Both the position numbers and the translations under genes were made by a program. The notes under the pieces are model-generated. The model saw nothing but the letters and a program-made list of their open reading frames with translations. It ran no database searches and was not told the DNA's origin. 64,000 bases of DNA from Owenia fusiformis (lineage: Eukaryota): positions 22,258,001 through 22,322,000 of the forward strand of contig CAIIXF020000001.1 in the NCBI GenBank assembly GCA_903813345.2. Direction: 5' to 3'. Positions within the stretch are counted from its first letter, which is position 1; the number at the start of each line of letters is the position of its first letter. Below, in pieces: positions 1 through 64,000 of the stretch.

Positions 1-481
1 GATATACAACAAAGTCTACTTTCTCCGAGTTATTTTTCAAATCTCGTATGGCCATTGTAGCATCCTCAATCCAGTCATAGATATCCTCATCTTTGTTTCC
101 CATGAATTTATTCAATTTCGGTTTCTTCGATATATACTGCGTATTCTTTGAACTAGTTTCTGATGTACTACTAGCGCTTTGAGTGTCAGCTAAAGTTTTT
201 CTATCTGGTATTTCTTCATCCAAGTACTTCTTTTTGAGGATCGCCAACTCTTTTTCCATATTTATCATTCTGAGAAGTTCTCTTCTTTTTACTCTCTCTT
301 CTTTATCGAGGGTTTCTGCCATTTCATCTATCGCTCGTTCAGCTTCAGATTTATGATCCTTTGTAGTTGTTTTTTTCTTTGTCGGGTCCTCTTGGCGCAA
401 TGTTTCAGCCATTTCATCTATTATACGTTCTGCTTCAGCTTTAATATCGCTTGGTTTTACTCCATCTTGTGCTTCAGCCAT
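1..481 (-). CDS. gag: N-terminal part of a Ty3/Gypsy-type Gag running off the window start
   Basis: Hand translation from ATG 481 is open to base 1: MAEAQDG...SKKPKLNKFMGNKDEDIYDWIEDATMAIRDL...KVDFVVY. The K-F-x-G...DW motif resembles the start of Gypsy/PNMA-like capsid. LTR and PBS not located. Confidence 0.7.
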   Translation of the reverse strand, partial: MAEAQDGVKPSDIKAEAERIIDEMAETLRQEDPTKKKTTTKDHKSEAERAIDEMAETLDKEERVKRRELLRMINMEKELAILKKKYLDEEIPDRKTLADTQSASSTSETSSKNTQYISKKPKLNKFMGNKDEDIYDWIEDATMAIRDLKNNSEKVDFVVY

Positions 482-1034
482 TTTGAAATACTAACGTAAA
501 ATAGTCACTTAAAATAGTCGCGTAAAATATTCACTCTGATTCCGCACGCGCCGAAAATAATATCCGAATGTTTAAAAGACAAAGTAAAAAAAACATTCAA
601 ATTTTTAAAAGACAAAGTAGTGGAAAATATTTACAAAGTTCTTCTAGTGAAGGCTACACATGTAGTAATTAATATAAAGTACCAAGTATTACTGACATAT
701 ACTGGTTATCAGATGGTCACCTCGTATTAAATGTAAAATAGATGTCTCTATATAGATGACATGTACGCAATACGTTCACTACCCTTGTATCATATGTAAA
801 ATATTGTATTCAGCAACTCTGCAGTTATCAATATGTATATTCATTTAATAACCTATCTGAAGTGTTTTGTATATATACTTTGGGTTTATATCCCTACAAT
901 TACTAATTGTTGTGGTTGCTCTGTATATAAACAGTCCTTCATGTAATGATAAAGGTGTACACCAACTGTTCACTGTCCCTGTTTTAGTACAGGTAAGTCA
1001 CATCAACTCAAAATGTTATTTGCTATGCAAGTGT

Positions 1035-1325
1035 CTCTATAGATGGAGTTCCAGGTAAATGATAATGCTTAATGTTCATAAAGATGGCGCACTAGGTATA
1101 GTATCACTCAAAGTTCAAGAAAGCGCTCAATTATGTGATAGCTTAATGTTCATAAAGATGGCGCTCTATTATAGTGATAATTCAATGTTCATATAGATGG
1201 CGCTCTATTAAAGTGATAATTCAATGTTCATATAGATGGCGCTCTATTATAATGATAATTCAATGTTCATATAGATGGCGCTCTATTATACTGCTTAATG
1301 TTTCCTATAGATGGCGCTCTGTTAT
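1035..1325. repeat. 39-bp minisatellite, about 7 degenerate copies
   Basis: TTCAATGTTCATATAGATGGCGCTCTATTA unit starts at 1181, 1220 and 1259, with degenerate copies either side. Confidence 0.85.
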
Positions 1326-1724
1326 CATACATGTAACTCTCATACCTTTTCGGGAACTCATCTAGGTAATCAGGCGGCAACTGGTCCACTGGAACTGGTC
1401 ACTCTTGCTAACTAAGCATGAAGTACTAGTTGACTAAACTACTAACTACCTTATCATGGGCTTAGGGCTACTAGTGGAGTAAGTCATGAGATAAAATTCA
1501 TGGATTCCTTAAATTTATTTCCAATGGACATCCATGGTAAAATTTACAAAGGGAAATAATTGTAAAGAACACCCGTTGTAAAATTTGCAAAGGGAAGTAC
1601 CCGCAGTACCATTTGTGAGGGACGTTTTGTCCAAAATAAATAAACAAGAGAAATTTATAAAATATTTTATATTATATCATGTATTATATCAGTCAACTTC
1701 CTTATTGATCATGTATATGTTGCA

Positions 1725-1897
1725 CAACTACCTTAACACAACTGCTGTTGTTGTACAACTACCTTAAAAGACAAATCACAAAAGAGTGACAACTACCTTA
1801 ATCCATGAAAGTGTAGAAATACCTTAATCCATGAAAGTGTGGAACTACCTTAATTCATAAAATGTAAAACATTACAAAAGAGTGACAACTACCTTAA
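1725..1897. repeat. Short degenerate tandem repeat with AACTACCTTAA core
   Basis: About six copies of the core at roughly 30-45 bp spacing. Confidence 0.65.
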
Positions 1898-3955
1898 TAT
1901 ATAAATTAGCCTACAAAAGAGTGACCAGTCTGCCAGTGCAGAACTGTAGGTGGAATGCCTAAAAATATAAAATTCACACCATAAGTTGATATGTAGCAAT
2001 AAAGTAAAATGTCATTAAAATGCAGATTAATGTTTAATGTTTTAATTGATAAAACCATATTTGTGATGGGGATTAAGTAATATATGAATGAATCTTTATT
2101 TCCCCACACAATGCCTGAAGCATTATATAAACATCAAAACACATGAAGCATGACTTGTTCAATATGGTCAATAGGGTCAAGTTGACCTTACAAAATGTCG
2201 TATTGACCTTACACATACTACAAATATAAATCAAATAACAAGAGTGGAATTTTACCTGACAATAAAGCTACTTGGGCTGTGAGTGTGGGCATATGGTAAA
2301 GTAAGTCAGCTAGGGAACTAACCTAAAAATGTACATTTGAACCTAAGTGAAAATGTAAACAAAGGAATGAAATCCAATATGGCTGATGTTGAAATTTGCA
2401 AAATATCTTGAGTCTTTCCTTAAACTCCTAATAAGTTCAAAATTACAAACGGTATATAAAAAATACCTATTTCAACATAGAGATTATATATTAATCTTTA
2501 AAACTAACTATATGAATAATATACTGAGACAATATAACTTGTTTAGAAATTGGTCAAAGTATGGAAAAATATTTACCACATCCAGAAGATTCAAAAGCAG
2601 GCCCAACACTAAAGTATATGATCATGTGACCTAGATCATGTGATACAGTAGTTACTAAACCTTTTTAAAGGTGGCATATCAGTACAGTCTCAGTATGTGC
2701 TGTGTTGAGAAGTAGTATACATTGGGTAGGAATAATCAGTTGTACCAACAATATTTAAAAGTATATTTATAAAAGTGCATGTCACATTAATATGCATCAT
2801 GTTACCCAAATATCCACGAAAATACATGTATTGTCCTTACATGAAACATTTGAGTTGATCACTGAGGTAAATTGTATTGAAAAAGTTTGTGTTCACAGAG
2901 ACATATAATCCAATTTTCTTATAGCCAGACTGATATGAGACTTATTGTATATGTTTGCAATTAAAGTATCTCATATATATTAGGTCGCAATTTGAGTGTT
3001 CTTAAATGGTCAATGGAGCTCATAAAAGTTCGAGGTCAATATGGTCTAAAATACATATATCTAAAATGCAATGTTATTAATATTTCATTCTTTTGGCATT
3101 CCTGAATTCCTAAGAACACTGTGAAGAAGATGTATATGGTGGTCATGCTCAACTAAGGTCATGTCTATATTGATGTCATAGTAGGTCAATGTTATATGTA
3201 AATGTCAAGGTCATCTTAAAGGTCACAATTTAGCTATCAAAAGTCCTAGTATAAGTATTTCACTATTCTAAGAAGGTTCATGCAGGTTTAGCTACAGTAG
3301 GTCATTTCATAATGAAAGGTTGAGGTCACCTGGTAGATCCATAGGCCCTGAGGGAAAGGTATTGGCAAGCTGAATCTAAAATTTACTGTAGATACAGTAT
3401 TTGCATTTGTGGGCAAAGTTAAAAGTGTGTCACTTACGGCGGTTGGCAGTAACCAATCAAATCACTTGCCTCCACATTTAGAATGGGCGTGTCCTTCAGC
3501 AGCTAGAGATGTTAAAGTATTCATTTTTGTTATTAAAGTGTTCCGATAAGCTTCCCGTATAAAAAAAACAATATGTTATCCCTTTTATAAATGTGTTACG
3601 ATCAATAATATACTTATTATATGCTACAGTTAGAGGTGTTGACACAACGACCTCGAGCCTGTGAACCCTTGAGTATAATTTCGGGATCGGGCCTTTTATA
3701 CTAAATGGTGAGCAACATCAGAAACAGCGTTCGATTTGCTAAACGATATGCGTCACCCTTTAAGATCTAAAATTGTGGTACAAGTACTGTATATAAAGCA
3801 TTAACTCATGACAACTAGATATTTTTAGACTTATTCTGACCCGGGATTCGGACAGAGAGTTAATATATGTATTCATATCTTTCAAATTACATTTTAAAAT
3901 GATTATGCTTTCGCTATCTAGTTATTTTTTCACCACGTAAATCTGTATATTGTAT

Positions 3956-6900
3956 CTAACCAGTAAACAATATTGTTACTGTTGAAGTGAATGATGACGC
4001 GTGTGTATCTACACCCATCAGTGTCCCACGCCCATATTTGTTGGAAAATACTTCCATTCCAAAGTGGGAAAACCCATTCCCAGCGTAATATGGCCACAAT
4101 GCTCGTCCTTCTATGATATCCGGCTCTTCCACGAAGCCACATTCACTGTTAGGTATGAAGTAATTGATTAGATAAAGGCCTTCATCTTTTTGAATTGTTC
4201 CATTCCATTTTCCTACAATGATCATGATGAGCAATGAGATTTATTAATATTTTAGAGAAAAGATCATTGCTATAATATGCAAATAAGGTATTGGTTGTAT
4301 TTTTATATGCCCAGAAATGCCAGTTTGTTATTTAAATTGCTCAATTTATGTGGGGAGGCTCATGGGTTCCAACATTGTAGGTCCCACTCGGCTCCCTGTC
4401 CCCGCCACTGTTGATGATGGCCTTACCTTTTAATGTGATGGGTCTTTTGGCTTTTGCCATAAATCCAATTTCTCTAAGATAGGTGTTCTTGTAATATTTC
4501 ACACGACGGTATGGCATTGTTTCCGTCAATGCTCTAAGTTTAAATTTAAAGGTAAACGCGAAGCACGTATAATCTCCCAAATCTACAGGTTGACCTTGGT
4601 ACAACTGCTCATCTGTCAAACTGTTCAAATCAATTCCAAACTCTTTGAGGTACTTGACAAAGTCTCTTCCTAAAATTAAGAAAGTCATGCAAGAATAAAA
4701 AATGACTGTATTGGAGTGGGTATTGGTGTCGTACCTAGGCCAGAGAATCAGGGAGACTAGGCAATGACAAGTATTGAGGCATGGAACTTATAGGCTTCTC
4801 TTTTAGGATTTCATGATTAACAGTATTGTGACATTCTGTGGTATTCTCCCGAGGCACTGCTTGATAAAAGTATGCAAAGAGAATAGAAGTTCTCATTTAA
4901 GGATCCCTGCCTAGTTAAAGACATATCAATGCACTGAGAACAACAAATATAGCTAATAGACTGCGGACTATTCTGTAGAAGTGCTCTAGAAATGAATCTC
5001 GCTTTTCATGGAAGGTCACACATTCCAACATATTTCAAACAATTTGTATGATTGTAATAGACACTTTCTGGGTAGTTGGACTTTATGTAGGGGTGGCAGA
5101 AGGCCCTCAGGCCAATTTATACCCCTACCCCAACAAAACCTTGGGGGTACTTTAATGCCACCCAATAAAAATAATACTAATGCATATCAGATATTCATCG
5201 TTTTATAGTGGGTAGGGCATGCCATGGTTAGTCAGTGCTAGAAATTTCCAATCTCTGACTTATATGGTTACCATGGAAACAGTATTTATATCTCACAATC
5301 TTCTCAATTTGACCCCGTCCCAAATTTGTCCTTAAGTTCTCAAAGTGAAATATTTGCAAATCTGTTTGGATTTTGTGGCTGCAACTTTGTCAAAAGTTGA
5401 ATTAATATGTATGTATTCACACTAAAGCACTAAAAACTTGATATAATGATCTCATAAATTAATAATATTTATCAAATGTAGTCACACACAACTGCTTTTA
5501 GGGAAAAGTGGGCGTGGCACTTTTTGGTACTTGTGTAATTGTTGCAGCATTAAATGAAAAATACTTATTACACTAACAACAATTGACATTTAATTAGCAT
5601 CTACTAACATTGTGTAACATTGTAGTATGTTCATTATCATTATTAGATACTTTAAATATTTTATATAAGTGTTATCATGATCCTTCCCTATCATAGGTCA
5701 TTAATGGTCAAATTAACTTTTAAGTCCTAGAGGTCCTTAGTCTTTTTAGCTTGTCAAAGTCGTATTAATTGACTTGAAGCTAGAATATAAATAGTTTCAT
5801 TGATCAAGAGCTATGAGTTAAAATTGATTAATACATTTGTCAGGGTTAGAGCCATTTTATGCAATTGAAAAGTAATGGACCGACACTGATCAGTACCAAG
5901 TGAAGGTAACGGCCGTAACCTTCGCATCTAAGATGGCGGACAGTAATTGTCGATTTTGATATTTTTAATTTTCATTGAATTAAACTACTTTAGAGTTGAT
6001 GTTATGCTTTGACATTTGCACCAAATCAGGCTTAAATGACATTGGAACCATAGATGTAGTAAACATGAATAAACGATATGTGAAATGTTATGCCCTGCCT
6101 TAATACATAACTAAGATTTTCTCGGATAAATGGTGTCTTACAATTGACTAACTGATTCTATTATCAACATCAGGTAATGCATGATCTATCCAATGGATTA
6201 ACGAAAATACTTGATTCCAATATGGCAAAATAAATTATTCCATGTATGAATTGCATAGTGCATCATTTTGCAGATATTACATAATGCATTCATTGACTCA
6301 TGGTCAACAAGGTACGGGTAAAACTCCTTTTAGTATTTCACAAAATAATGAAATATAAACAATTTACACATTTCTGAAATGCTGTACCTTTAGTGATTCC
6401 TTCGACCTGGAAAGTGGTTTGTTATGTTAAAACTTAAAATAATATCTAAACAAATCTGTTTAGTGTATAAAAACAATAAAAGTTAATGTTTAATATCAAA
6501 TATTATTAGACATATGAATATAACCTAAAATAAGAAATCTTGTTCTCGTATTCCATTTTAAAATTGGTTGAATGATTTTGGCACAGTAGAAATGATGGTC
6601 ATGATTAAATATTATATGTAATATGCCCTGATGCTGTAACATCAATGGTCCTTTATAAACAGGTATGACTGAAATACTGGACAAGATCTTATAAGGTTAC
6701 AGTTTCCATATAACGTATGTTCCATATTACTACCCCAAATCTCCATTGTGTAAGTTTATGAGTCATTATCCCTCATAGTTTATTATGGCAAATGCCTATC
6801 CTTGTCTAGAATATGTCATTTTATCAATTTTATAAACAAGTATACAATTACACGCCCCCCCCCCCCTCCCACACCAAAACTCCATTTTCTTTATCAAATC

Positions 6901-9900
6901 TTTCTACCTCTATCTGTTATGCTTCTCTGTCAGGCTTCCCCAATTTTCCATACTGTCAAGTAAACATCTAAATAGGATAGTTCTAGCTATTGCTGTTGTT
7001 TTGAAATGTTGACTTTTCTTGGGGAAATATTGTTTCAATTCTGACAGAAGTTTTAAGCCAATATCATTCAATTTATCAATATCCAAACGCAGGGTTTCAG
7101 AAAGTATGCATTTTGTTTGTGCCTGTTTTTTCATCATGTGTACTTATTAAGACAGCTATATTTAAACGTAAATACATTAAAACATGATACATATAATCTT
7201 TTGACAATTTCTTCAGTAAAGTGGCCATTTTGAGAAATGATATATAGCTTGTACCTTTGTTTGATGCTCAAGAAGATGTTCGACTGGATTTGCCTTTGTC
7301 TAATTCATATATATACCAAATACGAGAATCAGAATCTTATTCTACAAAACGGATGTTCATGGAAGTAGCACTAATTATTGCATCATTGCTATAAATCGTG
7401 TGATTTGATTGGCTAATTCAGAACCATGTGACTAAAAATACCAGCGTATTTCACAGCTCACTGAATTATTTCCATATTTAAAAGACGTATTGTCCAGCGT
7501 ATTGCCCGCCTGGGGATTCTGACAACTGCACTTTCAATGATTTTTGCAACATGTATTACTATCGCCCTACGGGCTGCGGGCAATACATATTGCAAAAATC
7601 ATTGAAAGATGAACAGGTATTGCCCTCCATAGAATGAAATATTTGCTTAACATTTCTACTGTTTCGGGCTTAATATCAATTTTGTTATAAACTGAACAAA
7701 GCGGCACCTTTAACATGCAGCTAATTCTCCCATCTAACCAAGAGAGCCTCTTTTAATATATCGAAATTTAAAATTGCCTCTGATTCAATTTGTTCAATCA
7801 AATCTAAAATGGTAATACCTTTTTACTGCTTCGAACTTCCTTATATTTTATACCATTGGGGTAGGATGTTTGTCTCTTTCAATTAATGCTTTCACCAGAA
7901 ACATGGATATCACTAATTTTGATTCATATTTAAAATGGTGTGCATGAATAGACCTGTGTATTTTATACCAAATAGAGACACTTCCCTCGAGAGTTCTAAA
8001 TCTCTATATGTTAACAGCCTAGTTCCCACATCCCTTGTTGACTTTGCTTCCATATTTCCTGTGAAGCCGTGGAACTGTTCTCTTGTTCTTCACAATTTTC
8101 CATTTTAATGTAACTCAATGAATAAGGCCAATTCATATCACTGGCTTCCCTAGGTCATTTGAATTCCTTGCAATTTTTAAATCAGCAATAAAGAATAATG
8201 GGTTAAATTATCAAATAATGAAAAAGTTGCAAATTATGAGATTTGTTATATAGCTTCGAAATCTTGCTGAAGTGTAGTTTAACTATAGGTTAACAGGCTA
8301 AATTCTCATTGAGATAATTTTAAAGAATCTTAAACATTGACTTATTGTTTCAGTGGTCCTATTAAAGTTCATGTGTACACAATCTGAACAACATCCAGTT
8401 TCAAACACTTCTGATTATCATCAAGTTTCAAACACAATCTGAACATCATCAAATTCAATGCAAATGCAGTTTTACTTTAATCATACAGAACGAATATGGT
8501 TAATCAATAGACTAAGTGACACATGTCAAGTCAATGGTAAATACTTGTATCTAGCCCAACTAGCACAAGTGCTGCCATCTACCGACTAGTATCAATCCAT
8601 CTATCCATATACATAGCACCTAATGAGGTCACAACTTCAAGTAAAGCTTTTTCCCTTGTCTATGGTAAAAATAAGTTAAACAGAAAAGTTAGTTTGACAC
8701 CATTGGTGATGCCCACCTTGTATGGTATAGGGATAAAAGGAAAGTTCATGATAACACTTACATAAAATAATTTAAGTATCTAATAATGATAATGAACATA
8801 TTACAATGTTACACAATGTTAGTAAATGATAATTAAATGTAAATTATTGTTAGTGTAATATGTATTTTTTGCTTAATGCTGCAACAATTACACAAGTTCC
8901 AAAAAGTGCCACGCCCACTTTTCCCTAAAAGTAGTTGTGTGTGACTATATTTGATAGATATTATTGATTTATTGGAGCATTATATCAACTTTTTAGTGCT
9001 TTAGTGTGAATATATACATATTTATACAACTTTTGACAAAGTTGCAGCCACAAAATCCAAACAAAGGACGATTCTCGGTTTGGAGAACAGTCTCCTGGGC
9101 TAATAATTTTTTTCATGAAAAATATAGAAATATTGCCCAAATTAAACTATGAATATTCAAAAGAGGACATTTAAATCTACAAGATGTAAAAATAACAAAT
9201 TGGTCTGAAGCAGGGATAATGCTCAATTAGACCGATTCAATAAAATACGAGTCTCGATTTGGGGAAAGAAGTTCATCAGTGTACTGCGCTAATATTTTTT
9301 TGCGAAAAATCTAGAAATATTACCCAAATTAAATTATGACTATTCAAAAGAAGACATTCAAATCTATATTATGTAAAAAAGTCAATTTTGTCCGAAGCAG
9401 GGATAATGGTCATTTAGATTGATGATCTTCATTCTCCAAACCGAGAATCGTCCTTTGCAAATATTTCACTTTGAGGGCTAAGGGACATATTTTGGAGGAG
9501 GTCAAATTGAGAAGATTTTGAGATATAAATACTGTTTCCATGGTAACCATATAAGTTAGAGATTGGACATTTCTGGCACTGACTAACCATGGTATGCTCT
9601 GCCTACTATAAAACTATGAATATATGACATGCATTAGTATTCTTTTTTTTGCAACATATTGACTTCTGTAATATATTCTTACAAAGTATATTTTAAACAT
9701 TCACTCCATTTCACAGACATCCTTCTTCATTCATTCCATATCTTATTATCATTTTCTTTACAGTATTTTAAATACATTTCGAATTTTCTGTACACTGGTA
9801 GTTCTCGTAGCAATTTTTGATTATACAAGAAGTATTTTGCAATAATTATAATCATATTTTCGTATTTGCTCCATTTTTTAGAGCCAAAGAGCACATTGTT

Positions 9901-12900
9901 TAAATCAAAATATTTGAGTTTTTTCAAAATGTGTTGCTTAACACTGTTCCAAAACTGATTTGTATATTCACAAAGATAAAATAAGTGATCAATCGTTTCA
10001 AATGCAGTATGACAGAATTCGCACATCGGCGATTGTATTACATTATATTTAAATAGATCATTGTTTGTATATAAAATGCAATTTATAAGTTTAAATTGAA
10101 AAGCCCTGTGTTTAGAATACGTTAAAATGTAATGATAATACGTATAATAAAAATTCCAGTCTTCTTCGTTTAATTCATATTTTATACTAAGCTTTCCTTT
10201 TGCTGTTGGTTGTTCAGCAATGTGTGACAATAAAATAGAATACAATAACTTTGATGTACATTTGTTAAACTGAAATATTTTTTTTCCATGTACAATATCA
10301 AAATTACAGTGTTTTACATCTAAATTGACATTATTTTCAAATACATTATTTCTTATAAGCCAAGTTCTTGGGATGGCTTTTAAAATTCCAAACCATTTCA
10401 GCATGTATACATCAGATAGACCTGTTTGTACCTTAATCTGGTGCCATGTTTTAATTGATCCATCTATAAATAAATCTTTAATTTTTATTATGCCTCTATT
10501 GAAAAATTCTTTCCAGAAGAGTGATTTATTTTGTATCGTGATTTTTTTGTTATTCCATATTATTTCCTCTGGTATATCGGTTTGTGAACGGGGCAATTCC
10601 ATAAATGTTTGAAGCATGTGTATATAATACTTTGGCATAACAATATTCAATTTAGTTATATCATACTTGCAATTCAACACAAATAAGCCACCTTTTTGAC
10701 GAAGGTAATAATTTGGAATGACAGTCCATGGAGAATTCTTGTCTGTATCTTTAATTAATTTCTGAACCCACTTTAGTTGGGCACTTTTAATTTTTGTTTT
10801 TAAATCACTCATTCTCAAGCCCCCTTCTTTGAAGTCGGAAATTAATGATTTCCTCTTAATTTTATCCCTGCCATTCCATAAAAATTTAAACACAATATCA
10901 TTGATTTCTTTAAGGTATCTATCTGGTGTATCTATGACCGAACAAATAAAATTGAATTTTGATAACCCAAATGTTTTCACAATTTGTATTTTCCCTATTA
11001 TTGTTAGTTGTCTAGTTTTCCACAGGTTAAGAGTTTGTTTTAAGTGATTTATCACGACTCTAAAATTTTGCTCATTTTTCTTGGTTTCATCATGGTTAAA
11101 GAAAACACCCAAAACTTTTATTTCTTTAACTTGTTTAAGTGCACCAATTTTCCAAATTTCATTTTTTGATTTGCCAATAGTGAAGAGTTCAGTTTTTTCT
11201 ATATTTGTTTTCAACCCACTACAATTTTCAAAGTCTTTTAGCACTCTCATAGCTTGGTGTACAGATTCTTTATCCCTTACAAAAAGTGTCATGTCATCTG
11301 CGTAAATACTAAGTTTTATCTCCTTATCTTCCCCAATTTTAATCCCTTTGATTAAATGGTCATCTCTAATTGCTTGTGCCAGAAACTCTACTGAGAGAAT
11401 AAACAGTATGGGGGACAAAGGATCTCCTTGCTTAATACCCCTTTCAATATTAAATTGTTCTCCACTAAATCCTAAATTCATAACTTTGGCATGTATGTTA
11501 GTATAAAGTATTTTAATCCAAGATTTGATATAGTCACCAAAATTAAATGTTTCTAATGCTTGGAAGAGGAAATCATGGTTTAATGAGTCAAATGCTTTGA
11601 GGAAATCAATTGCGATTAGAGCGCCATCTGTGTTTCTATCATTTGTATAAAATATCGAATCTTCAATGAGTCTTGCTATTTCAGCCATATGTCTATCTTT
11701 CACAAAAGCAGCTTGATCTGATTGTATCAATTTATCCAAAAAAGCTTCAATTCTTTTATAAATTACTTTAGCTATTATTTTTGCATCGACATTAATAAGG
11801 GAAATAGGTCTTTGGTTTTTCAAAAATAGAGCATCTCTACCTTTTTTTGGAATAAGTTTCATTAATATTTCTCTTTGAGATGCTGACATTTCTTTTTTAG
11901 TGAAAGTAAAATTCATTGCCTCGATAAAAAAACTCTTTATATTATTCCAAAAGAAAATATAAAATTCTATTGTCAGTCCATCGCTTCCCGGGGACTTATT
12001 TAATTGAAACGTTTGCATTGTCTTGAAGCATTCTTCGATTGTTATTAGTATTCTTTTTATCAGGTGGTATTAAAGTACCCCCAAGGTTTTCTTAGGGTGG
12101 GGGTATGAATTGGCCTGAGGGCCGTCTGCCACCCCTACATGAAGTCCAACTACCCAGAAAGTGCCTAGCATAATCATACAGACTGTTTGAAATATGTTGG
12201 AATGTGTGACCTTCCACGAAAAGTGGAAGTTGCAATTATCAGAGTAGTCCACAGTCTATAAGAGTATAAGACCAATATAATTCAGTTTTTAAGCTGCTAA
12301 TTACAATAAATCTTAAGATCAATAAACAAATGTTATGCTCAAAAACTCAATGTTTAATGTCTTTGAATTGTCACTAATTGTCTTTTATAAAGCACAAGTT
12401 CAAAATATATATAACAGAAATGTCTTTAATTCTATCTGTAAGCCTGCATTGAGACTACTTGAGTACGTCTGTTGGTCCAACTACCCCAAGGCCTTGAATT
12501 GTTATTGTGTCAGCTGGTACTGGCACTGTCTAGGGTAGGAATGCTCTGTATTTGCTTTTCTGAATTCTTATTGAAATTGACTGTTTTTACATAATTAAAC
12601 ATAGGTTTAGGGTAGAAAGACCCTTAGTTCAGTCAGTGTTGATCAAGACCAGATGTTCTATAGATGTTCCATCAACCCCATGGTCTACAGAAGTGCCTGT
12701 TTTTATAGTAATATGCAATAAAGATAGCCTATGAAGCAGTGTTGTCATTAACAGCCGGTCCACTGGTCATTATCTGGTTACTTTTGATACGGACCAGTTG
12801 ATTTTTTCACTAGGTATAGGAAAATAACATTGCAACTGGTCCGTAATATCATTTTGACCAGCAGGTTTCAGCCCCTTAGTGTCTACACTGCTATGAAGAC

Positions 12901-15900
12901 TTGTTGGATTTACACTAGAGCCCTAAGACGTTTTGGCTAAAACGTTTTAGCGCTAAAACGTTTTACAAATGTAATGTAAATCCAGATTTTCTCAAAAGCT
13001 CTCGGCTAAGAGCGCTTAGCTAAAACGTTTTAGGACCTTAGTCATAGCCAAGACGTCTTAGCGTTAAAACGTTTAACATGCTAGTGTAAATCCATCGGTT
13101 TTAGCTAAGAGCTCTTAGCCCGGTTTTTTGCGTTGCGCCGAACGAAACATTTGAACTTTCCATTTACATATGTCGCATGGTCCTTTCTTTTGTCTTATCC
13201 CAGTGGCGTAGCGTCGTTTACGCAAAGTACGCAAATGCGTCCACTGGAACAATCCAATGTTTATCTGAATATTTGGAAATTCTAAATTTCTCAAGTTTTA
13301 ATAAGCAAAGCCATTGTTCAACCTTATCATTTCGTATCTTTGAACAGGGTTCAACCATAGAAATTATATATATACTCTGTACACTACAACAATTTTCATA
13401 GTTGTACGTTTTCGTTTCGTCGTACTCACATGAGTCGGAAAATAGAAAATATGATTTTATGTTATATTCCTTGTTATATTCCTTTATGAAAACACGGGAC
13501 GATCGATACGTAAAGTTTTTAGTGACCGATATTTGAACTTTGTACAGTAGGCCTACATCATCAATTATTCCATCATGCTTGTACGTTTTTCGCTTGTTTG
13601 ATAACGTAAATTGCACTTCCTGGATCCTAAATAAATTAGCTAGATTTCTCCATTCATTCTTAACGATACATTAAATATTTTTGCTTGAATTTCTACAAGA
13701 CTTATAATGAGTACTTATGAGTATATTTCAAGTGGAAATGAATGCGTATCGGGTAACCCCCCCCCATCCCAATTTTGGAATTTTGCGTCCCCTAGTAAAA
13801 TTGCCACGCTACGCCACTGTATCCCTTGTTCCCAATATCGTCCCAAAGTTATTGAGAAGAACTTATTTGCCTGGCGATTTATCATAATCCTAGTTTATGC
13901 ATAAAATCTTCCTGCTCTCTTTCATGCTTTTAACAATGCTGTCTTCAGGACAATTTTTTGTGAAACCGATGCATTCTTTAGTTCAAAGTATAGAAGCGGG
14001 AAAGGAATAGTTATATTGACTGAACCGTCCTTCAGCCAGTATACTGAACTGCTTTTTTCATTTTACATGTATACCTACATACGGTGTATCTCTAAGACGT
14101 TTTAGAAAAACAGGTGTTACTGTGAACTCAATAATATTTCGTAAGACGTCTTGAAAATGGTAGTGTAAACTCAACATAATTTTTCTAAAACGTTTTAGCT
14201 AAGACATCTTGAAATATCGCGTGTTGTGTAAATAGGGCTACTGATCTCCGTTGGTTACATTTGGCGCAGTCGGCAATGGCAGTTCCCCAACAAGATTTAT
14301 CGGGACAATTTATCGAAACAAGGATCGTCGCAGCTTATATAAAGACACATTAGATCGAGATACAATATTGTTGGACTAACAATTATAGACCCCGTAATAG
14401 GAACGCAGATAGACTTGTATACAGTATTCGTATTTTTGTGTTTACACAACTTACAAAGATGACGACAGACGTCACTCAAAAAGCCCTTTTAGAGACAATT
14501 GAAATGTTATGAGGTGAAGGGCCCAGCAAGAAAAGCTGAAGGATAAATTAGAAGAACTTGAGGCCAGAGACTCATCTAATAAATCAGAGTCTGAGGTACC
14601 CACAGTTCTTGTGTTTAGAGACAAGAAATTTAAAAAAATTTCTTCAAAATGGCAAAAACAAGGTGATCTGGCACTAAGTTGTGTAAATTGGAATACCAAC
14701 ATGAACAGTGAAATTGACCTTAGGAATTCTCGTGTCACCTATCTTGAGGACGACAATTTACATCATCAATGTGCCCACCTATATTCATTTCACATAGATC
14801 CTGAATAAGGTCAGCCATGTACAACTGATAAAATAGCATAGATAGAACACCCCCTTGGTGGACATGACATGGCATGACATTAAAAGGTTTAGAAAGTGTA
14901 TTTGAACTTCCTACACGAACGGCACATTCATATTTATGGTAATTATCATAAAGCATACGCCAAACAGAGTCCAACCTATCGATAGATTTTCATAAATTAA
15001 TGTTTTTTGTTGTTAGTTTTTAAAAAAGGTAAGAAAATCGATATGCTGAAGGCTGGACTCAGCTGACTTCTCAGCTGACGCTGCTGAGAAGTGGTGACTA
15101 GATTTTTTTGCTATTGATTGAATTTACTGCAATGTGCCCTGGCCGATCACAGCGGAAGCACATTATTTCACCTTATTCATTAGTCCATCTTTTCCCTCGT
15201 GGAGGAGGTTTTCCTTTGATTCCACTCTTTGTTTGTTGTTGTAGTTGTCTTGTTTGTCGCTATAGTTGTCTGGTTTGTCAGGTTTTCTTGATTTTATTTC
15301 GTGAATTTCAAGAGTAAGATTGCGTAGCATTTGTTTCATTTCATTTTTTGTTTGCTTCTGCAGATTCCATAGCCAATTTTCGAAATTCAGTAAATGTTAG
15401 ATTGGGATCTTTGTTAATCTCCTTTTTCAAATCCCTCTTGATGGATTGATCGTCGAATAACCCTTCAATAAAATTTTCATCAAAGTGTTCATAGAACATT
15501 CTCCATTTTTCAAAATAATACGTTCACACAGTCTCATCAAGTCAAGGCTATATGTGTAAATGTTTTCAGATTTTGGTTGGATTCTAGTGTAGAACATTTC
15601 AAGTATCTTTTGCCTAGATTCGAGATCTCCAAATACTTCACGTAGAATATTTATAATTTTGTCGACTGAGTCTGTCTCTGATCTTGGTCTTAGCCTAATC
15701 ATTCCATCATTAGTTACAATGATCATGTTATGGCAAACTTTTATACCTACGTGACTATGTCACAGACTTAAAACCTTGCATGTGGTGGTTGATTTGTCAG
15801 AAATATCCCAAATGTCAAAGCCAGTGTAAAACTATGATGCAATTGGTATGTAACTCCCATGTATTAAATACGAACAACTTCAACGGTTCAAAACGATGTT

Positions 15901-18900
15901 TATTGTGAAACCTTTGTGAAACTGAAACAATTTAACACTTTATATTAAGATGCCCTATGTATGAGCATGGGCTCTATCAGTGGTAGAGCCCATGGTATGA
16001 GCCATATAGGCGTAACATATTTGAAGCCCTTGGCTGTCGTGGTCAGTCAAGCCAAGTAAGTAAGTCAACATTCGAAAATAAAAATCTCAAAAATCGTACA
16101 TCTTTGATTTCCAAAATAATTTGTGAGGTGGTTATTTAGATGATAATACACATTTTAACGCACTAATTTTGAGTACATCTCGAATCCATTCTCAACAAAG
16201 CGTTCTCGAAATAAGTATTCGAAATGTTTGAGTTCGGGATGATAAAAGTACGCTAAGATATACCGCTCCTTAACAAACTCCTTCAGGAACAAGATATAGA
16301 ATCAAATGCATATTCTTCCTATTTATTCCCTGACACATGCCAATGAATGTTGCATAAGTAAATATCTCCGTTTTAAAAAATTTTGAAAGCGTTGTTCTCT
16401 ACAGGTGCCATTTTTCATAATTGAAAAACAAAATTAAACAATTTGCATTTCTAAATTGATAAGTTTCTTGGAATACAACTTAAAGTGTGCGCCTGACCCG
16501 GCTACGTATGGCACAGAGTTTATACTGGCGGATTAGACTAGTTCATTTTTTATATGTGTGTGAAAGCTTTCTCTTATTTGCGTTTTTTCGTTTAGTACGG
16601 TTTTGTTATAATTGCCGAGGTCATATAACCGGGATAAAACAATGATTATCGTTGACTGCCCACACAAAAACATACGTTGAGTGAACAGTGTTATTACAAA
16701 CAACAGGCTTTAGAATACAAAGCGTAGTGTGATAATAAGCTGCACACTACCACTGCTGCATGTACATATTACTAATTTACTAGGGCTCCCAAAGAGTGGA
16801 TAGAGAGGTTGTGTTTGTCACTTTAAAATTTTACATTTCAAAATTGTCATTTTACATGTCATAATTTGTTGGTTTCATTCGTTTAGCCAATCAAAACATT
16901 GTTAAACAATAAATTGTCTGTTACGTACAATCAATTTTGTTCAGTTTTGATTAGTTGTCAGAATAAAGTTGCGTTCATCTGAATCCATGTATCAAAACAA
17001 AAATCCTATTTTCACTTCAAAATACTTCAGTGAGATGAAGGCTCGGAATTGTCACATGCAATAACTTATTGTCGTATTCGTTATTTTATCTTCTCGATAG
17101 TAGCATTTAGTCGCACATTTGATGCCAGGTCACCTTGTCGCGTACCTCTTGGGGAACCCCAAATTTATGTGTGTACTCATGGAAGTAAATTCCCCGGTGT
17201 AGCCGAGAGCCACAAACTTTTCAACAGGTTCGAAATGACCAATTTCTCTCATATATACTCTAAATATTTTATTATTTAGCACCTACAAAGTATTGCTAAT
17301 AACCATATGTAATTTCAATAAGGAAACTTATCTGGCTACATATAAATTCAATATCAACACTAGCTGTTCTCTCAACACGTCCTGGCTTACCTTGTGGTGA
17401 CAAACCCTGGATTTTCGCTATTTATAGTTTATCAACACCTGGACGCATGCGCATTTTATACTTTATCGGGCACTTTAACTGTAAACGATTTAAGTCATTA
17501 ATAATATTTCCCTTAGTGAACCCAAGGGCGTTACAATACCCGGGAAATTATCGGTTCGTGCAGTACTTGTTTGTGATAGCGCCCTCTGTAGGTCACTGTG
17601 CTTATAGCCTACAGTAATACGGGGTAGGATATCGGGAATTCGGTCAGTTTCTATCCGTCGATTTCGCTATGAATTGAAGCAAGTGTGACCACTTTATCCA
17701 CTTAAACAATTTGATAATTGATTAAATCTTTAAACAAAATCGATAAACACGTTATACACTTCCTATCTCCTTAGAAATTAGCATGTATTTATGGATTGTG
17801 TTTTCGAACAAGGCTCGACCCATACCAATAGGGAAATCCTTATGCTAATTAGTATGACGTCATATTTTCCTGGGGAATCCTAGATTTCAAAGCCTCAGTC
17901 TGTTATTGTGTCAAATGTAAACGCTCTTTTGCAGACAGAAAATTGACAGATTAGCTTTTAACTTTCAGCTTTGATGTTTAAATATTCTGTATTTCTACCG
18001 GACTTCTTGCTGAATATCATATAATGTTATAACTTGATTTGGACAATTGCCTGATTGATCATTCTGAAATTTTGATTGTGATTCATGATTGATTGGCAAG
18101 AAAAATAATTCCTATTGTTTTCCAGCGAAGTCAAAATGTTACAGCATGAGTTATAATGTCGAGTTTGCATCATGTTAAATTCTGCTAGTGATTAGAAGTC
18201 CATGCACAAGCATACACATAAGAGACAAACACACCCAGGCTCCAGGCCGTGGATGGAAATATAAAACTATTTAAGGCACAAACTGGTATTAATAGACCGA
18301 TATGTAGTGTCTGCCATGTATTGAAGGTAAACCAATCTACATTATTAATGTTTCTTCTACCAATACATGGATTGTGCAATAGAAAAGCAATGGCACAATC
18401 AAAAATATGCATATCAATCGTGAATATCTCTCGGTTCAAAGCTTATTTCCAACAGAATCGTGTCAAAATATGTGTCTGAGTAACAGTTATACATTATAAG
18501 ATCGCAAACTCTTACCAATTATCAGCCGAATGGCTCATTTTCAACGAAATGTCCTTAAGACAACAGCCCTGGGTCGCGCCTGAGACCAAAAACTACTTCA
18601 AATAGCCCTCCCCTAATTATATTGGATAATCACATTTATGCGTGCGCGCGCAGCTCATCCACTGAACGAAACGCCACTTCCCGCTGAAATCACCGGGTAT
18701 TGATCTTTCCCTTGGTGAACCCATGCTGAATAGACAGTAACTGGGTCAATGTTTTGTGTTCAACCTTGTTTTCATGACTTTTAAACATGAGTCGACGATT
18801 ATGTAGGAAATTTCATTTTCAAATGTAAGCGTGTCAACTCCTGTTTTTGCACAATAATTAGCCCTTTATAATGATAGATCGCCAAAATATGCATGTACCT

Positions 18901-20787
18901 CTCAATAAGGCGATATGTTTTTCAATTTATAGATGTAAACTATAAACTCAAACAAAAATTGAAACCACCCGCTTTATTATTTTGATTACACAAGACGAAA
19001 TTTCCACTCCCGGGGAGCACTTTGGTATCACTTTGAAGGAGGATTCTTGAAAAATCGCTCGAATTTTCACAAAAGGTTTCACTTAATTTTATTGCTTTGT
19101 TTAAGCCTCGACTTATATTATACTCAAATCCGATACCATAATTAGGAATCAAAATGAAACATTCAATTCACCAAGTTAAATAATAAACCGTTTCGAGAAT
19201 TGATGATTTGAGTTAATTGTGGATATTTATATAAATGTAAGTTGGCATGTATTCGACAGTTAATGTACACACATGATGTATGCATCAACGTGTGACTTAA
19301 ATATCAATTCGTGACTATCACATTTGGCTTCCAAAAATTAAATTGGAAATTACAGTGGTAGGAGATTAACGAAAACGTCAATCACATCCAAATATCCGTA
19401 CGACGTCAGGTATTAACAAAACACTTTTCGTGCATTTCGAACATGGCAAGGTTCTGTTATCCAGCAATGTGCATTTCAAAAGAAAAAATTCACAAATCTC
19501 AACAAATTTTATTGAGTAGGATATTACATTCGAAATCACAACTTTCAAATTATTTTTTTTAACCAAGAATTGTAAGAACTTGAAACATGTTGTGAGTTTT
19601 TCAAACGGCATATCCTCATTCACGTTCTTTGACAAGGATGAATCCATTTGAAAACATGGATTTTCTTGATTATTCTTCAAAACTACCCTTGAAATATAAG
19701 TATGTAGGATATTACAGTGTAAATTGACACGCATTTGTTTGCCCGATATCCTGAACAAATAAATGCAGAACCGTCTTGTAATATTTGAAAACCAAAAGTT
19801 CATTCTGTATGTAAACAAGAAAAAATACATTTATGGTTGGTTCATAATGAAAAATGACGAGTAACATATATCTTTTGAAGTAGGGGTATACAGGGACACA
19901 GTGGAAAATCAGAAATTTAGGTCATATCCCAAAGATTGCTTCACCAATATGTAACAGATCATCAAAATTATCATTTACACGTTTGCTGATAGGTTTATTG
20001 AAAATAATTAACCAGAGGTTTACTTCAATTGTGGCACCATTCTTAGTAAATATTGATGAACATACGAATATCGAATGTTGACTAAGTTACTTGTCTTGAC
20101 CGGGTGACAGTATGAATGTTATTATGAAGAAAATTTTAGGTGTTTCAGATGTTTCATGTGAGACGTTAATAATTGTATCATCAGTACAGAAAATGTACAA
20201 TCACAGAGCCAACCTATTGGCTCTGCTTGACACATCATTTCTCTATCACTTTATTTTTATGTATTCCAAAAAACAACTAGTTATCACATAATTTAATCTT
20301 ATCCTTGTATATTATATTTTATATGTAAACTATATTTATACTAAAATGTATTCTCTCATATAAATGAGGCAATAAATATACAATACAATTTAGGCGATCT
20401 GTCTGCATGGGGTGTATTATGGTACAATTCAAAACAAAAAGGAAGAACTGCCACAGAAAAGTTAATTGAACATGTCTTCAATGCCATGTTCCATCAACGT
20501 CAGTAGTTAACTGAGGTCATCAACGGGGTACAAAACCTCACATACTCACCCTTTTTAACAATTTCCGATCTCGATCTGACTCTGAATAATTTCCAGGTTT
20601 TATTCAAGACTTCTGAGGTGGCAGAAAACTCTATAGGATCTCCATCATATAAGAATGATAATGTCCTATCTGTAAAATTTCCCTGTTTCATCGCTTCCCT
20701 TTTGCATCTATTACATTTTGAGGAATCACAGAATTTTACAAAACTGATAACAAAAATAAAGAAAATGCTGCATCTGAACAAATGCAT
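3956..20787 (-). CDS. Secreted protein of unknown function, copy A (245 aa; exons 20787-20550, 4669-4427, 4212-3956)
   Basis: Hydrophobic N-terminus MHLFRCSIFFIFVISFVKFCDS. GT-AG phase-1 junctions give 238+243+257 nt = 246 codons, the same exon lengths as the paralog at 28035-29867. Joining across the 15.9 kb intron is inferred from that paralog. Confidence 0.7.
6910..8150 (-). pseudogene. Possible decayed coding remnants inside the Academ-like element
   Basis: Protein-like stretches (LRLDIDKLNDIGLKLLSELKQYFPKK...) broken by stops; no diagnostic motif recognised. Confidence 0.3.
9066..9453. mobile_element. 388-bp MITE, Spy-like (AAA^TTT target, no TSD)
   Basis: Perfect 22-bp TIR GGACGATTCTCGGTTTGGAGAA (9066-87, 9432-53), flanked by AAA and TTT. 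Absent from the sister TIR near 5360. Two internal ~180-bp repeats. Confidence 0.75.
9648..12043 (-). mobile_element. 5'-truncated L1/Tx1-clade non-LTR retrotransposon
   Basis: TSD ATTAGTATTCTTTTT (9633-47, 12044-58), short A-tail at the 3' end, and an empty site visible in the sister TIR near 5165-5185. Confidence 0.9.
9727..12018 (-). CDS. ORF2 remainder: RT domain plus C-terminal zinc finger; endonuclease lost by truncation
   Basis: KSPGSDG, RPISLIN, DFLKAFD, QGDPLSP, YADD and CEFC...ETIDHLFYLC motifs in an uninterrupted 763-aa frame. Confidence 0.92.
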   Translation of the reverse strand: MQTFQLNKSPGSDGLTIEFYIFFWNNIKSFFIEAMNFTFTKKEMSASQREILMKLIPKKGRDALFLKNQRPISLINVDAKIIAKVIYKRIEAFLDKLIQSDQAAFVKDRHMAEIARLIEDSIFYTNDRNTDGALIAIDFLKAFDSLNHDFLFQALETFNFGDYIKSWIKILYTNIHAKVMNLGFSGEQFNIERGIKQGDPLSPILFILSVEFLAQAIRDDHLIKGIKIGEDKEIKLSIYADDMTLFVRDKESVHQAMRVLKDFENCSGLKTNIEKTELFTIGKSKNEIWKIGALKQVKEIKVLGVFFNHDETKKNEQNFRVVINHLKQTLNLWKTRQLTIIGKIQIVKTFGLSKFNFICSVIDTPDRYLKEINDIVFKFLWNGRDKIKRKSLISDFKEGGLRMSDLKTKIKSAQLKWVQKLIKDTDKNSPWTVIPNYYLRQKGGLFVLNCKYDITKLNIVMPKYYIHMLQTFMELPRSQTDIPEEIIWNNKKITIQNKSLFWKEFFNRGIIKIKDLFIDGSIKTWHQIKVQTGLSDVYMLKWFGILKAIPRTWLIRNNVFENNVNLDVKHCNFDIVHGKKIFQFNKCTSKLLYSILLSHIAEQPTAKGKLSIKYELNEEDWNFYYTYYHYILTYSKHRAFQFKLINCILYTNNDLFKYNVIQSPMCEFCHTAFETIDHLFYLCEYTNQFWNSVKQHILKKLKYFDLNNVLFGSKKWSKYENMIIIIAKYFLYNQKLLRELPVYRKFEMYLKYCKENDNKIWNE
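12737..12890. mobile_element. 154-bp hAT-like MITE
   Basis: CAGTGT...ACACTG ends; exact 8-bp TSD CTATGAAG (12729-36, 12891-98). Confidence 0.8.
12905..14240. mobile_element. Probable Harbinger-like non-autonomous element remnant with palindromic subterminal repeats
   Basis: Repeated CTAAAACGTTTTAG/CTAAGACGTCTTAG dyads at both ends and a right end GTGTAAATAGGGC. Left end and TSD not resolved. Confidence 0.45.
13201..13819. mobile_element. MITE with CAG...CTG ends and 5-bp TSD, nested in the previous element
   Basis: 14-bp TIR CAGTGGCGTAGCGT / ACGCTACGCCACTG; TSD TATCC (13196-200, 13820-24). Confidence 0.8.
14735..14974 (-). pseudogene. Non-LTR reverse transcriptase fragment
   Basis: SKPFNV...VHQGGVLSMLFYQLYMADLI resembles the RT QG-x-x-LS motif region. 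Confidence 0.7.
15115..15720 (-). pseudogene. gag: Gypsy gag fragment (capsid C-terminus and decayed zinc knuckle)
   Basis: LREVFGD...FYTRIQPKSENIYTYSLDL, plus hand-translated CFRCDRPGHIAVNS near 15120-15160; frameshifted. Confidence 0.7.
16046..20100. mobile_element. ~4 kb degenerate TIR element, unclassified
   Basis: 30-bp inverted repeat (27/30) GTCAAGCCAAGTAAGTAAGTCAACATTCGA at both ends; no TSD resolved. Confidence 0.5.
17523..18714. mobile_element. P-superfamily-like non-autonomous element
   Basis: CAAGGG...CCCTTG ends with subterminal AATACCCGG; exact 7-bp TSD GTGAACC (17516-22, 18715-21). Confidence 0.75.
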
Positions 20788-20995
20788 GATTTCCTTTCCA
20801 GCCTTTTTTCTATGTATGTCTTACGCAATGCTAGTACGTAATGCGACACATGAGATGTTGATACTGATATTGTTGAGATAAATTGTTAAAGGGCCGTTAA
20901 AGTGTAACAGAAATTGTATAGAGTGTCTATGCAAGTGTCTTTTGTCATGCAGAGACTCATAAGACCAACATATATTTGACCCATTTAGGTATAAG

Positions 20996-21294
20996 CACTG
21001 ACGGATCTGGGGGGATCTTATAGGCCCAGAAAAAAAATGTGGGCTCAAAAATATTTTGGGCCAAAAAAGCCTGAAGGCCCCTAAAAGTGGGCCTTTTTGC
21101 TTTTTGGTCATTACTGGGCCTTCTAAGGCCTTATTTTTTAATTTCAGGCCAAATTTTGAAGAAAATTGGCCTCAAAAGTTCAAAATTTGGGCCCACTTTT
21201 GGGATTTAGGGGCCCAAGTTTTTAAGGGCCCAAGTTTTTTTCTCTGACCTGAAATTTGCCCCCCCCCCCTTGTTGGTTCCCAGATCCGCCCCTG
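20996..21294. mobile_element. Small GC-richer MITE-like insertion upstream of copy A
   Basis: Imperfect TIR CACTGACGGATCTGGG / CCCAGATCCGCCCCTG; absent from the homologous sequence near 22345. Confidence 0.55.
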
Positions 21295-21499
21295 AGGGGA
21301 AAGATATATAGGAGTGCTACACTAATGCCAATCTCCGAGCCTTTCGTTCAGTGCAATCCGTACCTCCTTTACTTACCTCACGCATTCCCGCGAAATTAAC
21401 CCTTCTAAATATTTTGACCTCCTTCAAAAAATATATTTCTTTGCGTTTGCGACTGATTTTATTCGTTATATTTTATAAAATGTTTATTTCTAAAGTAGT

Positions 21500-21565
21500 A
21501 AGAAGCTGGATATCATATTTAACCAGTAAAACGTATTGTTACTGCTGAAACAAATGTCGGCGTTT
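21500..21565 (-). pseudogene. Remnant of a third family copy (end of exon 3)
   Basis: ATATCATATTTAACCAGTAAAACGTATTGTTACTGCTG matches 28023-28063. Upstream-region homology resumes at ~22250, so the gene body appears deleted. Confidence 0.65.
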
Positions 21566-21601
21566 AGTACTAAATTGTAATGGGAAACATGAGAAGTTAT
21601 A

Positions 21602-22232
21602 CAGGGTGGGCCAAAAACACCAATACCCAAGTTTAAAGATGAATGATTCATATGATATATGTTAAACCATGCCATGAATTAAATTTCATTTTAAAGATAA
21701 ATCAAATCCTAACAAACTGACACCATCCAATTGAAAATCCTCTGTTTTCCCGTGGAGTTAGAGACTAAAATTGACACCAGGGGTGCCGTGAGCGAACAAA
21801 TATCAAAAAATGAAAATTCCCAAATTTCCCTCCATATTGCAGTCACAGCTGCACTCAATATGCGTGACTGAATCATCATAAATTCATTTAAGAGTAATAC
21901 ACAATTGATGATTAATTAAAAAGTATTTTTGCTGAAATTTGCAATATAATTGTATAAATGTAGCTCTTTTGAAGGTGCCAAAGTTCAAACTTCCCTCCAT
22001 TCTCCACAATTGGGAAATCCGCAGTGAATAATTTTTTGGTCGCTCATGACACGCCTGGTGTCAATTTTAGTCTCTAACTCCTCAAGAAAACAATGGTTTT
22101 TCAATCAGATGGTGTTATATTGTTAGGAAATGATTTATCTTTAAGATGATATACAATACGCGGCATGGTTTAATGTTATATCATCTGATATTCATCCTTA
22201 AACTTGGGTATTGTTTTTTTTGGCCCACCCTA
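21602..22232. mobile_element. Tc1/mariner-type foldback MITE
   Basis: TA flanks, CAGGGTGGGCCAAAAA terminus and imperfect inverted arms of ~200 bp or more. Confidence 0.8.
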
Positions 22233-23372
22233 TAATACTGTAATCGTTGAGAAAAATTGTTAAAGTCTTACAGAAATCATAGAGTGTGCAAGTGTCTGTA
22301 GCCATGAAGAGACTAATATGACGAACCAATATTTGATCAATTTAGGTATGAGAGGACAACTAGAAAAATTCCATACTGAAGAATTAAAGCCGAAGGACTC
22401 AAAGAATTGTAAATGTTTTAAACCACACGTCTTGTTTGAAGACTTTGAATTAGGGTGGCAGCCCGAGCTAAAACTCTATGGATACAAGACATGCCTGCAT
22501 TAAATCATCCACAATTCATTGCATGAGTCACTAGCTTTTTTAACACTGCAAAAGATTTTGTAAATAATATGTTGAACGACATTCACTATTCGTTTATGTG
22601 ATCACAAGAAGTGGCGACATATTGCTATAATCTATGGTAACTTTTCAGCGATTGGTGTTTTGGTACAACAGATCATTGATTCATTGACTTATTTGACTAG
22701 AATGTTCGACAGAAATGCATTCTACTTGACACCAGACTATTCATATCAGTAATTTGACGTGGATTAGTGGTTGGCGTCGTGCCGTGGTCAAAACTGCTGA
22801 AGCAAAAAGCATTGGGGCAATATTTGAACATGGACATCACAAAATTTATACATTTTTAAGAAAAACATTTTTCACATTATTTATAGTATTAAACGGGAAT
22901 AATTTGTAACAGTATTTTGTTGTATTTAGTGATTTAGTATTTAGTACTGAAAATATATGTTTAAAAATGTTCATCCCTTTTAGATGGACTCATCTGAAGT
23001 GAACTCCTTGGTCAACGTAGCCATTTTTCTTAACCACTTTAATTTGAGAATCAAAATGCATCAATTGAAACAGAATATCGATATAAAGATAAATGTGATG
23101 TATAGTATACGCAACAGTAACCAAACGCTTTATTGAATTTATAGTATGTATACGACATCATATTAGATCATTTTGAGTAAGATATCATGTCCTTGTATCC
23201 TAGCGTCGGCTTTGTGGATGGATGTTGACCCTTTGATACGCTTATGGACTTCGAGATTGTACATTCATTCTGTCTCACATCATTTGAGACTGAATGCCCT
23301 ATATGCTAGTACATAACAACTGAGCAACTAATTTTGATGTTACTTTTGGTTATAAATTCGAAACAATAGGGA

Positions 23373-25145
23373 GAGGGGACAGCACAGGAAAATTAAACTA
23401 TTTCAACAGTTCAAGATGCTGTCTGATTAATTCTGAGCACTTTTAATGTGTTTGAGTAAATGAATGCTTTAGTTTTTGGGATGGGGTGCCAGAAACCTTT
23501 ATGATTATATCACTTGGTAATTTCTGGGAACTTTTAATAAAAGTGTTTAAAATTAACAAATGCAACTTCCAAACTTACCAATTGTTTTATGGGGGGATGT
23601 AAGGAGTGGTCCACTCCCCTAGAAAATTTTACACTTTTGAGATGCTATTTGGTGCTCTCTGGGCACTTTCAACGTGTATGAGTCAATAAATTTTTTTTGG
23701 AAGGTGTCAAAGAGGATGAGAGGGTGAGGTCGGTTGGGGGTGCCAGAGGGGGAGCAAGATGTTGTCCCCCCAGAAACATTGACCATATCAAGGTGCTATT
23801 TGATGATGTCTGGCCACTTTAAAAATGCCTGAGACAATACATGAAATTCAGAATTTTTCAATTGTTTTGTTGGGGATGTGAGGGGTGGCCAACTCTTCTA
23901 GAAAATTTTACAATTTTAAGATGATATTTTGTGTTTTCTGGACACTTTCAAGTGTTTTAATCAATAGAGCGAGGGGACAGCACAGGAAAATTAAACTATT
24001 TCAAGATGCTGTCTGATTAATTCTAAGCACTTTTAATGTGTTTGAGTAAATGGATGCTTTAGATTTTGGGGTGGGGTGCCAGAAACCTTTATGATTATAT
24101 CACTTGGTAATTTCTGGGAACTTTTAATTAAAGTGTTTAAAATTAACAAATGCAACTTCCAAACTTACCAATTGTTTTATGGGGGGATGTAAGGAGTGGT
24201 CCACTCCCCTAGAAAATCTTACACTTTTGAGATGCTATTTGGTGCTCTCTGGGCACTTTCAACGTGTATGAGTCAATAATTTTTTTTTGGAACGTGTCAA
24301 AGAGGAAGAGAGGGTGAGGTCGGTTGGGGGTGCCAGAGGGGGAGCAAGATGTTGTCCCCCCAGAAACATTGACCATATCAAGGTGCTATTTGATGATGTC
24401 TGGCCACTTTAAAAATGTCTGAGACAATACATGAAATTCAGAATTTTTCAATTGTTTTGTTGGGGATGTGAGGGGTGGCCAACTCTTCTAGAAAATTTTA
24501 CAATTTTAAGATGATATTTTGTGTTTTCTGGACACTTTCAAGTGTTTTAATCAATAGAGCGAGGGGACAGCACAGGAAAATTAAACTATTTCAAGATGCT
24601 GTCTGATTAATTCTAAGCACTTTTAATGTGTTTGAGTAAATGGATGCTTTAGATTTTGGGGTGGGGTGCCAGAAACCTTTATGATTATGTCACTTGGTGA
24701 TTTCTGGGAACTTTTAATTAAAGTGTTTAAAATTAACAAATGCAACTTCCAAACTTACCAATTGTTTTATGGGGGGATGTAAGGAGTGGTCCACTCCCCT
24801 AGAAAACTTTACACTTTTGAGATGCTATTTGGTGCTTTCTGGGCACTTTCAAATTAAAGTGTATGCGTCAATAAAGAATGTGATTTATTTTTCAAATTTT
24901 TGGAAGGTGTCAAAGAGGATGAGAGGGTGAGGTGGGGTGGGGTGCCAGAGGGAGAGCAAGGAAGAGGTTGTCCTCCAGAAACAATGACCATATCAAGGTG
25001 CTATTTGATGATGTCTGGCCACTTTAAAAATGTCTGAGACAATACATGAAATTCAGAATTTTCAATTGTTTTGTTGGGGATGTGAGGGGTGGCCAACTCT
25101 TCTAGAAAATTTTACAATTTTAAGATGATATTTTGTGTTTTCTGG
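23373..25145. repeat. Three tandem copies of a ~590-bp unit
   Basis: GAGGGGACAGCACAGGAAAATT at 23373, 23971 and 24561; units highly similar. Confidence 0.9.
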
Positions 25146-25469
25146 GCGGGGGCGCGGTCGCACCTATCTAACGGCCCTGATCAAGGGGTTATATTTAAAT
25201 ATTATTTTTATATAATAAAACTTAAATGCAACATGCACATTATCAGATATGGTATAACTTTAAAGAAGAGACGTGCCATACATTAGAATGGATTCGGTGT
25301 GAGTAACGTATCCTCAATAAACAACAATATGTATTTTATGGCATATAATAGTGATCCATAATCCATTGATTGTTGACTTATTTGAATTGGTACATTAAGT
25401 AAGCCAATACAAAACATTCCACGGTATCAAATTAATTCATAGTCTTAACTTTTCATTACCATACTGAAA

Positions 25470-26490
25470 TCAGTGTACTCATTTATCTAAAAATACGCAG
25501 TTATGGCGTCACAATCAATATGCAAATGAGTTAATTTGCAGATATATAATTTAAAAAATGTAAGTTTTTATTCTCTTTAATTTGTTTCATCAAAATCGGA
25601 GCAATATTAGCCAAGTTATATTATGAATAACATTTTTTTTCTTATCAACACAATATTTTCATGGTAACTATGGAAACGGGCGTGTTAGACATTTCTTGCC
25701 CACTTTTCGTAATAACTAACAAGTGGATCTTAAGACTAGGAACTCTAAGCTTTCAAACGGTACCAAATCCATTCATATGTCGTAATTGTACATTACCGTA
25801 CTAAAATAAATATACTTATTTATTTAAAAGTATGCAAAATAATGCAGTTATGACGTCACAATCAATATGCAAATGAGTTAATTTGCCTAAATGTTATTTT
25901 GAAATTTTAATTCTCTTATACCAATTTCATCAAAATCGGAGCAATTTCAGTAAAGTTATGCATAAAAATATTTTCTGATTATTAACACTGCTATTTTGTG
26001 GTTGCTATGGAAACAGGCATTTTAGACACATTTGGGCCACTTTTTGTAATTAGTTTCAAGTGAATCTCAAAACTAGATACTAAAAGCTTTCACACGGTTC
26101 CAAATTCATGAATATGTTATAACTGTACATTACTGTACTTAAATAAATATACTCATTTATCAAAAATACACAAAATAATGCAGTGATGACGTAATAATCA
26201 ATATGATCAATATGCAAATGAGCTAATTTGCATAAATGTTATTTTCGAAAATGGAACTTTCAATTCCCTTCAATTTGATACCAATTTCATTAAAATCAGA
26301 GCAATATTAGTAAAGTTATGCATAAAACAATTTTCTGCTTATTAAAAACATATTTTTGTGGTTACCATGGAAACGGGCGTTTTAGAGACATTCGGCCCAC
26401 ATTTCGTAATTGCTAACAAGTGGATCTCAAACCTAGACACCACAAGCTTTCCAACGGTACCAAATTCGAGAATATGATGCAACTGTATAT
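25470..26490. repeat. Three diverged tandem copies of a ~350-bp unit
   Basis: AATATGCAAATGAG(T/C)TAATTTGC and ATGGAAAC(G/A)GGC blocks recur about every 350 bp. Confidence 0.8.
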
Positions 26491-28034
26491 TAAACTTTTT
26501 CTGCCCGCCTGTATGTCTTTCGAGAGGAAATATCAATAATCGATTTATCGCTAGATGATAATTCAAATACCACTCAAACTTTTCAAAGGTGGAATTTCGG
26601 TATTGCAACTGTTTTTTAAAATGTCACCAAAATGCTCGTTAACAAGAAAGTCGTTAGTTACACAATGATATAGATGTTGTTAATTTATGAAAAATGTCGA
26701 AGTGTGCAACTGATTGTTTTAAAAAAAATGCAACCCTATTTTTCTTTATATTGACTAGGAGTAAAATATATAATATTAAACGAGTTAGATATCATCTAGT
26801 TGCTTATAAAATTGGCCTAATTCATAAATATTGAATACAATAGAGAAAGTAATATTTTGTACATAGGTTTAGGATGTCAATCTTTAAACTGTTTTCCAAA
26901 GTGGCATTTGAATTCAAAATGCCATTCTGCTTCACAAACTTAAATCATAATTCAACTTTCATCTTGTGATATATTAAAATAAACGTATGTTGTCTTAAGT
27001 TTACAGCTCTCAGGACTGTCTGTAGTAATCACGCCCCTGCAATTATAGACGTCACTGCCCCTGCCTGCCAAAAGAGAGGCATCTCGAAGGAGCTGGATGT
27101 TAACATGGGCAATCTATTGAATGCCAACAATGCCCATGATGTTAGGTAATACATCGTTACACTTCCCTCTAAACTTTAGCAAACATCAGCTCTCTTGTTG
27201 GACCACATATTAAGCCTGTCTATGGGCATGATTAAAAAAAGAGTCATCGACATTTTCAAAACATTCCTGACCTTGTGTAAAGGAAAGAATAGTTACAAAC
27301 ATCCATAGCTTTAACACCAACTCTAGTCTTACAACTAAGGCTCATTGGCAGAGCCAAGGTTACCGCTATCGCAAAGCCCGGGGTTCCAATTCTTGTTTAC
27401 CCCACTACACGTCGCACGAACGGGACAATACGGGCGATATTATATTATGGCGTCAAAATACCAAAACAAAACAATGAGTAGTCCACATCCAGGGTTGTCC
27501 ATTCAGGGTCCATTGAGCAAAATGTGAACATTTAGTGGTGTGTGACAGTGTACTGTGACTTATTTCAAAATTTATCCCAATTTCAACGAACAGTGCGTTA
27601 CATAAATGGTATTTCGATAAACAGTTAAGATCTGCACGTTTAACCCAAACCGTTTATGTAACTTAAATGAGGAATTAAATCGACGATTCTGTTGTCTTCT
27701 GAGCTTTTTTGCAAACATGTACATTTTATAAAACATATGATACTGATATACGTTTGTGAGAAAGAACGTCGTGGAGATTCTGCCTACAACGCGTGAAATA
27801 AGGAAAAAAGAAAAATCGTACCTTCGACGTTCCGACATTTTGCTACCGACACGAACCGTTTCGGTAACCAGCGTAATCGAGGAGCGGATCACCAGTGATA
27901 GTTTAATACATAGACGACAAATTAAACATATGCATAACTACAACATATGTATTCATATTTTTGGAGCTAGCTTTTACAATGATATTGCTATTGACAATTT
28001 TTTTCACCACGTAAAGCTGTATATATCATATTAT

Positions 28035-29867
28035 TTAACCAGTAAAACGTATTGTTACTGCTGCGACAAATGTTGGCATTTCTATATATACACCCTTCAG
28101 TGTTCCATGTCCATATTTGCCGGAAAAAACGTCCATCCCAAAGTAGGAAAAAACATTCTCAGAGTAATATGGCCACAATGCTCGTCCTTCTATAATATCC
28201 GGCTCTTCCATGAAGCCACATTCATTGTTGGGTAGAAGGTAATTAGATGTATAAAAGCCTCCATCTATTGGAATTGTTCCATTCCATTTTCCTACAATGA
28301 ACAATGAAATATTTTGAACATGCAATTAGCCAGAGGTAATTTCATTCATTGTTATGAATATCGTGCAAATATTTTGTTGGCTGTATTTTGGTTAGGGGGG
28401 GGGGTCCTAAAATCAAATGGGGGGGGGGGCAACACTTCCGCCCTTTTTGGCCTCCGATTATTTTCGTGGTCACATTATGGTGGAAGCTGGTCCCTGGACC
28501 CCACATGTTCGCCATTGTTAATGGCCTTACCTCTTAATGTGATGGGTCTTTTGGCTAGTGCAACAAATCCAATTTCTCTAAGATATGTGTCCTTGTAATA
28601 TTTCACGCGACGATGTGGCATCGTCTCCGTTACTGCCCTAAGTTGAACTTTCATGGTGAACGCTAAGAAGGTATAATCTCCCAAATCTACAGGTTGACCT
28701 TAGTACAACTGCTCATCTGTCAAACTGCTTACATCAATGCCATACTCTTTGAGATATTCTACAAATTCTCTTCCTGAAATTTAGTAACTCAACTTGAATA
28801 CAAAAAATGACTACATGAGAGTCAGTATTGGGGTCGCACCAGGCTAGAGAATCAAGGCGACTAGGTAATGGCAAGGACGATGGGCTAAAAGAGGCTTCTC
28901 TCACTGTTCCACAACTAGTTACTTTGACGGAACGTCAATGTAACAAAATGGATAAACTTCCTGGACACGAGTTTTTTGTTTTCTCTATTTAAACGTACAT
29001 ATATAAATATATTGCGGTTTATTATTTGGCACAAAGTTAGACAATATAGTCTAGCTTTTAGAAATGCTGTCCGTTTGGAACTTGATTATTAGATAAAGCT
29101 GTAATCCATGCATTTACAGTAGACCATCGCCTTTGTTACATTGACGTAAGTCGTCAAAGCAACATACACTGGTAATATAACGGACTTTCGTCAATGTAAC
29201 GAAAGCGAGGGGCTAAATATATGAATTGCAACTTCATTTATAAAACAAATTCCAAATCGAAGAAACTTATTAAATAGACTATATTTTCAAGCTTTGTGAC
29301 AAATTATAATCTGCAATTTGACTTATAAGTAGGTTTGAATCGAGAAAACAAAAAACTCGTGTCCAGGAAGTTCATCCATTTTGTTACATTACATTGACGT
29401 TCCGTCAAAGTAACTAGTTGAGGAACAGTGTCTCTGGGAAACATGGAATTTATTAGGGTGGGTACATGTATATATGTAGAATTATATTGGCTCCATATAA
29501 TGAGAGCATTATCATCGTTTCGATAAAATATTGTATTTTAAATGTTATTTTCTGGAAAAAGAATATAATTAAGTTTATACTATTCCATGGATGGTGTCAT
29601 CCACATGGTACAAATTCTCATATACCCACCCTTTTTAACAACTTCTGACCTCGATTTGAATCCGAATAATCTCCAGGTCTTATGCAAGACTCCCGAGGAG
29701 ACAAATAACTCTGGGGGATCTCCATCTGCTAGAAAAGATAATGTCCTCTCTGTAGAATTTCCCCCTTGCATCGCTTTCCTCTTGCACCGCTTACATTTTG
29801 AGGAATCACCAAATTTTACTAACCTGATTAAAAAAATAAAGAGAATGCTACATTTTAACAAATGCAT
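28035..29867 (-). pseudogene. Secreted-protein family copy B (exons 29867-29630, 28773-28531, 28291-28035) with a premature stop
   Basis: Same exon sizes and phases as copy A. TAA at 28702-28700 replaces the CAA (Gln) of copy A in EQLYQGQP. Confidence 0.8.
28902..29430. mobile_element. Transib-like MITE in intron 1 of copy B
   Basis: CACTG...CAGTG termini, inverted arms of about 90 bp or more, and exact 5-bp TSD TCTCT (28897-901, 29431-35). Confidence 0.8.
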
Positions 29868-30220
29868 GGTTTCTTGTCTGCCCCTTTCTCTGTATGCCTT
29901 AAGAGCCTTAAGCAATGCTAGTATGTGAGAAAATTTTTAAAGTGTAACAGAAAACCACATAGAGTATGCAAGTGTATGTAGTTATACAAAGACTAGACTA
30001 GACTAAAAGAAATTAGAATAAATACGGTGTTTTTATGTGTTTTTAATATCTGAAAGTGTTTTGTTTGAAAGTGTACAAACTTAAACTCGTACTCGTACAT
30101 ACGATGTATACTCTGACCACTGTGGTTTTCATAAGCAATGCATTCATGTAATCCTCTACCCAGTAATATTATTGTACACACTCAGGTGTAATTTCAAATC
30201 CACGACTTGTATTCAGTTTA

Positions 30221-32297
30221 TGCCTGGGTCACATAGCCGCCGGGCGCCGGCCGATGAGTAGTCATCGGCCGATTTCTAAATCGACCGGGCGCCGGTGACT
30301 TTTCACCGATGTCTTGATCTAATCGTGAGTATGGTCACATTAGTACAGGCATCGTACGGCGCCCGCAATCAATTGAATCTGAAAGACATCGCACGGGTAT
30401 CGCAAGGCTATCTGCCGATGGCCGTACGGCACCCGCCAGGACATCGGTCGATCTACAGGCCTCTAGATTTATACAAAATTCTTGTATGACCCGGTATGCC
30501 TGTTCCACATGGCGTGAATGCAAGATTTGAAAACGAAATACTTCGATAGACAGGACTTCCAGGATAATAATGTTTCCATGCAATAAGAATCAGAAAGAAC
30601 CTCTTTTGAGTAAATAGGTTCAATATTTAGAAAAAATGCTGACATGGGGTCCCTATTCATAATTTTTCAAATTGTTTGATTGATATATTTACTATATCAT
30701 GGGTTCTTCAATTGAAATAAAACACAAAGTACATATTGTTTTAATAAAAACATTGTATTTATGCCCAGAAAGTACTCATGATGAAAGATATGACCGTCTA
30801 AAATCACTTGCCATACTGCACGTGGTCTTTTCATCAAAGTGAACCCTGACCTTAATTCATTTTTAGATCTTTCATATGCATCCGATGCTATTAGCAAAAT
30901 TCCATATTTCTGCATCTTTCTTTTGACTGTTCTCGTAAAGAGAATTTGTTTGGTCATAAAAATATGTTAAAAGAAATTGGCGATTTTTTCTTCTATTCCA
31001 AGTGGACCTCTTCCATAGACACATCTAAATCTTCATCATCCACCAGCTCACTAGCATTGTTATTGTCTTTGGCCTTCCTGATATATGGCCCATTGGCCTT
31101 ATCCCCTCTATCCTTAGCCTTTGGCATATTAACTGTAATTGAGACAGTGAACTTTCGTATTAAAATTGTGACCCTCGAAAATACTGTACTCACAAAAACA
31201 TTCAGAAGATTTTTAGAATAAATGATTTGTAATGGTATACGCATAGAAATGTATCACTCTATTCATTGTGTATGACAGACATACACCATTAATGTCAATA
31301 TAAGAAAGACTAGATCAACCCATCCACCCAGCCATTCAAATGTGTGTCATTGTTTTACAGTAAGCCTAATCGTGCCATTTATGTTTTATAAAAAATCTCT
31401 GACAGTGTGTAGTATTTATAATTCTACCTCATTATTTTTAAAACCTTTATATTACTTTATAAGTAATCATTATTAAGATTTATCAAACAAATCAGCACGC
31501 AAAATCCCAAGATGACCGTGGGATGCCACCGGGCGCCGTAAGATAATCGTACGATGATCGGACGGGACACGGCCGTGTAGGTACCGATGAGTTTGGTTGA
31601 GAAAAAATCGCCAAGACATCGGCAACTTTTATCTCCGCGATAATGGCCTAGTCACATAGCCCGGCCGATGAGGTTCCGATGAGCCAGCGATGCAATTTTC
31701 ACCGAACTCGGCCGAACACCGGCCGGACACCGGCCGGACATCCGTGGCGTTTGTTGCTTAAAACCGCATTGGTGGCAGCTCGGTGAAATTTTAACTTCGG
31801 AGTTAAATTTCACCGGGCTCTCACCGAGCTCCCTCATCGCAGCCCCATCGTAACCACATCAGAACACATGTCGGCCGGTGCACGGCCGAGTATCGGTCGG
31901 TGTCCCGTGCATCTGAGACAACCAGAGGACGAGGTTTTTTAACGGACACCGGCCGAGCTCCGACCGAGCTCCGGCCGATGTGGGACAGAGCCTTGGAAAG
32001 TATAGTACCTGAAGATGTCCGGACGGAGTCCGTTCACGTCACCGAGCTCTGCTTCCGATGAGGAGAGCTCGGTGGCACCAAAAAAATCCACCGAGCTCTA
32101 CCGATGCCGGACATCGGCCGGGCTATGTGACTAGGCCATAAAACTCTGCCGGCGCCCGTACGATGTCTAAAAATCGGCCGATGAGTGGCGATCATCGCCC
32201 GGCGCCCGTACGATGCCCGGGCTCGCCGCCCGATTTTGAACAAAATACTCATCGGCCGGGCGCCGTAGTGAAAATCGGAGCCTATGTGACCAAGGCA
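30221..32297 (-). mobile_element. Non-autonomous PIF/Harbinger element with decayed MADF/Myb-like ORF
   Basis: TIR TGCCTGGGTCACATAG / CTATGTGACCAAGGCA, TSD TTA. Minus-strand YDQTNSLYENSQKKDAEIWNFANSIG near 30880-30958 resembles MADF. Confidence 0.8.
31644..32138. mobile_element. Harbinger MITE nested in a related Harbinger element
   Basis: 27-bp perfect TIR TGGCCTAGTCACATAGCCCGGCCGATG; TSD TAA (31641-43, 32139-41). Confidence 0.88.
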
Positions 32298-34763
32298 TTA
32301 GAGATGGGTAAGAGAAATGAGGAAATGGACCCTGTAATCATCAATCTCGAAACAGACCCAAGTAGTGATAGTGATTAAACCTTTCTCGTTGAGTACTTAT
32401 GAAAAACTTTAGTTGTACCTTCGAGATGGTCCATTGTAGTACGTAACCCACCCATACCTTTATGCATATGAAGTACAATTAAACATACTTACTTACTCCC
32501 TGATTTTCATATTTTTGTTTACACCATGTTTAAGTCTCTTGGAATTTTGTTTTCTAGTTTAAAAAAATCAACTGGAGAAAAAATTATTGAATCTTAAATT
32601 CATTTGGGACAGAGGCATTCATTTGCAACATATTGTTGTTTTGTGAATAAAAAAATTATTGCAAAATATAACCAAAATGCTCATTTCTAATGCAACGACA
32701 TGGACTTTAGTTTTCTAATACACTTTAACTTGAGAATTACAAAGCTACAATTTACTTATCATACAAGAAAAACGTGATGTATATAGTAAACGGAACAGCA
32801 ATGTGGTAATCAAACATGCTTTACTGAATTTATAGTATATGTTATGATATATTGATAAATATCATATCAATTTGAGTGATGTCGTTTTCATCGACGAGTT
32901 GATATCAAAATGAACACGAGGCAATAAAATCATATCACAACTTGATATCGGGTTTATCCCATGATGAAAATAAAAAAAATCGTCCATCATACGGATCTCC
33001 ATAGTTTCAGGTATATCACTGGATGTTATTTTAAAGATAACACATCAGCCTACATTAAGACAGCAGAATCATCAGTCAAGAGCAATGCATAATATAGGAA
33101 TATCCTATGGTTTTGGAAAAATATCATTTATATCTGACTGGATATCGATATCTTCACGAGTGATCGCAGCGAATAAGTGAAGATATTGATATCCATGAGT
33201 GGATATAATTGATATTTTTGAAAAATCATAGGATTGTCCGTTTATCCCATGGGAAATCATCATCTGGGAAAAAAAGTTGAAAAAATTCACAACAATTTTT
33301 TGAAAATTGAAAAGGAGTTTGAAAAGAATTCAATTTTGCAAAAATATGAAAATTCTTTTTAAAAACAATCGAATATACCATCGAATATCACTTTTGAAAC
33401 TATCGAATATCTCTTTTGAAAACATCGAATATCAATTTTTAAGTAGTGATATTCGATTGTTTGAAAGTTATATTCGATGGTTTGGGAATCTTTTGCTAAA
33501 ATATGATATCTTGATGCACATATCAAATATATCTTCACGTGATATTCGATCTATATCCTTGAAACCATGTGATAACATATGATATCAAAGTCAAATATTT
33601 AAATAAAGAGTTGGAAAAGTAAAAAAGGAGAACTGTTGAACACCTGAACACCTAAATGGAAAAAATGATGAACTTACCTATCTAGGGAGGTTTTTTAGAA
33701 TGGGGGTATGAGAACACCTGAAAGCACTTTGTGATGGCATAGAATGTTGTCCCAAAATATCACTCAAAAGGTGTTAAGGCACTTCCTCATCAACCTCTAT
33801 ACTCACAAAATGCAGCTGAACAAGAAGCTAAAAGAATGTGATGGGTTTAAACAAACGATATGACCTGGTTCATAGATTCTGGTTTGTTTCAAAGGGATTA
33901 AATTTAATTTTCACTCCATCTCACATTGGTTAGAAGTAAAATTATTTTCCATACCAACTCCAGAAATGTTCACACCATATCCTGATTACCAGTGTGTATG
34001 TTTACCCCACGTTTAATGTTTAATATTGCATGTGTTTACAGTGTCAAGGTAACAAAAGTCACCTACAGAGAAGATGACAGCATTGCAATGATCTTTCAGA
34101 AATCATATGTCATGTCATGAATTAAAGAAACTCGGCAGTTTGAGACTCTGGCATAATAAATGATAATTTCTAAATGAAAATACAATTATGGAGTTGTGGT
34201 GGATATTTTCTTGCTCAGATAGGTGATAAAGGAGACAGTTATTACAAGGTACCATTATACCATATCTGGGGGATTTTTTTGTATGATAATAGTTGGTACA
34301 GTAAGTGTACATATTGATAAAAATACTAAATTATTACCTTTTCAGTAATTGAATAGACAAATATACATGTTATGTAGATATTTAGTTCAACTATAACAAT
34401 ACAAATTTATTTCAGTTCATAAAATTATATTAAAATACGAAATATGCGTAATTTCTTGTACATTTTATGTGAAGTTTATGGCACAAAAGATCTCAATGGT
34501 TAACAATAATAAATATGAATCACAATATAGTTGAGTCCAATATCTGAGATGAAAATATTTGGATTCAAATCGATTTTCTGGCTTTGTGACCAAAGGTTTA
34601 CAAAATGCTAGTTAACATGATGTTAATCTTAAAAGGCCAAAGATTAATAAAATGCTAGTTTCCTTAAGATTCTAGCATGGGCTTTCATCTAGTTAAAAGC
34701 CCATGGTTAACATAATGCTAGTCTACTGTATGTAATGAATATGTTACGAGATTCATTTCCATG

Positions 34764-37700
34764 TCATTGAAGCAAGTCATAACCTAACAGCGTGTCTGCT
34801 ATCACATCACTAAGCGAAAGAAGTTTAAACGGGGAATGTTGTGCAATTTGTGTTGAATGTGGTACACTGTCAGTGATCCAAAAGTTTTCAAACTTGACAC
34901 TGTCCCCTGTAAATGATTTCCAAGAGTCTTTGGGAAACACAGCATGTGTTACATAGGCACTGATTTTATCTGCTCCAGCCTTTAACAGAGCCTGAAGTGA
35001 AAACATTATAAACATTCAAATCAAACAATCTAATCTCACTAAACACTATTCTAATATTTTCCTTTTTTAAAAAAAAATTCTCACAAAGCAATTGATGGAG
35101 TAGCATGAACATAATCATTTTTGATTAATCTTTCACAATGTTAAACAAAAAATACAATATTTCTGTAAAAATCTCACCCTTCCACATTCTTTTAGAGTCC
35201 CTCCAGTTTGAATGAGATCATCTACTATTATCACATGCAGTCCCATTGGGTCTCCTAGAGAGGGAAGTGATATCTTTGTTAAACTATAGGAAACCTTAAT
35301 TCAACACCTTCATAACCAAATGTCACATTAAATCATTTCTGCCAATCAAGGTCTCTTAATGTTATATCTAAGGTTAATTGAAAATCAATAATCCAGCCAA
35401 ATAATCAATTATGTTGTTTTATATGATTGTCTGGTTTTTTGAATATTATCGAGTTGTTCATCTTAGTGTTTGATTTAACATGCTAGCCAAATGTGAGGAA
35501 TAAAAATGGTACTGTGATGAAGAAATATTAAGGAGTTGTTTTACTTTAAAGGTTTTACAGTGCATACATCCAAAATAAATAATAATACAGTAAAACCTGT
35601 CTAATCCGAACACCATTGCGACTGGCTAAAAGTGTTCCGATTAAGAGGTGTTCGGATTGCATAAGCAAGACTCAGGATTTGAAGAAATATAAATAAATAA
35701 TAAAAAATTTAAATGTATTCTCAATAAATGTTAATATTTCTATTGACCACATAGCTTTATGGCATTCCAAAATCCAATTCAAATATATTTTTATTCATGC
35801 TAGAAAGACCTATGATTGAGACCATTTGATGTTTTTTCAAAGTTTCGATATGAAAAAAACATGATAGTGCACGTGTTTGTACACTACAATATAAAACAGA
35901 GAATAATTTGTGTCAAATATAGCACATATCGGATATAGGATATACTGTGATGGATTGAATATGGGTTTTATCCCAAGGACCAATATGATATTTCCATTTT
36001 AATAAAGGAGTGGGTCTGGAGATTCCACTGCGATATATATTTGAATATGGGTTTTATACAAAGGACCAATATGATATTTCCGTTTTAATAAAGGAGTGGG
36101 TCTGGAGATTCAACTGCGATATATTTTCAAAGGTTCACAAGAAGATATCAAAAAGCTCAAAGTGCTGTTGAAAAAGGAGCAAAACATTCTTTGCTAGAAA
36201 GTCAACATTGAATTTTCTTGAGACCATATTTATCATATAAAAATGTTGCATGTTCACTCATCAGAACTGTGCACTAATTAGAGAGAATACGGTACTCTAG
36301 CCTAATTACCTTCATTTATTTTGACGACCCTTTGATCTCCATCTCTGATCTTGCTACATATGATGAATCTAGCTCCAGGAAAGAAAGAGTTAAATCTCTT
36401 ATGTGCACCATCATCAGGGAATGCTATCGCTAGGTTATTCTTGTCTCCAAGGTTTCTCATCTCACGTAGCAACAATGGAATGGCAGATTCTAATCTAAAC
36501 ACATGAGCACAAAATTGGTTGGATTTCAATTTAAAGAATGTTTCCATAGCACTGTCATTATATTCAACCAAGATGGAAGATCAGATTCTAAAATAAAAAC
36601 ATGATATGAGAGAAACTGTTTCGATAAAATGTTTTAATTTCAATTTGAAATATTTATATGTACTTTATGCTTTAATTTCAATTTTAAATACTTTAACTTT
36701 AGCAACAATGAAATGTCAGTTTCCAGTATAAACACATGAACAAAATTGTTTTAATAAAATACTTCAACATGATTGTATACATAACTGTGACACTTAATTC
36801 TTAAAAATAAAATCTACATGCAATTTTGCTCCCCCACCCCAACTCACTTTAATTGTTTAACATTAACCCACGAAAATAACTGAAAACAAGTGTGCTCATT
36901 CGCTAATACTTTAACATCTTTCCTACCTAGGTATGACATTTTCAGAGAAATAAAACCTCTCCTGTAGAGCGTGTATGTCAAATATGACTAACTGAGCTGG
37001 TCCTCGTGATGTCATAGGAATGTGCGACAACATGGCAGCTAAAGTCTGGAAGACAAAAATTATTTGAAAATAAACAATTATTTAAAGCTTTTAGAGAGAA
37101 CATTGGCATGTAGAAGTACAAATAGGACACATAAAAATTTTCAATGAGTGTAACATTTGGTATTACTTATTCCGTTAAGTTTGGTTCACTCTGAATGGGG
37201 TTCATTTCTTTACCTTTGCAGTAGCAATCTGTCCCTCTTTGTCTACTCTCTCCATGGTTCCAGTGGGAAAGTAGGGCAGAATCACAGTGAAGGAACGTGC
37301 CAAATATCTGTGGGAGGCAAAATGTATGATAAATTATAACAAATCTCTTTTACCCATAGCTCATATATAAGCATATGTAAGTTTATTTTTAACAAAGTTA
37401 AATATTGTTTAAAAGTAAAATATGTTTGGTCTTCTCTTTAATTGCCATGACCCTATCATTATTGTAACCCTAACCTAATCAGTAAGATTATGAACAACTT
37501 TAATACAGTAATAAGATTTAAATAAAATGTATGACAAATAGTATCTTACCTTGGAATAGCATACATGATTCCCAGTTGCTCAAAGATAACTTGAGGGGAA
37601 TGAAAGCTTGCAAGGAAAATAACTGAAATAAAATCAACTTTTTAAAATAAGAATTCTTAATTCAATAAATTCAACATCGAAAAAGAAAAAAATGTTTGTA

Positions 37701-38732
37701 TGTGACCAATTCTCAGATTTGGTAATAGAAATCAAGATCATTAATTTTGAATAGCTAGGATGAAATAAAAAGTACAGTAATATGTTACGTCTTATAAAAT
37801 TATTATAAGATGCCTTTATACATGTACAATTGTACATGCATTTTGCATGTTGTTATTTTGATGATAATAAAAAGGTAAGGCCTAAATCTTTTATGCTTAG
37901 TAATAAATATTCTATCTCACCATCCTTTCCTGCAATTTCTTTGACATCATTTATGAAAAGATTTGGAAAGCCATCATTAAATTTTCCCCAGTTGATTGAT
38001 TTCTTGAAACAGACAGACCGTGGCTCTAGTGCTCCTTTGAATGAAGAAGATCTGGACAAATGCTGGAACAAAATGTAAAATGTGTCAACAAATATACAAT
38101 ATGTACAAAATGTCATGTTGTCCATGTACAATACATACATTGTACATGTACATGCACAGAAATGTATGAGTTGTTGAAATGTGTTTGTGATATACTCCAT
38201 ACATGCATGTGCATGTAAATATTGTACATATACATGTAACCTTATGTTGTACATACCTGTTCATGTAAAATATTTTACCCAAGAGGGACCCTCATTGCCC
38301 CAAGCACAGGAACTGTGTACTGTACATGTAAATTGACTTTCTGTTCTGATAGTCAAAACTCAATATTTTTCACTAAAGTAATTGGAAGAATGCTAATATC
38401 TGTACAAGTCTATGTGCCCTCTAGAAGGCATTGGTATTACTGAATAGTATTATACCCCCGATTACACCCCGGGATTACACCATTACATTGATGCATTGGA
38501 AAAACAAAACGAAAGTGAATCACATAGGAGAGTTGTCATCATCTCAATTGCACTGTACAGTCAACGAAAGAATTAACACATGAACATAACAAAGTCTTAC
38601 CCGCGTAAGCATTTCACTCTCCTGGGAGACAAACTCATGTTTACCGTCAGCTGAGCATGTTCGAGCAATCTTCTCAGCAACAACCTCCATTTCCGGGTGA
38701 GAAAAAAGACAAATTTGACTTCTAGTCGCCAT
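34764..38732 (-). CDS. PRS4: Ribose-phosphate pyrophosphokinase, class II (plant PRS4-like), 349 aa; exons 38732-38601, 38062-37921, 37622-37550, 37307-37214, 37045-36927, 36494-36310, 35254-35178, 34991-34764
   Basis: All GT-AG junctions are phase-consistent (1050 nt). Motifs: [71 protein letters not shown]. Confidence 0.93.
35588..35660 (+). mobile_element. Left end of a pogo/Tc1-type MITE in a PRS intron
   Basis: TA-CAGTAAAACCTGTCTAATCCGAACAC is identical to the start of the element at 61422. Confidence 0.6.
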
Positions 38733-39772
38733 TTATGAAGCGTTTGATGGTCTATTTCTCCTTTCTATATATGTAATGCACGAGAAACGTATATGTTGTT
38801 CCTAATGATATCACTAAATATATCTTTTATTAACTAACAATGGCATTACATAGAAATAAAAGTAATCTTTATCGATTGTTTACATCCCTGATCACCATTT
38901 TGAAAAGCTAGATGTCAAACTACTTGAACGAGATCAAAAAACGAAATGGTGTTGATTTTACAGTTGAATATTGAAGTTCAACCAAATAAAGTAAAATACA
39001 TTAAAAGAGTTGATAAATATCATTCTTAGATAATATTTACAAATATTGTATATTATTAACATTAATCATCTTTAACGATTTCTTTGTACTGTGGTTACAA
39101 GTTTGACATTTAGCACCAAGCACTTGTCAAGGCCACGTGATAGAGGTAAACAATAACAATAACAAGGAAGCAGTTAAAAGTGAAGAGAGAAGTCTGCTAC
39201 ACAGTAAATAACAACAGCTTGCATCATGCAGTCATGAAAATCCGGTTAACAAAAATAGAATGTAGTAAGGATAATGATCTGATCGTCTATAGTCTGTACA
39301 TAGGAGTTGTATAACGATTGTTTTCGAAAGTGAAAGTAGGTCATTGTTGAGCCAATGAATCATAAATACTGCTATTGATTGGACGAGAGGCTCGCCTGCA
39401 ATACCATATATGGTTATATTAATGATAACATTATATTCACCTCACCCAATGCACTTTGGATGCAATTCGTACAGGTTTAGGAATGATTTCACCGTTTTGA
39501 CCATATATAGTCAATCAGATCAGGGTCTGAGAAAGAAAGCATCGAGTAAGATTTGCTTGTGCCTGTAGATTTGGTATGCGTTGATCAAGCGGCAGAAGCT
39601 GACAACACAGACTTACTGTAACAGTTCAAGGAGGCTGGATTATGTACAACATTACATTTTACGACGTTCAACGGGTTACATTCGAAACCACAGGAGCTGA
39701 AGAGCTGATAAATTGAATACCGACAATCAACAACTCAAAGTGATTAATATACATTGTAGTTAGACAATAAAG

Positions 39773-42559
39773 ATGGTGATACATGAAGTTCTCCCGGCAC
39801 ATGTCGTCATTCAGAATGCTATACCTCCAGTCCATGGTGCATTGCAGCAGCAAAATCAACAGCCAAACCAACAGCAAAATAACCAGCACAACCAGCAACA
39901 CAATCAACAGCACAACCAGCAGCACAACCAACAACAGTACAACCAACAGAACCAAAATGCTGCAGCTGCTGCACCACAAAATCCTCAATGGTGGCAGCAA
40001 CAAATGCAACTACAGCATCAAATACAGCAACAACAGCAACAGTTGCCTCAAAGACCAAAGTTTGACAAAACTCTTGAAACTCTGTTCCGGGGAAACATTA
40101 GACTCTGGATGAATGATATGGGTAGGTCAATAATAATTAGTTTAAGGTCATATCAGATTCATTTGCAAAGCAATGATCAGCTTCAATATCTCACCTTAGC
40201 CATCTATTTTCAAAAATCACAACCATTAAGAAAATACAAGGGAGTTAATCATTCTAGTGAGGTTTGATTGTGCATCGTGTATTCAAATGTATTATGAAAT
40301 TTTCTCTTAAGAATCCTTTAAAACTTTTAAGTATTTACTTTATTTAGTGGATCTATTTATCTAGTCCATGCACTAAGCCCATGAAGATTTTGGAGTTAAA
40401 ACGCAACGCATTGAAAGCACATCATTGAGGTCAAAGTCGTATTGAATAGGCCAGATGCATCCATCACTTCTTTGAAATTATTGATGGGTGTCTACATCAT
40501 TGATTATATGAGGTCACGCAAGGTCAATGTCAAAAAATGATTGGAAGTGAAAAAGTGTTGACTTTTGTTTTCACCAAAGCGATTATTTCAGTGTCTATGG
40601 GATTTGACGAGCGGGATAAAGCTACAATTTTGGAGCTGTTCAGAAGTGATAGAGACTTTAAACCTTCTCAGATCTATGTCCTAGGGAGCAAGCTATATCA
40701 TATTCAGGTTAGAGGAGTTCGGGTCTATATCCAGGAGCTTGGAGTTGATGAGACGCAAACTGATGCCGGGGCAAGCTGTGTTAGCTTTGAATACCGTAAC
40801 TCAATGCAGCCTGCTGACGTCAACATTATAGGTAGTCATAATTATATCATGGAAAGCCGTTGTTCGTTTAACTGTAAAAGAAAATCTTAATTTTTTCGAT
40901 TGTAATATATATATGTCTAAATTGTAAATATATCTAATGCACTTGTATACCACATACCATGCATGATCACATCAATGCTAATTTAGCCGCAACATTCTGC
41001 ATGACGCACTTTTTCTTTTACACGATTTTAAACATTAGTGATTTATAAAAATAAAATCAATTTTATTGTTAGTTTATATAAGTGTTCGTGTTCGTGCTAT
41101 GCAGTGTGTCCAGCTATGAATTATCACCGTTCATTACTTTGTTATTTGAAGGCCACTGTGGGAACATATACATTGGCTATACATATTACAAAAGCAGAAG
41201 CGATGCTGAAATTAAGATGTTTGATAGTACAACTGGAGACGTCACTACTGTCGGTGTCTGGAGGCACGGACGCCGAGGGATGACAGGACCAAACTGTATT
41301 GCTGGGTGGTCGGACTTTTCATGTAGCTTCAGCGCCGACAGGGAATACTGTCTCGTCGTTGGACCCTCTCCCGGACAGAATCCCAGCACTTGCAAGCTAA
41401 TTGAACTGGCCGCTAAGACATTCGTTGAGGTGTGTGAAAAATGAAATGTAATGCGACGGTTTATATTTTTAAACAAAAAGTGTTCTTTCTGAAAAATTCT
41501 AATCAATTAATTATATCTGCTTTTTTAATTTAGGACATTTCAGAGAAATCGGATTTAGTAAAAATCAGTTAAAAACGACTTTGAAATACATGTATTAGGC
41601 TAGTTTGCTTTTATTTTTTAGAAGCAGGATAATCGTTTTTCATCTTTTAATAACTAATTTCAGACAATCAAGTTTGACAAGCGAACGTATGGGGTTCCAT
41701 TTAGGGCAGTATTTGACCCGCGGCCACACAGACCACATATTCTGACGTTCATAGTTGGAAGCGGACAAACTCGTCTCTCTAGGGGTACCCTGGCCCAGTA
41801 CGATGTGGTGGATAAGACCGTAAATTCCCAATACAAAGATTTTGAATTTTGGTAAGTTTTCTCTTGGTACTTGGTACTCTATTTGTGATTGTAAAACAGT
41901 TAAGATACGCATAGTCCATTGATAAAGCAGATGTGAAGAACGTGAGAGGTTTATTAAAGAGGCCAGATTACCCGTTCAGGTTAACCACAATATTTTACTT
42001 ATGTTGTCCTTGCAGTTGTGACTTACTCCAGCACACCAAAGATGGAGAGTTTCTTCTCGCATTAACTCGAAAGCGAGAAGAGTTATGGATCTTCGACTCA
42101 GATGATCTTACCCCACTATTCGCCCTAACCTACAAGTCGATACGATCGAAGCTTTGTCAGTTATTTCCACTCATGTCTAAATGTGGCACTCGAATGGCGT
42201 TCGTTACTAAAGAAAGTCACCAAAGACACTTAAAGAAACGTAAAGATTCTACTACAGACTGGCGAAGAAAGGCGGAAACGCTCAAATCAGTTTCTAAGGA
42301 TAAAAAGTTGGAAGAACCAGCAGCTGAAATGTCTCCAAAACCAGATGATGCTGATGATATTGACAATGATGATGATGGTGGGCTGGTTGATGAATTCATG
42401 CAAGATTTATCTTATAACGTACAAGTGTACAAGCTACCTGAGAGACTGCATACTCTACAAGCATTGTGTAGGAAACCAATATTGCAACGTGTTCAGTTGG
42501 AGAGAATTCAAGATCTGCCTATTCCACCAAGACTTCAGTCTTACTTAAACTGGCAATGA
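39773..42559 (+). CDS. SOCS-box protein with Q/N-rich N-terminus (exons approx. 39773-40121, ~40580-40831, ~41083-41429, 41664-41851, 42016-42559)
   Basis: C-terminal TLQALCRKPIL...IQDLPIPPRLQSYL is a SOCS box; the middle is beta-strand rich. Last two introns are phase-consistent; exon 2 and exon 3 acceptors are uncertain. Confidence 0.75.
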
Positions 42560-42947
42560 AACGTCACTATAGAGCGCTTACATGTCTAACACTCTGGTAA
42601 TTGAATTGTGATAAGTGCTTGTGAACCGTAACAAATTATACAAATTGCACAATTTTATATTTGAAAAATATGTAATTCATGCTTGCATCATCGATTTATT
42701 GATTTTTGGTATTGCACATTTTGATAAAGTAAAATAAGATCGAAATTTTGATTTTTGAGTTTTTTATATTCTATTGTTTTATTTTGACGAACTATAAGCG
42801 TCGAATATTCCAATTATTTTATTTCCTTGGTTCCATGACCATCAATATGTTGAATTTCGAGTATAAACTACATGTAACTCCACGTGTCTGGCGCTTTTCA
42901 TCTGAGGCGCATGATCTCTCGATACAAATAAAACTTCCATTAATGAC

Positions 42948-43037
42948 CAAGGGAAAATCAATACCCGGTGATTTCAGAGGGTATTTTCATTTTGTTTTAG
43001 ACGTGCACTGCATGAACCGGGTATTGTAACGCCCTTG
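42948..43037. mobile_element. 90-bp minimal derivative of the P-like family at 17523
   Basis: Both termini (CAAGGGAAAATCAATACCCGGTGATTTCAG and CCGGGTATTGTAACGCCCTTG) match the ends of 17523-18714 in inverted orientation; no TSD. Confidence 0.6.
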
Positions 43038-43487
43038 TCTCCACCTTCGAAATACAATATTTCAATTTGAAAACTTTTACTTTTACATATTTGTTGTTAG
43101 CCATGTTTCCTCATCTCATCTGCTTTGGTAATTTGAGACACCGCGTGTCGAAGTGCGCCAAATGAAAAGAAGAGCTTAGTTTAGAATCAAATTTCAACAT
43201 ATCCGGCAGCTCCCCCATCTGATATTGTATTTCATTTAATTGACAAACTAAGAAATTTTGAGACTAATATTTTAACTAAACCAGCTGAGACGAGGAAACC
43301 TTGCCCCATAGTACCTGGTCGCTCCACCATGTCATACTCTGTTATGTTAAGTACTTAATTCGAACATGACTGTATTCACGCATTCTTTAAACTGTAAACA
43401 AAGTCAACATTTCACCTGTGATATATTCGCGATCAATACCCCTGTTAATACGTGTAACGTGTGACGTCATAACGGTGGGTGGTAGTA

Positions 43488-43521
43488 ATGGCGGACCATG
43501 ATGAATATTCGAAACAATTTG
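43488..43521 (+). CDS. Probable first coding exon (MADHDEYSKQF) of an unidentified host gene
   Basis: ATGGCG start, strong donor G|GTGAGT at 43521/43522, and CRE palindrome TGACGTCA at 43462-69. Downstream exons not identified. Confidence 0.45.
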
Positions 43522-43799
43522 GTGAGTTTTCATATTCGAATCGTAATATAGACCTCAGAGCAGGGGTAATATCGTCGAATACACCCCTTGGGGCTAGGCA
43601 CACAAGCTTTCGAACCCCTCACTCCCTTCGGTCGTTCTGTGAACGTGGGGAAATCACAAAAACTAAGAATATTGTAACAGTTAGGCCTTTTTGTGGATAT
43701 TTTGGTAGTGTGGACTAATAGGCCTCTGTATACCTTGTGGGTTACGTGACACACGTTAAATGTGTTTGCACCAAAGATTCAACAGAACTTTTAATTATA

Positions 43800-43805
43800 T
43801 TTATT
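43800..43805 (-). terminator. Candidate poly(A) signal AATAAA in LTR (also 57121-57126)
   Basis: Minus-strand AATAAA ~130 bp from the LTR end, followed by GU-rich sequence. Confidence 0.6.
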
Positions 43806-43968
43806 ACACAACAAACGATATATTGTGGCGTCTGTAGGCCCAAAATTGTGTACATCAAATAGCAAAATGTCCTTATAATAAACTGGAATAGAACCAATGT
43901 TCGTTGTTGTTGTTATTATTCACTGTAAGTCCAAACATATAAGCATCAATTGTGGGATTGGATTGAAG

Positions 43969-44175
43969 TCACACAAAGTTCACTGTACTCAGGCTGAAGC
44001 CAAGCGATGACTGCAACACTGGAATCTGTCTAGTTGGTATTGGAGCAGACTTATCATTAGATTCTTCGTCTGTAGTGGTAATGCAAACACGAGTGCAAAT
44101 TACAAACATCAAACAAAGGAGTACAAACGATATGCTGCCCACAATCAAAGCGATGAAAAGAACATCCAGTTCCAT
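43969..44175 (-). CDS. LTR-encoded 68-aa single-pass membrane micropeptide (3' LTR copy)
   Basis: ATG-initiated and on the element's sense strand. Hydrophobic run VLFIALIVGSISFVLLCLMFVIC, juxtamembrane CTRVC and a polar tail; lies just upstream of the poly(A) signal. Confidence 0.55.
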   Translation of the reverse strand: MELDVLFIALIVGSISFVLLCLMFVICTRVCITTTDEESNDKSAPIPTRQIPVLQSSLGFSLSTVNFV

Positions 44176-44199
44176 ACAAGGACCAGTATCTTGTCTCGT

Positions 44200-46222
44200 G
44201 CAGGTAGCCTCCTCGTGCTAAGTCTAGTGAATCGTCTTCTCCCTCAAGTAGCCTCCTCCGGCTAAGTCTAGTGGATCCTCTTCTCCCTCAGGTAGCCTGC
44301 TCCGGCTAAGTCCAAAAGATCCTCTTCTCCCTCAGGTAGCCTCCTCCGGCTAAGTCCAATGGATCACCTTCCTCAGGAAGTCCGTTCGACAAAGTCGCTA
44401 AAATAAAGACCCAGCCTCAGTGAGTCCGTTCGACAAAGTCAACTGGAACGTCTTCTCCCTCAGGTAGCCTCTTCAGCTAAGTCCAATGGATCCTCTTCTC
44501 CCTCAGGTAGCCTCTTCAGCTAAGTCCAGTGGATCCTCTTCTCCCTCAGGTAGCCTCTTCAGCTAAGTCCAGTGGATCCTCTTCTCCCTCAGGTAGCCTC
44601 CTCTGGGTAAGTCCAATGGATCACCTTCCTCAGGAAGTCCGTTCGACAAAGTCGCTAAAATAAAGACCCAGCCTCAGTGAGTCCGTTCGACAAAGTCAAC
44701 TGGAACGTCTTCTCCCTCAGGTAGCCTCTTCAGCTAAGTCCAATGGATCCTCTTCTCCCTCAGGTAGCCTCTGGCTAAGTCCAATGGATCCTCTTCTCCC
44801 TCAGGTAGCCTCTGGCTAAGTCCAATGGATCCTCTTCTCCCTCAGGTAGCCTCTTCAGCTAAGTCCAGTGGATCCTCTTCTCCCTCAGGTAGCCTCCTCT
44901 GGGTAAGTCCAATGGATCACCTTCCTCAGGAAGTCCGTTCGACAAAGTCGCTAAAATAAAGACCCAGCCTCAGTGAGTCCGTTCGACAAAGTCAACTGGA
45001 ACGTCTTCTCCCTCAGGTAGCCTCTTCAGCTAAGTCCAATGGATCCTCTTCTCCCTCAGGTAGCCTCTTCAGCTAAGTCCAGTGGATCCTCTTCTCCCTC
45101 AGGTAGCCTCTTCAGCTAAGTCCAGTGGATCCTCTTCTCCCTCAGGTAGCCTCCTCTGGGTAAGTCAAATGGATCACCTTCCTCAGGAAGTCCGTTCGAC
45201 AAAGTCGCTAAAATAAAGACCCAGCCTCAGTGAGTCCGTTCGACAAAGTCAACTGGAACGTCTTCTCCCTCAGGTAGCCTCTTCAGCTAAGTCCAATGGA
45301 TCCTCTTCTCCCTCAGGTAGCCTCTGGCTAAGTCCAATGGATCCTCTTCTCCCTCAGGTAGCCTCTGGCTAAGTCCAATGGATCCTCTTCAGCTAAGTCC
45401 AGTGGATCCTCTTCTCCCTCAGGTAGCCTCCTCTGGGTAAGTCCAATGGATCACCTTCCTCAGGAAGTCCGTTCGACAAAGTCGCTAAAATAAAGACCCA
45501 GCCTCAGTGAGTCCGTTCGACAAAGTCAACTGGAACGTCTTCTCCCTCAGGTAGCCTCTTCAGCTAAGTCCAATGGATCCTCTTCTCCCTCAGGTAGCCT
45601 CTTCAGCTAAGTCCAGTGGATCCTCTTCTCCCTCAGGTAGCCTCTTCAGCTAAGTCCAGTGGATCCTCTTCTCCCTCAGGTAGCCTCCTCTGGGTAAGTC
45701 AAATGGATCACCTTCCTCAGGAAGTCCGTTCGACAAAGTCGCTAAAATAAAGACCCAGCCTCAGTGAGTCCGTTCGACAAAGTCAACTGGAACGTCTTCT
45801 CCCTCAGGTAGCCTCTTCAGCTAAGTCCAGTGGATCCTCTTCTCCCTCAGGTAGCCTCCTCTGGGTAAGTCCAATGGATCACCTTCCTCAGGAAGTCCGT
45901 TCGACAGTCGCTAAAATAAAGACCCAGCCTCAGTGAGTCCGTTCGACAAAGTCAACTGGAACGTCTCCCTCAGGTAGCCTCTTCCGGTGAAGTCCAATGG
46001 ATCCTCTTCTCCCTCAGGTAGCCTCCTCCGGCTAAGTCCAATGGATCCTCTTCTCCCTCAGGTAGCCTCTTCAGCTAAGTCCAGTGGATCCTCTTCTCCC
46101 TCAGATAGGCTCCTCCAGCTAAGTCCAATGGATCACCTTCCTCAGGAAGTCCGTTCGACAGTCGCTGAAATAAAGACCCAGCCTCAGTGAGTCCGTTCGA
46201 CAAAGTCAACTGGAACGTCTTC
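44200..46222. repeat. Hierarchical tandem array 1 in 3' LTR (43-bp units punctuated by 8 copies of a ~90-bp block)
   Basis: 43-bp period at 44488/44531/44574; block starts at 44361, 44618, 44914, 45171, 45448, 45705, 45876, 46130. Confidence 0.95.
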
Positions 46223-46249
46223 AGTGAGGAAGTTTCACAATAAATTATC

Positions 46250-47120
46250 TAAGTCAAACTTCAAATAGAACAAAGTCGAAGAATATTTCAAAGTGTGAGT
46301 AAGAAATATTCTAAGTCCAAGTTAGTATAAACGACTAAAATGTATAAGTCCAACTCCAGGTAGATGTACCACAGAACAAAGTCAAAGAATATTTCGAAGT
46401 GCCAGTAAGAAATGTTCTAAGTCCAAGTTAGCATCCACAGCAAAATATACAAGTCCAACTTCAGGTAGATGTATCACAGAACAAAGTCAAAGAATATTAA
46501 AAATGATTAAAATATTCTAAGTCCAAGTTAGCATCCACAGCAAAATATACAAGTCCAACTTCAGGTAGATGTATCACAGAACAAAGTCAAAGAATATTAA
46601 AAATGATTAAAATATTCTAAGTCCAAGTTATCATCTACAGCAAAATATACAAGTCCAACTCCAGGTAGATGTATCACAGAACAAAGTCAAAGAATATTGA
46701 AAATGATTAAAATATTCTAAGTCCAAGTTAGCATCCACAGCAAAATATACAAGTCCAACTTCAGGTAGATGTATCACAGAACAAAGTCAAAGAATATTGA
46801 AAATGATTAAAATATTCTAAGTCCAAGTTAGCATCCACAGCAAAATGTACAAGTCCAACTTCAGGTAGATGTATCACAGAACAAAGTCAAAGAATATTGA
46901 AAATGATTAAAATATTCTAAGTCCAAGTTATCATCTACAGAAAAATGTACAAGTCCAACTAAATTGACTTTGCCAAAGTTTAACCTCAAGTAGATTCGTC
47001 TACAGCCAGGTACATGTGAACAGAACAAAGTCAAAGAATATTAAAAATTGATTAAAATATTCTAAGTCCAAGTTATCATGTACAGAAAATGTCAAAGTCC
47101 AACAAAGTCAAAGTTGTCAA
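46250..47120. repeat. Tandem array 2 in 3' LTR (100-bp unit, ~8 copies)
   Basis: TTCTAAGTCCAAG at 46415, 46515, 46615, 46715, 46815 and 46915, plus degenerate flanking copies. Confidence 0.95.
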
Positions 47121-47912
47121 AATTTACAAAATATCACGAGCGGAGCTCTGTACCAGTCAAAAGCTAAATCAAGTCTCTCTCGAGTGTCAACTTTCTCAGC
47201 TTATATACTCTAGGAGGTTGCCCGGATGACGTACTCGCGCAATACAAAATATTGGCGCAAACTGATTAACCAAATGTTTAAATTACGATTACGGGCCTAC
47301 AGACGTGAAAATAACTCACAAATATGGTTGGTAATTGCGAGTTAATTATACAGATAAGAAATATAATGATAAAGTGTGGAAATACATTCACAATAGGTGG
47401 CTAGAGCAAGTTATTTAATGGAACAGGAAATAAAATGACCGCCGAAATGGCAGACGAGATTGAATTGACATTTCAAATTCACGACCAAATATCTTGAAAA
47501 CTAAACATTATTGCTACCCCTAATTTACAGAAATGATCGCTAATATTGTTATCTATCTAAATAAATCTAAATTAATAATTCAAATGGACTAACTAACCTG
47601 TATTTTTGCGATAAGTACGGAGCTTGAATATTCGAAGTTGTGGCTTAGTGAAGTAACTCTAAATGAGCACTACTAATGAAACGAAAAATACTACATTGAA
47701 ATAATGAGACAGAAAACGAAACTACCTCACTAAAAATAATGAACGCTAGCCGCCTAATTAAATATTGCAATGGGCCACAAATAAATATAATTATCACCAA
47801 AGGACCAGGTAAAATAAGGGAACAAGTGAAGTTGTTGTATTTAATGGCCATAATCTTGAGACTATCCAAATGGAAAACTATAATAATTTTTCAAAAAAAA
47901 TATTTTGTTACA

Positions 47913-47927
47913 CTCCTCCCTTCTTTT
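47913..47927 (-). other. Polypurine tract
   Basis: Minus-strand AAAAGAAGGGAGGAG directly abuts the 3' LTR. Confidence 0.9.
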
Positions 47928-48783
47928 GTTTTTGGTGTTTTCAACACCAAGCATAATTTCTCTTGAACTAACAATATATTTTTTTAAGAAAAATAAACTG
48001 TATTAAACTATAAAAACTTTCTTATCAAAAATAGTTACATTATAAAAATAACTACATTACATCTTACGAAAATATGTTATTTTGATGGCACTACTACTAA
48101 AGATAATTTTACTTTCTCTCATTGGTTATAACCAGGAGTTTTCTATCTCTAGTTTCAAGTGATTACATGCCTATAAACTACATCTCTAGTTACTTGACTT
48201 ATAATAAACTACCAAAACACAAAGTGTGTCCGGTCATAAACATTTACTATCTCTTGTTTCAAGTAACAGCATGACTTATACACTCAAAACATAAAAAGTT
48301 ATGACATGCAACAAAAATGTACCATCTCAAGTTTCAAATGATTACATGATTCATAAACTAGTCTCTAGCGACATGATTTGTAATAAACTACCAATATACA
48401 AAGTGTGTCATGCAATATACAAAAAATAAATGTCTTCACTCATGCACAACCACATTACAATTTCTAAGTCATCATGTGAACTATCTTATTTTAATGCCAG
48501 AACTACTAAACTGTCTTCATACTCTGTCGTTACCATATGTGAGATAAGTATTACAAAAATAAATTCACCCATCACTAATCACCAGGTACTTAAATTACTC
48601 GCCATAAAATCAAGATATAAGCTCATTGTCATACAAAATAATTGTAAACAGCTCATGTACGAAGCAAAATAATTATCTCTCCATTAAAAACTGATCATCT
48701 TTTCTAAGTCCTAATAACAGTCTCTTATAATATCTGGTTATATTTTCTAAGTCCTCATAATAGTCTCTATCACACTAGAATCT

Positions 48784-50169
48784 TTATATTTTGAGATCGC
48801 TATATCGACTTACCAATGTCTCATCTTCTATCACTGAACCGTCCCTGGCAAAATACCTAAAACGGATCTCCATTTTGATAGGGTTACGGATTGTCCCCCT
48901 TTGGTAGTCCTCATATTCATCGGTTTCCTCATCCTGTAAACGTTGTAACTCCACCCTGGGTTGTTGGTTCAACTTTACATCTTCCTCATCCGAGCTATCT
49001 ACCACATATTTCTTGCTCTTTGGCGCTTTTCGAACTCTTTTGTTATGTGGCTTTGATGACGCCCCCTCAACTACTACTGTCCGACTATCCATTTTTTCAA
49101 CCTCTTCTATTTCACTCTCCACTTTATTGTCCTGACCAGACTTGTCCTTGACTACTCTTTTACCCTGTTTAGAGGTTGTCTTTGCCTTCTCTTCGTAGGT
49201 TTTCTTGATGTCATGATCGGTTGGTTTTACTGTCCCATCGCTGACTCTCTTACTGTCTTTATCTGTGGGTTTCTTTGTGTCATTAGTAGTTTTCTTAATG
49301 TTTTTATCAGTGGTGTTCTTGTCTTTTTCAGTGGTTTTCTTAGGATCAGTGGTTTGCTTTATGTCTTTATCAGTTTTCTTAGTGTCTTTTTCAGTGGTTT
49401 TCTTAGGATCTTTGTCGGTGATTTGCTTTATGTCTTTATCAGTTTTCTTAGTGTCCTTATCGGTTGGTCTCTTCATGTCATCGCTCTTTTCGTTATTGTT
49501 ACTGTCTATCGCTATTTTCTCTGGTGATTTCTCTTTCACGCTTGGTTCTTTCTTACTATCCAATATCTTACCCCACACTGATAAAACTCCCTCTACCCTC
49601 TTGGTTTTGTCAGCAGGTTCTTCCCCGGTTGAAAGGCATGGTACGGGTTTATCAACGGTAGGTGGTACTGACACTGTCATGGGAGAGTTCTTTTCAGGGG
49701 GCGCTCCCAAGCTTGCTGAAGGTGGATAGGTTGTGGTGCAAGGCGTCTGTAAACCTTGCAGTAGTCCTGAAATCTGTCGCATAATTTGTATCCCCTCTGG
49801 ACTTTGCAGACTTGCGACTTGTTCTTCCTGACTAAATGCCTTACTAGAGGACAGGGAGGACCTCTCCCACCTGGCGAATTTATCTACTCTGTTATAGTCC
49901 CTGCTGGAAGCTCCGTCCCTATCATGGTCCCTCTTTTGATCCTGATCTCTATTACGATAGTCTCTTTCTGTTTCTCTATGATCTGTCCCTCTGTCGTTCT
50001 CTCTCCGGTTGGAAGCTCTGCCCCTATCATGGTCCCTACTTTGACCCTGGTCTCTATTGCGATAGTCTCTGTCTGTCTCTCTACTACGGGAGCGATCCCT
50101 TCGGTCTTGGGACCCATATCTGTCATCCCGGCCTCCATAGTCCCTACGCCCGTGTCCTCTGTGAGACAT
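48784..50169 (-). CDS. Putative spliced accessory ORF3 (461 aa, disordered, not Env), in frame with integrase
   Basis: Acceptor CTCTTTTTGTATTTCCAG| (AG 50184-83) lies 13 nt before ATG 50169, right after the integrase-terminal-like RVRKPPKRFADY motif. Confidence 0.55.
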   Translation of the reverse strand: MSHRGHGRRDYGGRDDRYGSQDRRDRSRSRETDRDYRNRDQGQSRDHDRGRASNRRENDRGTDHRETERDYRNRDQDQKRDHDRDGASSRDYNRVDKFARWERSSLSSSKAFSQEEQVASLQSPEGIQIMRQISGLLQGLQTPCTTTYPPSASLGAPPEKNSPMTVSVPPTVDKPVPCLSTGEEPADKTKRVEGVLSVWGKILDSKKEPSVKEKSPEKIAIDSNNNEKSDDMKRPTDKDTKKTDKDIKQITDKDPKKTTEKDTKKTDKDIKQTTDPKKTTEKDKNTTDKNIKKTTNDTKKPTDKDSKRVSDGTVKPTDHDIKKTYEEKAKTTSKQGKRVVKDKSGQDNKVESEIEEVEKMDSRTVVVEGASSKPHNKRVRKAPKSKKYVVDSSDEEDVKLNQQPRVELQRLQDEETDEYEDYQRGTIRNPIKMEIRFRYFARDGSVIEDETLVSRYSDLKI

Positions 50170-53100
50170 TCTTTCTTGGTACCTGGAAATACAAAAAGAG
50201 GTCTCTAAGTCATAGTCCGCAAAGCGTTTTGGGGGTTTACGAACTCGCTTACCAACACAGTTCTTAACTTTATCAGACACATTATTATCTGACTTTGGCT
50301 TATCACACGCAGTAGGCTCCCAAAAATCTGTGTCCATCTGGCCATCAGGATCTTCCTTCTTCGACACTTCCTTGGCTTCAAAGTCCGAAGGTTCAGTATT
50401 CTTCTTGGATGCCCTTTTGTCAGTCGCCTCGTTCTTCAGTTCTTCAGATTTGTAGTCCTCATTCTTCAACTCCGGCTCGGTCTCCTCATTCTTCAGTTCT
50501 TCAGACTTGTAGTCCAATGGATCGGTGTGTATCTCCACCATCTTAGGTTCGGTATCCTCATTCTTCAGTTCTTCAGATTTGTAGTCCTCATTCTTCAACT
50601 CCGGCTCGGTCTCCTCATTCTGCACTTCTTCAGATTTGCAGTCCTCATTCTTCAACTCCGGCTGGTTAGGTTTGAAATCAAATGGGTCTGCTGCTAGCTC
50701 GGACATCTTTGGAATGGTCCCTTCTTGTGGTATAGTCCAACCGTCTGGAAGGCAACTCTCGTAAGGCTTCATCTGATCGAAATGTACCACCCTAGGCTTG
50801 ATCTTTCCCCACTCACGGATACGATACGTCACATCTGACATCTTTTGGAGGACCTGAAATGGACCAATCCATTTACATTGTAATTTAGGAGACACCCCTT
50901 TCTTCTTAGTGTTGTTTTTTAACCACACAGCTTCCCCTATAGTGTATCCCTTCCCTGAAACCCGCCGATCATAAGCATCTCGTTGCCGTTGATTGGCTTT
51001 CTTCAACACTTGGCTGGCGCGCTCATGTGCATCTCTTAAGCCTTGTCTAAGTTCAATCACGTAATCCGTCTTAGTTTCTTCTGATACAGGGTTTTCCACT
51101 ATCCAGGATACTGGCACAGCCAACTCCCTTCCGAACATCATCATTGCTGGTGTCTCCCCTGTCGCCTCGTGAGTGGATGTGCGATAGGCCAGCAATGCAT
51201 AAGGAATCTTTACATCCCAGTCGTATTGATGAACATCAGGCTGTAACAGTTTAGCAATAGTATCCAATAGAGTCCGATTGTACCTCTCCACCATCCCGTT
51301 GCTCTGCGGATGGAAGGGTGTAGTACGGGTCTTGTGAATCCCCATCAATTCACAGATTTCTTGAAATACATGAGACTCAAAATTTCTGCCTTGATCTGAG
51401 TGCAGTTCTGCTGGGGCTCCAAATCTGCAAACAACCTCGTTTACCAACTTATCAGCTACAGTTGTGGCTTCTTGATTAGGGAGAGGGTAGGCTTCAACCC
51501 ACTTCGAGAAGTAGTTGGCACACACCATTATCACCTTATTCCCTCTTGGTGTCTCGGGGAATGGTCCCAAAATATCCACAGCATAACGCTCCATAGGAGA
51601 ACTAACTCCTTGGACCTGCATGGGAGCTCTTCTAGCCTTCAAGGGTTTTCTTCTGGTTCCACAGGTGTGGCAAGAGCGCACAACTCCTCTAACATCGACT
51701 CTCTGCTCAAACCAATAGAATCTCTGTCGGCTCTTCAGGAAGGTGCGACGGACACCAAAATGTCCGGCAACCTTGTTAGAGTGGCTCATCTCTAGAACAA
51801 TCGCCTTCATTGGAGATGGAACTAGTATCTGTAGATGACCATGCTCCCCACTGGCATCCTCCCATCTGTTGCAAAGTACATTGTTGTTGATCTCAAGTTG
51901 ATTCCAAAGGTGCCAATAATGCTTTGTAGCGGGCGAATTGTAACTGATCTTATCCCAAGTTGGTCTGATTGAAGAAGTTCGCAGAGCCTCTAATATAGGC
52001 TGTATCTCAGGATCTTGTCCTTGTGCCTCCGCAATTTTCTCCAAAGTCCAAGTTGGTTCAACAGAGACCACAGAGATTGCTACCTGAAGCACATCTTCCT
52101 GTTCCACCTCATCACAATGTGAACACTGGTGACAGGGCCGTCTGGACATAACATCAGCGTTCGCATGTTTTGGTCCTGGGCGATATTCCAGTTGGTAGTT
52201 ATACTCCTGTAGTACCTCCAGCCATCGAGCTAGTTGTCCCTCTGGATTCCTGAAGTTAGTTAACCACCTCAATGATCCATGGTCTGAACGAATGGTAAAT
52301 CTGACCCCATACAAGTATTGGCGAAAATACTTGACAAAAAATACCACAGCTAAAAGTTCCTTGCGAGTCACGCAGTAATTCAACTCTGGTCCATTCAACC
52401 GATGACTTGCATAGTATATCACCCGCTCTTCATTGTCTTGAATCTGGGATAACACAGCACCCAAAGCTTCATGACTGGCATCCGTGTCTAAAATATAGGG
52501 ACAATCATCTCTGGGAAAAGATAAGATAGGTGCTGTAGTTAACATCTCCTTCAAAGCAACAAAGGCCTCCTCTGCTTCAGGATTCCACATAAATCTCTGA
52601 TTCTTTCGTGTCAACTTGTGTAAAGGACCGGCTATTTCGGCAAAGTTTTTGATATGCCTTCTGTAGTAAGAAGCCCCTCCTACAAATTGTCGGACATGTT
52701 TTACTGTCCTTGGAGTAGGGTACTGCACCATAGCTGCTATCTTCTCCGGGTCTGGTGCAATGCCATCACCAGAAACAACATGGCCGAGGAAGTTCACTTT
52801 AGTCTGGAACAGGGTACACTTGCTAGGTTTCATCTTCAATCCAGCTCGGCGAAGACAACCAAATACCCTTTCTAAGCGACCAATCGCTTGTTCAAACGTG
52901 GGGGCGAATGAAATCACATCGTCCAAATAAACCAGAGAACCATCATCTTTCAAACCACTAAGAACTTCTTCCATCAGGCGACAAAATGTCGAAGGTGCAT
53001 TCGATAAGCCAAATGGCATCACAGTCCATTGGTAAAGTCCACCTCTTACTGTGAACGCTGACTTCTCTTGAGCGTCTTTATCCAATAAGACCTGCCAATA

Positions 53101-53352
53101 CCCACTTGCAAGATCCAGTGTGCTGAAATACTTCGATCCATTCAGCATATCCAAGGTTTCATCGATTCTAGGAATTGGGAAAGCGTCTTTCTTCGTAACA
53201 CTATTAAGTTTTCGGTAATCGACGCAGAATCTCCATGAGCCGTCTTTCTTTCTTACAAGTACTATGGGTGACGCCCACGGACTCTGGGAGGGCTCGATTA
53301 TACCTCGCTTCATCATGTCTTCAATAAGATCAGTCACAGTATCCTGACGACT
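48784..53352 (-). CDS. pol: Pol: RT, RNase H, integrase (GPY/F) and long low-complexity extension; in frame with gag-PR across one TGA
   Basis: SPWASP, RFCVDYRKLN, MPFGL, YLDD, DTDAS, HANAD, H-H-C-C zinc finger, VDILGP/HSDQG/NGMVER, WIGPF. Confidence 0.95.
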   Translation of the reverse strand, partial: SRQDTVTDLIEDMMKRGIIEPSQSPWASPIVLVRKKDGSWRFCVDYRKLNSVTKKDAFPIPRIDETLDMLNGSKYFSTLDLASGYWQVLLDKDAQEKSAFTVRGGLYQWTVMPFGLSNAPSTFCRLMEEVLSGLKDDGSLVYLDDVISFAPTFEQAIGRLERVFGCLRRAGLKMKPSKCTLFQTKVNFLGHVVSGDGIAPDPEKIAAMVQYPTPRTVKHVRQFVGGASYYRRHIKNFAEIAGPLHKLTRKNQRFMWNPEAEEAFVALKEMLTTAPILSFPRDDCPYILDTDASHEALGAVLSQIQDNEERVIYYASHRLNGPELNYCVTRKELLAVVFFVKYFRQYLYGVRFTIRSDHGSLRWLTNFRNPEGQLARWLEVLQEYNYQLEYRPGPKHANADVMSRRPCHQCSHCDEVEQEDVLQVAISVVSVEPTWTLEKIAEAQGQDPEIQPILEALRTSSIRPTWDKISYNSPATKHYWHLWNQLEINNNVLCNRWEDASGEHGHLQILVPSPMKAIVLEMSHSNKVAGHFGVRRTFLKSRQRFYWFEQRVDVRGVVRSCHTCGTRRKPLKARRAPMQVQGVSSPMERYAVDILGPFPETPRGNKVIMVCANYFSKWVEAYPLPNQEATTVADKLVNEVVCRFGAPAELHSDQGRNFESHVFQEICELMGIHKTRTTPFHPQSNGMVERYNRTLLDTIAKLLQPDVHQYDWDVKIPYALLAYRTSTHEATGETPAMMMFGRELAVPVSWIVENPVSEETKTDYVIELRQGLRDAHERASQVLKKANQRQRDAYDRRVSGKGYTIGEAVWLKNNTKKKGVSPKLQCKWIGPFQVLQKMSDVTYRIREWGKIKPRVVHFDQMKPYESCLPDGWTIPQEGTIPKMSELAADPFDFKPNQPELKNEDCKSEEVQNEETEPELKNEDYKSEELKNEDTEPKMVEIHTDPLDYKSEELKNEETEPELKNEDYKSEELKNEATDKRASKKNTEPSDFEAKEVSKKEDPDGQMDTDFWEPTACDKPKSDNNVSDKVKNCVGKRVRKPPKRFADYDLETSFCISRYQERMSHRGHGRRDYGGRDDRYGSQDRRDRSRSRETDRDYRNRDQGQSRDHDRGRASNRRENDRGTDHRETERDYRNRDQDQKRDHDRDGASSRDYNRVDKFARWERSSLSSSKAFSQEEQVASLQSPEGIQIMRQISGLLQGLQTPCTTTYPPSASLGAPPEKNSPMTVSVPPTVDKPVPCLSTGEEPADKTKRVEGVLSVWGKILDSKKEPSVKEKSPEKIAIDSNNNEKSDDMKRPTDKDTKKTDKDIKQITDKDPKKTTEKDTKKTDKDIKQTTDPKKTTEKDKNTTDKNIKKTTNDTKKPTDKDSKRVSDGTVKPTDHDIKKTYEEKAKTTSKQGKRVVKDKSGQDNKVESEIEEVEKMDSRTVVVEGASSKPHNKRVRKAPKSKKYVVDSSDEEDVKLNQQPRVELQRLQDEETDEYEDYQRGTIRNPIKMEIRFRYFARDGSVIEDETLVSRYSDLKI

Positions 53353-56300
53353 TCAGGGTAACATGCGATATCTTTGCTTTATTGGTGGAGTATTCCCGGT
53401 GTCTATGCTGTGCTCTACTAGAGTTGTCTTACCCAAGTCACCATCTCTTTGGGCAAAAATATCTTGATTCCTCACAAGTAGTGATTGAAGTTGATCACTC
53501 TGATTCTGTGTAAGTCCACATGAACTTCTTTCAAATAAGGCCTGCATAAAATCTGGCAATGGTATAAGTCCTTCTTCAGCTCCCTCTGAAGTTGAAAGTG
53601 GGCAAACGACCTCTTGTTTAACTTTTTCCAAATTCACATGGTAGGTCTCATCATCCACCAAAGTGAAGACTCCCAAAGTTTCTCCTTGGAGGACGGATAC
53701 TTCGAAGTCGTTATTGTTCCGCACTTCTATATAGCTGACCTGATTAGCATCAGCTAATATGGTTACCACTTCAAGTTCATCCATCTGGGTATCAGATAAG
53801 TGGGGTTCAATAATGCCCACCCCCACTAGTGGTTCCCTCAACCGAACCTCGATACATCTACCAGAGTAAGGAGGTATGACCACTTCATCCTCAGAGCAGT
53901 TGTAACAAAATGTAGATTGTTGTTGAGCACACATCTGTCTCAAATCGGGAAATACATCATCTTCCAAGTCCAAACTCTCTTGAGACCCATGTGGCGTTTC
54001 TGGAATAACGATAGGTTCCGCTGGGGGACTGTCAGGAAACTGTACCTCTGGTTCAGGCGACGGAGTTTCAGGTACAAATAGTTCCCAGGCATCCTCAAAA
54101 ACTTGAGAATCTTCTGATTCCTCTGTGTCTTCCTCGACTACAGACAGGGGACTATCAGGAATTTCTATCTTGACTCTAGGTGAAGGTGTCTCAGGTCTAG
54201 GTTCTACCATTCTCTTCACTTGTGTTGAACTTGGTCCAGCTTCAGCTGATTCTTTTAAACTCTTTGTAGTCCTGGGCTTGGATCCAACAACCTCCAATGC
54301 TGAGCCGCTACTACTACTTTCATTTCTTGATAACTTAGTACTGCAGCTACAGAAGTGATCAGATTCGTCTGACTCAGGTCCCTCAGGATCATCAAGTTGA
54401 TCTTCTGCTGCACCAGAGTTATCTTGTGCCCCAAAACTAAGTCGACAGCGATGGTAATCTACTATAGCTCCAGATGCGGACAAATAGTCGCTTCCCAAAA
54501 TTCCATCAAAGTCTATGTTGGCTACAGCAATCTCCATCTCTTCGGTATGTCCATCTATATTAACAGTACCAAGGATAACTCCCATCATGGCCAGTGGTTC
54601 CCCATCTGCTTGGACCATAACATGGTTTGGAGGTAACAACTTTGGGCGATATCGAGGGTTCATCCTACGATAAACTTCACCACTCACAATGGTACGCACT
54701 GCTCCAGAATCTAACAAAAAGATCACATCAGTGCCACAGACATCGCCATGAGCTATAACCTTCCGAACATCCTTAGGGGATTTGTTCTTGGTAACATCTC
54801 TCCCTGAATGAGACAGGAATTTCACCGGGGCAGTCTGATTCGATCCAGCTTGGGCCTCTCTGGCTCTCTCTTCATTTCGTTTCCTCGAATAACAGTCGGC
54901 CATCACGTGTCCTGATTTGTGACAGTAGAAACACTCAACTTTTCTATTTCGGTTTCCTCTCGATTCGAACCCAGGCTTCTTTTGTTGTTCCAATAACTCC
55001 ACCATTTTCTCTAAGTTCTTGCTGCATTCCACTTGTACGCTTTTCTGGATATTCTCTATCAGTTGGGTAATCTGCTTGAACTCACTCTCTTTTTCTTCCA
55101 ACGCACTTATTCTACCGTATTTTGGCTTTTGTCCTTTTCTAATCCGTTCAGACTCTAAGTAGGACTCTTCCTTCAGAGCGATTTCTATTGCCTTATCCAG
55201 AGTGGTACATTCTTTTGCGTGGATTGCTCTGCGTATGTCCTCTTCTACTATAGCTTGTTCAAAGCTGCGTCTGGCAAGGCGGTCTTGAGATGATCTGCTC
55301 ATTTCAGGGTAGGCCAATGCCGTAAGCCGTCGGATGTCTTGACCCAAGGTTTGAAGTGATTCTTTGGGCTTCCTCATTCGACCAACAAGTTCCGCCTCGT
55401 AGATTTCTGCTTTGCCACCAGGCCCGAACCTCTTCTCCAAGGCCAGGATCAACTGCTCATAGGTGTATCCCTCTTCCAACTCTAACACAATCTGCTGTGC
55501 TGGACCTCGCAGACTTGTGGCCAGGTACTGGTTCTTCTCCTCCGAAGTCCATCTATTGGCTTTACAGCAAATCTCGAAGTAAGCGCGATACTCTTGCCAT
55601 GGAGTTGTACCATTAAAAGTGTCAGGCTTAATTCGGCTCTTGGATTTGGGCCTGTCATCTTGGGACAACTTATCACAGAAGTTGTTGAACATCTTGAGGA
55701 AATCTGTAGAAACACCAGGTATATTAGTATCATCTTTCGAAATCTTCGGTTCAGGGGAATCAAAACCCGAGAATTTATTATCTTCTTCAAATCTAGTTCT
55801 TATATCAGAATATGGTGCCGTATGATCACTGCTTCTAGGTGGATGTCCATCCCTTTCTCTTTGGCTCTTAAACTCGTTAGCGTCCCAGCCTCCAGGAAGA
55901 TACACTTCATCAGGTTTATTAAACAGTATAGTGGGATCTCTGTGGTCTGTTTGGTGTTTAGTTGGCACATAGACTCTGTCTTGTCTTTGTAAAGACCATG
56001 GTCGCTTCCTTTGAGGAGGAAAGGACTCTGGAATATCCTCATCTTCTAAATCTTGTTTTTGACTCATTGGCATCGTAGGTGATTTGAACGGTTGCCTCTG
56101 AGATTTTCCTGCAGAATCTGGCCTAGGGTTCTCATCAAACTCTGAAGGACAACCAACATCTTCGTAGTTTCGTGACCTCGAAACGACTTCTTGCTGAACT
56201 GGAGGAATGGTCAAAGTAGAGTGCAACTTGTCAATAGACTCACCAATAGTCTTCTGGAAAGATTCCATGTAATGTTGCATCTCTTGTAAGCGGCGATCTT

Positions 56301-56931
56301 GTATTCCCGCAATCTCTTGTAGTCGCCTCTCATGCTTTTGCTCACTGCCTTGTTGAATATTCTTGGTCTCCGCAAGGTGTTCCACTATTTGGGACATGCT
56401 ACTGGTCTGTATCTGCTGAGTTGTTGTTATGGCATTCAACTGTTTCTGTTGTGTATCCGCAATGTCACCTAACACAGACATCTTCCCTTTGAGCTGTCCC
56501 TCAATCATAGTTAGTTCTTGTCTAATCTCTTCGGCTGCTTGAACTTTGTCTGAGGGCCGATTAATGATAGTTGATGTCAATGGGAAACGTGGTCTTGGGG
56601 GAGGATTCCTTCTATCTCGAATCATGGGATGTGCCGGAGTTCCCATATTATCTAAGTCTCCTCCTGTCCAGTAGCCTGTACTTTGTATGCCAGGAAAAAT
56701 GCTCATTTCAGAATCCACCTTCGAATCTTTAGCTCTGGCGCCTACACCAAGTTGATCCTCTGGTTGATCAGACAATGGTTCTCCATCTTGTTGCACAGGT
56801 AAAGTTTCATCTTCAGCTCCAGGATTTTCCACTTCAGCTGACTCTGGTTTCAGGAACACTGTCTTCTCCATGTCAGACTCGTCTCCATCTCTTGGATAAG
56901 GAAGACCTGCCTCTAGTTCCATCTTGTCCAT
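53353..56931 (-). CDS. gag: Gag-protease polyprotein (1192 aa)
   Basis: Capsid KPDTFNGTTPWQEY...W...LATSLRGPA, knuckle CFYCHKSGHVMADC, protease FLLDSGA...GILGSDYL, then an acidic linker and a possibly dUTPase-like degenerate segment. Confidence 0.95.
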   Translation of the reverse strand: MDKMELEAGLPYPRDGDESDMEKTVFLKPESAEVENPGAEDETLPVQQDGEPLSDQPEDQLGVGARAKDSKVDSEMSIFPGIQSTGYWTGGDLDNMGTPAHPMIRDRRNPPPRPRFPLTSTIINRPSDKVQAAEEIRQELTMIEGQLKGKMSVLGDIADTQQKQLNAITTTQQIQTSSMSQIVEHLAETKNIQQGSEQKHERRLQEIAGIQDRRLQEMQHYMESFQKTIGESIDKLHSTLTIPPVQQEVVSRSRNYEDVGCPSEFDENPRPDSAGKSQRQPFKSPTMPMSQKQDLEDEDIPESFPPQRKRPWSLQRQDRVYVPTKHQTDHRDPTILFNKPDEVYLPGGWDANEFKSQRERDGHPPRSSDHTAPYSDIRTRFEEDNKFSGFDSPEPKISKDDTNIPGVSTDFLKMFNNFCDKLSQDDRPKSKSRIKPDTFNGTTPWQEYRAYFEICCKANRWTSEEKNQYLATSLRGPAQQIVLELEEGYTYEQLILALEKRFGPGGKAEIYEAELVGRMRKPKESLQTLGQDIRRLTALAYPEMSRSSQDRLARRSFEQAIVEEDIRRAIHAKECTTLDKAIEIALKEESYLESERIRKGQKPKYGRISALEEKESEFKQITQLIENIQKSVQVECSKNLEKMVELLEQQKKPGFESRGNRNRKVECFYCHKSGHVMADCYSRKRNEERAREAQAGSNQTAPVKFLSHSGRDVTKNKSPKDVRKVIAHGDVCGTDVIFLLDSGAVRTIVSGEVYRRMNPRYRPKLLPPNHVMVQADGEPLAMMGVILGTVNIDGHTEEMEIAVANIDFDGILGSDYLSASGAIVDYHRCRLSFGAQDNSGAAEDQLDDPEGPESDESDHFCSCSTKLSRNESSSSGSALEVVGSKPRTTKSLKESAEAGPSSTQVKRMVEPRPETPSPRVKIEIPDSPLSVVEEDTEESEDSQVFEDAWELFVPETPSPEPEVQFPDSPPAEPIVIPETPHGSQESLDLEDDVFPDLRQMCAQQQSTFCYNCSEDEVVIPPYSGRCIEVRLREPLVGVGIIEPHLSDTQMDELEVVTILADANQVSYIEVRNNNDFEVSVLQGETLGVFTLVDDETYHVNLEKVKQEVVCPLSTSEGAEEGLIPLPDFMQALFERSSCGLTQNQSDQLQSLLVRNQDIFAQRDGDLGKTTLVEHSIDTGNTPPIKQRYRMLP

Positions 56932-56973
56932 CTTGTAAGTTCTCTAGTTCTGGCTCGTCTTTGGAAACAATTC

Positions 56974-56992
56974 AATCCCACCGCTGCCACCA
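56974..56992 (-). other. Primer-binding site, tRNA-Leu
   Basis: Plus-strand AATCCCACCGCTGCCACCA matches the 3' end (with CCA) of animal tRNA-Leu AAG/TAG as I recall it; 1 nt from the 5' LTR. Confidence 0.85.
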
Positions 56993-57289
56993 GTGTAACA
57001 GTTAGGCCTTTTTGTGGATATTTTGGTAGTGTGGACTAATAGGCCTCTGTATACCTTGTGGGTTACGTGACACACGTTAAATGTGTTTGCACCAAAGATT
57101 CAACAGAACTTTTAATTATATTTATTACACAACAAACGATATATTGTGGCGTCTGTAGGCCCAAAATTGTGTACATCAAATAGCAAAATGTCCTTATAAT
57201 AAACTGGAATAGAACCAATGTTCGTTGTTGTTGTTATTATTCACTGTAAGTCCAAACATATAAGCATCAATTGTGGGATTGGATTGAAG

Positions 57290-57496
57290 TCACACAAAGT
57301 TCACTGTACTCAGGCTGAAGCCAAGCGATGACTGCAACACTGGAATCTGTCTAGTTGGTATTGGAGCAGACTTATCATTAGATTCTTCGTCTGTAGTGGT
57401 AATGCAAACACGAGTGCAAATTACAAACATCAAACAAAGGAGTACAAACGATATGCTGCCCACAATCAAAGCGATGAAAAGAACATCCAGTTCCAT
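57290..57496 (-). CDS. LTR-encoded 68-aa membrane micropeptide (5' LTR copy)
   Basis: Translation identical to 43969-44175. Confidence 0.55.
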   Translation of the reverse strand: MELDVLFIALIVGSISFVLLCLMFVICTRVCITTTDEESNDKSAPIPTRQIPVLQSSLGFSLSTVNFV

Positions 57497-60400
57497 ACAA
57501 GGACCAGTATCTTGTCTCGTGCAGGTAGCCTCCTCGTGCTAAGTCTAGTGAATCGTCTTCTCCCTCAAGTAGCCTCCTCCGGCTAAGTCTAGTGGATCCT
57601 CTTCTCCCTCAGGTAGCCTGCTCCGGCTAAGTCCAAAAGATCCTCTTCTCCCTCAGGTAGCCTCCTCCGGCTAAGTCCAATGGATCACCTTCCTCAGGAA
57701 GTCCGTTCGACAAAGTCGCTAAAATAAAGACCCAGCCTCAGTGAGTCCGTTCGACAAAGTCAACTGGAACGTCTTCTCCCTCAGGTAGCCTCTTCAGCTA
57801 AGTCCAATGGATCCTCTTCTCCCTCAGGTAGCCTCTTCAGCTAAGTCCAGTGGATCCTCTTCTCCCTCAGGTAGCCTCTTCAGCTAAGTCCAGTGGATCC
57901 TCTTCTCCCTCAGGTAGCCTCCTCTGGGTAAGTCCAATGGATCACCTTCCTCAGGAAGTCCGTTCGACAAAGTCGCTAAAATAAAGACCCAGCCTCAGTG
58001 AGTCCGTTCGACAAAGTCAACTGGAACGTCTTCTCCCTCAGGTAGCCTTTTCAGCTAAGTCCAATGGATCCTCTTCTCCCTCAGGTAGCCTCTGGCTAAG
58101 TCCAATGGATCCTCTTCTCCCTCAGGTAGCCTCTGGCTAAGTCCAATGGATCCTCTTCTCCCTCAGGTAGCCTCTTCAGCTAAGTCCAGTGGATCCTCTT
58201 CTCCCTCAGGTAGCCTCCTCTGGGTAAGTCCAATGGATCACCTTCCTCAGGAAGTCCGTTCGACAAAGTCGCTAAAATAAAGACCCAGCCTCAGTGAGTC
58301 CGTTCGACAAAGTCAACTGGAACGTCTTCTCCCTCAGGTAGCCTCTTCAGCTAAGTCCAATGGATCCTCTTCTCCCTCAGGTAGCCTCTTCAGCTAAGTC
58401 CAGTGGATCCTCTTCTCCCTCAGGTAGCCTCTTCAGCTAAGTCCAGTGGATCCTCTTCTCCCTCAGGTAGCCTCCTCTGGGTAAGTCAAATGGATCACCT
58501 TCCTCAGGAAGTCCGTTCGACAAAGTCGCTAAAATAAAGACCCAGCCTCAGTGAGTCCGTTCGACAAAGTCAACTGGAACGTCTTCTCCCTCAGGTAGCC
58601 TCTTCAGCTAAGTCCAATGGATCCTCTTCTCCCTCAGGTAGCCTCTGGCTAAGTCCAATGGATCCTCTTCTCCCTCAGGTAGCCTCTGGCTAAGTCCAAT
58701 GGATCCTCTTCAGCTAAGTCCAGTGGATCCTCTTCTCCCTCAGGTAGCCTCCTCTGGGTAAGTCCAATGGATCACCTTCCTCAGGAAGTCCGTTCGACAA
58801 AGTCGCTAAAATAAAGACCCAGCCTCAGTGAGTCCGTTCGACAAAGTCAACTGGAACGTCTTCTCCCTCAGGTAGCCTCTTCAGCTAAGTCCAATGGATC
58901 CTCTTCTCCCTCAGGTAGCCTCTTCAGCTAAGTCCAGTGGATCCTCTTCTCCCTCAGGTAGCCTCTTCAGCTAAGTCCAGTGGATCCTCTTCTCCCTCAG
59001 GTAGCCTCCTCTGGGTAAGTCAAATGGATCACCTTCCTCAGGAAGTCCGTTCGACAAAGTCGCTAAAATAAAGACCCAGCCTCAGTGAGTCCGTTCGACA
59101 AAGTCAACTGGAACGTCTTCTCCCTCAGGTAGCCTCTTCAGCTAAGTCCAGTGGATCCTCTTCTCCCTCAGGTAGCCTCCTCTGGGTAAGTCCAATGGAT
59201 CACCTTCCTCAGGAAGTCCGTTCGACAGTCGCTAAAATAAAGACCCAGCCTCAGTGAGTCCGTTCGACAAAGTCAACTGGAACGTCTCCCTCAGGTAGCC
59301 TCTTCCGGTGAAGTCCAATGGATCCTCTTCTCCCTCAGGTAGCCTCCTCCGGCTAAGTCCAATGGATCCTCTTCTCCCTCAGGTAGCCTCTTCAGCTAAG
59401 TCCAGTGGATCCTCTTCTCCCTCAGATAGGCTCCTCCAGCTAAGTCCAATGGATCACCTTCCTCAGGAAGTCCGTTCGACAGTCGCTGAAATAAAGACCC
59501 AGCCTCAGTGAGTCCGTTCGACAAAGTCAACTGGAACGTCTTCAGTGAGGAAGTTTCACAATAAATTATCTAAGTCAAACTTCAAATAGAACAAAGTCGA
59601 AGAATATTTCAAAGTGTGAGTAAGAAATATTCTAAGTCCAAGTTAGTATAAACGACTAAAATGTATAAGTCCAACTCCAGGTAGATGTACCACAGAACAA
59701 AGTCAAAGAATATTTCGAAGTGCCAGTAAGAAATGTTCTAAGTCCAAGTTAGCATCCACAGCAAAATATACAAGTCCAACTTCAGGTAGATGTATCACAG
59801 AACAAAGTCAAAGAATATTAAAAATGATTAAAATATTCTAAGTCCAAGTTAGCATCCACAGCAAAATATACAAGTCCAACTTCAGGTAGATGTATCACAG
59901 AACAAAGTCAAAGAATATTAAAAATGATTAAAATATTCTAAGTCCAAGTTATCATCTACAGCAAAATATACAAGTCCAACTCCAGGTAGATGTATCACAG
60001 AACAAAGTCAAAGAATATTGAAAATGATTAAAATATTCTAAGTCCAAGTTAGCATCCACAGCAAAATATACAAGTCCAACTTCAGGTAGATGTATCACAG
60101 AACAAAGTCAAAGAATATTGAAAATGATTAAAATATTCTAAGTCCAAGTTAGCATCCACAGCAAAATGTACAAGTCCAACTTCAGGTAGATGTATCACAG
60201 AACAAAGTCAAAGAATATTGAAAATGATTAAAATATTCTAAGTCCAAGTTATCATCTACAGAAAAATGTACAAGTCCAACTAAATTGACTTTGCCAAAGT
60301 TTAACCTCAAGTAGATTCGTCTACAGCCAGGTACATGTGAACAGAACAAAGTCAAAGAATATTAAAAATTGATTAAAATATTCTAAGTCCAAGTTATCAT

Positions 60401-60521
60401 GTACAGAAAATGTCAAAGTCCAACAAAGTCAAAGTTGTCAAAATTTACAAAATATCACGAGCGGAGCTCTGTACCAGTCAAAAGCTAAATCAAGTCTCTC
60501 TCGAGTGTCAACTTTCTCAGC

Positions 60522-60576
60522 TTATATACTCTAGGAGGTTGCCCGGATGACGTACTCGCGCAATACAAAATATTGG
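60522..60576 (-). promoter_or_regulatory. Candidate LTR core promoter: TATATAA with upstream CRE-like TGACGTA and CCAAT (also 47201-47255)
   Basis: Minus-strand GTATATAAG ~700 bp into the LTR, just upstream of array 2. Confidence 0.6.
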
Positions 60577-61421
60577 CGCAAACTGATTAACCAAATGTTT
60601 AAATTACGATTACGGGCCTACAGACGTGAAAATAACTCACAAATATGGTTGGTAATTGCGAGTTAATTATACAGATAAGAAATATAATGATAAAGTGTGG
60701 AAATACATTCACAATAGGTGGCTAGAGCAAGTTATTTAATGGAACAGGAAATAAAATGACCGCCGAAATGGCAGACGAGATTGAATTGACATTTCAAATT
60801 CACGACCAAATATCTTGAAAACTAAACATTATTGCTACCCCTAATTTACAGAAATGATCGCTAATATTGTTATCTATCTAAATAAATCTAAATTAATAAT
60901 TCAAATGGACTAACTAACCTGTATTTTTGCGATAAGTACGGAGCTTGAATATTCGAAGTTGTGGCTTAGTGAAGTAACTCTAAATGAGCACTACTAATGA
61001 AACGAAAAATACTACATTGAAATAATGAGACAGAAAACGAAACTACCTCACTAAAAATAATGAACGCTAGCCACCTAATTAAATATTGCAATGGGCCACA
61101 AATAAATATAATTATCACCAAAGGACCAGGTAAAATAAGGGAACAAGTGAAGTTGTTGTATTTAATGGCCATAATCTTGAGACTATCCAAATGGAAAACT
61201 ATAATAATTTTTCAAAAAAAATATTTTGTTACAATATGTATCGGCTTTAAATGTTTTTATTCTCCAACGTCACACAGGACTAAAAACACTCCTGAAACAC
61301 AGGAATACAAGATTTGTTTAACATCGAATGCCTTTTTATAGCAAACATTCAAAAATTGTAATCTTAATTCCCACTCTGATTCTGTAGATTACTGTAGGTC
61401 AAACTCATGTTTATACAATTA

Positions 61422-62775
61422 CAGTAAAACCTGTCTAATCCGAACACCCATTGGACCAACCAAAAGTGTTCAACTTGGCAGGTGTTCAAATTTTGAGGAT
61501 ATTGTTGGTCGGGGGGGGGGGGGGATTTTCATTGCTCAGTTCACTATATTGAACACTTAAAACTAAGTCAGAAAACAATACATGTTGGTGATGAGATTAT
61601 AATAGGCATATAGCCTATATGCTATGTTTTATTACATTTTGAACAATTTCATTATTTTAGTAAAATTAACTCATACTTTGGCAAAAACTTTGTAACACAC
61701 TGTATAAGTATATGATAGTCTCATACGAAATATTATGCTTATCAAATGACTCATCCCATATCATGGTTTCTTGGGACTTTTAGCATTAGCAATATTTGAG
61801 CATTGTGGGTTCCCACGCTCAATCACTACGTTGAGGATAGGTCTGAAGCTTGATGAAGCAAGATGATATTTGAGTAGATACATATTCTCTTCACGTAAAA
61901 AGAATTATTCATGAGTGTTCATTCGAGATTCGAGATTGATGAAGCAAGATGATATTTGAGTAGATACATATCCTCTTCATAAGACAAGTAAAAAGAATTT
62001 TTCATGAGTATAATCCTTCAAAATATCAAGGGCATTCAGGATGTCAGATGTATGCCTTTTTAGGAGACATTTTAGTGATAGGATATTACAAAGTTGTATT
62101 TTTCTCTTTCTCATGATATAATTTTGTCTGCAAATGTGTCTGTGTTGTCTTTGTGATTATAAAACATTTACTGATTGAATCTTAGCTATCATAACAGACC
62201 CATGGGATGCAAAACAGTTAAGACGTGTTCATAATCCAAATCAAAAACATCCAGTTAATTTACAATGAGGATAAACCAATTATCTCCCAGATTCTCATCT
62301 TTCTCATAATCCAAATCAAAAACATTCTTCTTGATTCACACCTTTCTCTTAATCCAAACATAAAATATTCAGTTCTTTTCTAATAGGAAAAACCAATTAA
62401 CTCCTGTACTCACACCTTTCCAAAACATCCTGTTGTTTTCCACAATTAGGGATGTCTCTGAGACTAAATAAGTTAATTATGACAATATTGGTTCTTTGAT
62501 TACATTGTATATGTAAAGATAAATAACAACTATAACATTGGCTCAATATGTGGCTATTATTGAAATGTCCACACATTTGATTTCTGATAAAAATGTTCAG
62601 ATTAGACAGGTCACTTTTTCAAATCTGGTATTTCACTGTTCAGATTAGGAGGTGTTCAGATTTCAAGTTTTTTTTAACATGGGAGTCAATGGGAGGAAAA
62701 AATGGGACCGAAAAAAACTGTTCAAATTGGAAGGTGTTCGGATTAGACAGGTGTTCAGATATACAGGTTCTACTG
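61422..62775. mobile_element. pogo/Tc1-type non-autonomous element
   Basis: TA-CAGTAAAACCTGT...ACAGGTTCTACTG-TA, with repeated subterminal GTGTTC(G/A)GATTAGACAGG motifs. Confidence 0.75.
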
Positions 62776-64000
62776 TATAGCAACATTACATGCATTATGT
62801 AAGAATTTCTAAATATACATTAGAAATACCATCTCACTGTATAACTATGACCCATCTTGTGTTAATCTCTCGGAATGAGGAGTAGAAATAGATTTTATGG
62901 AAAGTTTGAAAATGCAAAATAATTCTGAATACTTATAATGAAAATGTACCTTGGTTACATCTAATAACAATGTCTCTTACAAAAGTAGCATAAAAATATA
63001 GCTCAAAACATAATGTTACATACCTTTATCATAACATACATGTACAACCTCTGCTTATGCAGGTATCGTCTCAAAATTCATTCAGAATTTGAAAATACAT
63101 GTGATGGAAACTAAACATGGCCGCCAACACTGTACAAAAAGACCTTTACATGTATTAGCAATGACCAACCATTTTTTCAAACTGAAAAAATATCATCAAA
63201 CTGTACATTTTTGGAAAGCTTGGAGTGTGAGTAGTATAATACAATAAGAACCAATCTTCTATCTTGTTGCATTAAATATTAATGAGGGTCCAAAGAAGGC
63301 AACCCTCAAAAACCCTGTTTTCTTTTTTTCTCAAAAAGTGGCTAAAAATGACCCCAACTTAAACAAGCTATAATGTCATCACTATTTCAGCTAAAGCTTT
63401 GTGAAATGGCTCATTTAATAGTGCAATGTCATCCCTTTACTCCACTTTTTACAGAATGACTCTATCTGGAACAGGATAAAAGATATACCCATGAATAGCT
63501 AGCTACCTCACACGTTTTTCAACAATTTTACAGAAAATTTGTCAAACTTATATCATAAAGGATATAAGTTTTCGCTTTTCGCTATTCCGCTGAATAGAAA
63601 AAAGTAGTATTCAAAAATGAATGTAGTCCCAACACAATTGTGATCATGACGAGTCAGTAAGCTAGTATGTAGGCACAGTTGTAATCTTTTTGCAATGGCA
63701 ACATGACATTTCTTCTGAAAATGCGTTTATTTGGGTTATCTGAAGGAAAATTTCGAGTCAAGTGGCGTATTAATTTTGCCTTCATTTTTGTGAATTTCAA
63801 TTTGTGTCTGCAGAGAGAGGGGGTAGTGTCACAATTGACCAATTATTTCAAAAAGTAGATGATTGGCCCCTATTGAGTTTAGTGTCAAGATGTAGCTTAG
63901 ACATAGCTTTAGAACCTCAGATAGGCCAGTGAGGCCACATAAATCCATAACTCGAGATAAAAAGTCAGGCGTTTGCCCTTTTGCCCATTGACTAGTATGG

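What the first reader, a model, noticed from the sequence alone, without database searches (positions are those of the whole stretch)
43969..44175. LTR-encoded small transmembrane protein in an env-less Gypsy element
Seen: MELD-VLFIALIVGSISFVLLCLMFVIC-TRVCITTTDEESNDK..., i.e. a tiny N-terminus, one clean TM helix, juxtamembrane cysteines and a short tail. It is intact in both LTRs, and I saw no sense-strand ATG in the 2-kb array before it. Known: viruses use such micropeptides as viroporins or FAST-type cell fusogens. Inference: it could be an Env substitute or host modulator. Caveats: it lacks the myristoylation Gly and polybasic patch of FAST proteins, and LTR identity reflects youth, not selection.
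Basis: partly seen in the sequence, partly recalled or inferred. Interest (0 to 1): 0.75.

Follow-up and report, generated by a model that had tools for sequence, protein, structure and literature searches.

The report
Conserved membrane microprotein in retrotransposon LTRs
A jumping gene without an envelope gene carries, inside its long end-repeats, a tiny membrane-protein gene that selection has preserved across several related families; it is a real accessory gene, but it lacks the hallmarks of the known small fusion proteins, so its job is still open.

Summary
The ORF is real: 68 codons on the minus strand (44175-43969), identical in both 4,240-bp LTRs of a young, env-less Gypsy element. 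Relatives occur in five LTR families of this genome at 48-100% identity. Length is fixed while flanks diverge; dN/dS is 0.29 (p 2e-13 against neutrality). Both termini and three cysteines are the most conserved parts. It is dispensable: a subfamily with most of it deleted has moved, and 0 of 24 sister RT copies (70-82% identical) carry it. It fails the sORF2/FAST tests: ectodomain of about 7 residues, no myristoyl glycine, no polybasic patch, no tyrosine after the helix. No homologue was found elsewhere. RNA-seq shows weak, sense-biased transcription, not clearly above copy number; translation is untested. Best reading: an N-out, probably palmitoylated membrane adaptor whose conserved tail ties particles or a host factor to a membrane, aiding traffic or exit (about 0.35). 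Host modulator, viroporin and fusogen remain open. The scan had no note on this ORF; it had noted the giant LTRs, and a FAST-like ORF in another genome.

The parts
43969..44175 (-). Small ORF, 68 aa: acidic N-terminus of about 7 residues, one transmembrane helix, Cys21/27/31, variable linker, conserved C-terminal 15 residues (copy in the 3' LTR)
57290..57496 (-). Identical copy of the small ORF in the 5' LTR, about 360 nt upstream of the gag ATG
43673..47912 (-). 3' LTR, 4,240 bp, TG...CA ends
56994..61233 (-). 5' LTR, 4,240 bp, 2 differences from the 3' LTR
43669..43672 (.). 4-bp target-site duplication ATAT, repeated at 61234-61237
47200..47210 (-). TATA-like box about 705 nt into the LTR; a similar box lies at 579-705 in families A, B, C and E. 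Promoter role inferred
46267..46960 (-). 100-bp tandem array (6.8 copies) between TATA box and ORF; second copy 59588-60281
44233..46219 (-). 43/257-bp tandem array directly upstream of the ORF, no sense ATG; second copy 57554-59540
43800..43805 (-). AATAAA 133 nt before the LTR end, downstream of the ORF; the first one after the TATA box in family A. Use as poly(A) signal not shown
56974..56992 (-). Primer-binding site, 19 nt complementary to the 3' end of the genome's tRNA-Leu(AAG)
53353..56943 (-). gag-protease frame (1,196 aa; weak PNMA, zinc-knuckle and aspartyl-protease matches). It ends in an in-frame stop at 53353-53355, which breaks this copy's polyprotein just before RT
48784..53352 (-). 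RT-RNase H-integrase frame (1,522 aa) with a charged C-terminal extension of about 460 aa and no transmembrane segment
47913..47927 (-). Polypurine tract before the 3' LTR

Best explanation
The ORF is an accessory gene of one Gypsy clade and encodes a single-pass membrane microprotein. SHOWN: it is protein-coding under purifying selection, lies in the LTR between a TATA box and the LTR end, is transcribed at a low level mainly in sense, and is dispensable for movement. INFERRED: it inserts N-out/C-in, is palmitoylated on Cys27/Cys31, and presents its conserved last 15 residues to the cytosol. It is made from an LTR-started RNA; in families A and E that RNA could end at the AATAAA after the ORF, so that even a solo LTR would be a complete transcription unit. 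MOST LIKELY MECHANISM (inferred): a membrane adaptor. The tail binds Gag particles or a host trafficking factor and holds them at a membrane, helping particles made in that cell to be routed or exported (for example towards germ cells) without the protein being the fusogen. Lineages that do not need this route lose it, as errantiviruses lose env.
For: Coding constraint: between-family NG86 dN/dS 0.10-0.43 in the 27 pairs with a finite dS, 4 more pairs saturated; ML 0.29, p 2e-13; only one codon indel in the ORF, against 8-17 gap openings in each 200-nt flank; only this frame is open in all five families; no special RNA fold (z -0.35). Constraint is highest at the N-terminus (pN 0.056), helix (0.22) and C-tail (0.22) and lowest in the linker (0.38), which suits an anchor plus a binding motif. 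Cys21, 27 and 31 are invariant. Topology: two acidic and no basic residues before the helix in all five families. It is kept by gag-protease-only elements (family E, one B and one C element), which also keep the capsid under selection (E vs F81 capsid pS 0.57, pN 0.047). Repeated loss resembles the env-loss pattern reported for Drosophila Gypsy elements (PMC13486581, passages).
Against: No binding partner, location or translation was shown. The tail matches no family. The data fit a host modulator about equally well. Abundant sister families move without it (0 of 14 RT copies at 70% carry it). Families B and C have no canonical AATAAA in the last 250 nt, and C has ATTAAA/AATAAA words inside its array, so the short-transcript model is not general. 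At least 8 upstream ATGs follow the TATA box in every LTR examined, so how ribosomes reach the ORF is unexplained; no splice joint onto it was seen. The RNA excess over the internal region (12, 5.4 and 6.0-fold) is near the 18:4 copy ratio in two of three runs.
Confidence: 0.35

Rival explanations
1. Host modulator: the microprotein binds a host membrane protein (a restriction factor, pump or signalling complex) through its helix and tail and changes its traffic or activity, as HIV Vpu or the host micropeptide SPAR do (both recalled, not tested). It would benefit any element expressed in that cell.
For: Same anatomy. Sub-threshold Pfam likeness to TMEM52 in 6 of 7 members (best E 5.7e-4, 20.3 bits against a cut-off of 26.4) and to SPAR in 1 of 7; Atlas look-alikes TMEM52 0.94, SMIM36 0.92, Stannin 0.92. 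Invariant residues along the helix (F7, L10, F17, C21) suit a helix-helix contact. Dispensability fits action in trans.
Against: The matches cover only the helix and cysteines, and unrelated helices (a protocadherin-like repeat) score alike. No sign of the fast change expected in a host conflict was seen, though positive selection was not tested site by site.
Confidence: 0.27
2. Viroporin or budding aid like coronavirus E (features recalled): it oligomerises, conducts ions or bends membranes.
For: Short acidic N-terminus, one helix, cysteines after the helix, hydrophobic C-terminal motif; Atlas lists a CoV_E cluster at 0.87.
Against: 0.87 is a lead only by the tool's own scale. The helix has few conserved polar residues to line a pore. 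No Pfam viroporin match in any of 7 members.
Confidence: 0.14
3. A stripped-down FAST/sORF2-type cell-cell fusogen that lets capsids pass directly into neighbouring cells.
For: Right size, env-less host element, sense orientation upstream of gag; Voichek et al. note that their screen would miss palmitoylated, non-myristoylated forms (PMC11952523); p10 FAST proteins use palmitoylated cysteines (PMC12945298, passages).
Against: Ectodomain about 7 residues against about 30; no Gly2; 0-3 basic against 2-3 acidic residues in positions 28-40; no Tyr after the helix. sORF2 is stable in its clade (present in 80% or more of consensus sequences), whereas this ORF is repeatedly lost.
Confidence: 0.12
4. 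A once-useful gene that is now decaying, or a regulatory upstream ORF whose translation, not its product, tunes gag expression.
For: Within family A dN/dS is 0.96-1.87 on 8-10 changes per pair; 6 of 24 family A LTRs carry a 168-nt deletion, 2 lack the start codon, 1 is frameshifted and 1 truncated.
Against: Within-family changes include unselected post-insertion mutations. 50 of 64 LTR copies read are intact, and a recent pair in family E still shows constraint (dN/dS 0.14, p 0.028). A mere uORF would not conserve a helix, three cysteines and a C-terminal motif over near-saturated dS.
Confidence: 0.12

Closest known systems
sORF2 of MDG1-group Gypsy retrotransposons (Voichek et al., PMC11952523; parts 1-4 of 9 of the text and passages read, supplements not read)
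   Same: About 70-aa single-pass accessory protein under purifying selection, in an env-less Gypsy element, sense strand, upstream of gag; occasionally deleted (Blood).
   Different: sORF2 has an ectodomain of about 30 aa with an amphipathic motif, mostly a myristoyl site, a polybasic patch and a Tyr after the helix; this protein has none. It lies inside both LTRs and in solo LTRs, behind 1.5-5.6 kb of leader made mostly of tandem arrays. No sequence similarity was shown.
Reovirus FAST proteins (PMC12945298, passages read)
   Same: Small, one helix, cysteines near the membrane as in p10.
   Different: No ectodomain fusion motif, no polybasic motif, shorter than 80-200 aa, cysteines spaced rather than adjacent.
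TMEM52 / SMIM36 / Stannin / SPAR-like host microproteins (Pfam and Atlas look-alikes)
   Same: Short outer N-terminus, one helix, cysteines just after it.
   Different: All scores are below family cut-offs and cover only the helix; the tail is unrelated. Likeness of build, not shown homology.
Coronavirus E protein (Atlas 0.87; features recalled)
   Same: Size, acidic N-terminus, cysteines after the helix, hydrophobic C-terminal motif.
   Different: No sequence match; oligomer and channel not tested.
Retroviral genes overlapping the LTR, such as MMTV sag and HIV nef (recalled, no call)
   Same: An accessory ORF carried in LTR sequence.
   Different: Those lie in U3, upstream of the promoter; this ORF lies downstream of the TATA box.

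Membership tests
sORF2/FAST-like proteins | Short ORF (63-107 aa) with one transmembrane helix | tested here: met
   67-68 aa; hydropathy 2.9-3.4 in five families; helix in the model
sORF2/FAST-like proteins | Ectodomain of about 30 aa with amphipathic motif | tested here: not met
   Best hydrophobic window starts at residue 8-10; criterion from PMC11952523
sORF2/FAST-like proteins | N-myristoylation motif MGxxxS/T (4 of 6 MDG1 sORF2s) | tested here: not met
   0 of 5 family representatives have Gly2
sORF2/FAST-like proteins | Polybasic patch just after the helix | tested here: not met
   Residues 28-40 hold 1, 3, 1, 0, 3 basic and 3, 3, 3, 3, 2 acidic residues in A, B, C, D, E
sORF2/FAST-like proteins | Conserved Tyr just after the helix | tested here: not met
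   No Tyr in the 7-row alignment
sORF2/FAST-like proteins | Palmitoylated membrane-proximal cysteines (p10 type) | tested here: inconclusive
   Cys21, 27, 31 invariant but not adjacent; modification not measurable here
sORF2/FAST-like proteins | Sense orientation in an env-less element, upstream of gag or downstream of pol | tested here: met
   here the place is inside the LTR
sORF2/FAST-like proteins | Cell-cell fusion or capsid transfer | not testable with these tools
   needs cells
Viroporins / coronavirus E-like | Small hydrophobic protein with cysteines after the helix (recalled) | tested here: met
Viroporins / coronavirus E-like | Homo-oligomer | not tested
Viroporins / coronavirus E-like | Ion or solute conductance | not testable with these tools
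   needs bench work
TMEM52 (PF14979) | Pfam gathering score 26.4 | tested here: not met
   20.3 bits, residues 5-45 only
Ty3/Gypsy LTR retrotransposon (the carrier) | Order protease, RT, RNase H, integrase | tested here: met
Ty3/Gypsy LTR retrotransposon (the carrier) | TG...CA LTRs, tRNA primer site, polypurine tract, target duplication | tested here: met
Ty3/Gypsy LTR retrotransposon (the carrier) | Named clade (MDG1/412 or other) | not tested
   No named reference RTs were on hand; the tree holds only this genome's elements

The most novel reading that the evidence does not exclude
A second, independently evolved envelope-free route for Gypsy particles to leave a cell or reach germ cells: an ectodomain-less, palmitoylated microprotein encoded in the transcribed part of the LTR, so that solo LTRs and pol-less elements supply it in trans to autonomous relatives that have lost it.
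Probability: 0.2. Interest if true: 0.85.

Novelty: new variant of a known kind. Interest (0 to 1): 0.63.

Why it matters
Small transmembrane ORFs were only recently tied to envelope-free spread of retrotransposons, and that screen covered arthropods and myristoylated proteins only (PMC11952523). This is a selected membrane microprotein of a different build, in a different place (inside the LTR), with natural plus and minus lineages in one genome. That makes it directly testable whether presence of the gene tracks with somatic versus germline expression. It also shows that LTRs, usually treated as non-coding, can carry a conserved gene that solo LTRs would keep.

Tried and rejected
Homologues outside this genome: none at E 0.01 or better among 227 candidates of 36-119 aa (longer or shorter forms not searched); 1 hit among 1.84 billion representatives, a repeated protocadherin-like helix, rejected as chance; none in viral contigs with the ORF profile or the RT. 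80 metagenome loci found with the RT alignment (48-60% identical, mostly short contigs without whole LTRs) gave no profile hit below E 0.27; this is weak evidence of absence. Run search: no RNA holder listed on record, no evidence either way. The 168-nt joint inside the ORF in 4 RNA reads was first taken as possible splicing and rejected: it has no GT-AG ends and exists in 6 genomic LTRs. Low U3 read depth was rejected as a control, because the window's U3 matched only 1 of the 14 loci compared. Programmed read-through at 53353-53355 was rejected: the 3 other family A copies with RT at 99% have one open frame. RNA structure as the cause of conservation was rejected (synonymous sites vary). A fold search was not run: the model is one helix plus a disordered tail. 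My first reading of a 5-bp target duplication was wrong; it is 4 bp. Literature searches listed no paper on a transmembrane ORF inside Gypsy LTRs; only open-licence papers were searched, Repbase was not available, and the supplements of PMC11952523 (list of 105 sORF2-like hits) were not read.

Full report
OBSERVATION. The minus strand of 43969-44175 encodes 68 residues and a stop, as quoted. It lies in the 3' LTR (43673-47912) of an element spanning 43673-61233; the 5' LTR (56994-61233) holds an identical copy. The LTRs differ at 2 of 4,240 bases and are flanked by a 4-bp duplication, so the insertion is very young. Inside are a tRNA-Leu(AAG) primer site of 19 nt, gag-protease, RT-RNase H-integrase and a polypurine tract. 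This copy has an in-frame stop at 53353-53355; the 3 other family A copies with RT at 99% are open. No env is present. The host was not identified; G000 has 499.5 Mb in 819 contigs, and an animal host is inferred.

IS IT A GENE? A search of the own genome gave 61 matches, 58 of them at E below 4e-11. They fall into five families: A (18 matches, 88-100%), B (5, 54-56%), C (19, 54-57%), D (1, 57%) and E (15, 48-52%). In all 20 LTR pairs compared it lies near the LTR 3' end, typically 440-690 nt from ATG to end. I read 56 of the 58; 50 have ATG, 67-68 codons and their own stop. Between families the ORF keeps its length to within one codon, while 200-nt flanks align at 43-65% with 8-17 gap openings. 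Between-family dN/dS is 0.10-0.43 in the 27 pairs with finite dS, 4 further pairs are saturated, and all 31 have Fisher p below 0.007. A codon model on 9 sequences gives 0.29, and 1.0 is rejected (LRT 53.8, p 2e-13). Only this frame is open in all five families, and the RNA has no unusual fold. This is selection on a protein. Within family A the three pairs give 0.96-1.87 on 8-10 changes, which does not show selection and is expected where post-insertion mutations dominate.

THE PROTEIN. Invariant in 7 of 7 rows: MELD, F7, L10, F17, C21, C27, V30, C31, P52, L54, S56, F60, N66, F67. Mean pN is 0.056 for residues 1-6, 0.22 for 7-31, 0.38 for the linker and 0.22 for the last 16. The hydrophobic window starts at residue 8-10, after two acidic residues; an N-out, C-in topology is inferred. 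AlphaFold gives a helix over 2-40 (pLDDT 87-97 for residues 1-30) and disorder beyond 42. No family claims it: TMEM52 scores 20.3 bits against a cut-off of 26.4, the Atlas returns look-alikes only, and sequence searches found no homologue.

IT IS DISPENSABLE. Six of 24 family A LTRs carry the same 168-nt deletion, leaving 12 codons. They belong to 4 insertions: two gag-protease-only elements with both LTRs deleted and two apparently solo LTRs. One A element with an open polyprotein frame lacks the start codon in both LTRs, and one E element is frameshifted in both. Two further copies are degenerate. Counting all, 50 of 64 copies read are intact. All 11 RT copies at 85% or more to the window's have the ORF within 10 kb; none of 24 at 70-82% has it within 15 kb (two of these lie on short contigs). 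The F70 LTR aligns with a C LTR at 84-85% on both sides of the ORF, and the F81 LTR with an E LTR at 77-82% and 96%, with the ORF segment missing. RT groups as ((A,(B,C)),(F81,(F82,F80))), and the E capsid groups with F80-82 (96/92). The ORF tree also joins B with C (100). The simplest reading is presence in the common ancestor of both branches and several losses; transfer by LTR recombination is not excluded, and F70's C-like LTR on a distant RT shows that such swaps occur.

EXPRESSION. In A, B, C and E a TATA-like box lies 579-705 nt into the LTR, followed by 1.5-5.6 kb of mostly tandem repeats and then the ORF. In A and E an AATAAA follows 121-133 nt before the LTR end; B and C have only variants there. 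Three RNA-seq runs (87, 77 and 72 reads laid from 11-13 million read) gave depth 7.2, 3.6 and 3.7 in the ORF bin in the direction expected for sense RNA, against 1.6, 0.6 and 0 opposite; the internal region averaged 0.59-0.67 against 0.01-0.13. The 5-12-fold excess must be set against 18 ORF copies to 4 RT copies, and part of the bin draws array reads. No start or end pile-up and no splice joint onto the ORF was seen. So the region is transcribed weakly, mostly in sense; a dedicated mRNA is not shown, nor is translation.

MECHANISM. A protein with almost nothing outside the membrane, conserved cysteines at the inner face, a free linker and a conserved terminal motif is built like an adaptor. 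Its retention by pol-less elements that also keep a selected capsid suggests a benefit in the cell that expresses the element. Its repeated loss resembles env loss in Drosophila Gypsy elements more than the stable sORF2 (PMC13486581, passages). I put most weight on a particle-routing adaptor (0.35), then host modulator (0.27), viroporin (0.14), fusogen (0.12) and relic or regulatory ORF (0.12). All of these functional steps are inference.

COMPARISON. The nearest precedent is sORF2 of MDG1 elements (PMC11952523; parts 1-4 of 9 and passages read; supplements not read). It may work in a related way, but it is not a member: ectodomain, myristoyl site, polybasic patch and post-helix Tyr are all absent. 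Passages of PMC12945298, PMC13524379, PMC8220671 and PMC12440569 described nothing of this kind. Six searches listed no report of a transmembrane ORF inside Gypsy LTRs. Earlier scan notes describe the giant arrays and pol-less elements of this genome and a FAST-like ORF in another genome; none matched this protein.

VERDICT. A real, selected, orphan accessory microprotein in an unusual place, with natural loss lineages as built-in controls. New variant of a known kind; interest 0.63.

Noticed in passing
window 44233-46960 and 57554-60281; L083-L088, L095: Multi-kilobase tandem arrays fill the LTR downstream of the TATA box across the clade, with or without the ORF. Units differ by family, but the word ACTTAG recurs (5-36 times in A, B, C, E; never in U3). 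They imply a leader and strong-stop DNA of about 3.5 kb.
   Followed up: partly
window 43704-43713 and 57025-57034 (minus): A 10-nt word 30-42 nt before the LTR end is nearly complementary to the 5' end of tRNA-Leu(AAG) and is kept in most families examined; possibly a second primer contact.
   Followed up: partly
window 48784-50170 (minus): Integrase continues in frame into about 460 aa: an Arg/Asp/Ser-rich stretch, Lys/Thr/Asp repeats and a C-terminal motif shared with family C. RNA reads and a contig show a variant that lacks 1,717 nt here.
   Followed up: no
L045-L051, L064, L071, L073: Gag-protease-only elements with A-, B-, C- and E-type LTRs all end in a related basic C-terminal tail absent from the autonomous elements, suggesting one pol-less lineage that recombines with several families.
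   Followed up: partly
L037, L038: Two family A elements have both LTRs and the ORF but only a short internal region with about 80 nt of gag and no long frame.
   Followed up: no
L088, L190, L191: Family F70 (RT 70% identical, 14 copies) carries a C-type LTR, which points to LTR exchange between distant families.
   Followed up: partly
window 47213-47912: The window's U3 matched only 1 of 14 loci compared; other family A LTRs share the arrays and 3' end but have a different U3.
   Followed up: no
window 44233-46219 (plus strand): Read antisense, the array repeats a pyrimidine tract ending in CAG and an AATAAA, like splice acceptors and poly(A) signals; may be incidental.
   Followed up: no
window 41915-42559 (plus): Host exon with a SOCS box ends about 1.1 kb from the element's 3' end.
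   Followed up: no
window 9727-12069 (minus): 780-aa frame with RT and zf-RVT domains, probably a LINE fragment.
   Followed up: no

What the first reader, a model, noticed from the sequence alone, without database searches (positions are those of the whole stretch)
44200..47120. Two unrelated LTR arrays converge on about 60 sense-strand GGACU (m6A DRACH) sites
Seen: hand count gives ~44 AGTCC in array 1 and ~16 in array 2 on the plus strand, i.e. GGACU in element RNA, plus many UGACU. I saw essentially none in the opposite orientation. The motif occurs in several distinct contexts (43-bp unit, twice in the 90-bp block, twice in the 100-bp unit) and also near 43927 and 48706/48750, so one amplified unit does not explain it. 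Known: GGACU is the preferred METTL3/14 site, read by YTH proteins. Inference: the LTR may build an m6A-dense RNA platform for export, stability, cap-independent translation across the long leader, or reader titration.
Basis: partly seen in the sequence, partly recalled or inferred. Interest (0 to 1): 0.8.

Follow-up and report, generated by a model that had tools for sequence, protein, structure and literature searches.

The report
GGACU-rich tandem arrays in retrotransposon LTR
The 60 GGACU sites are real and are transcribed in the sense strand, but they come mainly from amplification of one short repeat unit inside the long terminal repeat of a young gypsy-type retrotransposon, and nothing yet shows they were selected as RNA-methylation sites.

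Summary
The count is exact. The + strand has 44 + 16 AGTCC and 0 GGACT in 44200-47120, and the other LTR copy has the same 60/0. The arrays lie in the 4240-bp LTRs of a 17.5-kb minus-strand Ty3/gypsy element. The element is young: its LTRs differ at 2 positions, it has a 4-bp target duplication, and another run holds an empty-site contig.

The claim of "unrelated arrays, several contexts" does not hold.
- Array 1 is one ~43-nt monomer family: 46 monomers in a 257-nt higher-order unit. The only invariant blocks are CT..CTGAG and GAC(TT).
- Array 2 shares three words with array 1 on the same strand. 0 of 2000 shuffles reach the observed sharing.

On de-duplicated monomers:
- GGACT is 5 against 0.99 expected (4 of 5000 shuffles).
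- DRACH as a class is not enriched (8 against 8.06).
- Some 5-mer reaches a count of 5 in 333 of 2000 shuffles.

Stranded RNA-seq reads cover the arrays in the same direction as the coding region. Methylation could not be tested.

Best reading: the count is a by-product of repeat amplification in a probably very long R region. An evolved m6A or RNA-binding-protein platform, or a DNA-level binding-site array, remain open rivals.

The parts
43673..47912 (-). 3' LTR of the element (4240 bp, TG..CA ends)
   Evidence: Fixed-offset (13321) identity with 56994-61233, 2 mismatches (44728, 47752); ends read
44200..46225 (-). Array 1: 46 monomers of one ~43-nt family in a 257-nt higher-order unit (types A-A-A-B-C-D); 44 sense GGACT (28 in-unit, 16 at B/C and C/D monomer junctions)
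   Evidence: TRF periods 43 and 257; monomer parsing and alignment; contexts
46226..47120 (-). Array 2: AT-rich 100-nt unit, about 6.8 copies plus degenerate ends; 16 sense GGACT, 2 per unit
   Evidence: TRF; counts; contexts
47201..47207 (-). Only TATATAA of the sense LTR; putative promoter about 85 nt upstream of array 2 (inferred)
   Evidence: start site not shown by reads (table 6: none)
43800..43805 (-). Only AATAAA of the sense LTR; putative poly(A) signal (inferred), which places both arrays in R
47913..47933 (-). Polypurine tract abutting the 3' LTR
   Evidence: Read (AAAAGAAGGGAGGAG then TGTAACA)
48704..48754 (-). Two further sense GGACTTAG words in the 3' untranslated stretch, a local duplication
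48784..53352 (-). RT - RNase H - integrase ORF with a long low-complexity tail
   Evidence: Pfam RVT_1 3.5e-35, RT_RNaseH, Integrase_H2C2, rve; translation
53353..56931 (-). gag (CCHC) - protease ORF, ending in an in-frame TGA directly before the RT ORF
56974..56992 (-). Primer-binding site, TGG... one base after the 5' LTR
   Evidence: Read; the tRNA assignment is recalled, not tested
56994..61233 (-). 5' LTR, with the same two arrays at 57521-60441 (60 AGTCC, 0 GGACT on +)
43669..43672 (.). Target-site duplication ATAT; the second copy is at 61234-61237

Best explanation
The 60 sense GGACU per LTR are mainly the arithmetic result of amplifying a short repeat unit inside the LTR of a young, probably still active Ty3/gypsy retrotransposon. 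One ancestral ~43-nt monomer already carried GACUU. It diverged into four subtypes and was amplified as a 257-nt higher-order unit. A 100-nt AT-rich unit built from the same words was amplified next to it. The single TATA box and the single AATAAA put both arrays in an unusually long R region of about 3.4 kb. Each genomic RNA would then carry the arrays at both ends, with 144 GGACU predicted in all. Reverse-transcriptase strand transfer within R, or unequal recombination, could expand and shrink the arrays at each cycle (inferred). The two blocks kept across all monomer subtypes, CUGAG and GACUU, may mark a sequence-specific factor, but no selection for m6A sites as such is shown. The RNA appears unspliced and GGACU is the optimal writer site. 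If the host has the standard METTL3/14 writer, heavy methylation would therefore be an expected consequence, not a demonstrated adaptation.
For: Element anatomy: LTR pair, PPT, PBS, gag-PR-RT-RH-INT. Youth: 2 mismatches in 4240 bp, TSD ATAT, and an empty-site contig in run X1 whose loose end at 43672 equals the window from 61238 on. All 44 aligned monomers of array 1 form one family, and only CT..CTGAG and GAC(+TT) are invariant. The GGACT of the '90-bp block' lie at monomer junctions of subtypes B and C, which share their 3' halves. The arrays share three words on the same strand, 0 of 2000 shuffles reaching it. At monomer level DRACH is at expectation (8 against 8.06), and some 5-mer reaches 5 in 333 of 2000 shuffles. 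There is one TATATAA and one AATAAA in the sense LTR. One X1 contig skips 46 nt inside array 1 (table 5), as expected for copy-number variants. Tandem repeats inside LTR retrotransposons are a described phenomenon (PMC7004042 and PMC9659126; titles and abstract starts seen in the listing).
Against: For the pre-specified word GGACT, the monomer-level excess is real (5 against 0.99; 4 of 5000). The block conserved across diverged monomer subtypes contains exactly the methylation core GAC plus U. Variants at the position before it are mostly still DRACH: T in 9 monomers, A in 2. GGACT also arose at a second position, the monomer junction. Further sense copies lie outside the arrays at 43928, 48704 and 48747. 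In the internal region sense GGACT is 22 against 10.3 (first-order) or 14.8 (third-order) expected, and antisense is 6. Local alignment of the array-2 unit to array 1 is not significant (26 of 500 and 55 of 500 shuffles reach it), so common descent of the two arrays is not proven. Start and end of the RNA are inferred from consensus signals only.
Confidence: 0.5

Rival explanations
1. Evolved RNA-level platform. The arrays are kept because many GGACU (or GACUU) sites on the sense RNA recruit the m6A writer and its readers, or a protein that reads GGAC directly such as an IGF2BP/ZBP1-type KH protein. This would promote export, stability, translation or packaging of the unspliced RNA.
For: The arrays are transcribed in the same direction as the coding region in 3 of 3 stranded RNA-seq runs. 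For example, X15 array bins read 7.97/5.14/1.79/3.38 with first mate on + against 0.52/0.13/0/0.79 on -. GGACT is 5 against 0.99 on de-duplicated monomers, and GAC(TT) is invariant across monomer subtypes. The array RNA is not unusually structured (z 0.06 and -1.84), so sites would be accessible. Precedents: an m6A cluster in the L1 5'UTR promotes translation (PMC7873242, abstract read). [quoted passage not shown] ZBP1 KH4 reads GGA and IMP1 reads m6A (PMC5300891 and PMC10484666, listing).
Against: DRACH as a class is not enriched (8 against 8.06). 8 C-type monomers have non-DRACH CGACT at the conserved position. Conservation extends beyond what the writer needs (TTGGACTTAG, and a second block CTGAG). 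All copies are related by descent, so strand consistency carries no weight. In mouse, m6A on the IAP 5'UTR destabilises the RNA (10.1101/2020.03.24.005488, passages read), so dense sites could be a liability. The one distant relative found has an array without the motif. Methylation and the host writer are untested.
Confidence: 0.2
2. DNA-level regulatory array. The monomers are multimerised binding sites for host transcription factors or insulator proteins downstream of the promoter, as in the leader regions of some insect gypsy-type and copia elements (recalled). GGACT is simply part of the site.
For: Two short invariant blocks are separated by variable spacers in every monomer. The words recur at regular spacing directly downstream of the only TATA box. 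The conserved words are longer than DRACH (10-mers TTGGACTTAG and TTGACTTTGT).
Against: No factor could be assigned, since no binding-site library is among the tools. The resemblances to CCAAT and HMG-box sites are recalled, not tested. All words have one orientation, which DNA sites do not need, although descent explains that too.
Confidence: 0.2

Closest known systems
Tandem-repeat arrays inside LTR retrotransposons (LTR or untranslated regions), sources of satellite DNA
   Same: Short monomers amplified head to tail inside the non-coding part of a Ty3/gypsy element, with higher-order structure and signs of copy-number variants. The phenomenon is described in PMC7004042 and PMC9659126 (listing).
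   Different: The cited descriptions, as far as I saw them, mostly concern plants. Here the host is an invertebrate animal, and the arrays fill about 69% of a 4.2-kb LTR and probably lie in R.
m6A clusters in retroelement leaders (mouse IAP 5'UTR; human L1 5'UTR)
   Same: Many writer-consensus sites in the untranslated part of an unspliced retroelement RNA (papers).
   Different: There, methylation was measured and shown to depend on METTL3. Here nothing is measured, the sites are tandem copies of one unit, and the density (1 per ~49 nt over 2.9 kb) is far higher.
m6A on satellite-repeat transcripts (mouse major satellite)
   Same: A tandem-repeat RNA carrying writer sites in every unit (PMC8191757, title and abstract start seen in the listing).
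   Different: That is a chromosomal satellite with a heterochromatin role. This is part of a mobile element's genomic RNA.
Binding-site arrays in the leaders of insect retrotransposons (gypsy Su(Hw) sites, copia leader enhancer; recalled, no call)
   Same: Repeated short motif with spacers just downstream of the LTR promoter.
   Different: Those arrays are a dozen sites over a few hundred bases, outside the LTR, with a known binding protein. No protein is known here.

Membership tests
Ty3/gypsy LTR retrotransposon (Metaviridae) | Two direct LTRs with TG..CA ends and a short target-site duplication | tested here: met
   4240-bp LTRs, 2 mismatches; TGTAACA...TGTTACA ends; ATAT on both sides
Ty3/gypsy LTR retrotransposon (Metaviridae) | Domain order gag - protease - RT - RNase H - integrase | tested here: met
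   Pfam hits in that order on the minus strand; CCHC knuckle in the translation. The nearest named proteins are '412'-type Pol at about 49-50% identity, and the best full-length hit is 56%
Ty3/gypsy LTR retrotransposon (Metaviridae) | PBS next to the 5' LTR and PPT next to the 3' LTR | tested here: met
   Read directly. Which tRNA primes is recalled (Leu-like), not tested
m6A-regulated retroelement RNA (IAP/L1 type) | Cluster of writer-consensus sites on the sense transcript | tested here: inconclusive
   GGACT is enriched (5 against 0.99, 4 of 5000), but DRACH as a class is not (8 against 8.06), and the look-elsewhere rate is 333 of 2000. Sense transcription is seen
m6A-regulated retroelement RNA (IAP/L1 type) | Measured, writer-dependent methylation of those sites | not testable with these tools
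   No direct-RNA or m6A-IP data could be reached. No host genome is held
m6A-regulated retroelement RNA (IAP/L1 type) | Writer or reader dependence of RNA level, translation or mobility | not testable with these tools
   Experimental
LTR-internal tandem-repeat array (satellite seed) | Head-to-tail monomers of one family within the LTR | tested here: met
   46 monomers, 17 distinct sequences among the 44 aligned, 257-nt higher-order unit
LTR-internal tandem-repeat array (satellite seed) | Array length varies among copies, or arrays also stand alone in the genome | tested here: inconclusive
   One X1 contig skips 46 nt in array 1. Summed word depth in array bins (up to 1533) lies far above the internal region (about 26-60), but that measure is not a copy number
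DNA-level binding-site array (gypsy insulator / leader enhancer type) | A defined protein binds the repeated motif | not testable with these tools
   No transcription-factor motif library or binding data available

The most novel reading that the evidence does not exclude
An invertebrate gypsy-type retrotransposon has evolved a kilobase-scale R region in which every ~43-nt monomer keeps a GACUU core. Each genomic RNA would then carry about 120 optimal writer sites at its two ends. These would act as a multivalent dock for m6A readers or GGAC-reading KH proteins and so control export, translation across a 3.5-kb AUG-burdened leader, or packaging.
Probability: 0.12. Interest if true: 0.6.

Novelty: new member of a known kind. 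Interest (0 to 1): 0.3.

Why it matters
If the arrays were shown to be methylated and to act through readers, this would be the first case of a mobile element multiplying writer sites by tandem amplification. It would also extend the mammalian IAP and L1 findings to invertebrates. As it stands, the locus is a clean, very young, insertion-polymorphic giant gypsy element. It probably has a multi-kilobase R region, which is useful as a test bed for how LTR-internal arrays arise and change. The GGACU count itself is not evidence of function.

Tried and rejected
- Run index: no RNA holder listed. The three raw RNA runs of the same species label were laid instead.
- Relatives: the metagenome scan gave one distant locus, L001 (37% aa identity). 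The viral-contig protein scan gave none. Two exact-pattern scans of viral contigs with array words gave 0 matches.
- gag-protease ORF: no protein at E <= 1e-10 among 5002 candidates.
- Pol: 6584 hits, none above 64% identity among the 120 listed, so no family member with retrievable DNA.
- Rfam on 43400-49000: 0 matches at E <= 0.1.
- RNA folding of a higher-order unit (z 0.06) and of two array-2 units (z -1.84) shows no clear structure.
- Smith-Waterman alignment of the array-2 unit to array 1 is not above shuffles (26 of 500 and 55 of 500 reach it). Relatedness therefore rests on shared words only.
- The bacterial-type promoter/terminator scan is irrelevant for a eukaryote. It did show a 7-bp hairpin in each C-type monomer.
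- Considered and dropped without test: a coding reading of the arrays (monomer lengths of 41-44 nt break every frame, and the + strand has stops in each unit); resemblances to the U1 5' end or splice sites and to CCAAT/HMG boxes (recalled only).

Full report
**Observation.**
- The + strand of 44200-46225 holds 44 AGTCC and no GGACT. 46226-47120 holds 16 and none. AGTCA is 19 against TGACT 1, and AGTC 90 against GACT 2.
- In the 43.7 kb left of the element the two orientations are 18 and 14. The bias therefore belongs to the element, not to the genome.

**What the locus is.**
- A direct repeat at offset 13321 defines two 4240-bp LTRs, 43673-47912 and 56994-61233. They differ at 2 positions.
- The LTRs end in TGTAACA...TGTTACA and are flanked by ATAT on both sides.
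- The coding strand is the minus strand:
  - a TGG-initiated primer-binding site lies one base after the upstream LTR;
  - a gag (CCHC)-protease frame follows;
  - an in-frame TGA comes next;
  - then an RT-RNase H-integrase frame with a long low-complexity tail;
  - a polypurine tract abuts the downstream LTR.
- The nearest named proteins are Ty3/gypsy Pol of arthropods ('transposon 412' type) and an abalone protein, at about 49-56% identity over the full region. No close family member is in the protein collection, and gag has no hit at all.
- A SOCS-box frame at 41915-42559 marks the host as an animal.
- A contig of run X1 joins position 43672 directly to the sequence that follows the second ATAT (table 7). 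This is an empty site, so the insertion is polymorphic and recent.

**Position of the arrays in the RNA.**
- Read in element sense, the LTR has a single TATATAA (window 47207) about 85 nt before array 2. It has a single AATAAA (window 43805) about 130 nt before the LTR end.
- By inference, U3 is about 0.73 kb, R about 3.4 kb and U5 about 0.1 kb. Both arrays would lie in R and so occur at both ends of the genomic RNA.
- The predicted 16.7-kb RNA has 144 GGACU and 8 in the other sense.
- Even if the start site lay elsewhere in the LTR, the arrays would still be transcribed as part of the 3' end.
- The leader would hold 15 upstream AUGs: 0 in array 1, 8 in array 2 and 7 after the arrays.

**RNA evidence.**
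- Three raw stranded RNA-seq runs of the same species label were laid on 43400-57300.
- Depth is low: 254, 218 and 190 reads were laid, from about 6-12% of each run.
- Most reads are 95-99% alike (201 of 254 in X15), so many come from other copies.
- Across the internal region and the arrays, almost all pairs have the first mate on +. The neighbouring flank repeat shows both directions.
- The arrays are therefore transcribed in the same direction as the coding region, which is the GGACU sense.
- Array 1 bins reach 2-8, array 2 bins 0.3-1.3, U3 0-0.9 and the internal region 0-1.7.
- The excess over array 1 may reflect extra genomic copies of the monomer. X1 summed word depth reaches 1533 there against about 26-60 inside, but that measure is not a copy number.
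- No start or end pile-up was reported (table 6).

**Anatomy of the arrays.**
- Array 1 was cut at a CTACCTGAGG-like anchor (up to 2 mismatches). This gives 46 monomers, 44 of them 40-44 nt long.
- The other 2, of 65 and 62 nt, were left out of the alignment.
- The 17 distinct sequences align as one family of four subtypes:
  - A: CTACCTGAGGGAGAAGAGGATCCAYTGGACTTAGC...
  - B: ...CGTTCCAGTTGACTTTGTCGAACGGA
  - C: CTCACTGAGGCTGGGTCTTTATTTTAGCGACTTTGTCGAACGGA
  - D: CTTCCTGAGGAAGGTGATCCATTGGACTTACCC...
- They are arranged A-A-A-B-C-D, which sums to 257 nt.
- The only invariant columns are CT..CTGAG and GAC, followed by TT in at least 85% of sequences.
- The base before GAC is G in A and D (28 GGACT), T in B and two D variants, C in the 8 C-type monomers (not DRACH), and A in 2 end units.
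- The other 16 GGACT lie across the B|C and C|D junctions (...CGAACGGA|CT...). B and C share that 3' half.
- Array 1 therefore has two origins of the word, not three independent contexts.

**Relation of the two arrays.**
- Array 2's unit reads CTACCTGAAG-TTGGACTTGT...AACTTGGACTTAG...CTTTGACTTTGTTC. It contains array 1's three words in the same orientation.
- A higher-order unit and an array-2 unit share 7 8-mers against 0.5 in dinucleotide shuffles. 0 of 2000 shuffles reach this, and the opposite strand shares 0.
- Gapped local alignments are not above shuffles.
- The arrays are thus not unrelated in content. Whether this reflects descent or a common constraint cannot be decided here.

Three real monomers of 43, 97 and 100 nt were used, with 5000 dinucleotide shuffles.

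| Word | Observed | Shuffle mean | Shuffles reaching it |
|---|---|---|---|
| GGACT, sense | 5 | 0.99 | 4 of 5000 |
| GACT, sense | 8 | 3.87 | 67 of 5000 |
| DRACH, sense | 8 | 8.06 | 3168 of 5000 |
| DRACH, antisense | 2 | 4.38 | - |

- Some 5-mer reaches a count of 5 in 333 of 2000 shuffled sets.
- The top 5-mer is GACTT (7).
- In the internal region sense GGACT is 22 against 10.3 (first-order) or 14.8 (third-order) expected, and antisense is 6. Three of the 22 sit in a coding tandem repeat.

**Relatives.**
- Only one distant locus could be fetched: L001, 37% amino-acid identity in Pol. Downstream of pol it has a 68-bp x 3.6 array with no GGACT or AGTCC in 2501-3500.
- It is unknown whether that array lies in an LTR. 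This is weak evidence against a conserved motif.

**Reading.**
- The count is best explained by amplification of a monomer that happened to contain, or was kept for, GACUU.
- The evidence does not single out m6A. DRACH as a class is at expectation, one subtype has a non-DRACH base, and the conserved words are longer than the writer needs. A second block (CUGAG) is equally conserved.
- The m6A idea is not refuted:
  - the conserved core is exactly GAC+U;
  - the RNA is made in the right sense;
  - the array RNA is not strongly folded;
  - published work reports default methylation of consensus sites away from exon junctions (10.1101/2022.06.29.498130 and PMC9990141, abstract starts in the listing).
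- Precedents point both ways. An L1 5'UTR m6A cluster promotes translation (PMC7873242, abstract). IAP 5'UTR m6A shortens RNA half-life (10.1101/2020.03.24.005488, passages).
- GGAC is also read directly by IGF2BP/ZBP1 KH domains (PMC5300891 and PMC10484666, listing).
- A DNA-level binding-site array, as in insect gypsy and copia leaders (recalled), fits the two-block monomer design equally well.

**Verdict.** The locus is a new member of a known kind: a gypsy-type element with LTR-internal tandem arrays. The methylation platform is a testable but so far unsupported idea.

Noticed in passing
window 53353-53355 (minus strand): A single in-frame TGA separates the gag-protease frame from the RT-RNase H-integrase frame, and both are in the same reading frame. 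In an element with near-identical LTRs this could be programmed read-through or a recent disabling change.
   Followed up: no
window 43672 / 61238; run X1: One X1 contig continues from 43672 straight into the sequence found at 61238. This is an empty insertion site with one ATAT, so the element is insertion-polymorphic (table 7).
   Followed up: partly
window 43969-44175 (minus strand), and the same in the 5' LTR: A 68-aa ATG-started frame in the LTR just after array 1, with a hydrophobic stretch (LFIALIVGSISFVLLCLMFVIC). Three X15 reads skip 43971-44140 (168 nt, non-canonical ends) inside it (table 5).
   Followed up: no
window 43400-43660: The left flank is a very high-copy repeat. X1 summed depth is 27,223 against about 26-60 in the element. 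It is expressed on both strands and has many loose ends at fixed places.
   Followed up: no
window 44200-46225 (minus strand): Array 1 has no ATG in the sense strand over 2026 nt; 37 would be expected from base composition, though at monomer level only a few. Array 2 has 8 and the stretch after the arrays has 7.
   Followed up: partly
window 44407-46194, eight places (minus strand): Each C-type monomer can form a 7-pair hairpin, GGACUCA-loop-UGGGUCU, followed by a U-rich run. In these 8 copies the GGACU would be in a stem.
   Followed up: no
window 48784-50800 (minus strand): The integrase frame continues for about 650 aa of low-complexity sequence (RD/RS-like and K-rich repeats). It is partly encoded by 57-nt and 21-63-nt tandem repeats at 50423-50663 and 49248-49465.
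   Followed up: no
window 9727-12069 (minus strand); 41915-42559 (+); 25490-26492: A LINE-type reverse-transcriptase frame (RVT_1, zf-RVT), a SOCS-box frame, and a 360-bp x 2.9 tandem repeat lie elsewhere in the window.
   Followed up: no

Follow-up and report, generated by a model that had tools for sequence, protein, structure and literature searches.

How unspliced RNA is exported past the host's retention of it is understood for few simple LTR elements. In the literature that we searched, there is one dedicated export protein of a gypsy element, namely CERV of Cer1 in Caenorhabditis elegans, which is nuclear, carries a candidate nuclear localization signal (NLS), and is required for the export of unspliced RNA; the available portion of its description reports no homologues outside nematodes (PMC10309623). 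By the same partial account, Cer1 is a Ty3/gypsy element without a stop between gag and pol, and CERV is a non-envelope frame in the env position, in the frame of the polyprotein and with a splice acceptor; it shares exons with gag and folds into three domains (H, M ring, and G-protein-like) (PMC10309623). HIV-1 Rev, according to the accessible text, is a basic, oligomer-forming product of spliced RNA, with a defined intronic response element (RRE) and a proven export signal, whose UHM ligand motif (ULM; a tryptophan with basic residues before it and acidic residues after it) binds splicing factors of the UHM type and shifts the balance towards unspliced RNA (PMC6511859). Additional frames between integrase and the 3' LTR are also found in plant, rotifer, and fungal elements (PMC8220671, PMC5408684, PMC9289625, each available in part), and errantiviruses, annelid ones included, carry Env at this position (PMC13524379, likewise).

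Here we describe a frame in the same position, ORF3, which is best read, from sequence, as an accessory gene in a clade of annelid Ty3/gypsy elements. Like CERV, ORF3 is a non-envelope frame that follows pol, without a gag-pol stop in its intact copies, lies in the polyprotein frame, and has a splice acceptor. As far as CERV's description allows comparison, ORF3 differs in having an ATG after the acceptor, a mostly disordered chain with an RD/RS block, a ULM-like motif, and one beta-hairpin; with a single cysteine, a single conserved folded part (the hairpin), and no conserved gag donor, it falls outside the CERV family proper. ORF3 shares with Rev, putatively, its basic character, oligomer formation, origin from spliced RNA, and ULM, but neither a defined RRE nor a proven export signal like Rev's was identified for it, and it has no homology to Rev. 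The additional frames of plants, rotifers, and fungi are described as envelope-like, enzymes, or antisense, without a hidden acceptor and ATG inside the Gag-Pol frame, in the part of PMC8220671 that is available. The main texts of the openly accessible literature yielded no description of ORF3, of retrotransposon ULMs, or of these elements; PMC8556966 mentions neither Owenia nor ORFs nor splicing.

The window, by which we mean the whole stretch of 64,000 nucleotides from Owenia fusiformis, contains a young Ty3/gypsy LTR retrotransposon of 17,561 nt on the minus strand (43673..61233; all features below are on this strand), with TG..CA ends and the 4-nt target duplication ATAT on either side. 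The 5' LTR (56994..61233, 4240 nt) differs from the 3' LTR (43673..47912) by two mismatches. The LTR holds a candidate promoter, TATATAA, at LTR position 706 (60522..60528), and relatives have TATA-like boxes at LTR positions 621-695. It further holds a tandem array of 100-nt units (59588..60281; copy at 46267-46960), a second of 43/257-nt units (57554..59540; copy at 44233-46219), and, near its end, a candidate poly(A) signal, AATAAA (43800..43805; copy at 57121-57126). The primer-binding site TGGTGGCAGCGGTGGGAT (56975..56992), common to all seven elements examined, presumably matches tRNA-Leu; a tRNA scan was empty. The polypurine tract GAAGGGAGGAG (47913..47923) lies 871 nt past the ORF3 stop. 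Gag, with one CCHC knuckle, and an aspartyl protease occupy a frame of 1196 codons (53353..56943) that closes with a premature TGA; reverse transcriptase (RT), RNase H (RH), and an integrase (IN) with an SH3-like end follow in the same frame (50761..53352), and KRVRKPPKRFADY, the terminal motif of related integrases, stands at 50212..50250. The Pfam order PR-RT-RH-IN is that of Ty3/gypsy; Pfam finds no chromo match in P0002, as a chromovirus would have. The nearest outside Pol proteins share 40-49% identity and are mostly unnamed.

The original prediction held that a strong acceptor behind the integrase is followed 13 nt later by an ATG, which opens 461 codons fused in frame to integrase. The candidate acceptor CTCTTTTTGTATTTCCAG, a pyrimidine tract plus CAG (50183..50200), indeed closes at 50183, in phase 2 of the Pol frame, with 50182 as the predicted first exon base; the ATG at 50169 stands 13 nt past it, and 461 codons lead to the stop at 48784 (ORF3, 48784..50169). 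Within the RT-RH-IN frame of 1522 codons this ATG encodes Met1062, and the ORF3 frame opens directly behind the motif that terminates related integrases. The fusion itself stands as a shared frame but not as a product of the window copy, whose integrase fusion is untranslatable from the gag start because of the premature TGA at 53353-53355. That TGA occurs in the window copy only; the remaining three copies are one open frame of 2679-2722 codons. In RT-IN DNA of six families, the chance rate of an acceptor-like site with an in-frame ATG no more than 14 nt away is 0.027 per 35 nt (12 in 15,562 nt). The acceptor signal resembles two host U2AF65 acceptors, and the public gene models P0005, P0007, and P0008 all open exactly at the post-acceptor methionine, two of them bypassing upstream in-frame methionines.

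Comparison among relatives bears directly on whether this arrangement is selected. All nine hairpin-clade loci that retain integrase, the closest relatives, keep both acceptor and ATG, so that the loss of conservation, named beforehand together with a missing junction as grounds for rejecting the original prediction, did not appear. Five loci of the sister clade have the same signal, of TGT..TTT(C/G)CAG type, in phase 1; since this changes the peptide but leaves the DNA motif intact, the signal is conserved as DNA. The conserved gag motifs, unlike the acceptor signal, vary at third positions, and the placement of acceptor and ATG is identical in diverged families despite saturated synonymous sites. 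In 12 of 13 fused loci the first ATG is in the Pol frame, across nine spacer lengths (12-45 nt) and two acceptor phases. Most families are fused in this way, with no stop between integrase and the ATG; in family L040/L051 ORF3 is a separate gene, with TTTCAG directly followed by GATG, and it is also separate in L083 and L085. Between copies, dN/dS is 0.18-0.25 for ORF3 versus 0.14-0.17 for RT-IN; judged by these substitutions, ORF3 is under purifying selection, with dN/dS about 0.2. Comparison therefore shows ORF3 to be a selected protein that keeps the Pol frame behind a conserved acceptor and start of its own. Nine of 20 wider relatives lack it, two of them long-ORF copies from the L040 lineage, and sister-family ORF3s have C2H2 fingers instead of the hairpin; the distant locus L082 has a chromodomain-like tail, recognised by eye. 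A word search with the whole of ORF3 returned none of 7999 candidates, and a profile search gave 12 matches, eight of them partial and repeat-driven.

Most of the protein features named in the original prediction are present. Residues 1-95 (49885..50169) form a mixed-charge block rich in R, D, and S (27 R, 19 D), in which the predicted RDRSRSRETDRDYRNRD begins at residue 24; 30 RS, RD, or RE dipeptides fall within residues 1-120. The conserved, ULM-like island DKFARWER (residues 96-103; 49861..49884), whose binding is putative, is followed in fused families by an amphipathic segment (113-141; 49747..49833) that looks helical by eye and for which a role as export signal or dimer contact is speculative. 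A K/T/D repeat block (201-345; 49135..49569) exists, with a repeat of about 63 nt x 3.2 at 49248-49455, and copies differ in it by indels of 15 and 23 whole codons, but the literal string KKTTDKD is absent from ORF3. The stretch KRVRKAPKSKK begins at residue 377 (377-387; 49009..49041), and we take it to fit an NLS pattern. The compact C-terminus (429-461; 48787..48885) is conserved and predicted to be a beta-hairpin of two strands, across which pLDDT is 92-94; it is the only conserved folded part. Its matches are confined to O. fusiformis proteins, and neither sequence nor Foldseek comparison with the PDB gave anything significant. ORF3 as a whole has no Pfam match up to E 1. A relative's Atlas model is disordered (pLDDT 0.38); the Atlas search gave no usable match, and the top Atlas feature match of P0005, SRRM2-like (0.77), is a lead only. 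In composition ORF3 is consistent with a disordered protein of the nucleus that associates with RNA.

The window motif KFARWE has the tryptophan, the basic residue before it, and the acidic residue after it of a ULM, imperfectly, with two basic residues. The pattern [RK]W[DE] occurs in five of seven hairpin ORF3s, which represent about three lineages, versus none of seven others; it is missing in two fused families. In L040 the motif, KRKSRWD, has the residues of SF3B1 in its sole PDB match, the SF3B1 ULM region (E 1.2, not significant). A complex predicted for the UHM of host U2AF65 and the segment bearing the motif spoke neither for nor against binding (0.19, mark 0.34). ORF3 resembles the ULMs of SF3B1, SF1, and U2AF65, and SR-related proteins, in placing a basic-Trp-acidic motif beside RS-type low complexity. 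It differs in being retrotransposon-encoded, in its imperfect window motif, and in having no RRM detectable by Pfam, where an SR protein combines an RRM with an RS domain.

At a depth of about 1x, and hence with low power, no joint at 50182 is among those listed for three runs of RNA and one of contigs; 6-12% of each run was covered, and 86, 73, and 72 reads of the RNA runs aligned. Their average sense depth is 0.97 over ORF3 versus 0.77 over pol, with no depth step. One contig of X1, which may be DNA, runs unspliced across the acceptor. A 168-nt skip at 57292-57461 was rejected as a splice, as its ends are non-canonical and it looks like an LTR variant. By a human-type matrix, the window element has no donor of at least 5 bits, and none is common to more than three of six families; the conserved gag motif STGYWTG was ruled out as a donor by its varying third positions. 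No spliced retrocopy was seen among four DNA matches, all of which span the acceptor. Spliced-leader trans-splicing was set aside as a source of the leader, since annelids are reported, in the available part of PMC7854359, to do without it; the corresponding part of PMC12460157 says nothing on the subject.

We infer that ORF3 quite probably comes mainly from a subgenomic spliced RNA, the first exon of which does not code or is not bound to the frame. ORF3 is probably also made as a Gag-Pol tail, and selected as such. More tentatively, at a little under even chances, ORF3 may be a nuclear accessory protein that controls splicing and export of the element's RNA, convergent with Cer1 CERV and HIV Rev. 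Free ORF3 would enter the nucleus via its NLS and collect on nascent transcripts of the element by means of its RD/RS block and of a hairpin that self-associates; the basic-Trp-acidic motif would contact UHM-domain factors of the 3' splice site (U2AF65, SPF45, PUF60, RBM39). Use of its own acceptor would fall and unspliced genomic RNA would leave the nucleus, a feedback like that of Rev or CERV. ORF3 would act in trans, and for that reason ORF3-less relatives could persist. The Rev-like part of the original prediction gains from the precedent of CERV and the clue of the ULM-like motif; against it stand the lack of a listed junction, at about 1x depth and so with low power, and of a conserved donor. 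Rfam has no match in 43600-57100, and the putative intron does not include the LTR arrays. In a bolder and rather doubtful version, acceptor and ATG at the integrase end form, throughout a clade of annelid Ty3/gypsy elements, an exchangeable slot whose cargo has switched between C2H2-finger and beta-hairpin proteins. In the window's branch the cargo would be a splicing-factor mimic, with RS block and ULM; it would regulate its own acceptor and enter the particle within Gag-Pol, and a retrotransposon would have arrived independently at Rev-type control through ULM mimicry.

Several other readings share parts of this evidence. Chromoviruses carry a chromodomain in the slot after integrase, and ORF3 could similarly serve mainly to extend or partner the integrase, its basic and repeat-rich chain bringing the pre-integration complex to nucleus or chromatin, with splicing adding no more than free copies. 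The persistent Pol frame across spacers and phases, the NLS-like stretch and K/T-rich block, and the sister-family fingers and L082 tail all suit such a tether, which we nevertheless think unlikely: a dedicated acceptor and ATG are retained even in fused ORF3s, ORF3 stands as a separate gene in L040/L051, L083, and L085, and the RS block and Trp motif suggest RNA processing. Somewhat less likely still is expression from its own RNA alone, the Pol frame serving, for example, to avoid decay of genomic RNA with a very long 3' UTR, or the acceptor serving an internal promoter instead of the LTR. The lack of a conserved upstream donor, the separate forms, and the more than 4 kb of 3' UTR that would come after Pol even when fused agree with this; that separate-ORF families tolerate a stop after Pol speaks against it.

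A reading that takes up the array partnership first proposed, and in which ORF3 would be a transcriptional activator or anti-silencing factor bound to the LTR arrays as DNA or RNA, has a model in foamy-virus Tas, and giant array-filled LTRs occur in all six hairpin-clade families, with C2H2 fingers in sister ORF3s. Its probability is low, however, and comparison does not support the partnership: array units are unrelated between families although the hairpin is conserved, the window ORF3 has no nucleic-acid-binding fold, and arrays are present in the ORF3-less L066-L070, L075, and L076 while unseen in the fetched stretches of the ORF3-bearing L078-L080. Because they lie between TATA box and poly(A) signal, the arrays would also be part of both the spliced and the unspliced RNA, whereas an RRE is not. 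That the acceptor goes unused and only reflects conservation of a peptide, with ORF3 a mere low-complexity Pol tail, is very improbable; no junction is seen at the present depth, and pyrimidine-rich AG sites arise in pol at 0.18 per 35 nt, but the motif persists where its phase shifts and where it comes to lie in non-coding DNA, and an ATG is always next after it. Finally, position after pol and an acceptor would suit an envelope or fusogen, a highly improbable reading that the sequence contradicts: none of 14 ORF3s scanned has a signal peptide or membrane segment (best 19-residue mean 1.22), the window protein, as predicted, lacks any hydrophobic segment (best Kyte-Doolittle mean 0.37), the relative's model is disordered, and there is none of the membrane anchor or fusion-protein fold of errantivirus Env.

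If the reading of ORF3 as a spliced regulator of RNA export is true, a young clade of several families would hold a second, unrelated solution to the problem that CERV solves, and Rev-type regulators would recur outside retroviruses. The series of fused, separate, and ORF3-less elements, with two types of cargo, offers a natural test system, and the long 'integrase tails' of animal gypsy elements may conceal further genes that are separately expressed.

The element that carries ORF3 is of the Ty3/gypsy type; it occupies 43673–61233 of the minus strand and is bounded by LTRs of 4240 nt that differ at two positions and by the target duplication ATAT (43669–43672 and 61234–61237). Pfam identifies protease, reverse transcriptase, RNase H, then integrase, in the gypsy order, and returns no match to ORF3 up to E 1. 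A single frame runs from gag to 48784, interrupted in the window copy by a TGA at 53353–53355. In three further copies, 98–99% identical around the acceptor, the frame stays open for 2679, 2722 and 2717 codons, with acceptor and ATG unchanged. The target duplications of the window element and of the related loci L037, L038, L040 and L051 (ATAT, CTAT, GTAT, ATAT and CCAT, respectively) are 4 nt long and each ends in AT, hinting at a possible sequence preference in integration. The integrase tail contains an acidic repeat, EELKNEE/D, with a 57-nt period (50420–50701).

The terminal motif of integrase occupies 50212–50250; 29 nt further on is a conserved candidate splice acceptor, whose AG ends at 50183, and the ATG at 50169 opens 461 codons, in agreement with the original prediction of an acceptor and start codon behind integrase. 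We compared this junction with 120 outside Pol homologues, 118 of which allowed alignment to the integrase end. In these the tail has a median length of 82 residues and is longer than 400 in only one; the strict terminal pattern R..R..P..DY is matched by nine, all of which stop within 6 residues of the motif, and a looser form, judged by eye, ends many others. The C-terminal domain of ORF3 occurs in none of these homologues (best E 2.4). By this comparison, the start of ORF3 is placed at the integrase end.

A genome search with the last 68 residues of ORF3 found 25 places, of which 18 were fetched and 12 scanned for acceptors. All nine scanned loci that keep integrase have an acceptor with an ATG 1–13 nt downstream (the acceptor of L039 being read by hand from its DNA); the remaining three are fragments without an ORF3 start. 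Background sequence gives an acceptor with an in-frame ATG at a rate of 0.027 per 35 nt. The acceptor-bearing loci are related and so are not independent events, but synonymous sites are saturated between families. Unlike the acceptor signal, the conserved gag motifs vary at third positions; in the disordered gag N-terminus (55950–56870, minus strand), for example, KTVF, STGYWTG, PLTST and PWxLxRQ are kept between families with third positions free. Among 20 more distant loci, chosen from 138 integrase-search matches, five have an acceptor and ATG 10–16 nt after the integrase motif. Because these five have the acceptor in phase 1 rather than phase 2, the encoded peptide changes although the DNA signal is kept. 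The signal is, on this comparison, conserved at the DNA level.

The other distant loci vary in form. Three (L078–L080) are fused; an acceptor-like site is visible in L078 and L079, but an ATG close behind is lacking. In another three the ORF is separate: its ATG has an acceptor in L083 and L085, and none is evident in L084. Nine have no ORF3. Stops between integrase and the ORF3 ATG, which the original prediction proposed to look for in relatives, are absent from fused loci and present in L040 and L051, where a stop ends Pol and ORF3 is a separate gene starting TTTTTGTGTGCTTTCAG/GATG. In fused loci the distance from motif end to ATG is 12, 18, 21, 24, 30, 36, 39, 42 or 45 nt (three of these lengths were counted by hand). 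Of 13 such loci, 12 have their first post-acceptor ATG in frame with Pol; in the exception, L072, it is the second ATG that lies in frame. With acceptors in different phases in the two clades, the kept Pol frame cannot be put down to a fixed coding exon upstream; read-through from Pol can account for it. In the integrase tree the six fused hairpin loci cluster (99/96), with the separate form as their sister (90/86); the tree does not say which of the two forms came first. Besides the normal protease, L040 (sense 5700–6100), L051, L066, L067 and L083 encode another aspartyl-protease-like domain (FLIDTG; LVDSG in L083) in frame behind the integrase tail. In the family of L068, L069 and L076, the tail continues as an RS/RD-rich stretch that has neither acceptor nor Met, then stops.

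Between copies, dN/dS is 0.18–0.25 for ORF3 and 0.14–0.17 for RT–IN, and indels in the ORF3 repeat block are whole codons; by these measures ORF3 is a selected protein. Conservation across families is confined to islands: the RD/RS beginning, a motif with Trp, a segment resembling a helix, a WG motif and the final 33 residues. AlphaFold2 folds those 33 residues into a two-strand hairpin, for which we found no PDB match. The hairpin profile has 12 matches among 1.84 billion proteins; four cover the full domain, all of them O. fusiformis models. Three of these (P0005, P0007 and P0008) start at the post-acceptor Met, two despite upstream in-frame Mets, which is consistent with transcript-based models, but repeat masking could yield the same. 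Sister families carry C2H2 fingers in place of the hairpin (finger-type Pfam matches in all five scanned, two above the curated cut-off), and their ORF3s frequently contain TQT, which we take to be an LC8-binding pattern. Finger-bearing loci are L072, L073, L074, L077, L078–L080, L083 and L085, several with an RS-rich start and C-terminal TQT.

ORF3 is probably made from a spliced RNA. From three RNA runs, 86, 73 and 72 reads map to 10.6 kb, mostly in the orientation expected of sense RNA if the library was stranded in the usual way; the joint predicted at 50182 is absent from them at a bar of three reads, and their depth has no step. We found no strong donor in the window element, and none common to more than three of six families. 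Trans-splicing is reported absent in annelids, in passages of PMC7854359. Loose read ends shared by the runs at 56972 and 57013 suggest that a further element is transcribed, one whose LTR end and PBS are similar and whose leader is different. Elsewhere in the window, nested inverted repeats (5002–12223; 5002–5687 against 8739–9651 and 12044–12223) enclose a 780-codon minus-strand ORF (9727–12069), probably a DNA transposon, and unrelated tandem repeats of 590 and 360 nt occupy 23361–25145 and 25490–26492.

The LTRs of all six hairpin-clade families (those with the C-terminal hairpin) span 2.6–5.5 kb; downstream of a TATA-like box they hold tandem arrays, whose units are unrelated between families. 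Were transcripts to begin close to this box and finish at the AATAAA by the end of the LTR, every one of them would include the arrays, which therefore could not mark unspliced RNA, unlike the RRE. Arrays are also kept in loci lacking ORF3, and none was found in the stretches of L078–L080. The suggested partnership of ORF3 with the arrays is therefore unsupported. The 43-nt unit (44233–46219 and 57554–59540, plus strand) reads in antisense CCTCTTCTCCCTCAG/GTAG, an overlapping acceptor and donor; CAGGT occurs 36 times per window LTR in antisense and never in sense, and CTACCTG and TTGGACTTAG are common to the 43-nt and 100-nt units. In L062/L063 and L064/L065, LTRs of the L040/L051 family, there are 58–70 copies of a 28-nt unit that itself consists of a row of sense acceptor-like sites (TTTGTAG, TTTCAG); this family also has an acceptor-like site before the gag ATG and two more before the ORF3 acceptor.

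The separate ORF3 begins METKKRKSRWD, and its first 25 residues have a single PDB match, which is not significant (E 1.2): they share KRKSRWD with the part of SF3B1 that holds its UHM ligand motifs (ULMs). In the window ORF3, DKFARWER closes the RD/RS block. The pattern [RK]W[DE] occurs in five of seven hairpin ORF3s and in none of seven others; since composition (about 26 Trp in the seven) would by our estimate give roughly one match, and about three lineages account for the five, the Trp motif is a lead to a possible ULM. According to PMC6511859, a ULM has a Trp with basic residues before it and acidic ones after it, and binds splicing factors of the UHM type; HIV-1 Rev has one, favouring unspliced RNA. 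CERV of Cer1, as described in part of PMC10309623, is a gypsy env-position ORF in the polyprotein frame, a product of splicing, nuclear, and required for genomic RNA export. ORF3 resembles CERV in layout and perhaps Rev in mechanism, but belongs to neither family.

L066 and L067 cleanly lack ORF3 between the Pol stop and PPT, yet have frames of 2803 and 2806 codons; ORF3 is thus dispensable in cis, which fits a trans-acting helper and also optional cargo. The accessory protein originally proposed stands, on sequence comparison, as a selected gene with a conserved acceptor and ATG; its array partnership is unsupported. Literature searches turned up no description of it, and ORF3 is a real, apparently undescribed accessory gene, for which a regulator of RNA is the best single reading, one that we hold tentatively.

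Follow-up and report, generated by a model that had tools for sequence, protein, structure and literature searches.

A recently inserted Ty3/Gypsy retrotransposon whose LTRs are swollen to 4.2 kb by two tandem arrays, with a candidate short R region at the LTR end

The analysed window, a stretch of 64,000 nucleotides, harbours a full-length Ty3/Gypsy LTR retrotransposon on its minus strand at 43673..61233 (17,561 bp, of which 9,081 bp are internal region); all features of the element described below are read on the minus strand. The 5′ LTR (56994..61233) and the 3′ LTR (43673..47912), each of 4,240 bp, are identical at 4,238 positions, with two substitutions (at 44728 and 47752 in left-copy coordinates) and no indels, and every LTR feature given here for the 5′ LTR recurs in the 3′ LTR at its coordinate minus 13,321. 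The LTR termini are TGTAAC...GTTACA (that is, TG..CA ends), and both element ends are flanked by the 4-bp target-site duplication (TSD) ATAT (43669..43672 and 61234-61237). A TGG-starting primer-binding site (PBS) adjoins the 5′ LTR, reading CTGGTGGCAGCGGTGGGATTGA from 56993 downward or, 1 nt past the LTR end, TGGTGGCAGCGGTGGGATTGA at 56972..56992; no tRNA gene was found in the window. The polypurine tract (PPT) AAAGAAGGGAGGAG (47926-47913) adjoins the 3′ LTR. The combination of LTR pair, TSD, PBS and PPT is far beyond chance, which does not hold for the single small motifs.

ORF1 (53353..56931; 1,192 aa) starts at the gag ATG at 56931 and terminates at a single in-frame stop; it comprises a long N-terminal extension, a capsid-like region, a putative CCHC knuckle, an aspartic protease and a linker. 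ORF2 (48784..53316; 1,510 aa), in the same frame, encodes reverse transcriptase (RT), RNase H and integrase (IN). The pol domains were matched by Pfam in the order RVT_1 (3.5e-35), RT_RNaseH (2.8e-32), Integrase_H2C2 (3.8e-14) and rve (8.9e-13), along with Integrase_p58_C and with protease-type matches at ORF1 residues 730-818 (sub-threshold, E 8e-5). The gag matches were all sub-threshold (PNMA, 1.8e-3; Ty3_capsid, 0.024; zf-CCHC, 0.23), and a CX2CX4HX4C motif is readable in gag. No database relative was found for the first 500 aa of gag, nor any family or database match for the low-complexity, K/E/D/R-rich C-terminal tail of ~650 aa in ORF2, and the closest pol matches are animal Gypsy polyproteins with at most 56% identity over RT-IN. 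The pol domain order, the paired TG..CA LTRs with TSD, the PBS and the PPT thus identify the element as Ty3/Gypsy. Furthermore, a contig from run X1 carries the empty site, in which the sequence on the left of the 3′ LTR runs straight into that on the right of the 5′ LTR. With two differences in 4,240 LTR positions the insertion is very recent, and its site is still polymorphic.

The LTRs are swollen to 4.2 kb by two tandem arrays. Each LTR begins with a unique AT-rich head (60444..61233; 33% GC), followed by a 100-bp tandem array of about 8-9 units (59544..60433), for which TRF reports a core at 59588-60281 (6.8 copies, 93% matches) that degenerate units widen to about 59544-60433. Next comes a purine-rich higher-order array (57497..59543; 52% GC) of 8 units of 169-296 bp, reported by TRF with a period of 257 (7.9 copies, 57554-59540) and with a period of 43 (22.6 copies); by dissection, each unit pairs a ~87-bp spacer with 2-5 monomers of 41-44 bp. 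The landmarks listed by the initial annotation, namely TATA box, 100-bp array, 43-bp array, 68-codon ORF and AATAAA, were all recovered at their coordinates and in this order.

No similarity between the two arrays was detected by blastn. Both, though unrelated-looking, share the exact 10-mer TTGGACTTAG, which occurs 8 times in the 100-bp array and 13 times in the 257-bp array, and GGACTT is found 53 times in sense (16 in the 100-bp array and 36 in the 257-bp array) and never in antisense. Each 100-bp unit carries two TGGACTT motifs and one ATG that starts a 5-codon uORF, while the 2,047-bp higher-order array holds 0 ATGs in sense and 19 in antisense. The sharing of one strand-specific 10-mer points to a selected, identifiable binding motif: the arrays are probably cis-acting modules amplified around a common strand-specific TGGACTT core, and may act as reiterated binding sites, either at the DNA level in an enhancer- or insulator-like manner, or at the RNA level in the 3′-UTR.

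Two TATA-type boxes were annotated on the LTR sense strand. The upstream candidate promoter, the consensus TATA box TATATAAG at 60521..60528, is preceded at about 25 nt by a CRE-like TACGTCA and closely followed by GAGAGAG; TATATAAG is present 6 times in the window, counting both strands, and 2 of these copies fall in the LTRs. The candidate proximal promoter, TATAAG at 57193..57198 (predicted start at about 57173-57167), is a motif that is frequent in this AT-rich DNA, with 53 occurrences on both strands of the window. Downstream of the latter lies a poly(A) module (57065..57126) consisting of AATAAA (57126-21), ATTAAA (57116-11), CA (about 57089-57084) and a GT-rich stretch (57076-65). This AATAAA is the sole one on the LTR sense strand, and neither AATAAA nor ATTAAA was found between the upstream TATATAAG and 57126. 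The poly(A) region proposed earlier (57126-57090, or 43805-43770 in the 3′ LTR) looks genuine.

A further feature of the LTR tail is an ATG-free stretch of 242 nt (56932..57173) that follows the last preceding ATG (57176-57174) and ends at the gag ATG, and that is proposed to span R, U5, PBS and leader. Shuffling the 565-nt region 5,000 times gave an ATG-free run of 242 nt in 42 cases, and only 12 of the 1,984 ATG-to-ATG gaps (0.6%) on both strands of window positions 1-43000 are at least 242 nt long. Were transcription to start at the upstream TATA box, gag would stand behind 15 ATGs, including those of ORFs of 68, 46, 37, 22 and 21 codons; the 8 ATGs in the first 3 kb after that box all open uORFs of 5-9 codons.

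RNA reads from three runs were placed on the element (119 from X13, 103 from X14 and 69 from X15), mostly derived from variant copies, and region depths were computed as means of first-mate-on-plus depth. Mean depth was 0.26-0.36 over gag, 0.42-0.91 over the 100-bp array with the upstream TATA region (60616-59533) and 1.8-5.2 over the 43/257-bp array; depth over the 100-bp array was not above that of the U3 head or gag, and was raised only over the 43/257-bp array and the tail. RNA over the arrays was strongly sense-biased (for example, 8.51 versus 0.56 in X13). The family is thus transcribed in sense at a low level. Around the predicted upstream start, ~30 nt past the TATA box at 60528, depth was 0-1.5, and no pile-ups of read starts or ends were seen in the three runs, where depth is at most about 9. 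Canonical splice joints were likewise absent from the RNA reads in the LTR, the sole joint being a non-canonical 168-bp skip carried by 3 reads. The letters borne by most RNA reads are those of a sister LTR variant that is commoner, and the word depth in X1 (254-295 for the LTR tail versus 59-86 for the head) suggests that this variant has the tail in common more than the head. The arrays' RNA depth of 6-20 times that of gag is not predicted by a simple single-transcript model; the excess is attributed to the sister variant, possibly also to 3′ bias.

R covers the stretch between the transcription start and the poly(A) site; the signal itself is usually found in R, 10-30 nt ahead of that site (PMC2664473). 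On balance, the gag-pol or replicative RNA probably starts at the proximal module within the final ~210 bp of the LTR, with the arrays in U3. TATAAG at 57198 would direct a start near 57170, and AATAAA at 57126 a cleavage near 57090, giving a predicted R of about 80 nt and U5 of about 95 nt. A U3 of ~4.06 kb would then contain the head, the two arrays and the 68-codon ORF, all of which would be present once per RNA, in its 3′ untranslated end only. In the 5′ LTR, the poly(A) signal would be about 45 nt from the cap and would for that reason be passed over, as happens in retroviruses that carry the signal in R. As far as the sequence by itself can tell, the tail has the canonical short-R layout (TATAAG, 57198; AATAAA, 57126; GT-rich element, 57076-65; LTR end, 56994), and the proximal start is supported by the 242-nt ATG-free run up to gag and by AATAAA, ATTAAA, CA and the GT-rich element at 45-105 nt downstream. 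Against it stands the upstream TATATAAG, which is closer to consensus than TATAAG and whose distance of about 700 nt from the LTR start is typical of a U3. The lack of poly(A) hexamers and the ATG-free 2,047-bp array would also fit a transcribed leader, but weakly, because the arrays are of low complexity.

A less likely possibility is an LTR with two promoters, in which the proximal module would again give the gag-pol/genomic RNA, and the upstream TATA box at 60528 would also fire, from 5′, 3′ or solo LTRs, to yield a capped, LTR-limited non-coding RNA of ~3.4 kb that carries both arrays and ends at its own poly(A) site. Such an RNA is consistent with the two sense-strand TATA-type boxes 3.3 kb apart, of which the upstream one is a perfect consensus accompanied by the CRE-like site, with the one poly(A) signal being at the far end, with all 8 ATGs of the first 3 kb opening only 5-9-codon uORFs and with the strong sense bias of array RNA; the BARE LTR, whose TATA1 and TATA2 serve separate RNA pools, provides a precedent (PMC3735527). 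However, depth at 60616-59533 is not above that of gag or the U3 head and is 4-10 times under that of the next array, and the reads come mostly from another LTR variant that, by X1 word depth, appears to have the tail more than the head. An active upstream promoter would make solo LTRs scattered sources of non-coding RNA.

The initial annotation had instead placed the start at about 60495, with an R of about 3.4 kb and the arrays and micro-ORF at both ends of the genomic RNA. With this as the sole start, gag would be translated behind a 3.6-kb leader via an internal ribosome entry site (IRES), splicing or reinitiation. This model is unlikely. The consensus TATA box, the 3.4 kb devoid of other poly(A) hexamers, the ATG-poor arrays and the sense-strand RNA over them speak for it, but the second TATA-like box, exactly behind which the 242-nt ATG-free run starts, would be left unexplained in this arrangement, and RNA depth is not raised over the 100-bp array, as opposed to the even depth expected along R (the reads being few and mostly from variant copies). 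The same evidence argues against arrays at both RNA ends. Nor does the leader look permissive for gag translation, given its 15 ATGs, ORFs of up to 68 codons and the lack of any canonical splice joint in the LTR reads. We know of no R of kilobase size, nor of any way to bypass a poly(A) signal that follows the cap at a distance of 3.4 kb.

Quite unlikely, too, is an extension of the two-promoter arrangement in which the LTR, also as a solo LTR, would give a polyadenylated non-coding RNA of ~3.4 kb whose arrays present 53 sense-only GGACU(U) motifs. It is just as doubtful that this RNA, or the arrays in the genomic 3′-UTR, would form a dense, reiterated docking platform for a factor that modifies or binds RNA, a role proposed because m6A writers prefer GGACU among DRACH contexts. 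If true, the factor could control stability, export, packaging or silencing of the element; to our knowledge, a cis-acting RNA module of this type, borne in an LTR, is undescribed for animal retrotransposons.

The 68-codon ATG ORF directly after the array (57290..57496) does contain one strongly hydrophobic segment, 19 aa with a mean Kyte-Doolittle value of 2.9, yet it bears no sign of being a gene and is probably fortuitous. That it encodes a real small single-pass membrane protein, an LTR accessory gene like MMTV sag or lentiviral nef, whose place is likewise in U3, is very unlikely. The position of its ATG, G at +4, the hydrophobic segment and a weak TMEM52 match in Pfam (E 5.7e-4; 20.3 bits versus a cut-off of 26.4) are in favour, as is the TMEM52 fragment that tops the Atlas matches (0.94), and ORFs in the U3 of long LTRs are known (PMC2664473). 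On the other side, T stands at -3, shuffling the 640-nt LTR tail 2,000 times gave an ORF of at least 68 aa in 149 cases, and an equally long hydrophobic ORF lies in the LTR head (61172-60966). The TMEM52 family is common to only 1 of the ten best family-bearing Atlas matches, and the tool itself grades this assignment as probably wrong; a phmmer search of 1.84 billion representatives returned a single match (E 1.6e-4), itself a translated tandem repeat and rejected as spurious, leaving no credible homologue from either search. Moreover, the letters in most RNA reads cause two non-synonymous codon changes (K42Q and I46V), and the 168-bp deletion variant in RNA reads removes codons 13-68. The ORF is thus of chance length, variable and devoid of relatives, and is probably a by-product of T-rich sequence.

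Mis-assembly of the long LTRs or arrays is extremely unlikely: tandem arrays do pose difficulties for assembly, and none of the public records examined spans the LTR on its own, but both LTR copies agree in every array unit with 2 substitutions and 0 indels, termini, TSD, PBS and PPT are exact, and contigs from the independent-looking run X1 match the array and head junction pieces 59514-59714, 60426-60659 and 60630-63 with 0 mismatches, the empty site and another flank being recovered as well.

In its PR-RT-RNaseH-IN order, gag with a CCHC-type motif, TG..CA LTRs, 4-bp TSD, PBS and PPT the element resembles other animal Ty3/Gypsy elements, from which it differs in its 4,240-bp LTRs, its length of 17.6 kb and a gag N-terminus and integrase tail without relatives. 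The 8 relatives with complete LTR pairs have LTRs of 173-345 bp and lengths of 4.2-6.3 kb, bearing out the view that, for an animal Gypsy element, the present LTRs are of exceptional length. Multi-kb LTRs are known from Woot of Tribolium, also an animal Gypsy element. Arrays of short reiterated protein-binding motifs are found in the Drosophila gypsy group (Su(Hw) sites in gypsy; repeats in ZAM and Idefix), although in gypsy the array occupies the internal 5′-UTR instead of the LTR. A mollusc survey describes LTRs as 'usually between 100 and 500 bp' and sets limits of 80-1,500 bp for LTRs and 2.5-11 kb for LTR spacing (PMC6238403). Given limits such as these, standard surveys would miss such elements, and the arrays would collapse in short-read assemblies.

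Among plant Gypsy elements, Ogre/Tat/Retand are likewise very large and carry family-specific tandem arrays, and Ogre has multi-kb LTRs. The arrays here differ from those of Retand/Ogre in lying inside the LTR and in an animal-type host, the nearest pol relatives bearing animal names. In Retand, about half of the recently active elements bear arrays, described as of unknown function, in the internal region between pol and the 3′ LTR, with LTRs of 315-1,194 bp (PMC11963269). BARE1, a barley Copia element and thus of another superfamily, also has two TATA boxes in one LTR, yielding RNA pools with differing fates from start sites about 340 nt apart (nt 1350-1412 versus 1686-1689; PMC3735527), whereas the boxes here, recognized by sequence only, are 3.3 kb apart with the arrays between them. 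MMTV sag and lentiviral nef likewise are ORFs inside an LTR, upstream of its promoter-proximal part; each occupies the 5′ third of its LTR (PMC2664473). They are conserved and far beyond chance length, unlike the 68-codon ORF. Finally, satellites and minisatellites are documented to arise when segments of LTRs are amplified in tandem, as with RPCS of Ctenomys, the MaLR minisatellites of mouse and PisTR-A of pea, which stems from Ogre (PMC6947457; PMC3648361), and the present LTR is a plausible seed of satellite DNA. As this element shows, animal Gypsy elements can bear plant-like, multi-kb, array-filled LTRs and yet be recently mobile.

The 4,240-bp interval to which the initial annotation had drawn attention is the 5′ long terminal repeat (LTR) of a full-length Ty3/Gypsy element, which spans 17,561 bp on the minus strand (43673-61233). 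Only one pair of direct repeats of that kind was found in the window, and its two copies of 4,240 bp each (the 3′ LTR at 43673-47912 and the 5′ LTR at 56994-61233), offset by 13,321 bp, differ at two positions and by no indels. The LTR termini read TGTAAC...GTTACA, and both outer ends are flanked by ATAT. In the sense (minus-strand) direction, a primer-binding site (PBS) starting with TGG lies next to and downstream of the right-hand repeat, and a purine tract (AAAGAAGGGAGGAG, read from the sequence) precedes the left-hand repeat on the same strand. The minus strand further encodes ORF1 (1,192 aa; CCHC knuckle and aspartic protease) and ORF2 (1,510 aa; RT, RNase H and the zinc-binding, core and C-terminal domains of integrase), which share one frame and are separated by one stop (53353-53355, minus) just before RT. 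The sole contig covering this site in run X1 (a contig run that is probably DNA, because one of its loose ends is a Nextera-type adaptor) does not agree with the window at that codon, thus the stop looks private to the otherwise pristine window copy. With the LTR and the internal region as blastn queries, no further copy of the element was detected in the window, and all 466 LTR HSPs fell within the two LTRs. No tRNA genes were found in the window.

Judged from protein sequence, the family appears new to the collections searched, since the closest database pol proteins reach up to 56% identity over RT-IN only and none of 5,002 gag candidates (recruited by words from the first 500 residues; 655-2,086 aa in length) was a homologue at E <= 0.001. 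Three stretches on the minus strand were without a family match, and relaxed Pfam searches gave nothing usable for any of them: a gag N-terminal extension of ~430 aa (55642-56931), a protease-RT linker of ~370 aa (53356-54474) and a post-integrase tail of ~650 aa (48787-50769), the last also without database coverage. Nor did relaxed Pfam bear out a dUTPase-like stretch that the linker had seemed to contain. The tail, with ELKNED repeats rich in K/E, a stretch rich in RD/RS and TDKD(I/T)KK repeats, may serve in targeting or be disordered.

Within the 5′ LTR, all the parts that had been claimed were found on the sense strand and in the claimed order: an upstream TATA (TATATAAG, 60528-60521), the 100-bp array (59588-60281 by TRF, with 6.8 copies and 93% matches; ~59544-60433 with degenerate units), the hierarchical array (57554-59540; TRF periods 43 and 257), a 68-codon ORF (57496-57290) that starts right behind the last array unit, AATAAA (57126-57121) and the LTR end (56994), followed by the gag ATG at 56931 (all minus). 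The hierarchical array resolves into eight higher-order units of 169-296 bp, each consisting of a ~87-bp spacer plus two to five monomers of 41-44 bp. The units of the 100-bp array (60400-59755, minus) carry one ATG each with a 5-codon frame ending in TAG, forming eight mini-uORFs in a row.

The two arrays differ in composition (the 100-bp array is AT-rich with 31% GC, the 257-bp array purine-rich with 52% GC), and no similarity between them was detected by blastn. TGGACTT is nevertheless a building core in both. On the sense strand GGACTT has 53 occurrences (none in the LTR head, 16 in the 100-bp array, 36 in the 257-bp array and one in the tail), whereas the antisense strand has none. Moreover, an exact 10-mer, TTGGACTTAG, is found eight times in the 100-bp array and 13 times in the 257-bp array, while by our estimate chance would give ~0.01 10-mers common, in the same orientation, to a 100-nt unit and the ~130 nt of unique sequence in the other unit; such sharing points to common ancestry of the arrays or to a selected motif. 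We infer that the arrays are putative reiterated binding sites, whose partner would read either DNA or RNA. GGACU is a favoured context for m6A. No Rfam match at gathering thresholds was found in 43000-62000.

Transcription was assessed in three paired RNA-seq runs that bear the same species label (X13, X14 and X15). About 6-12% of these runs yielded 119, 103 and 69 reads placed on the element, whose expression is low. The first mates lie nearly all on the plus strand, including those in gag, which under the usual stranded protocol corresponds to RNA of the element's sense strand. Expressed as means of binned first-mate-on-plus depths, coverage is 0.19-0.37 in two whole bins of the LTR head (60617-61158), 0.42-0.91 over the TATA region and the 100-bp array (59533-60616), 1.8-5.2 over the 43/257-bp array (57636-59532), 0.6-5.0 in the tail (56823-57635) and 0.26-0.36 in gag (53300-56822). 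RNA is thus not enriched in the kilobase directly past the upstream TATA. Among the rows listed for X13-X15 and X1, neither pile-ups of read starts or ends nor poly(A)-type loose ends were seen. From the reads and their depth pattern, the family is transcribed in the sense direction; they place no transcription start site (TSS) but argue against a dominant one at ~60495.

A second promoter-like module is present at the 3′ end of the LTR, where TATAAG (57198-57193, minus) is followed by AATAAA (57126), ATTAAA (57116), CA dinucleotides (~57089-57084) and a GT-rich stretch (57076-57065). The start predicted 25-31 nt past TATAAG falls at 57173-57167, right after the last ATG ahead of gag (57176-57174), and would leave 242 nt without any ATG up to the gag ATG; when the 565-nt region was shuffled 5,000 times, a terminal ATG-free run that long arose 42 times, and ATG-to-ATG gaps that long account for 12 of 1,984 in window 1-43000 (both strands). 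From this predicted start, R would be ~80 nt and U5 ~95 nt, and the poly(A) signal would fall inside R, an arrangement that PMC2664473 gives as the usual retroviral one. The likeliest layout, to which we give slightly better than even credence, is that a U3 of 4.06 kb comprising head, arrays and ORF would precede a canonical short R-U5.

That the LTR has two promoters, with the upstream consensus TATA additionally yielding an LTR-limited RNA, is possible at a clearly lower level of confidence: such an arrangement has a precedent in BARE (PMC3735527), yet abundant LTR-limited RNA predicts a rise in depth just past the upstream TATA, and none is there. The initial annotation had proposed that the upstream TATA drives a sole TSS at ~60495, giving an R of ~3.4 kb. 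This is unlikely, as a conventional proximal module is present, the RNA enrichment that such an R predicts in the kilobase after the TATA is missing, and 15 ATGs would precede gag, including those of ORFs of 68, 46, 37, 22 and 21 codons. The LTR is not a duplicated LTR module, since head and tail lack significant similarity (best HSP 14 nt), as do the two arrays.

The membrane micro-ORF of the initial annotation exists as a 68-codon hydrophobic ORF, but its status as a gene did not hold up. Shuffling the 640-nt tail 2,000 times gave an ORF of at least 68 aa in 149 cases, a second hydrophobic 68-codon ORF lies in the LTR head (61172-60966), and the T-rich sense strand favours hydrophobic codons. 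No credible homologue emerged: a TMEM52-type identity was rejected as the Pfam match was sub-threshold only, the one phmmer match among 1.84 billion representatives was spurious (a translated tandem repeat), and Atlas returned generic small single-pass membrane proteins and itself rates the family as probably wrong. The letters found in most RNA reads are non-synonymous at codons 42 and 46, and a 168-bp non-canonical skip (three reads, two starts) removes codons 13-68. The micro-ORF is therefore treated here as fortuitous, and we regard a real gene as very improbable.

The LTR divergence (K ~4.7e-4; two differences over 4,240 bp) corresponds, at neutral rates of 1e-9 to 1e-8 per site per year, to an insertion age of ~24,000-240,000 years. 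One X1 contig aligns rightwards from 61233 and is preceded by GTGGGGAAATCACAAAAACTAAG, the window sequence immediately left of the 3′ LTR; this is an empty target site, which makes the insertion hemizygous or polymorphic. In another X1 contig the same LTR end is joined to a different flank, thus at least one further insertion exists. Seven X13 reads cross the LTR end (56994) into sequence other than this element's PBS, and are read-through from solo or 3′ LTRs elsewhere. Furthermore, reads of X13 and X15 (three each) and one X1 contig share the LTR end and PBS and then diverge at 56972, which indicates a related element with another leader, either a sister or a non-autonomous one, having the same LTR tail and PBS.

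As a rough guide only, X1 word depth is 254-295 in the unique tail, 59-86 in the unique head (the tail being ~4 times the head) and 35-92 in the internal region. Two-thirds of the RNA reads are merely 95-99% identical to the window. At 57110, 57113, 57361, 57371 and 57373, most or all X13 reads carry non-window letters, as do the only X1 contig there and a varying share of the reads of X14 and X15. We read these data as a commoner sister LTR variant that has the 43/257-bp array and tail, mostly not this head, and is the source of most of the RNA signal.

A SOCS-box open frame (E 2.9e-6; 41915-42559, plus) ends ~1.1 kb from the 3′ LTR, and the insertion is just downstream of a probable host gene exon. 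Elsewhere in the window, an open frame of 780 aa (9727-12069, minus) contains RVT_1 and zf-RVT and represents a non-LTR (LINE-type) retrotransposon. Two tandem repeats are unrelated to the element, one with a 590-bp unit (23410-24889; three copies, 87-97% identity) and one with a ~340-360-bp unit (25581-26492; three copies), and dispersed repeat pairs occur at 3953-4687/28032-28791 and 20516-20811/29596-29891.

The locus thus holds a genuine giant Gypsy element, both young and polymorphic, in which arrays have inflated the LTRs to an unusual length. For size comparison, 80 metagenome loci encoding pol relatives (34-59% identity in the best segment) were examined, in 33 of which direct repeats form a pair separated by 2 kb or more. 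Eight pairs bracket the pol match and are wholly contained in the contig (L004, L043, L047, L051, L061, L070, L076 and L079), with LTRs of 173-345 bp and elements of 4.2-6.3 kb, figures drawn from distant relatives and from short-read assemblies, in which array-filled LTRs are beyond recovery. The remaining pairs either run into a contig end, which sets lower bounds of up to 729 bp, or represent terminal overlaps (39-668 bp); the 2.1-3.6 kb repeats in L063, L066 and L072 were rejected as long LTRs, because gag/pol ORFs lie within them, which marks them as tandem or wrap-around copies. In a survey of mollusc LTR elements, LTRs are described as 'usually between 100 and 500 bp long', and its search bounds (LTRs of 80-1,500 bp, spacing of 2.5-11 kb) would therefore miss an element like this one (PMC6238403). 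What is novel here is the LTR architecture, seen within an animal Gypsy family, together with the common strand-specific core motif; the kind of element itself is not new. Tandem arrays in or beside LTRs, and satellites derived from them, are documented, mostly in plants, with some cases in mammals (PMC6947457, PMC3648361 and PMC11963269); in Retand, as one of these describes it (PMC11963269), the arrays are internal and the LTRs measure 315-1,194 bp, whereas here the arrays lie within the LTR.
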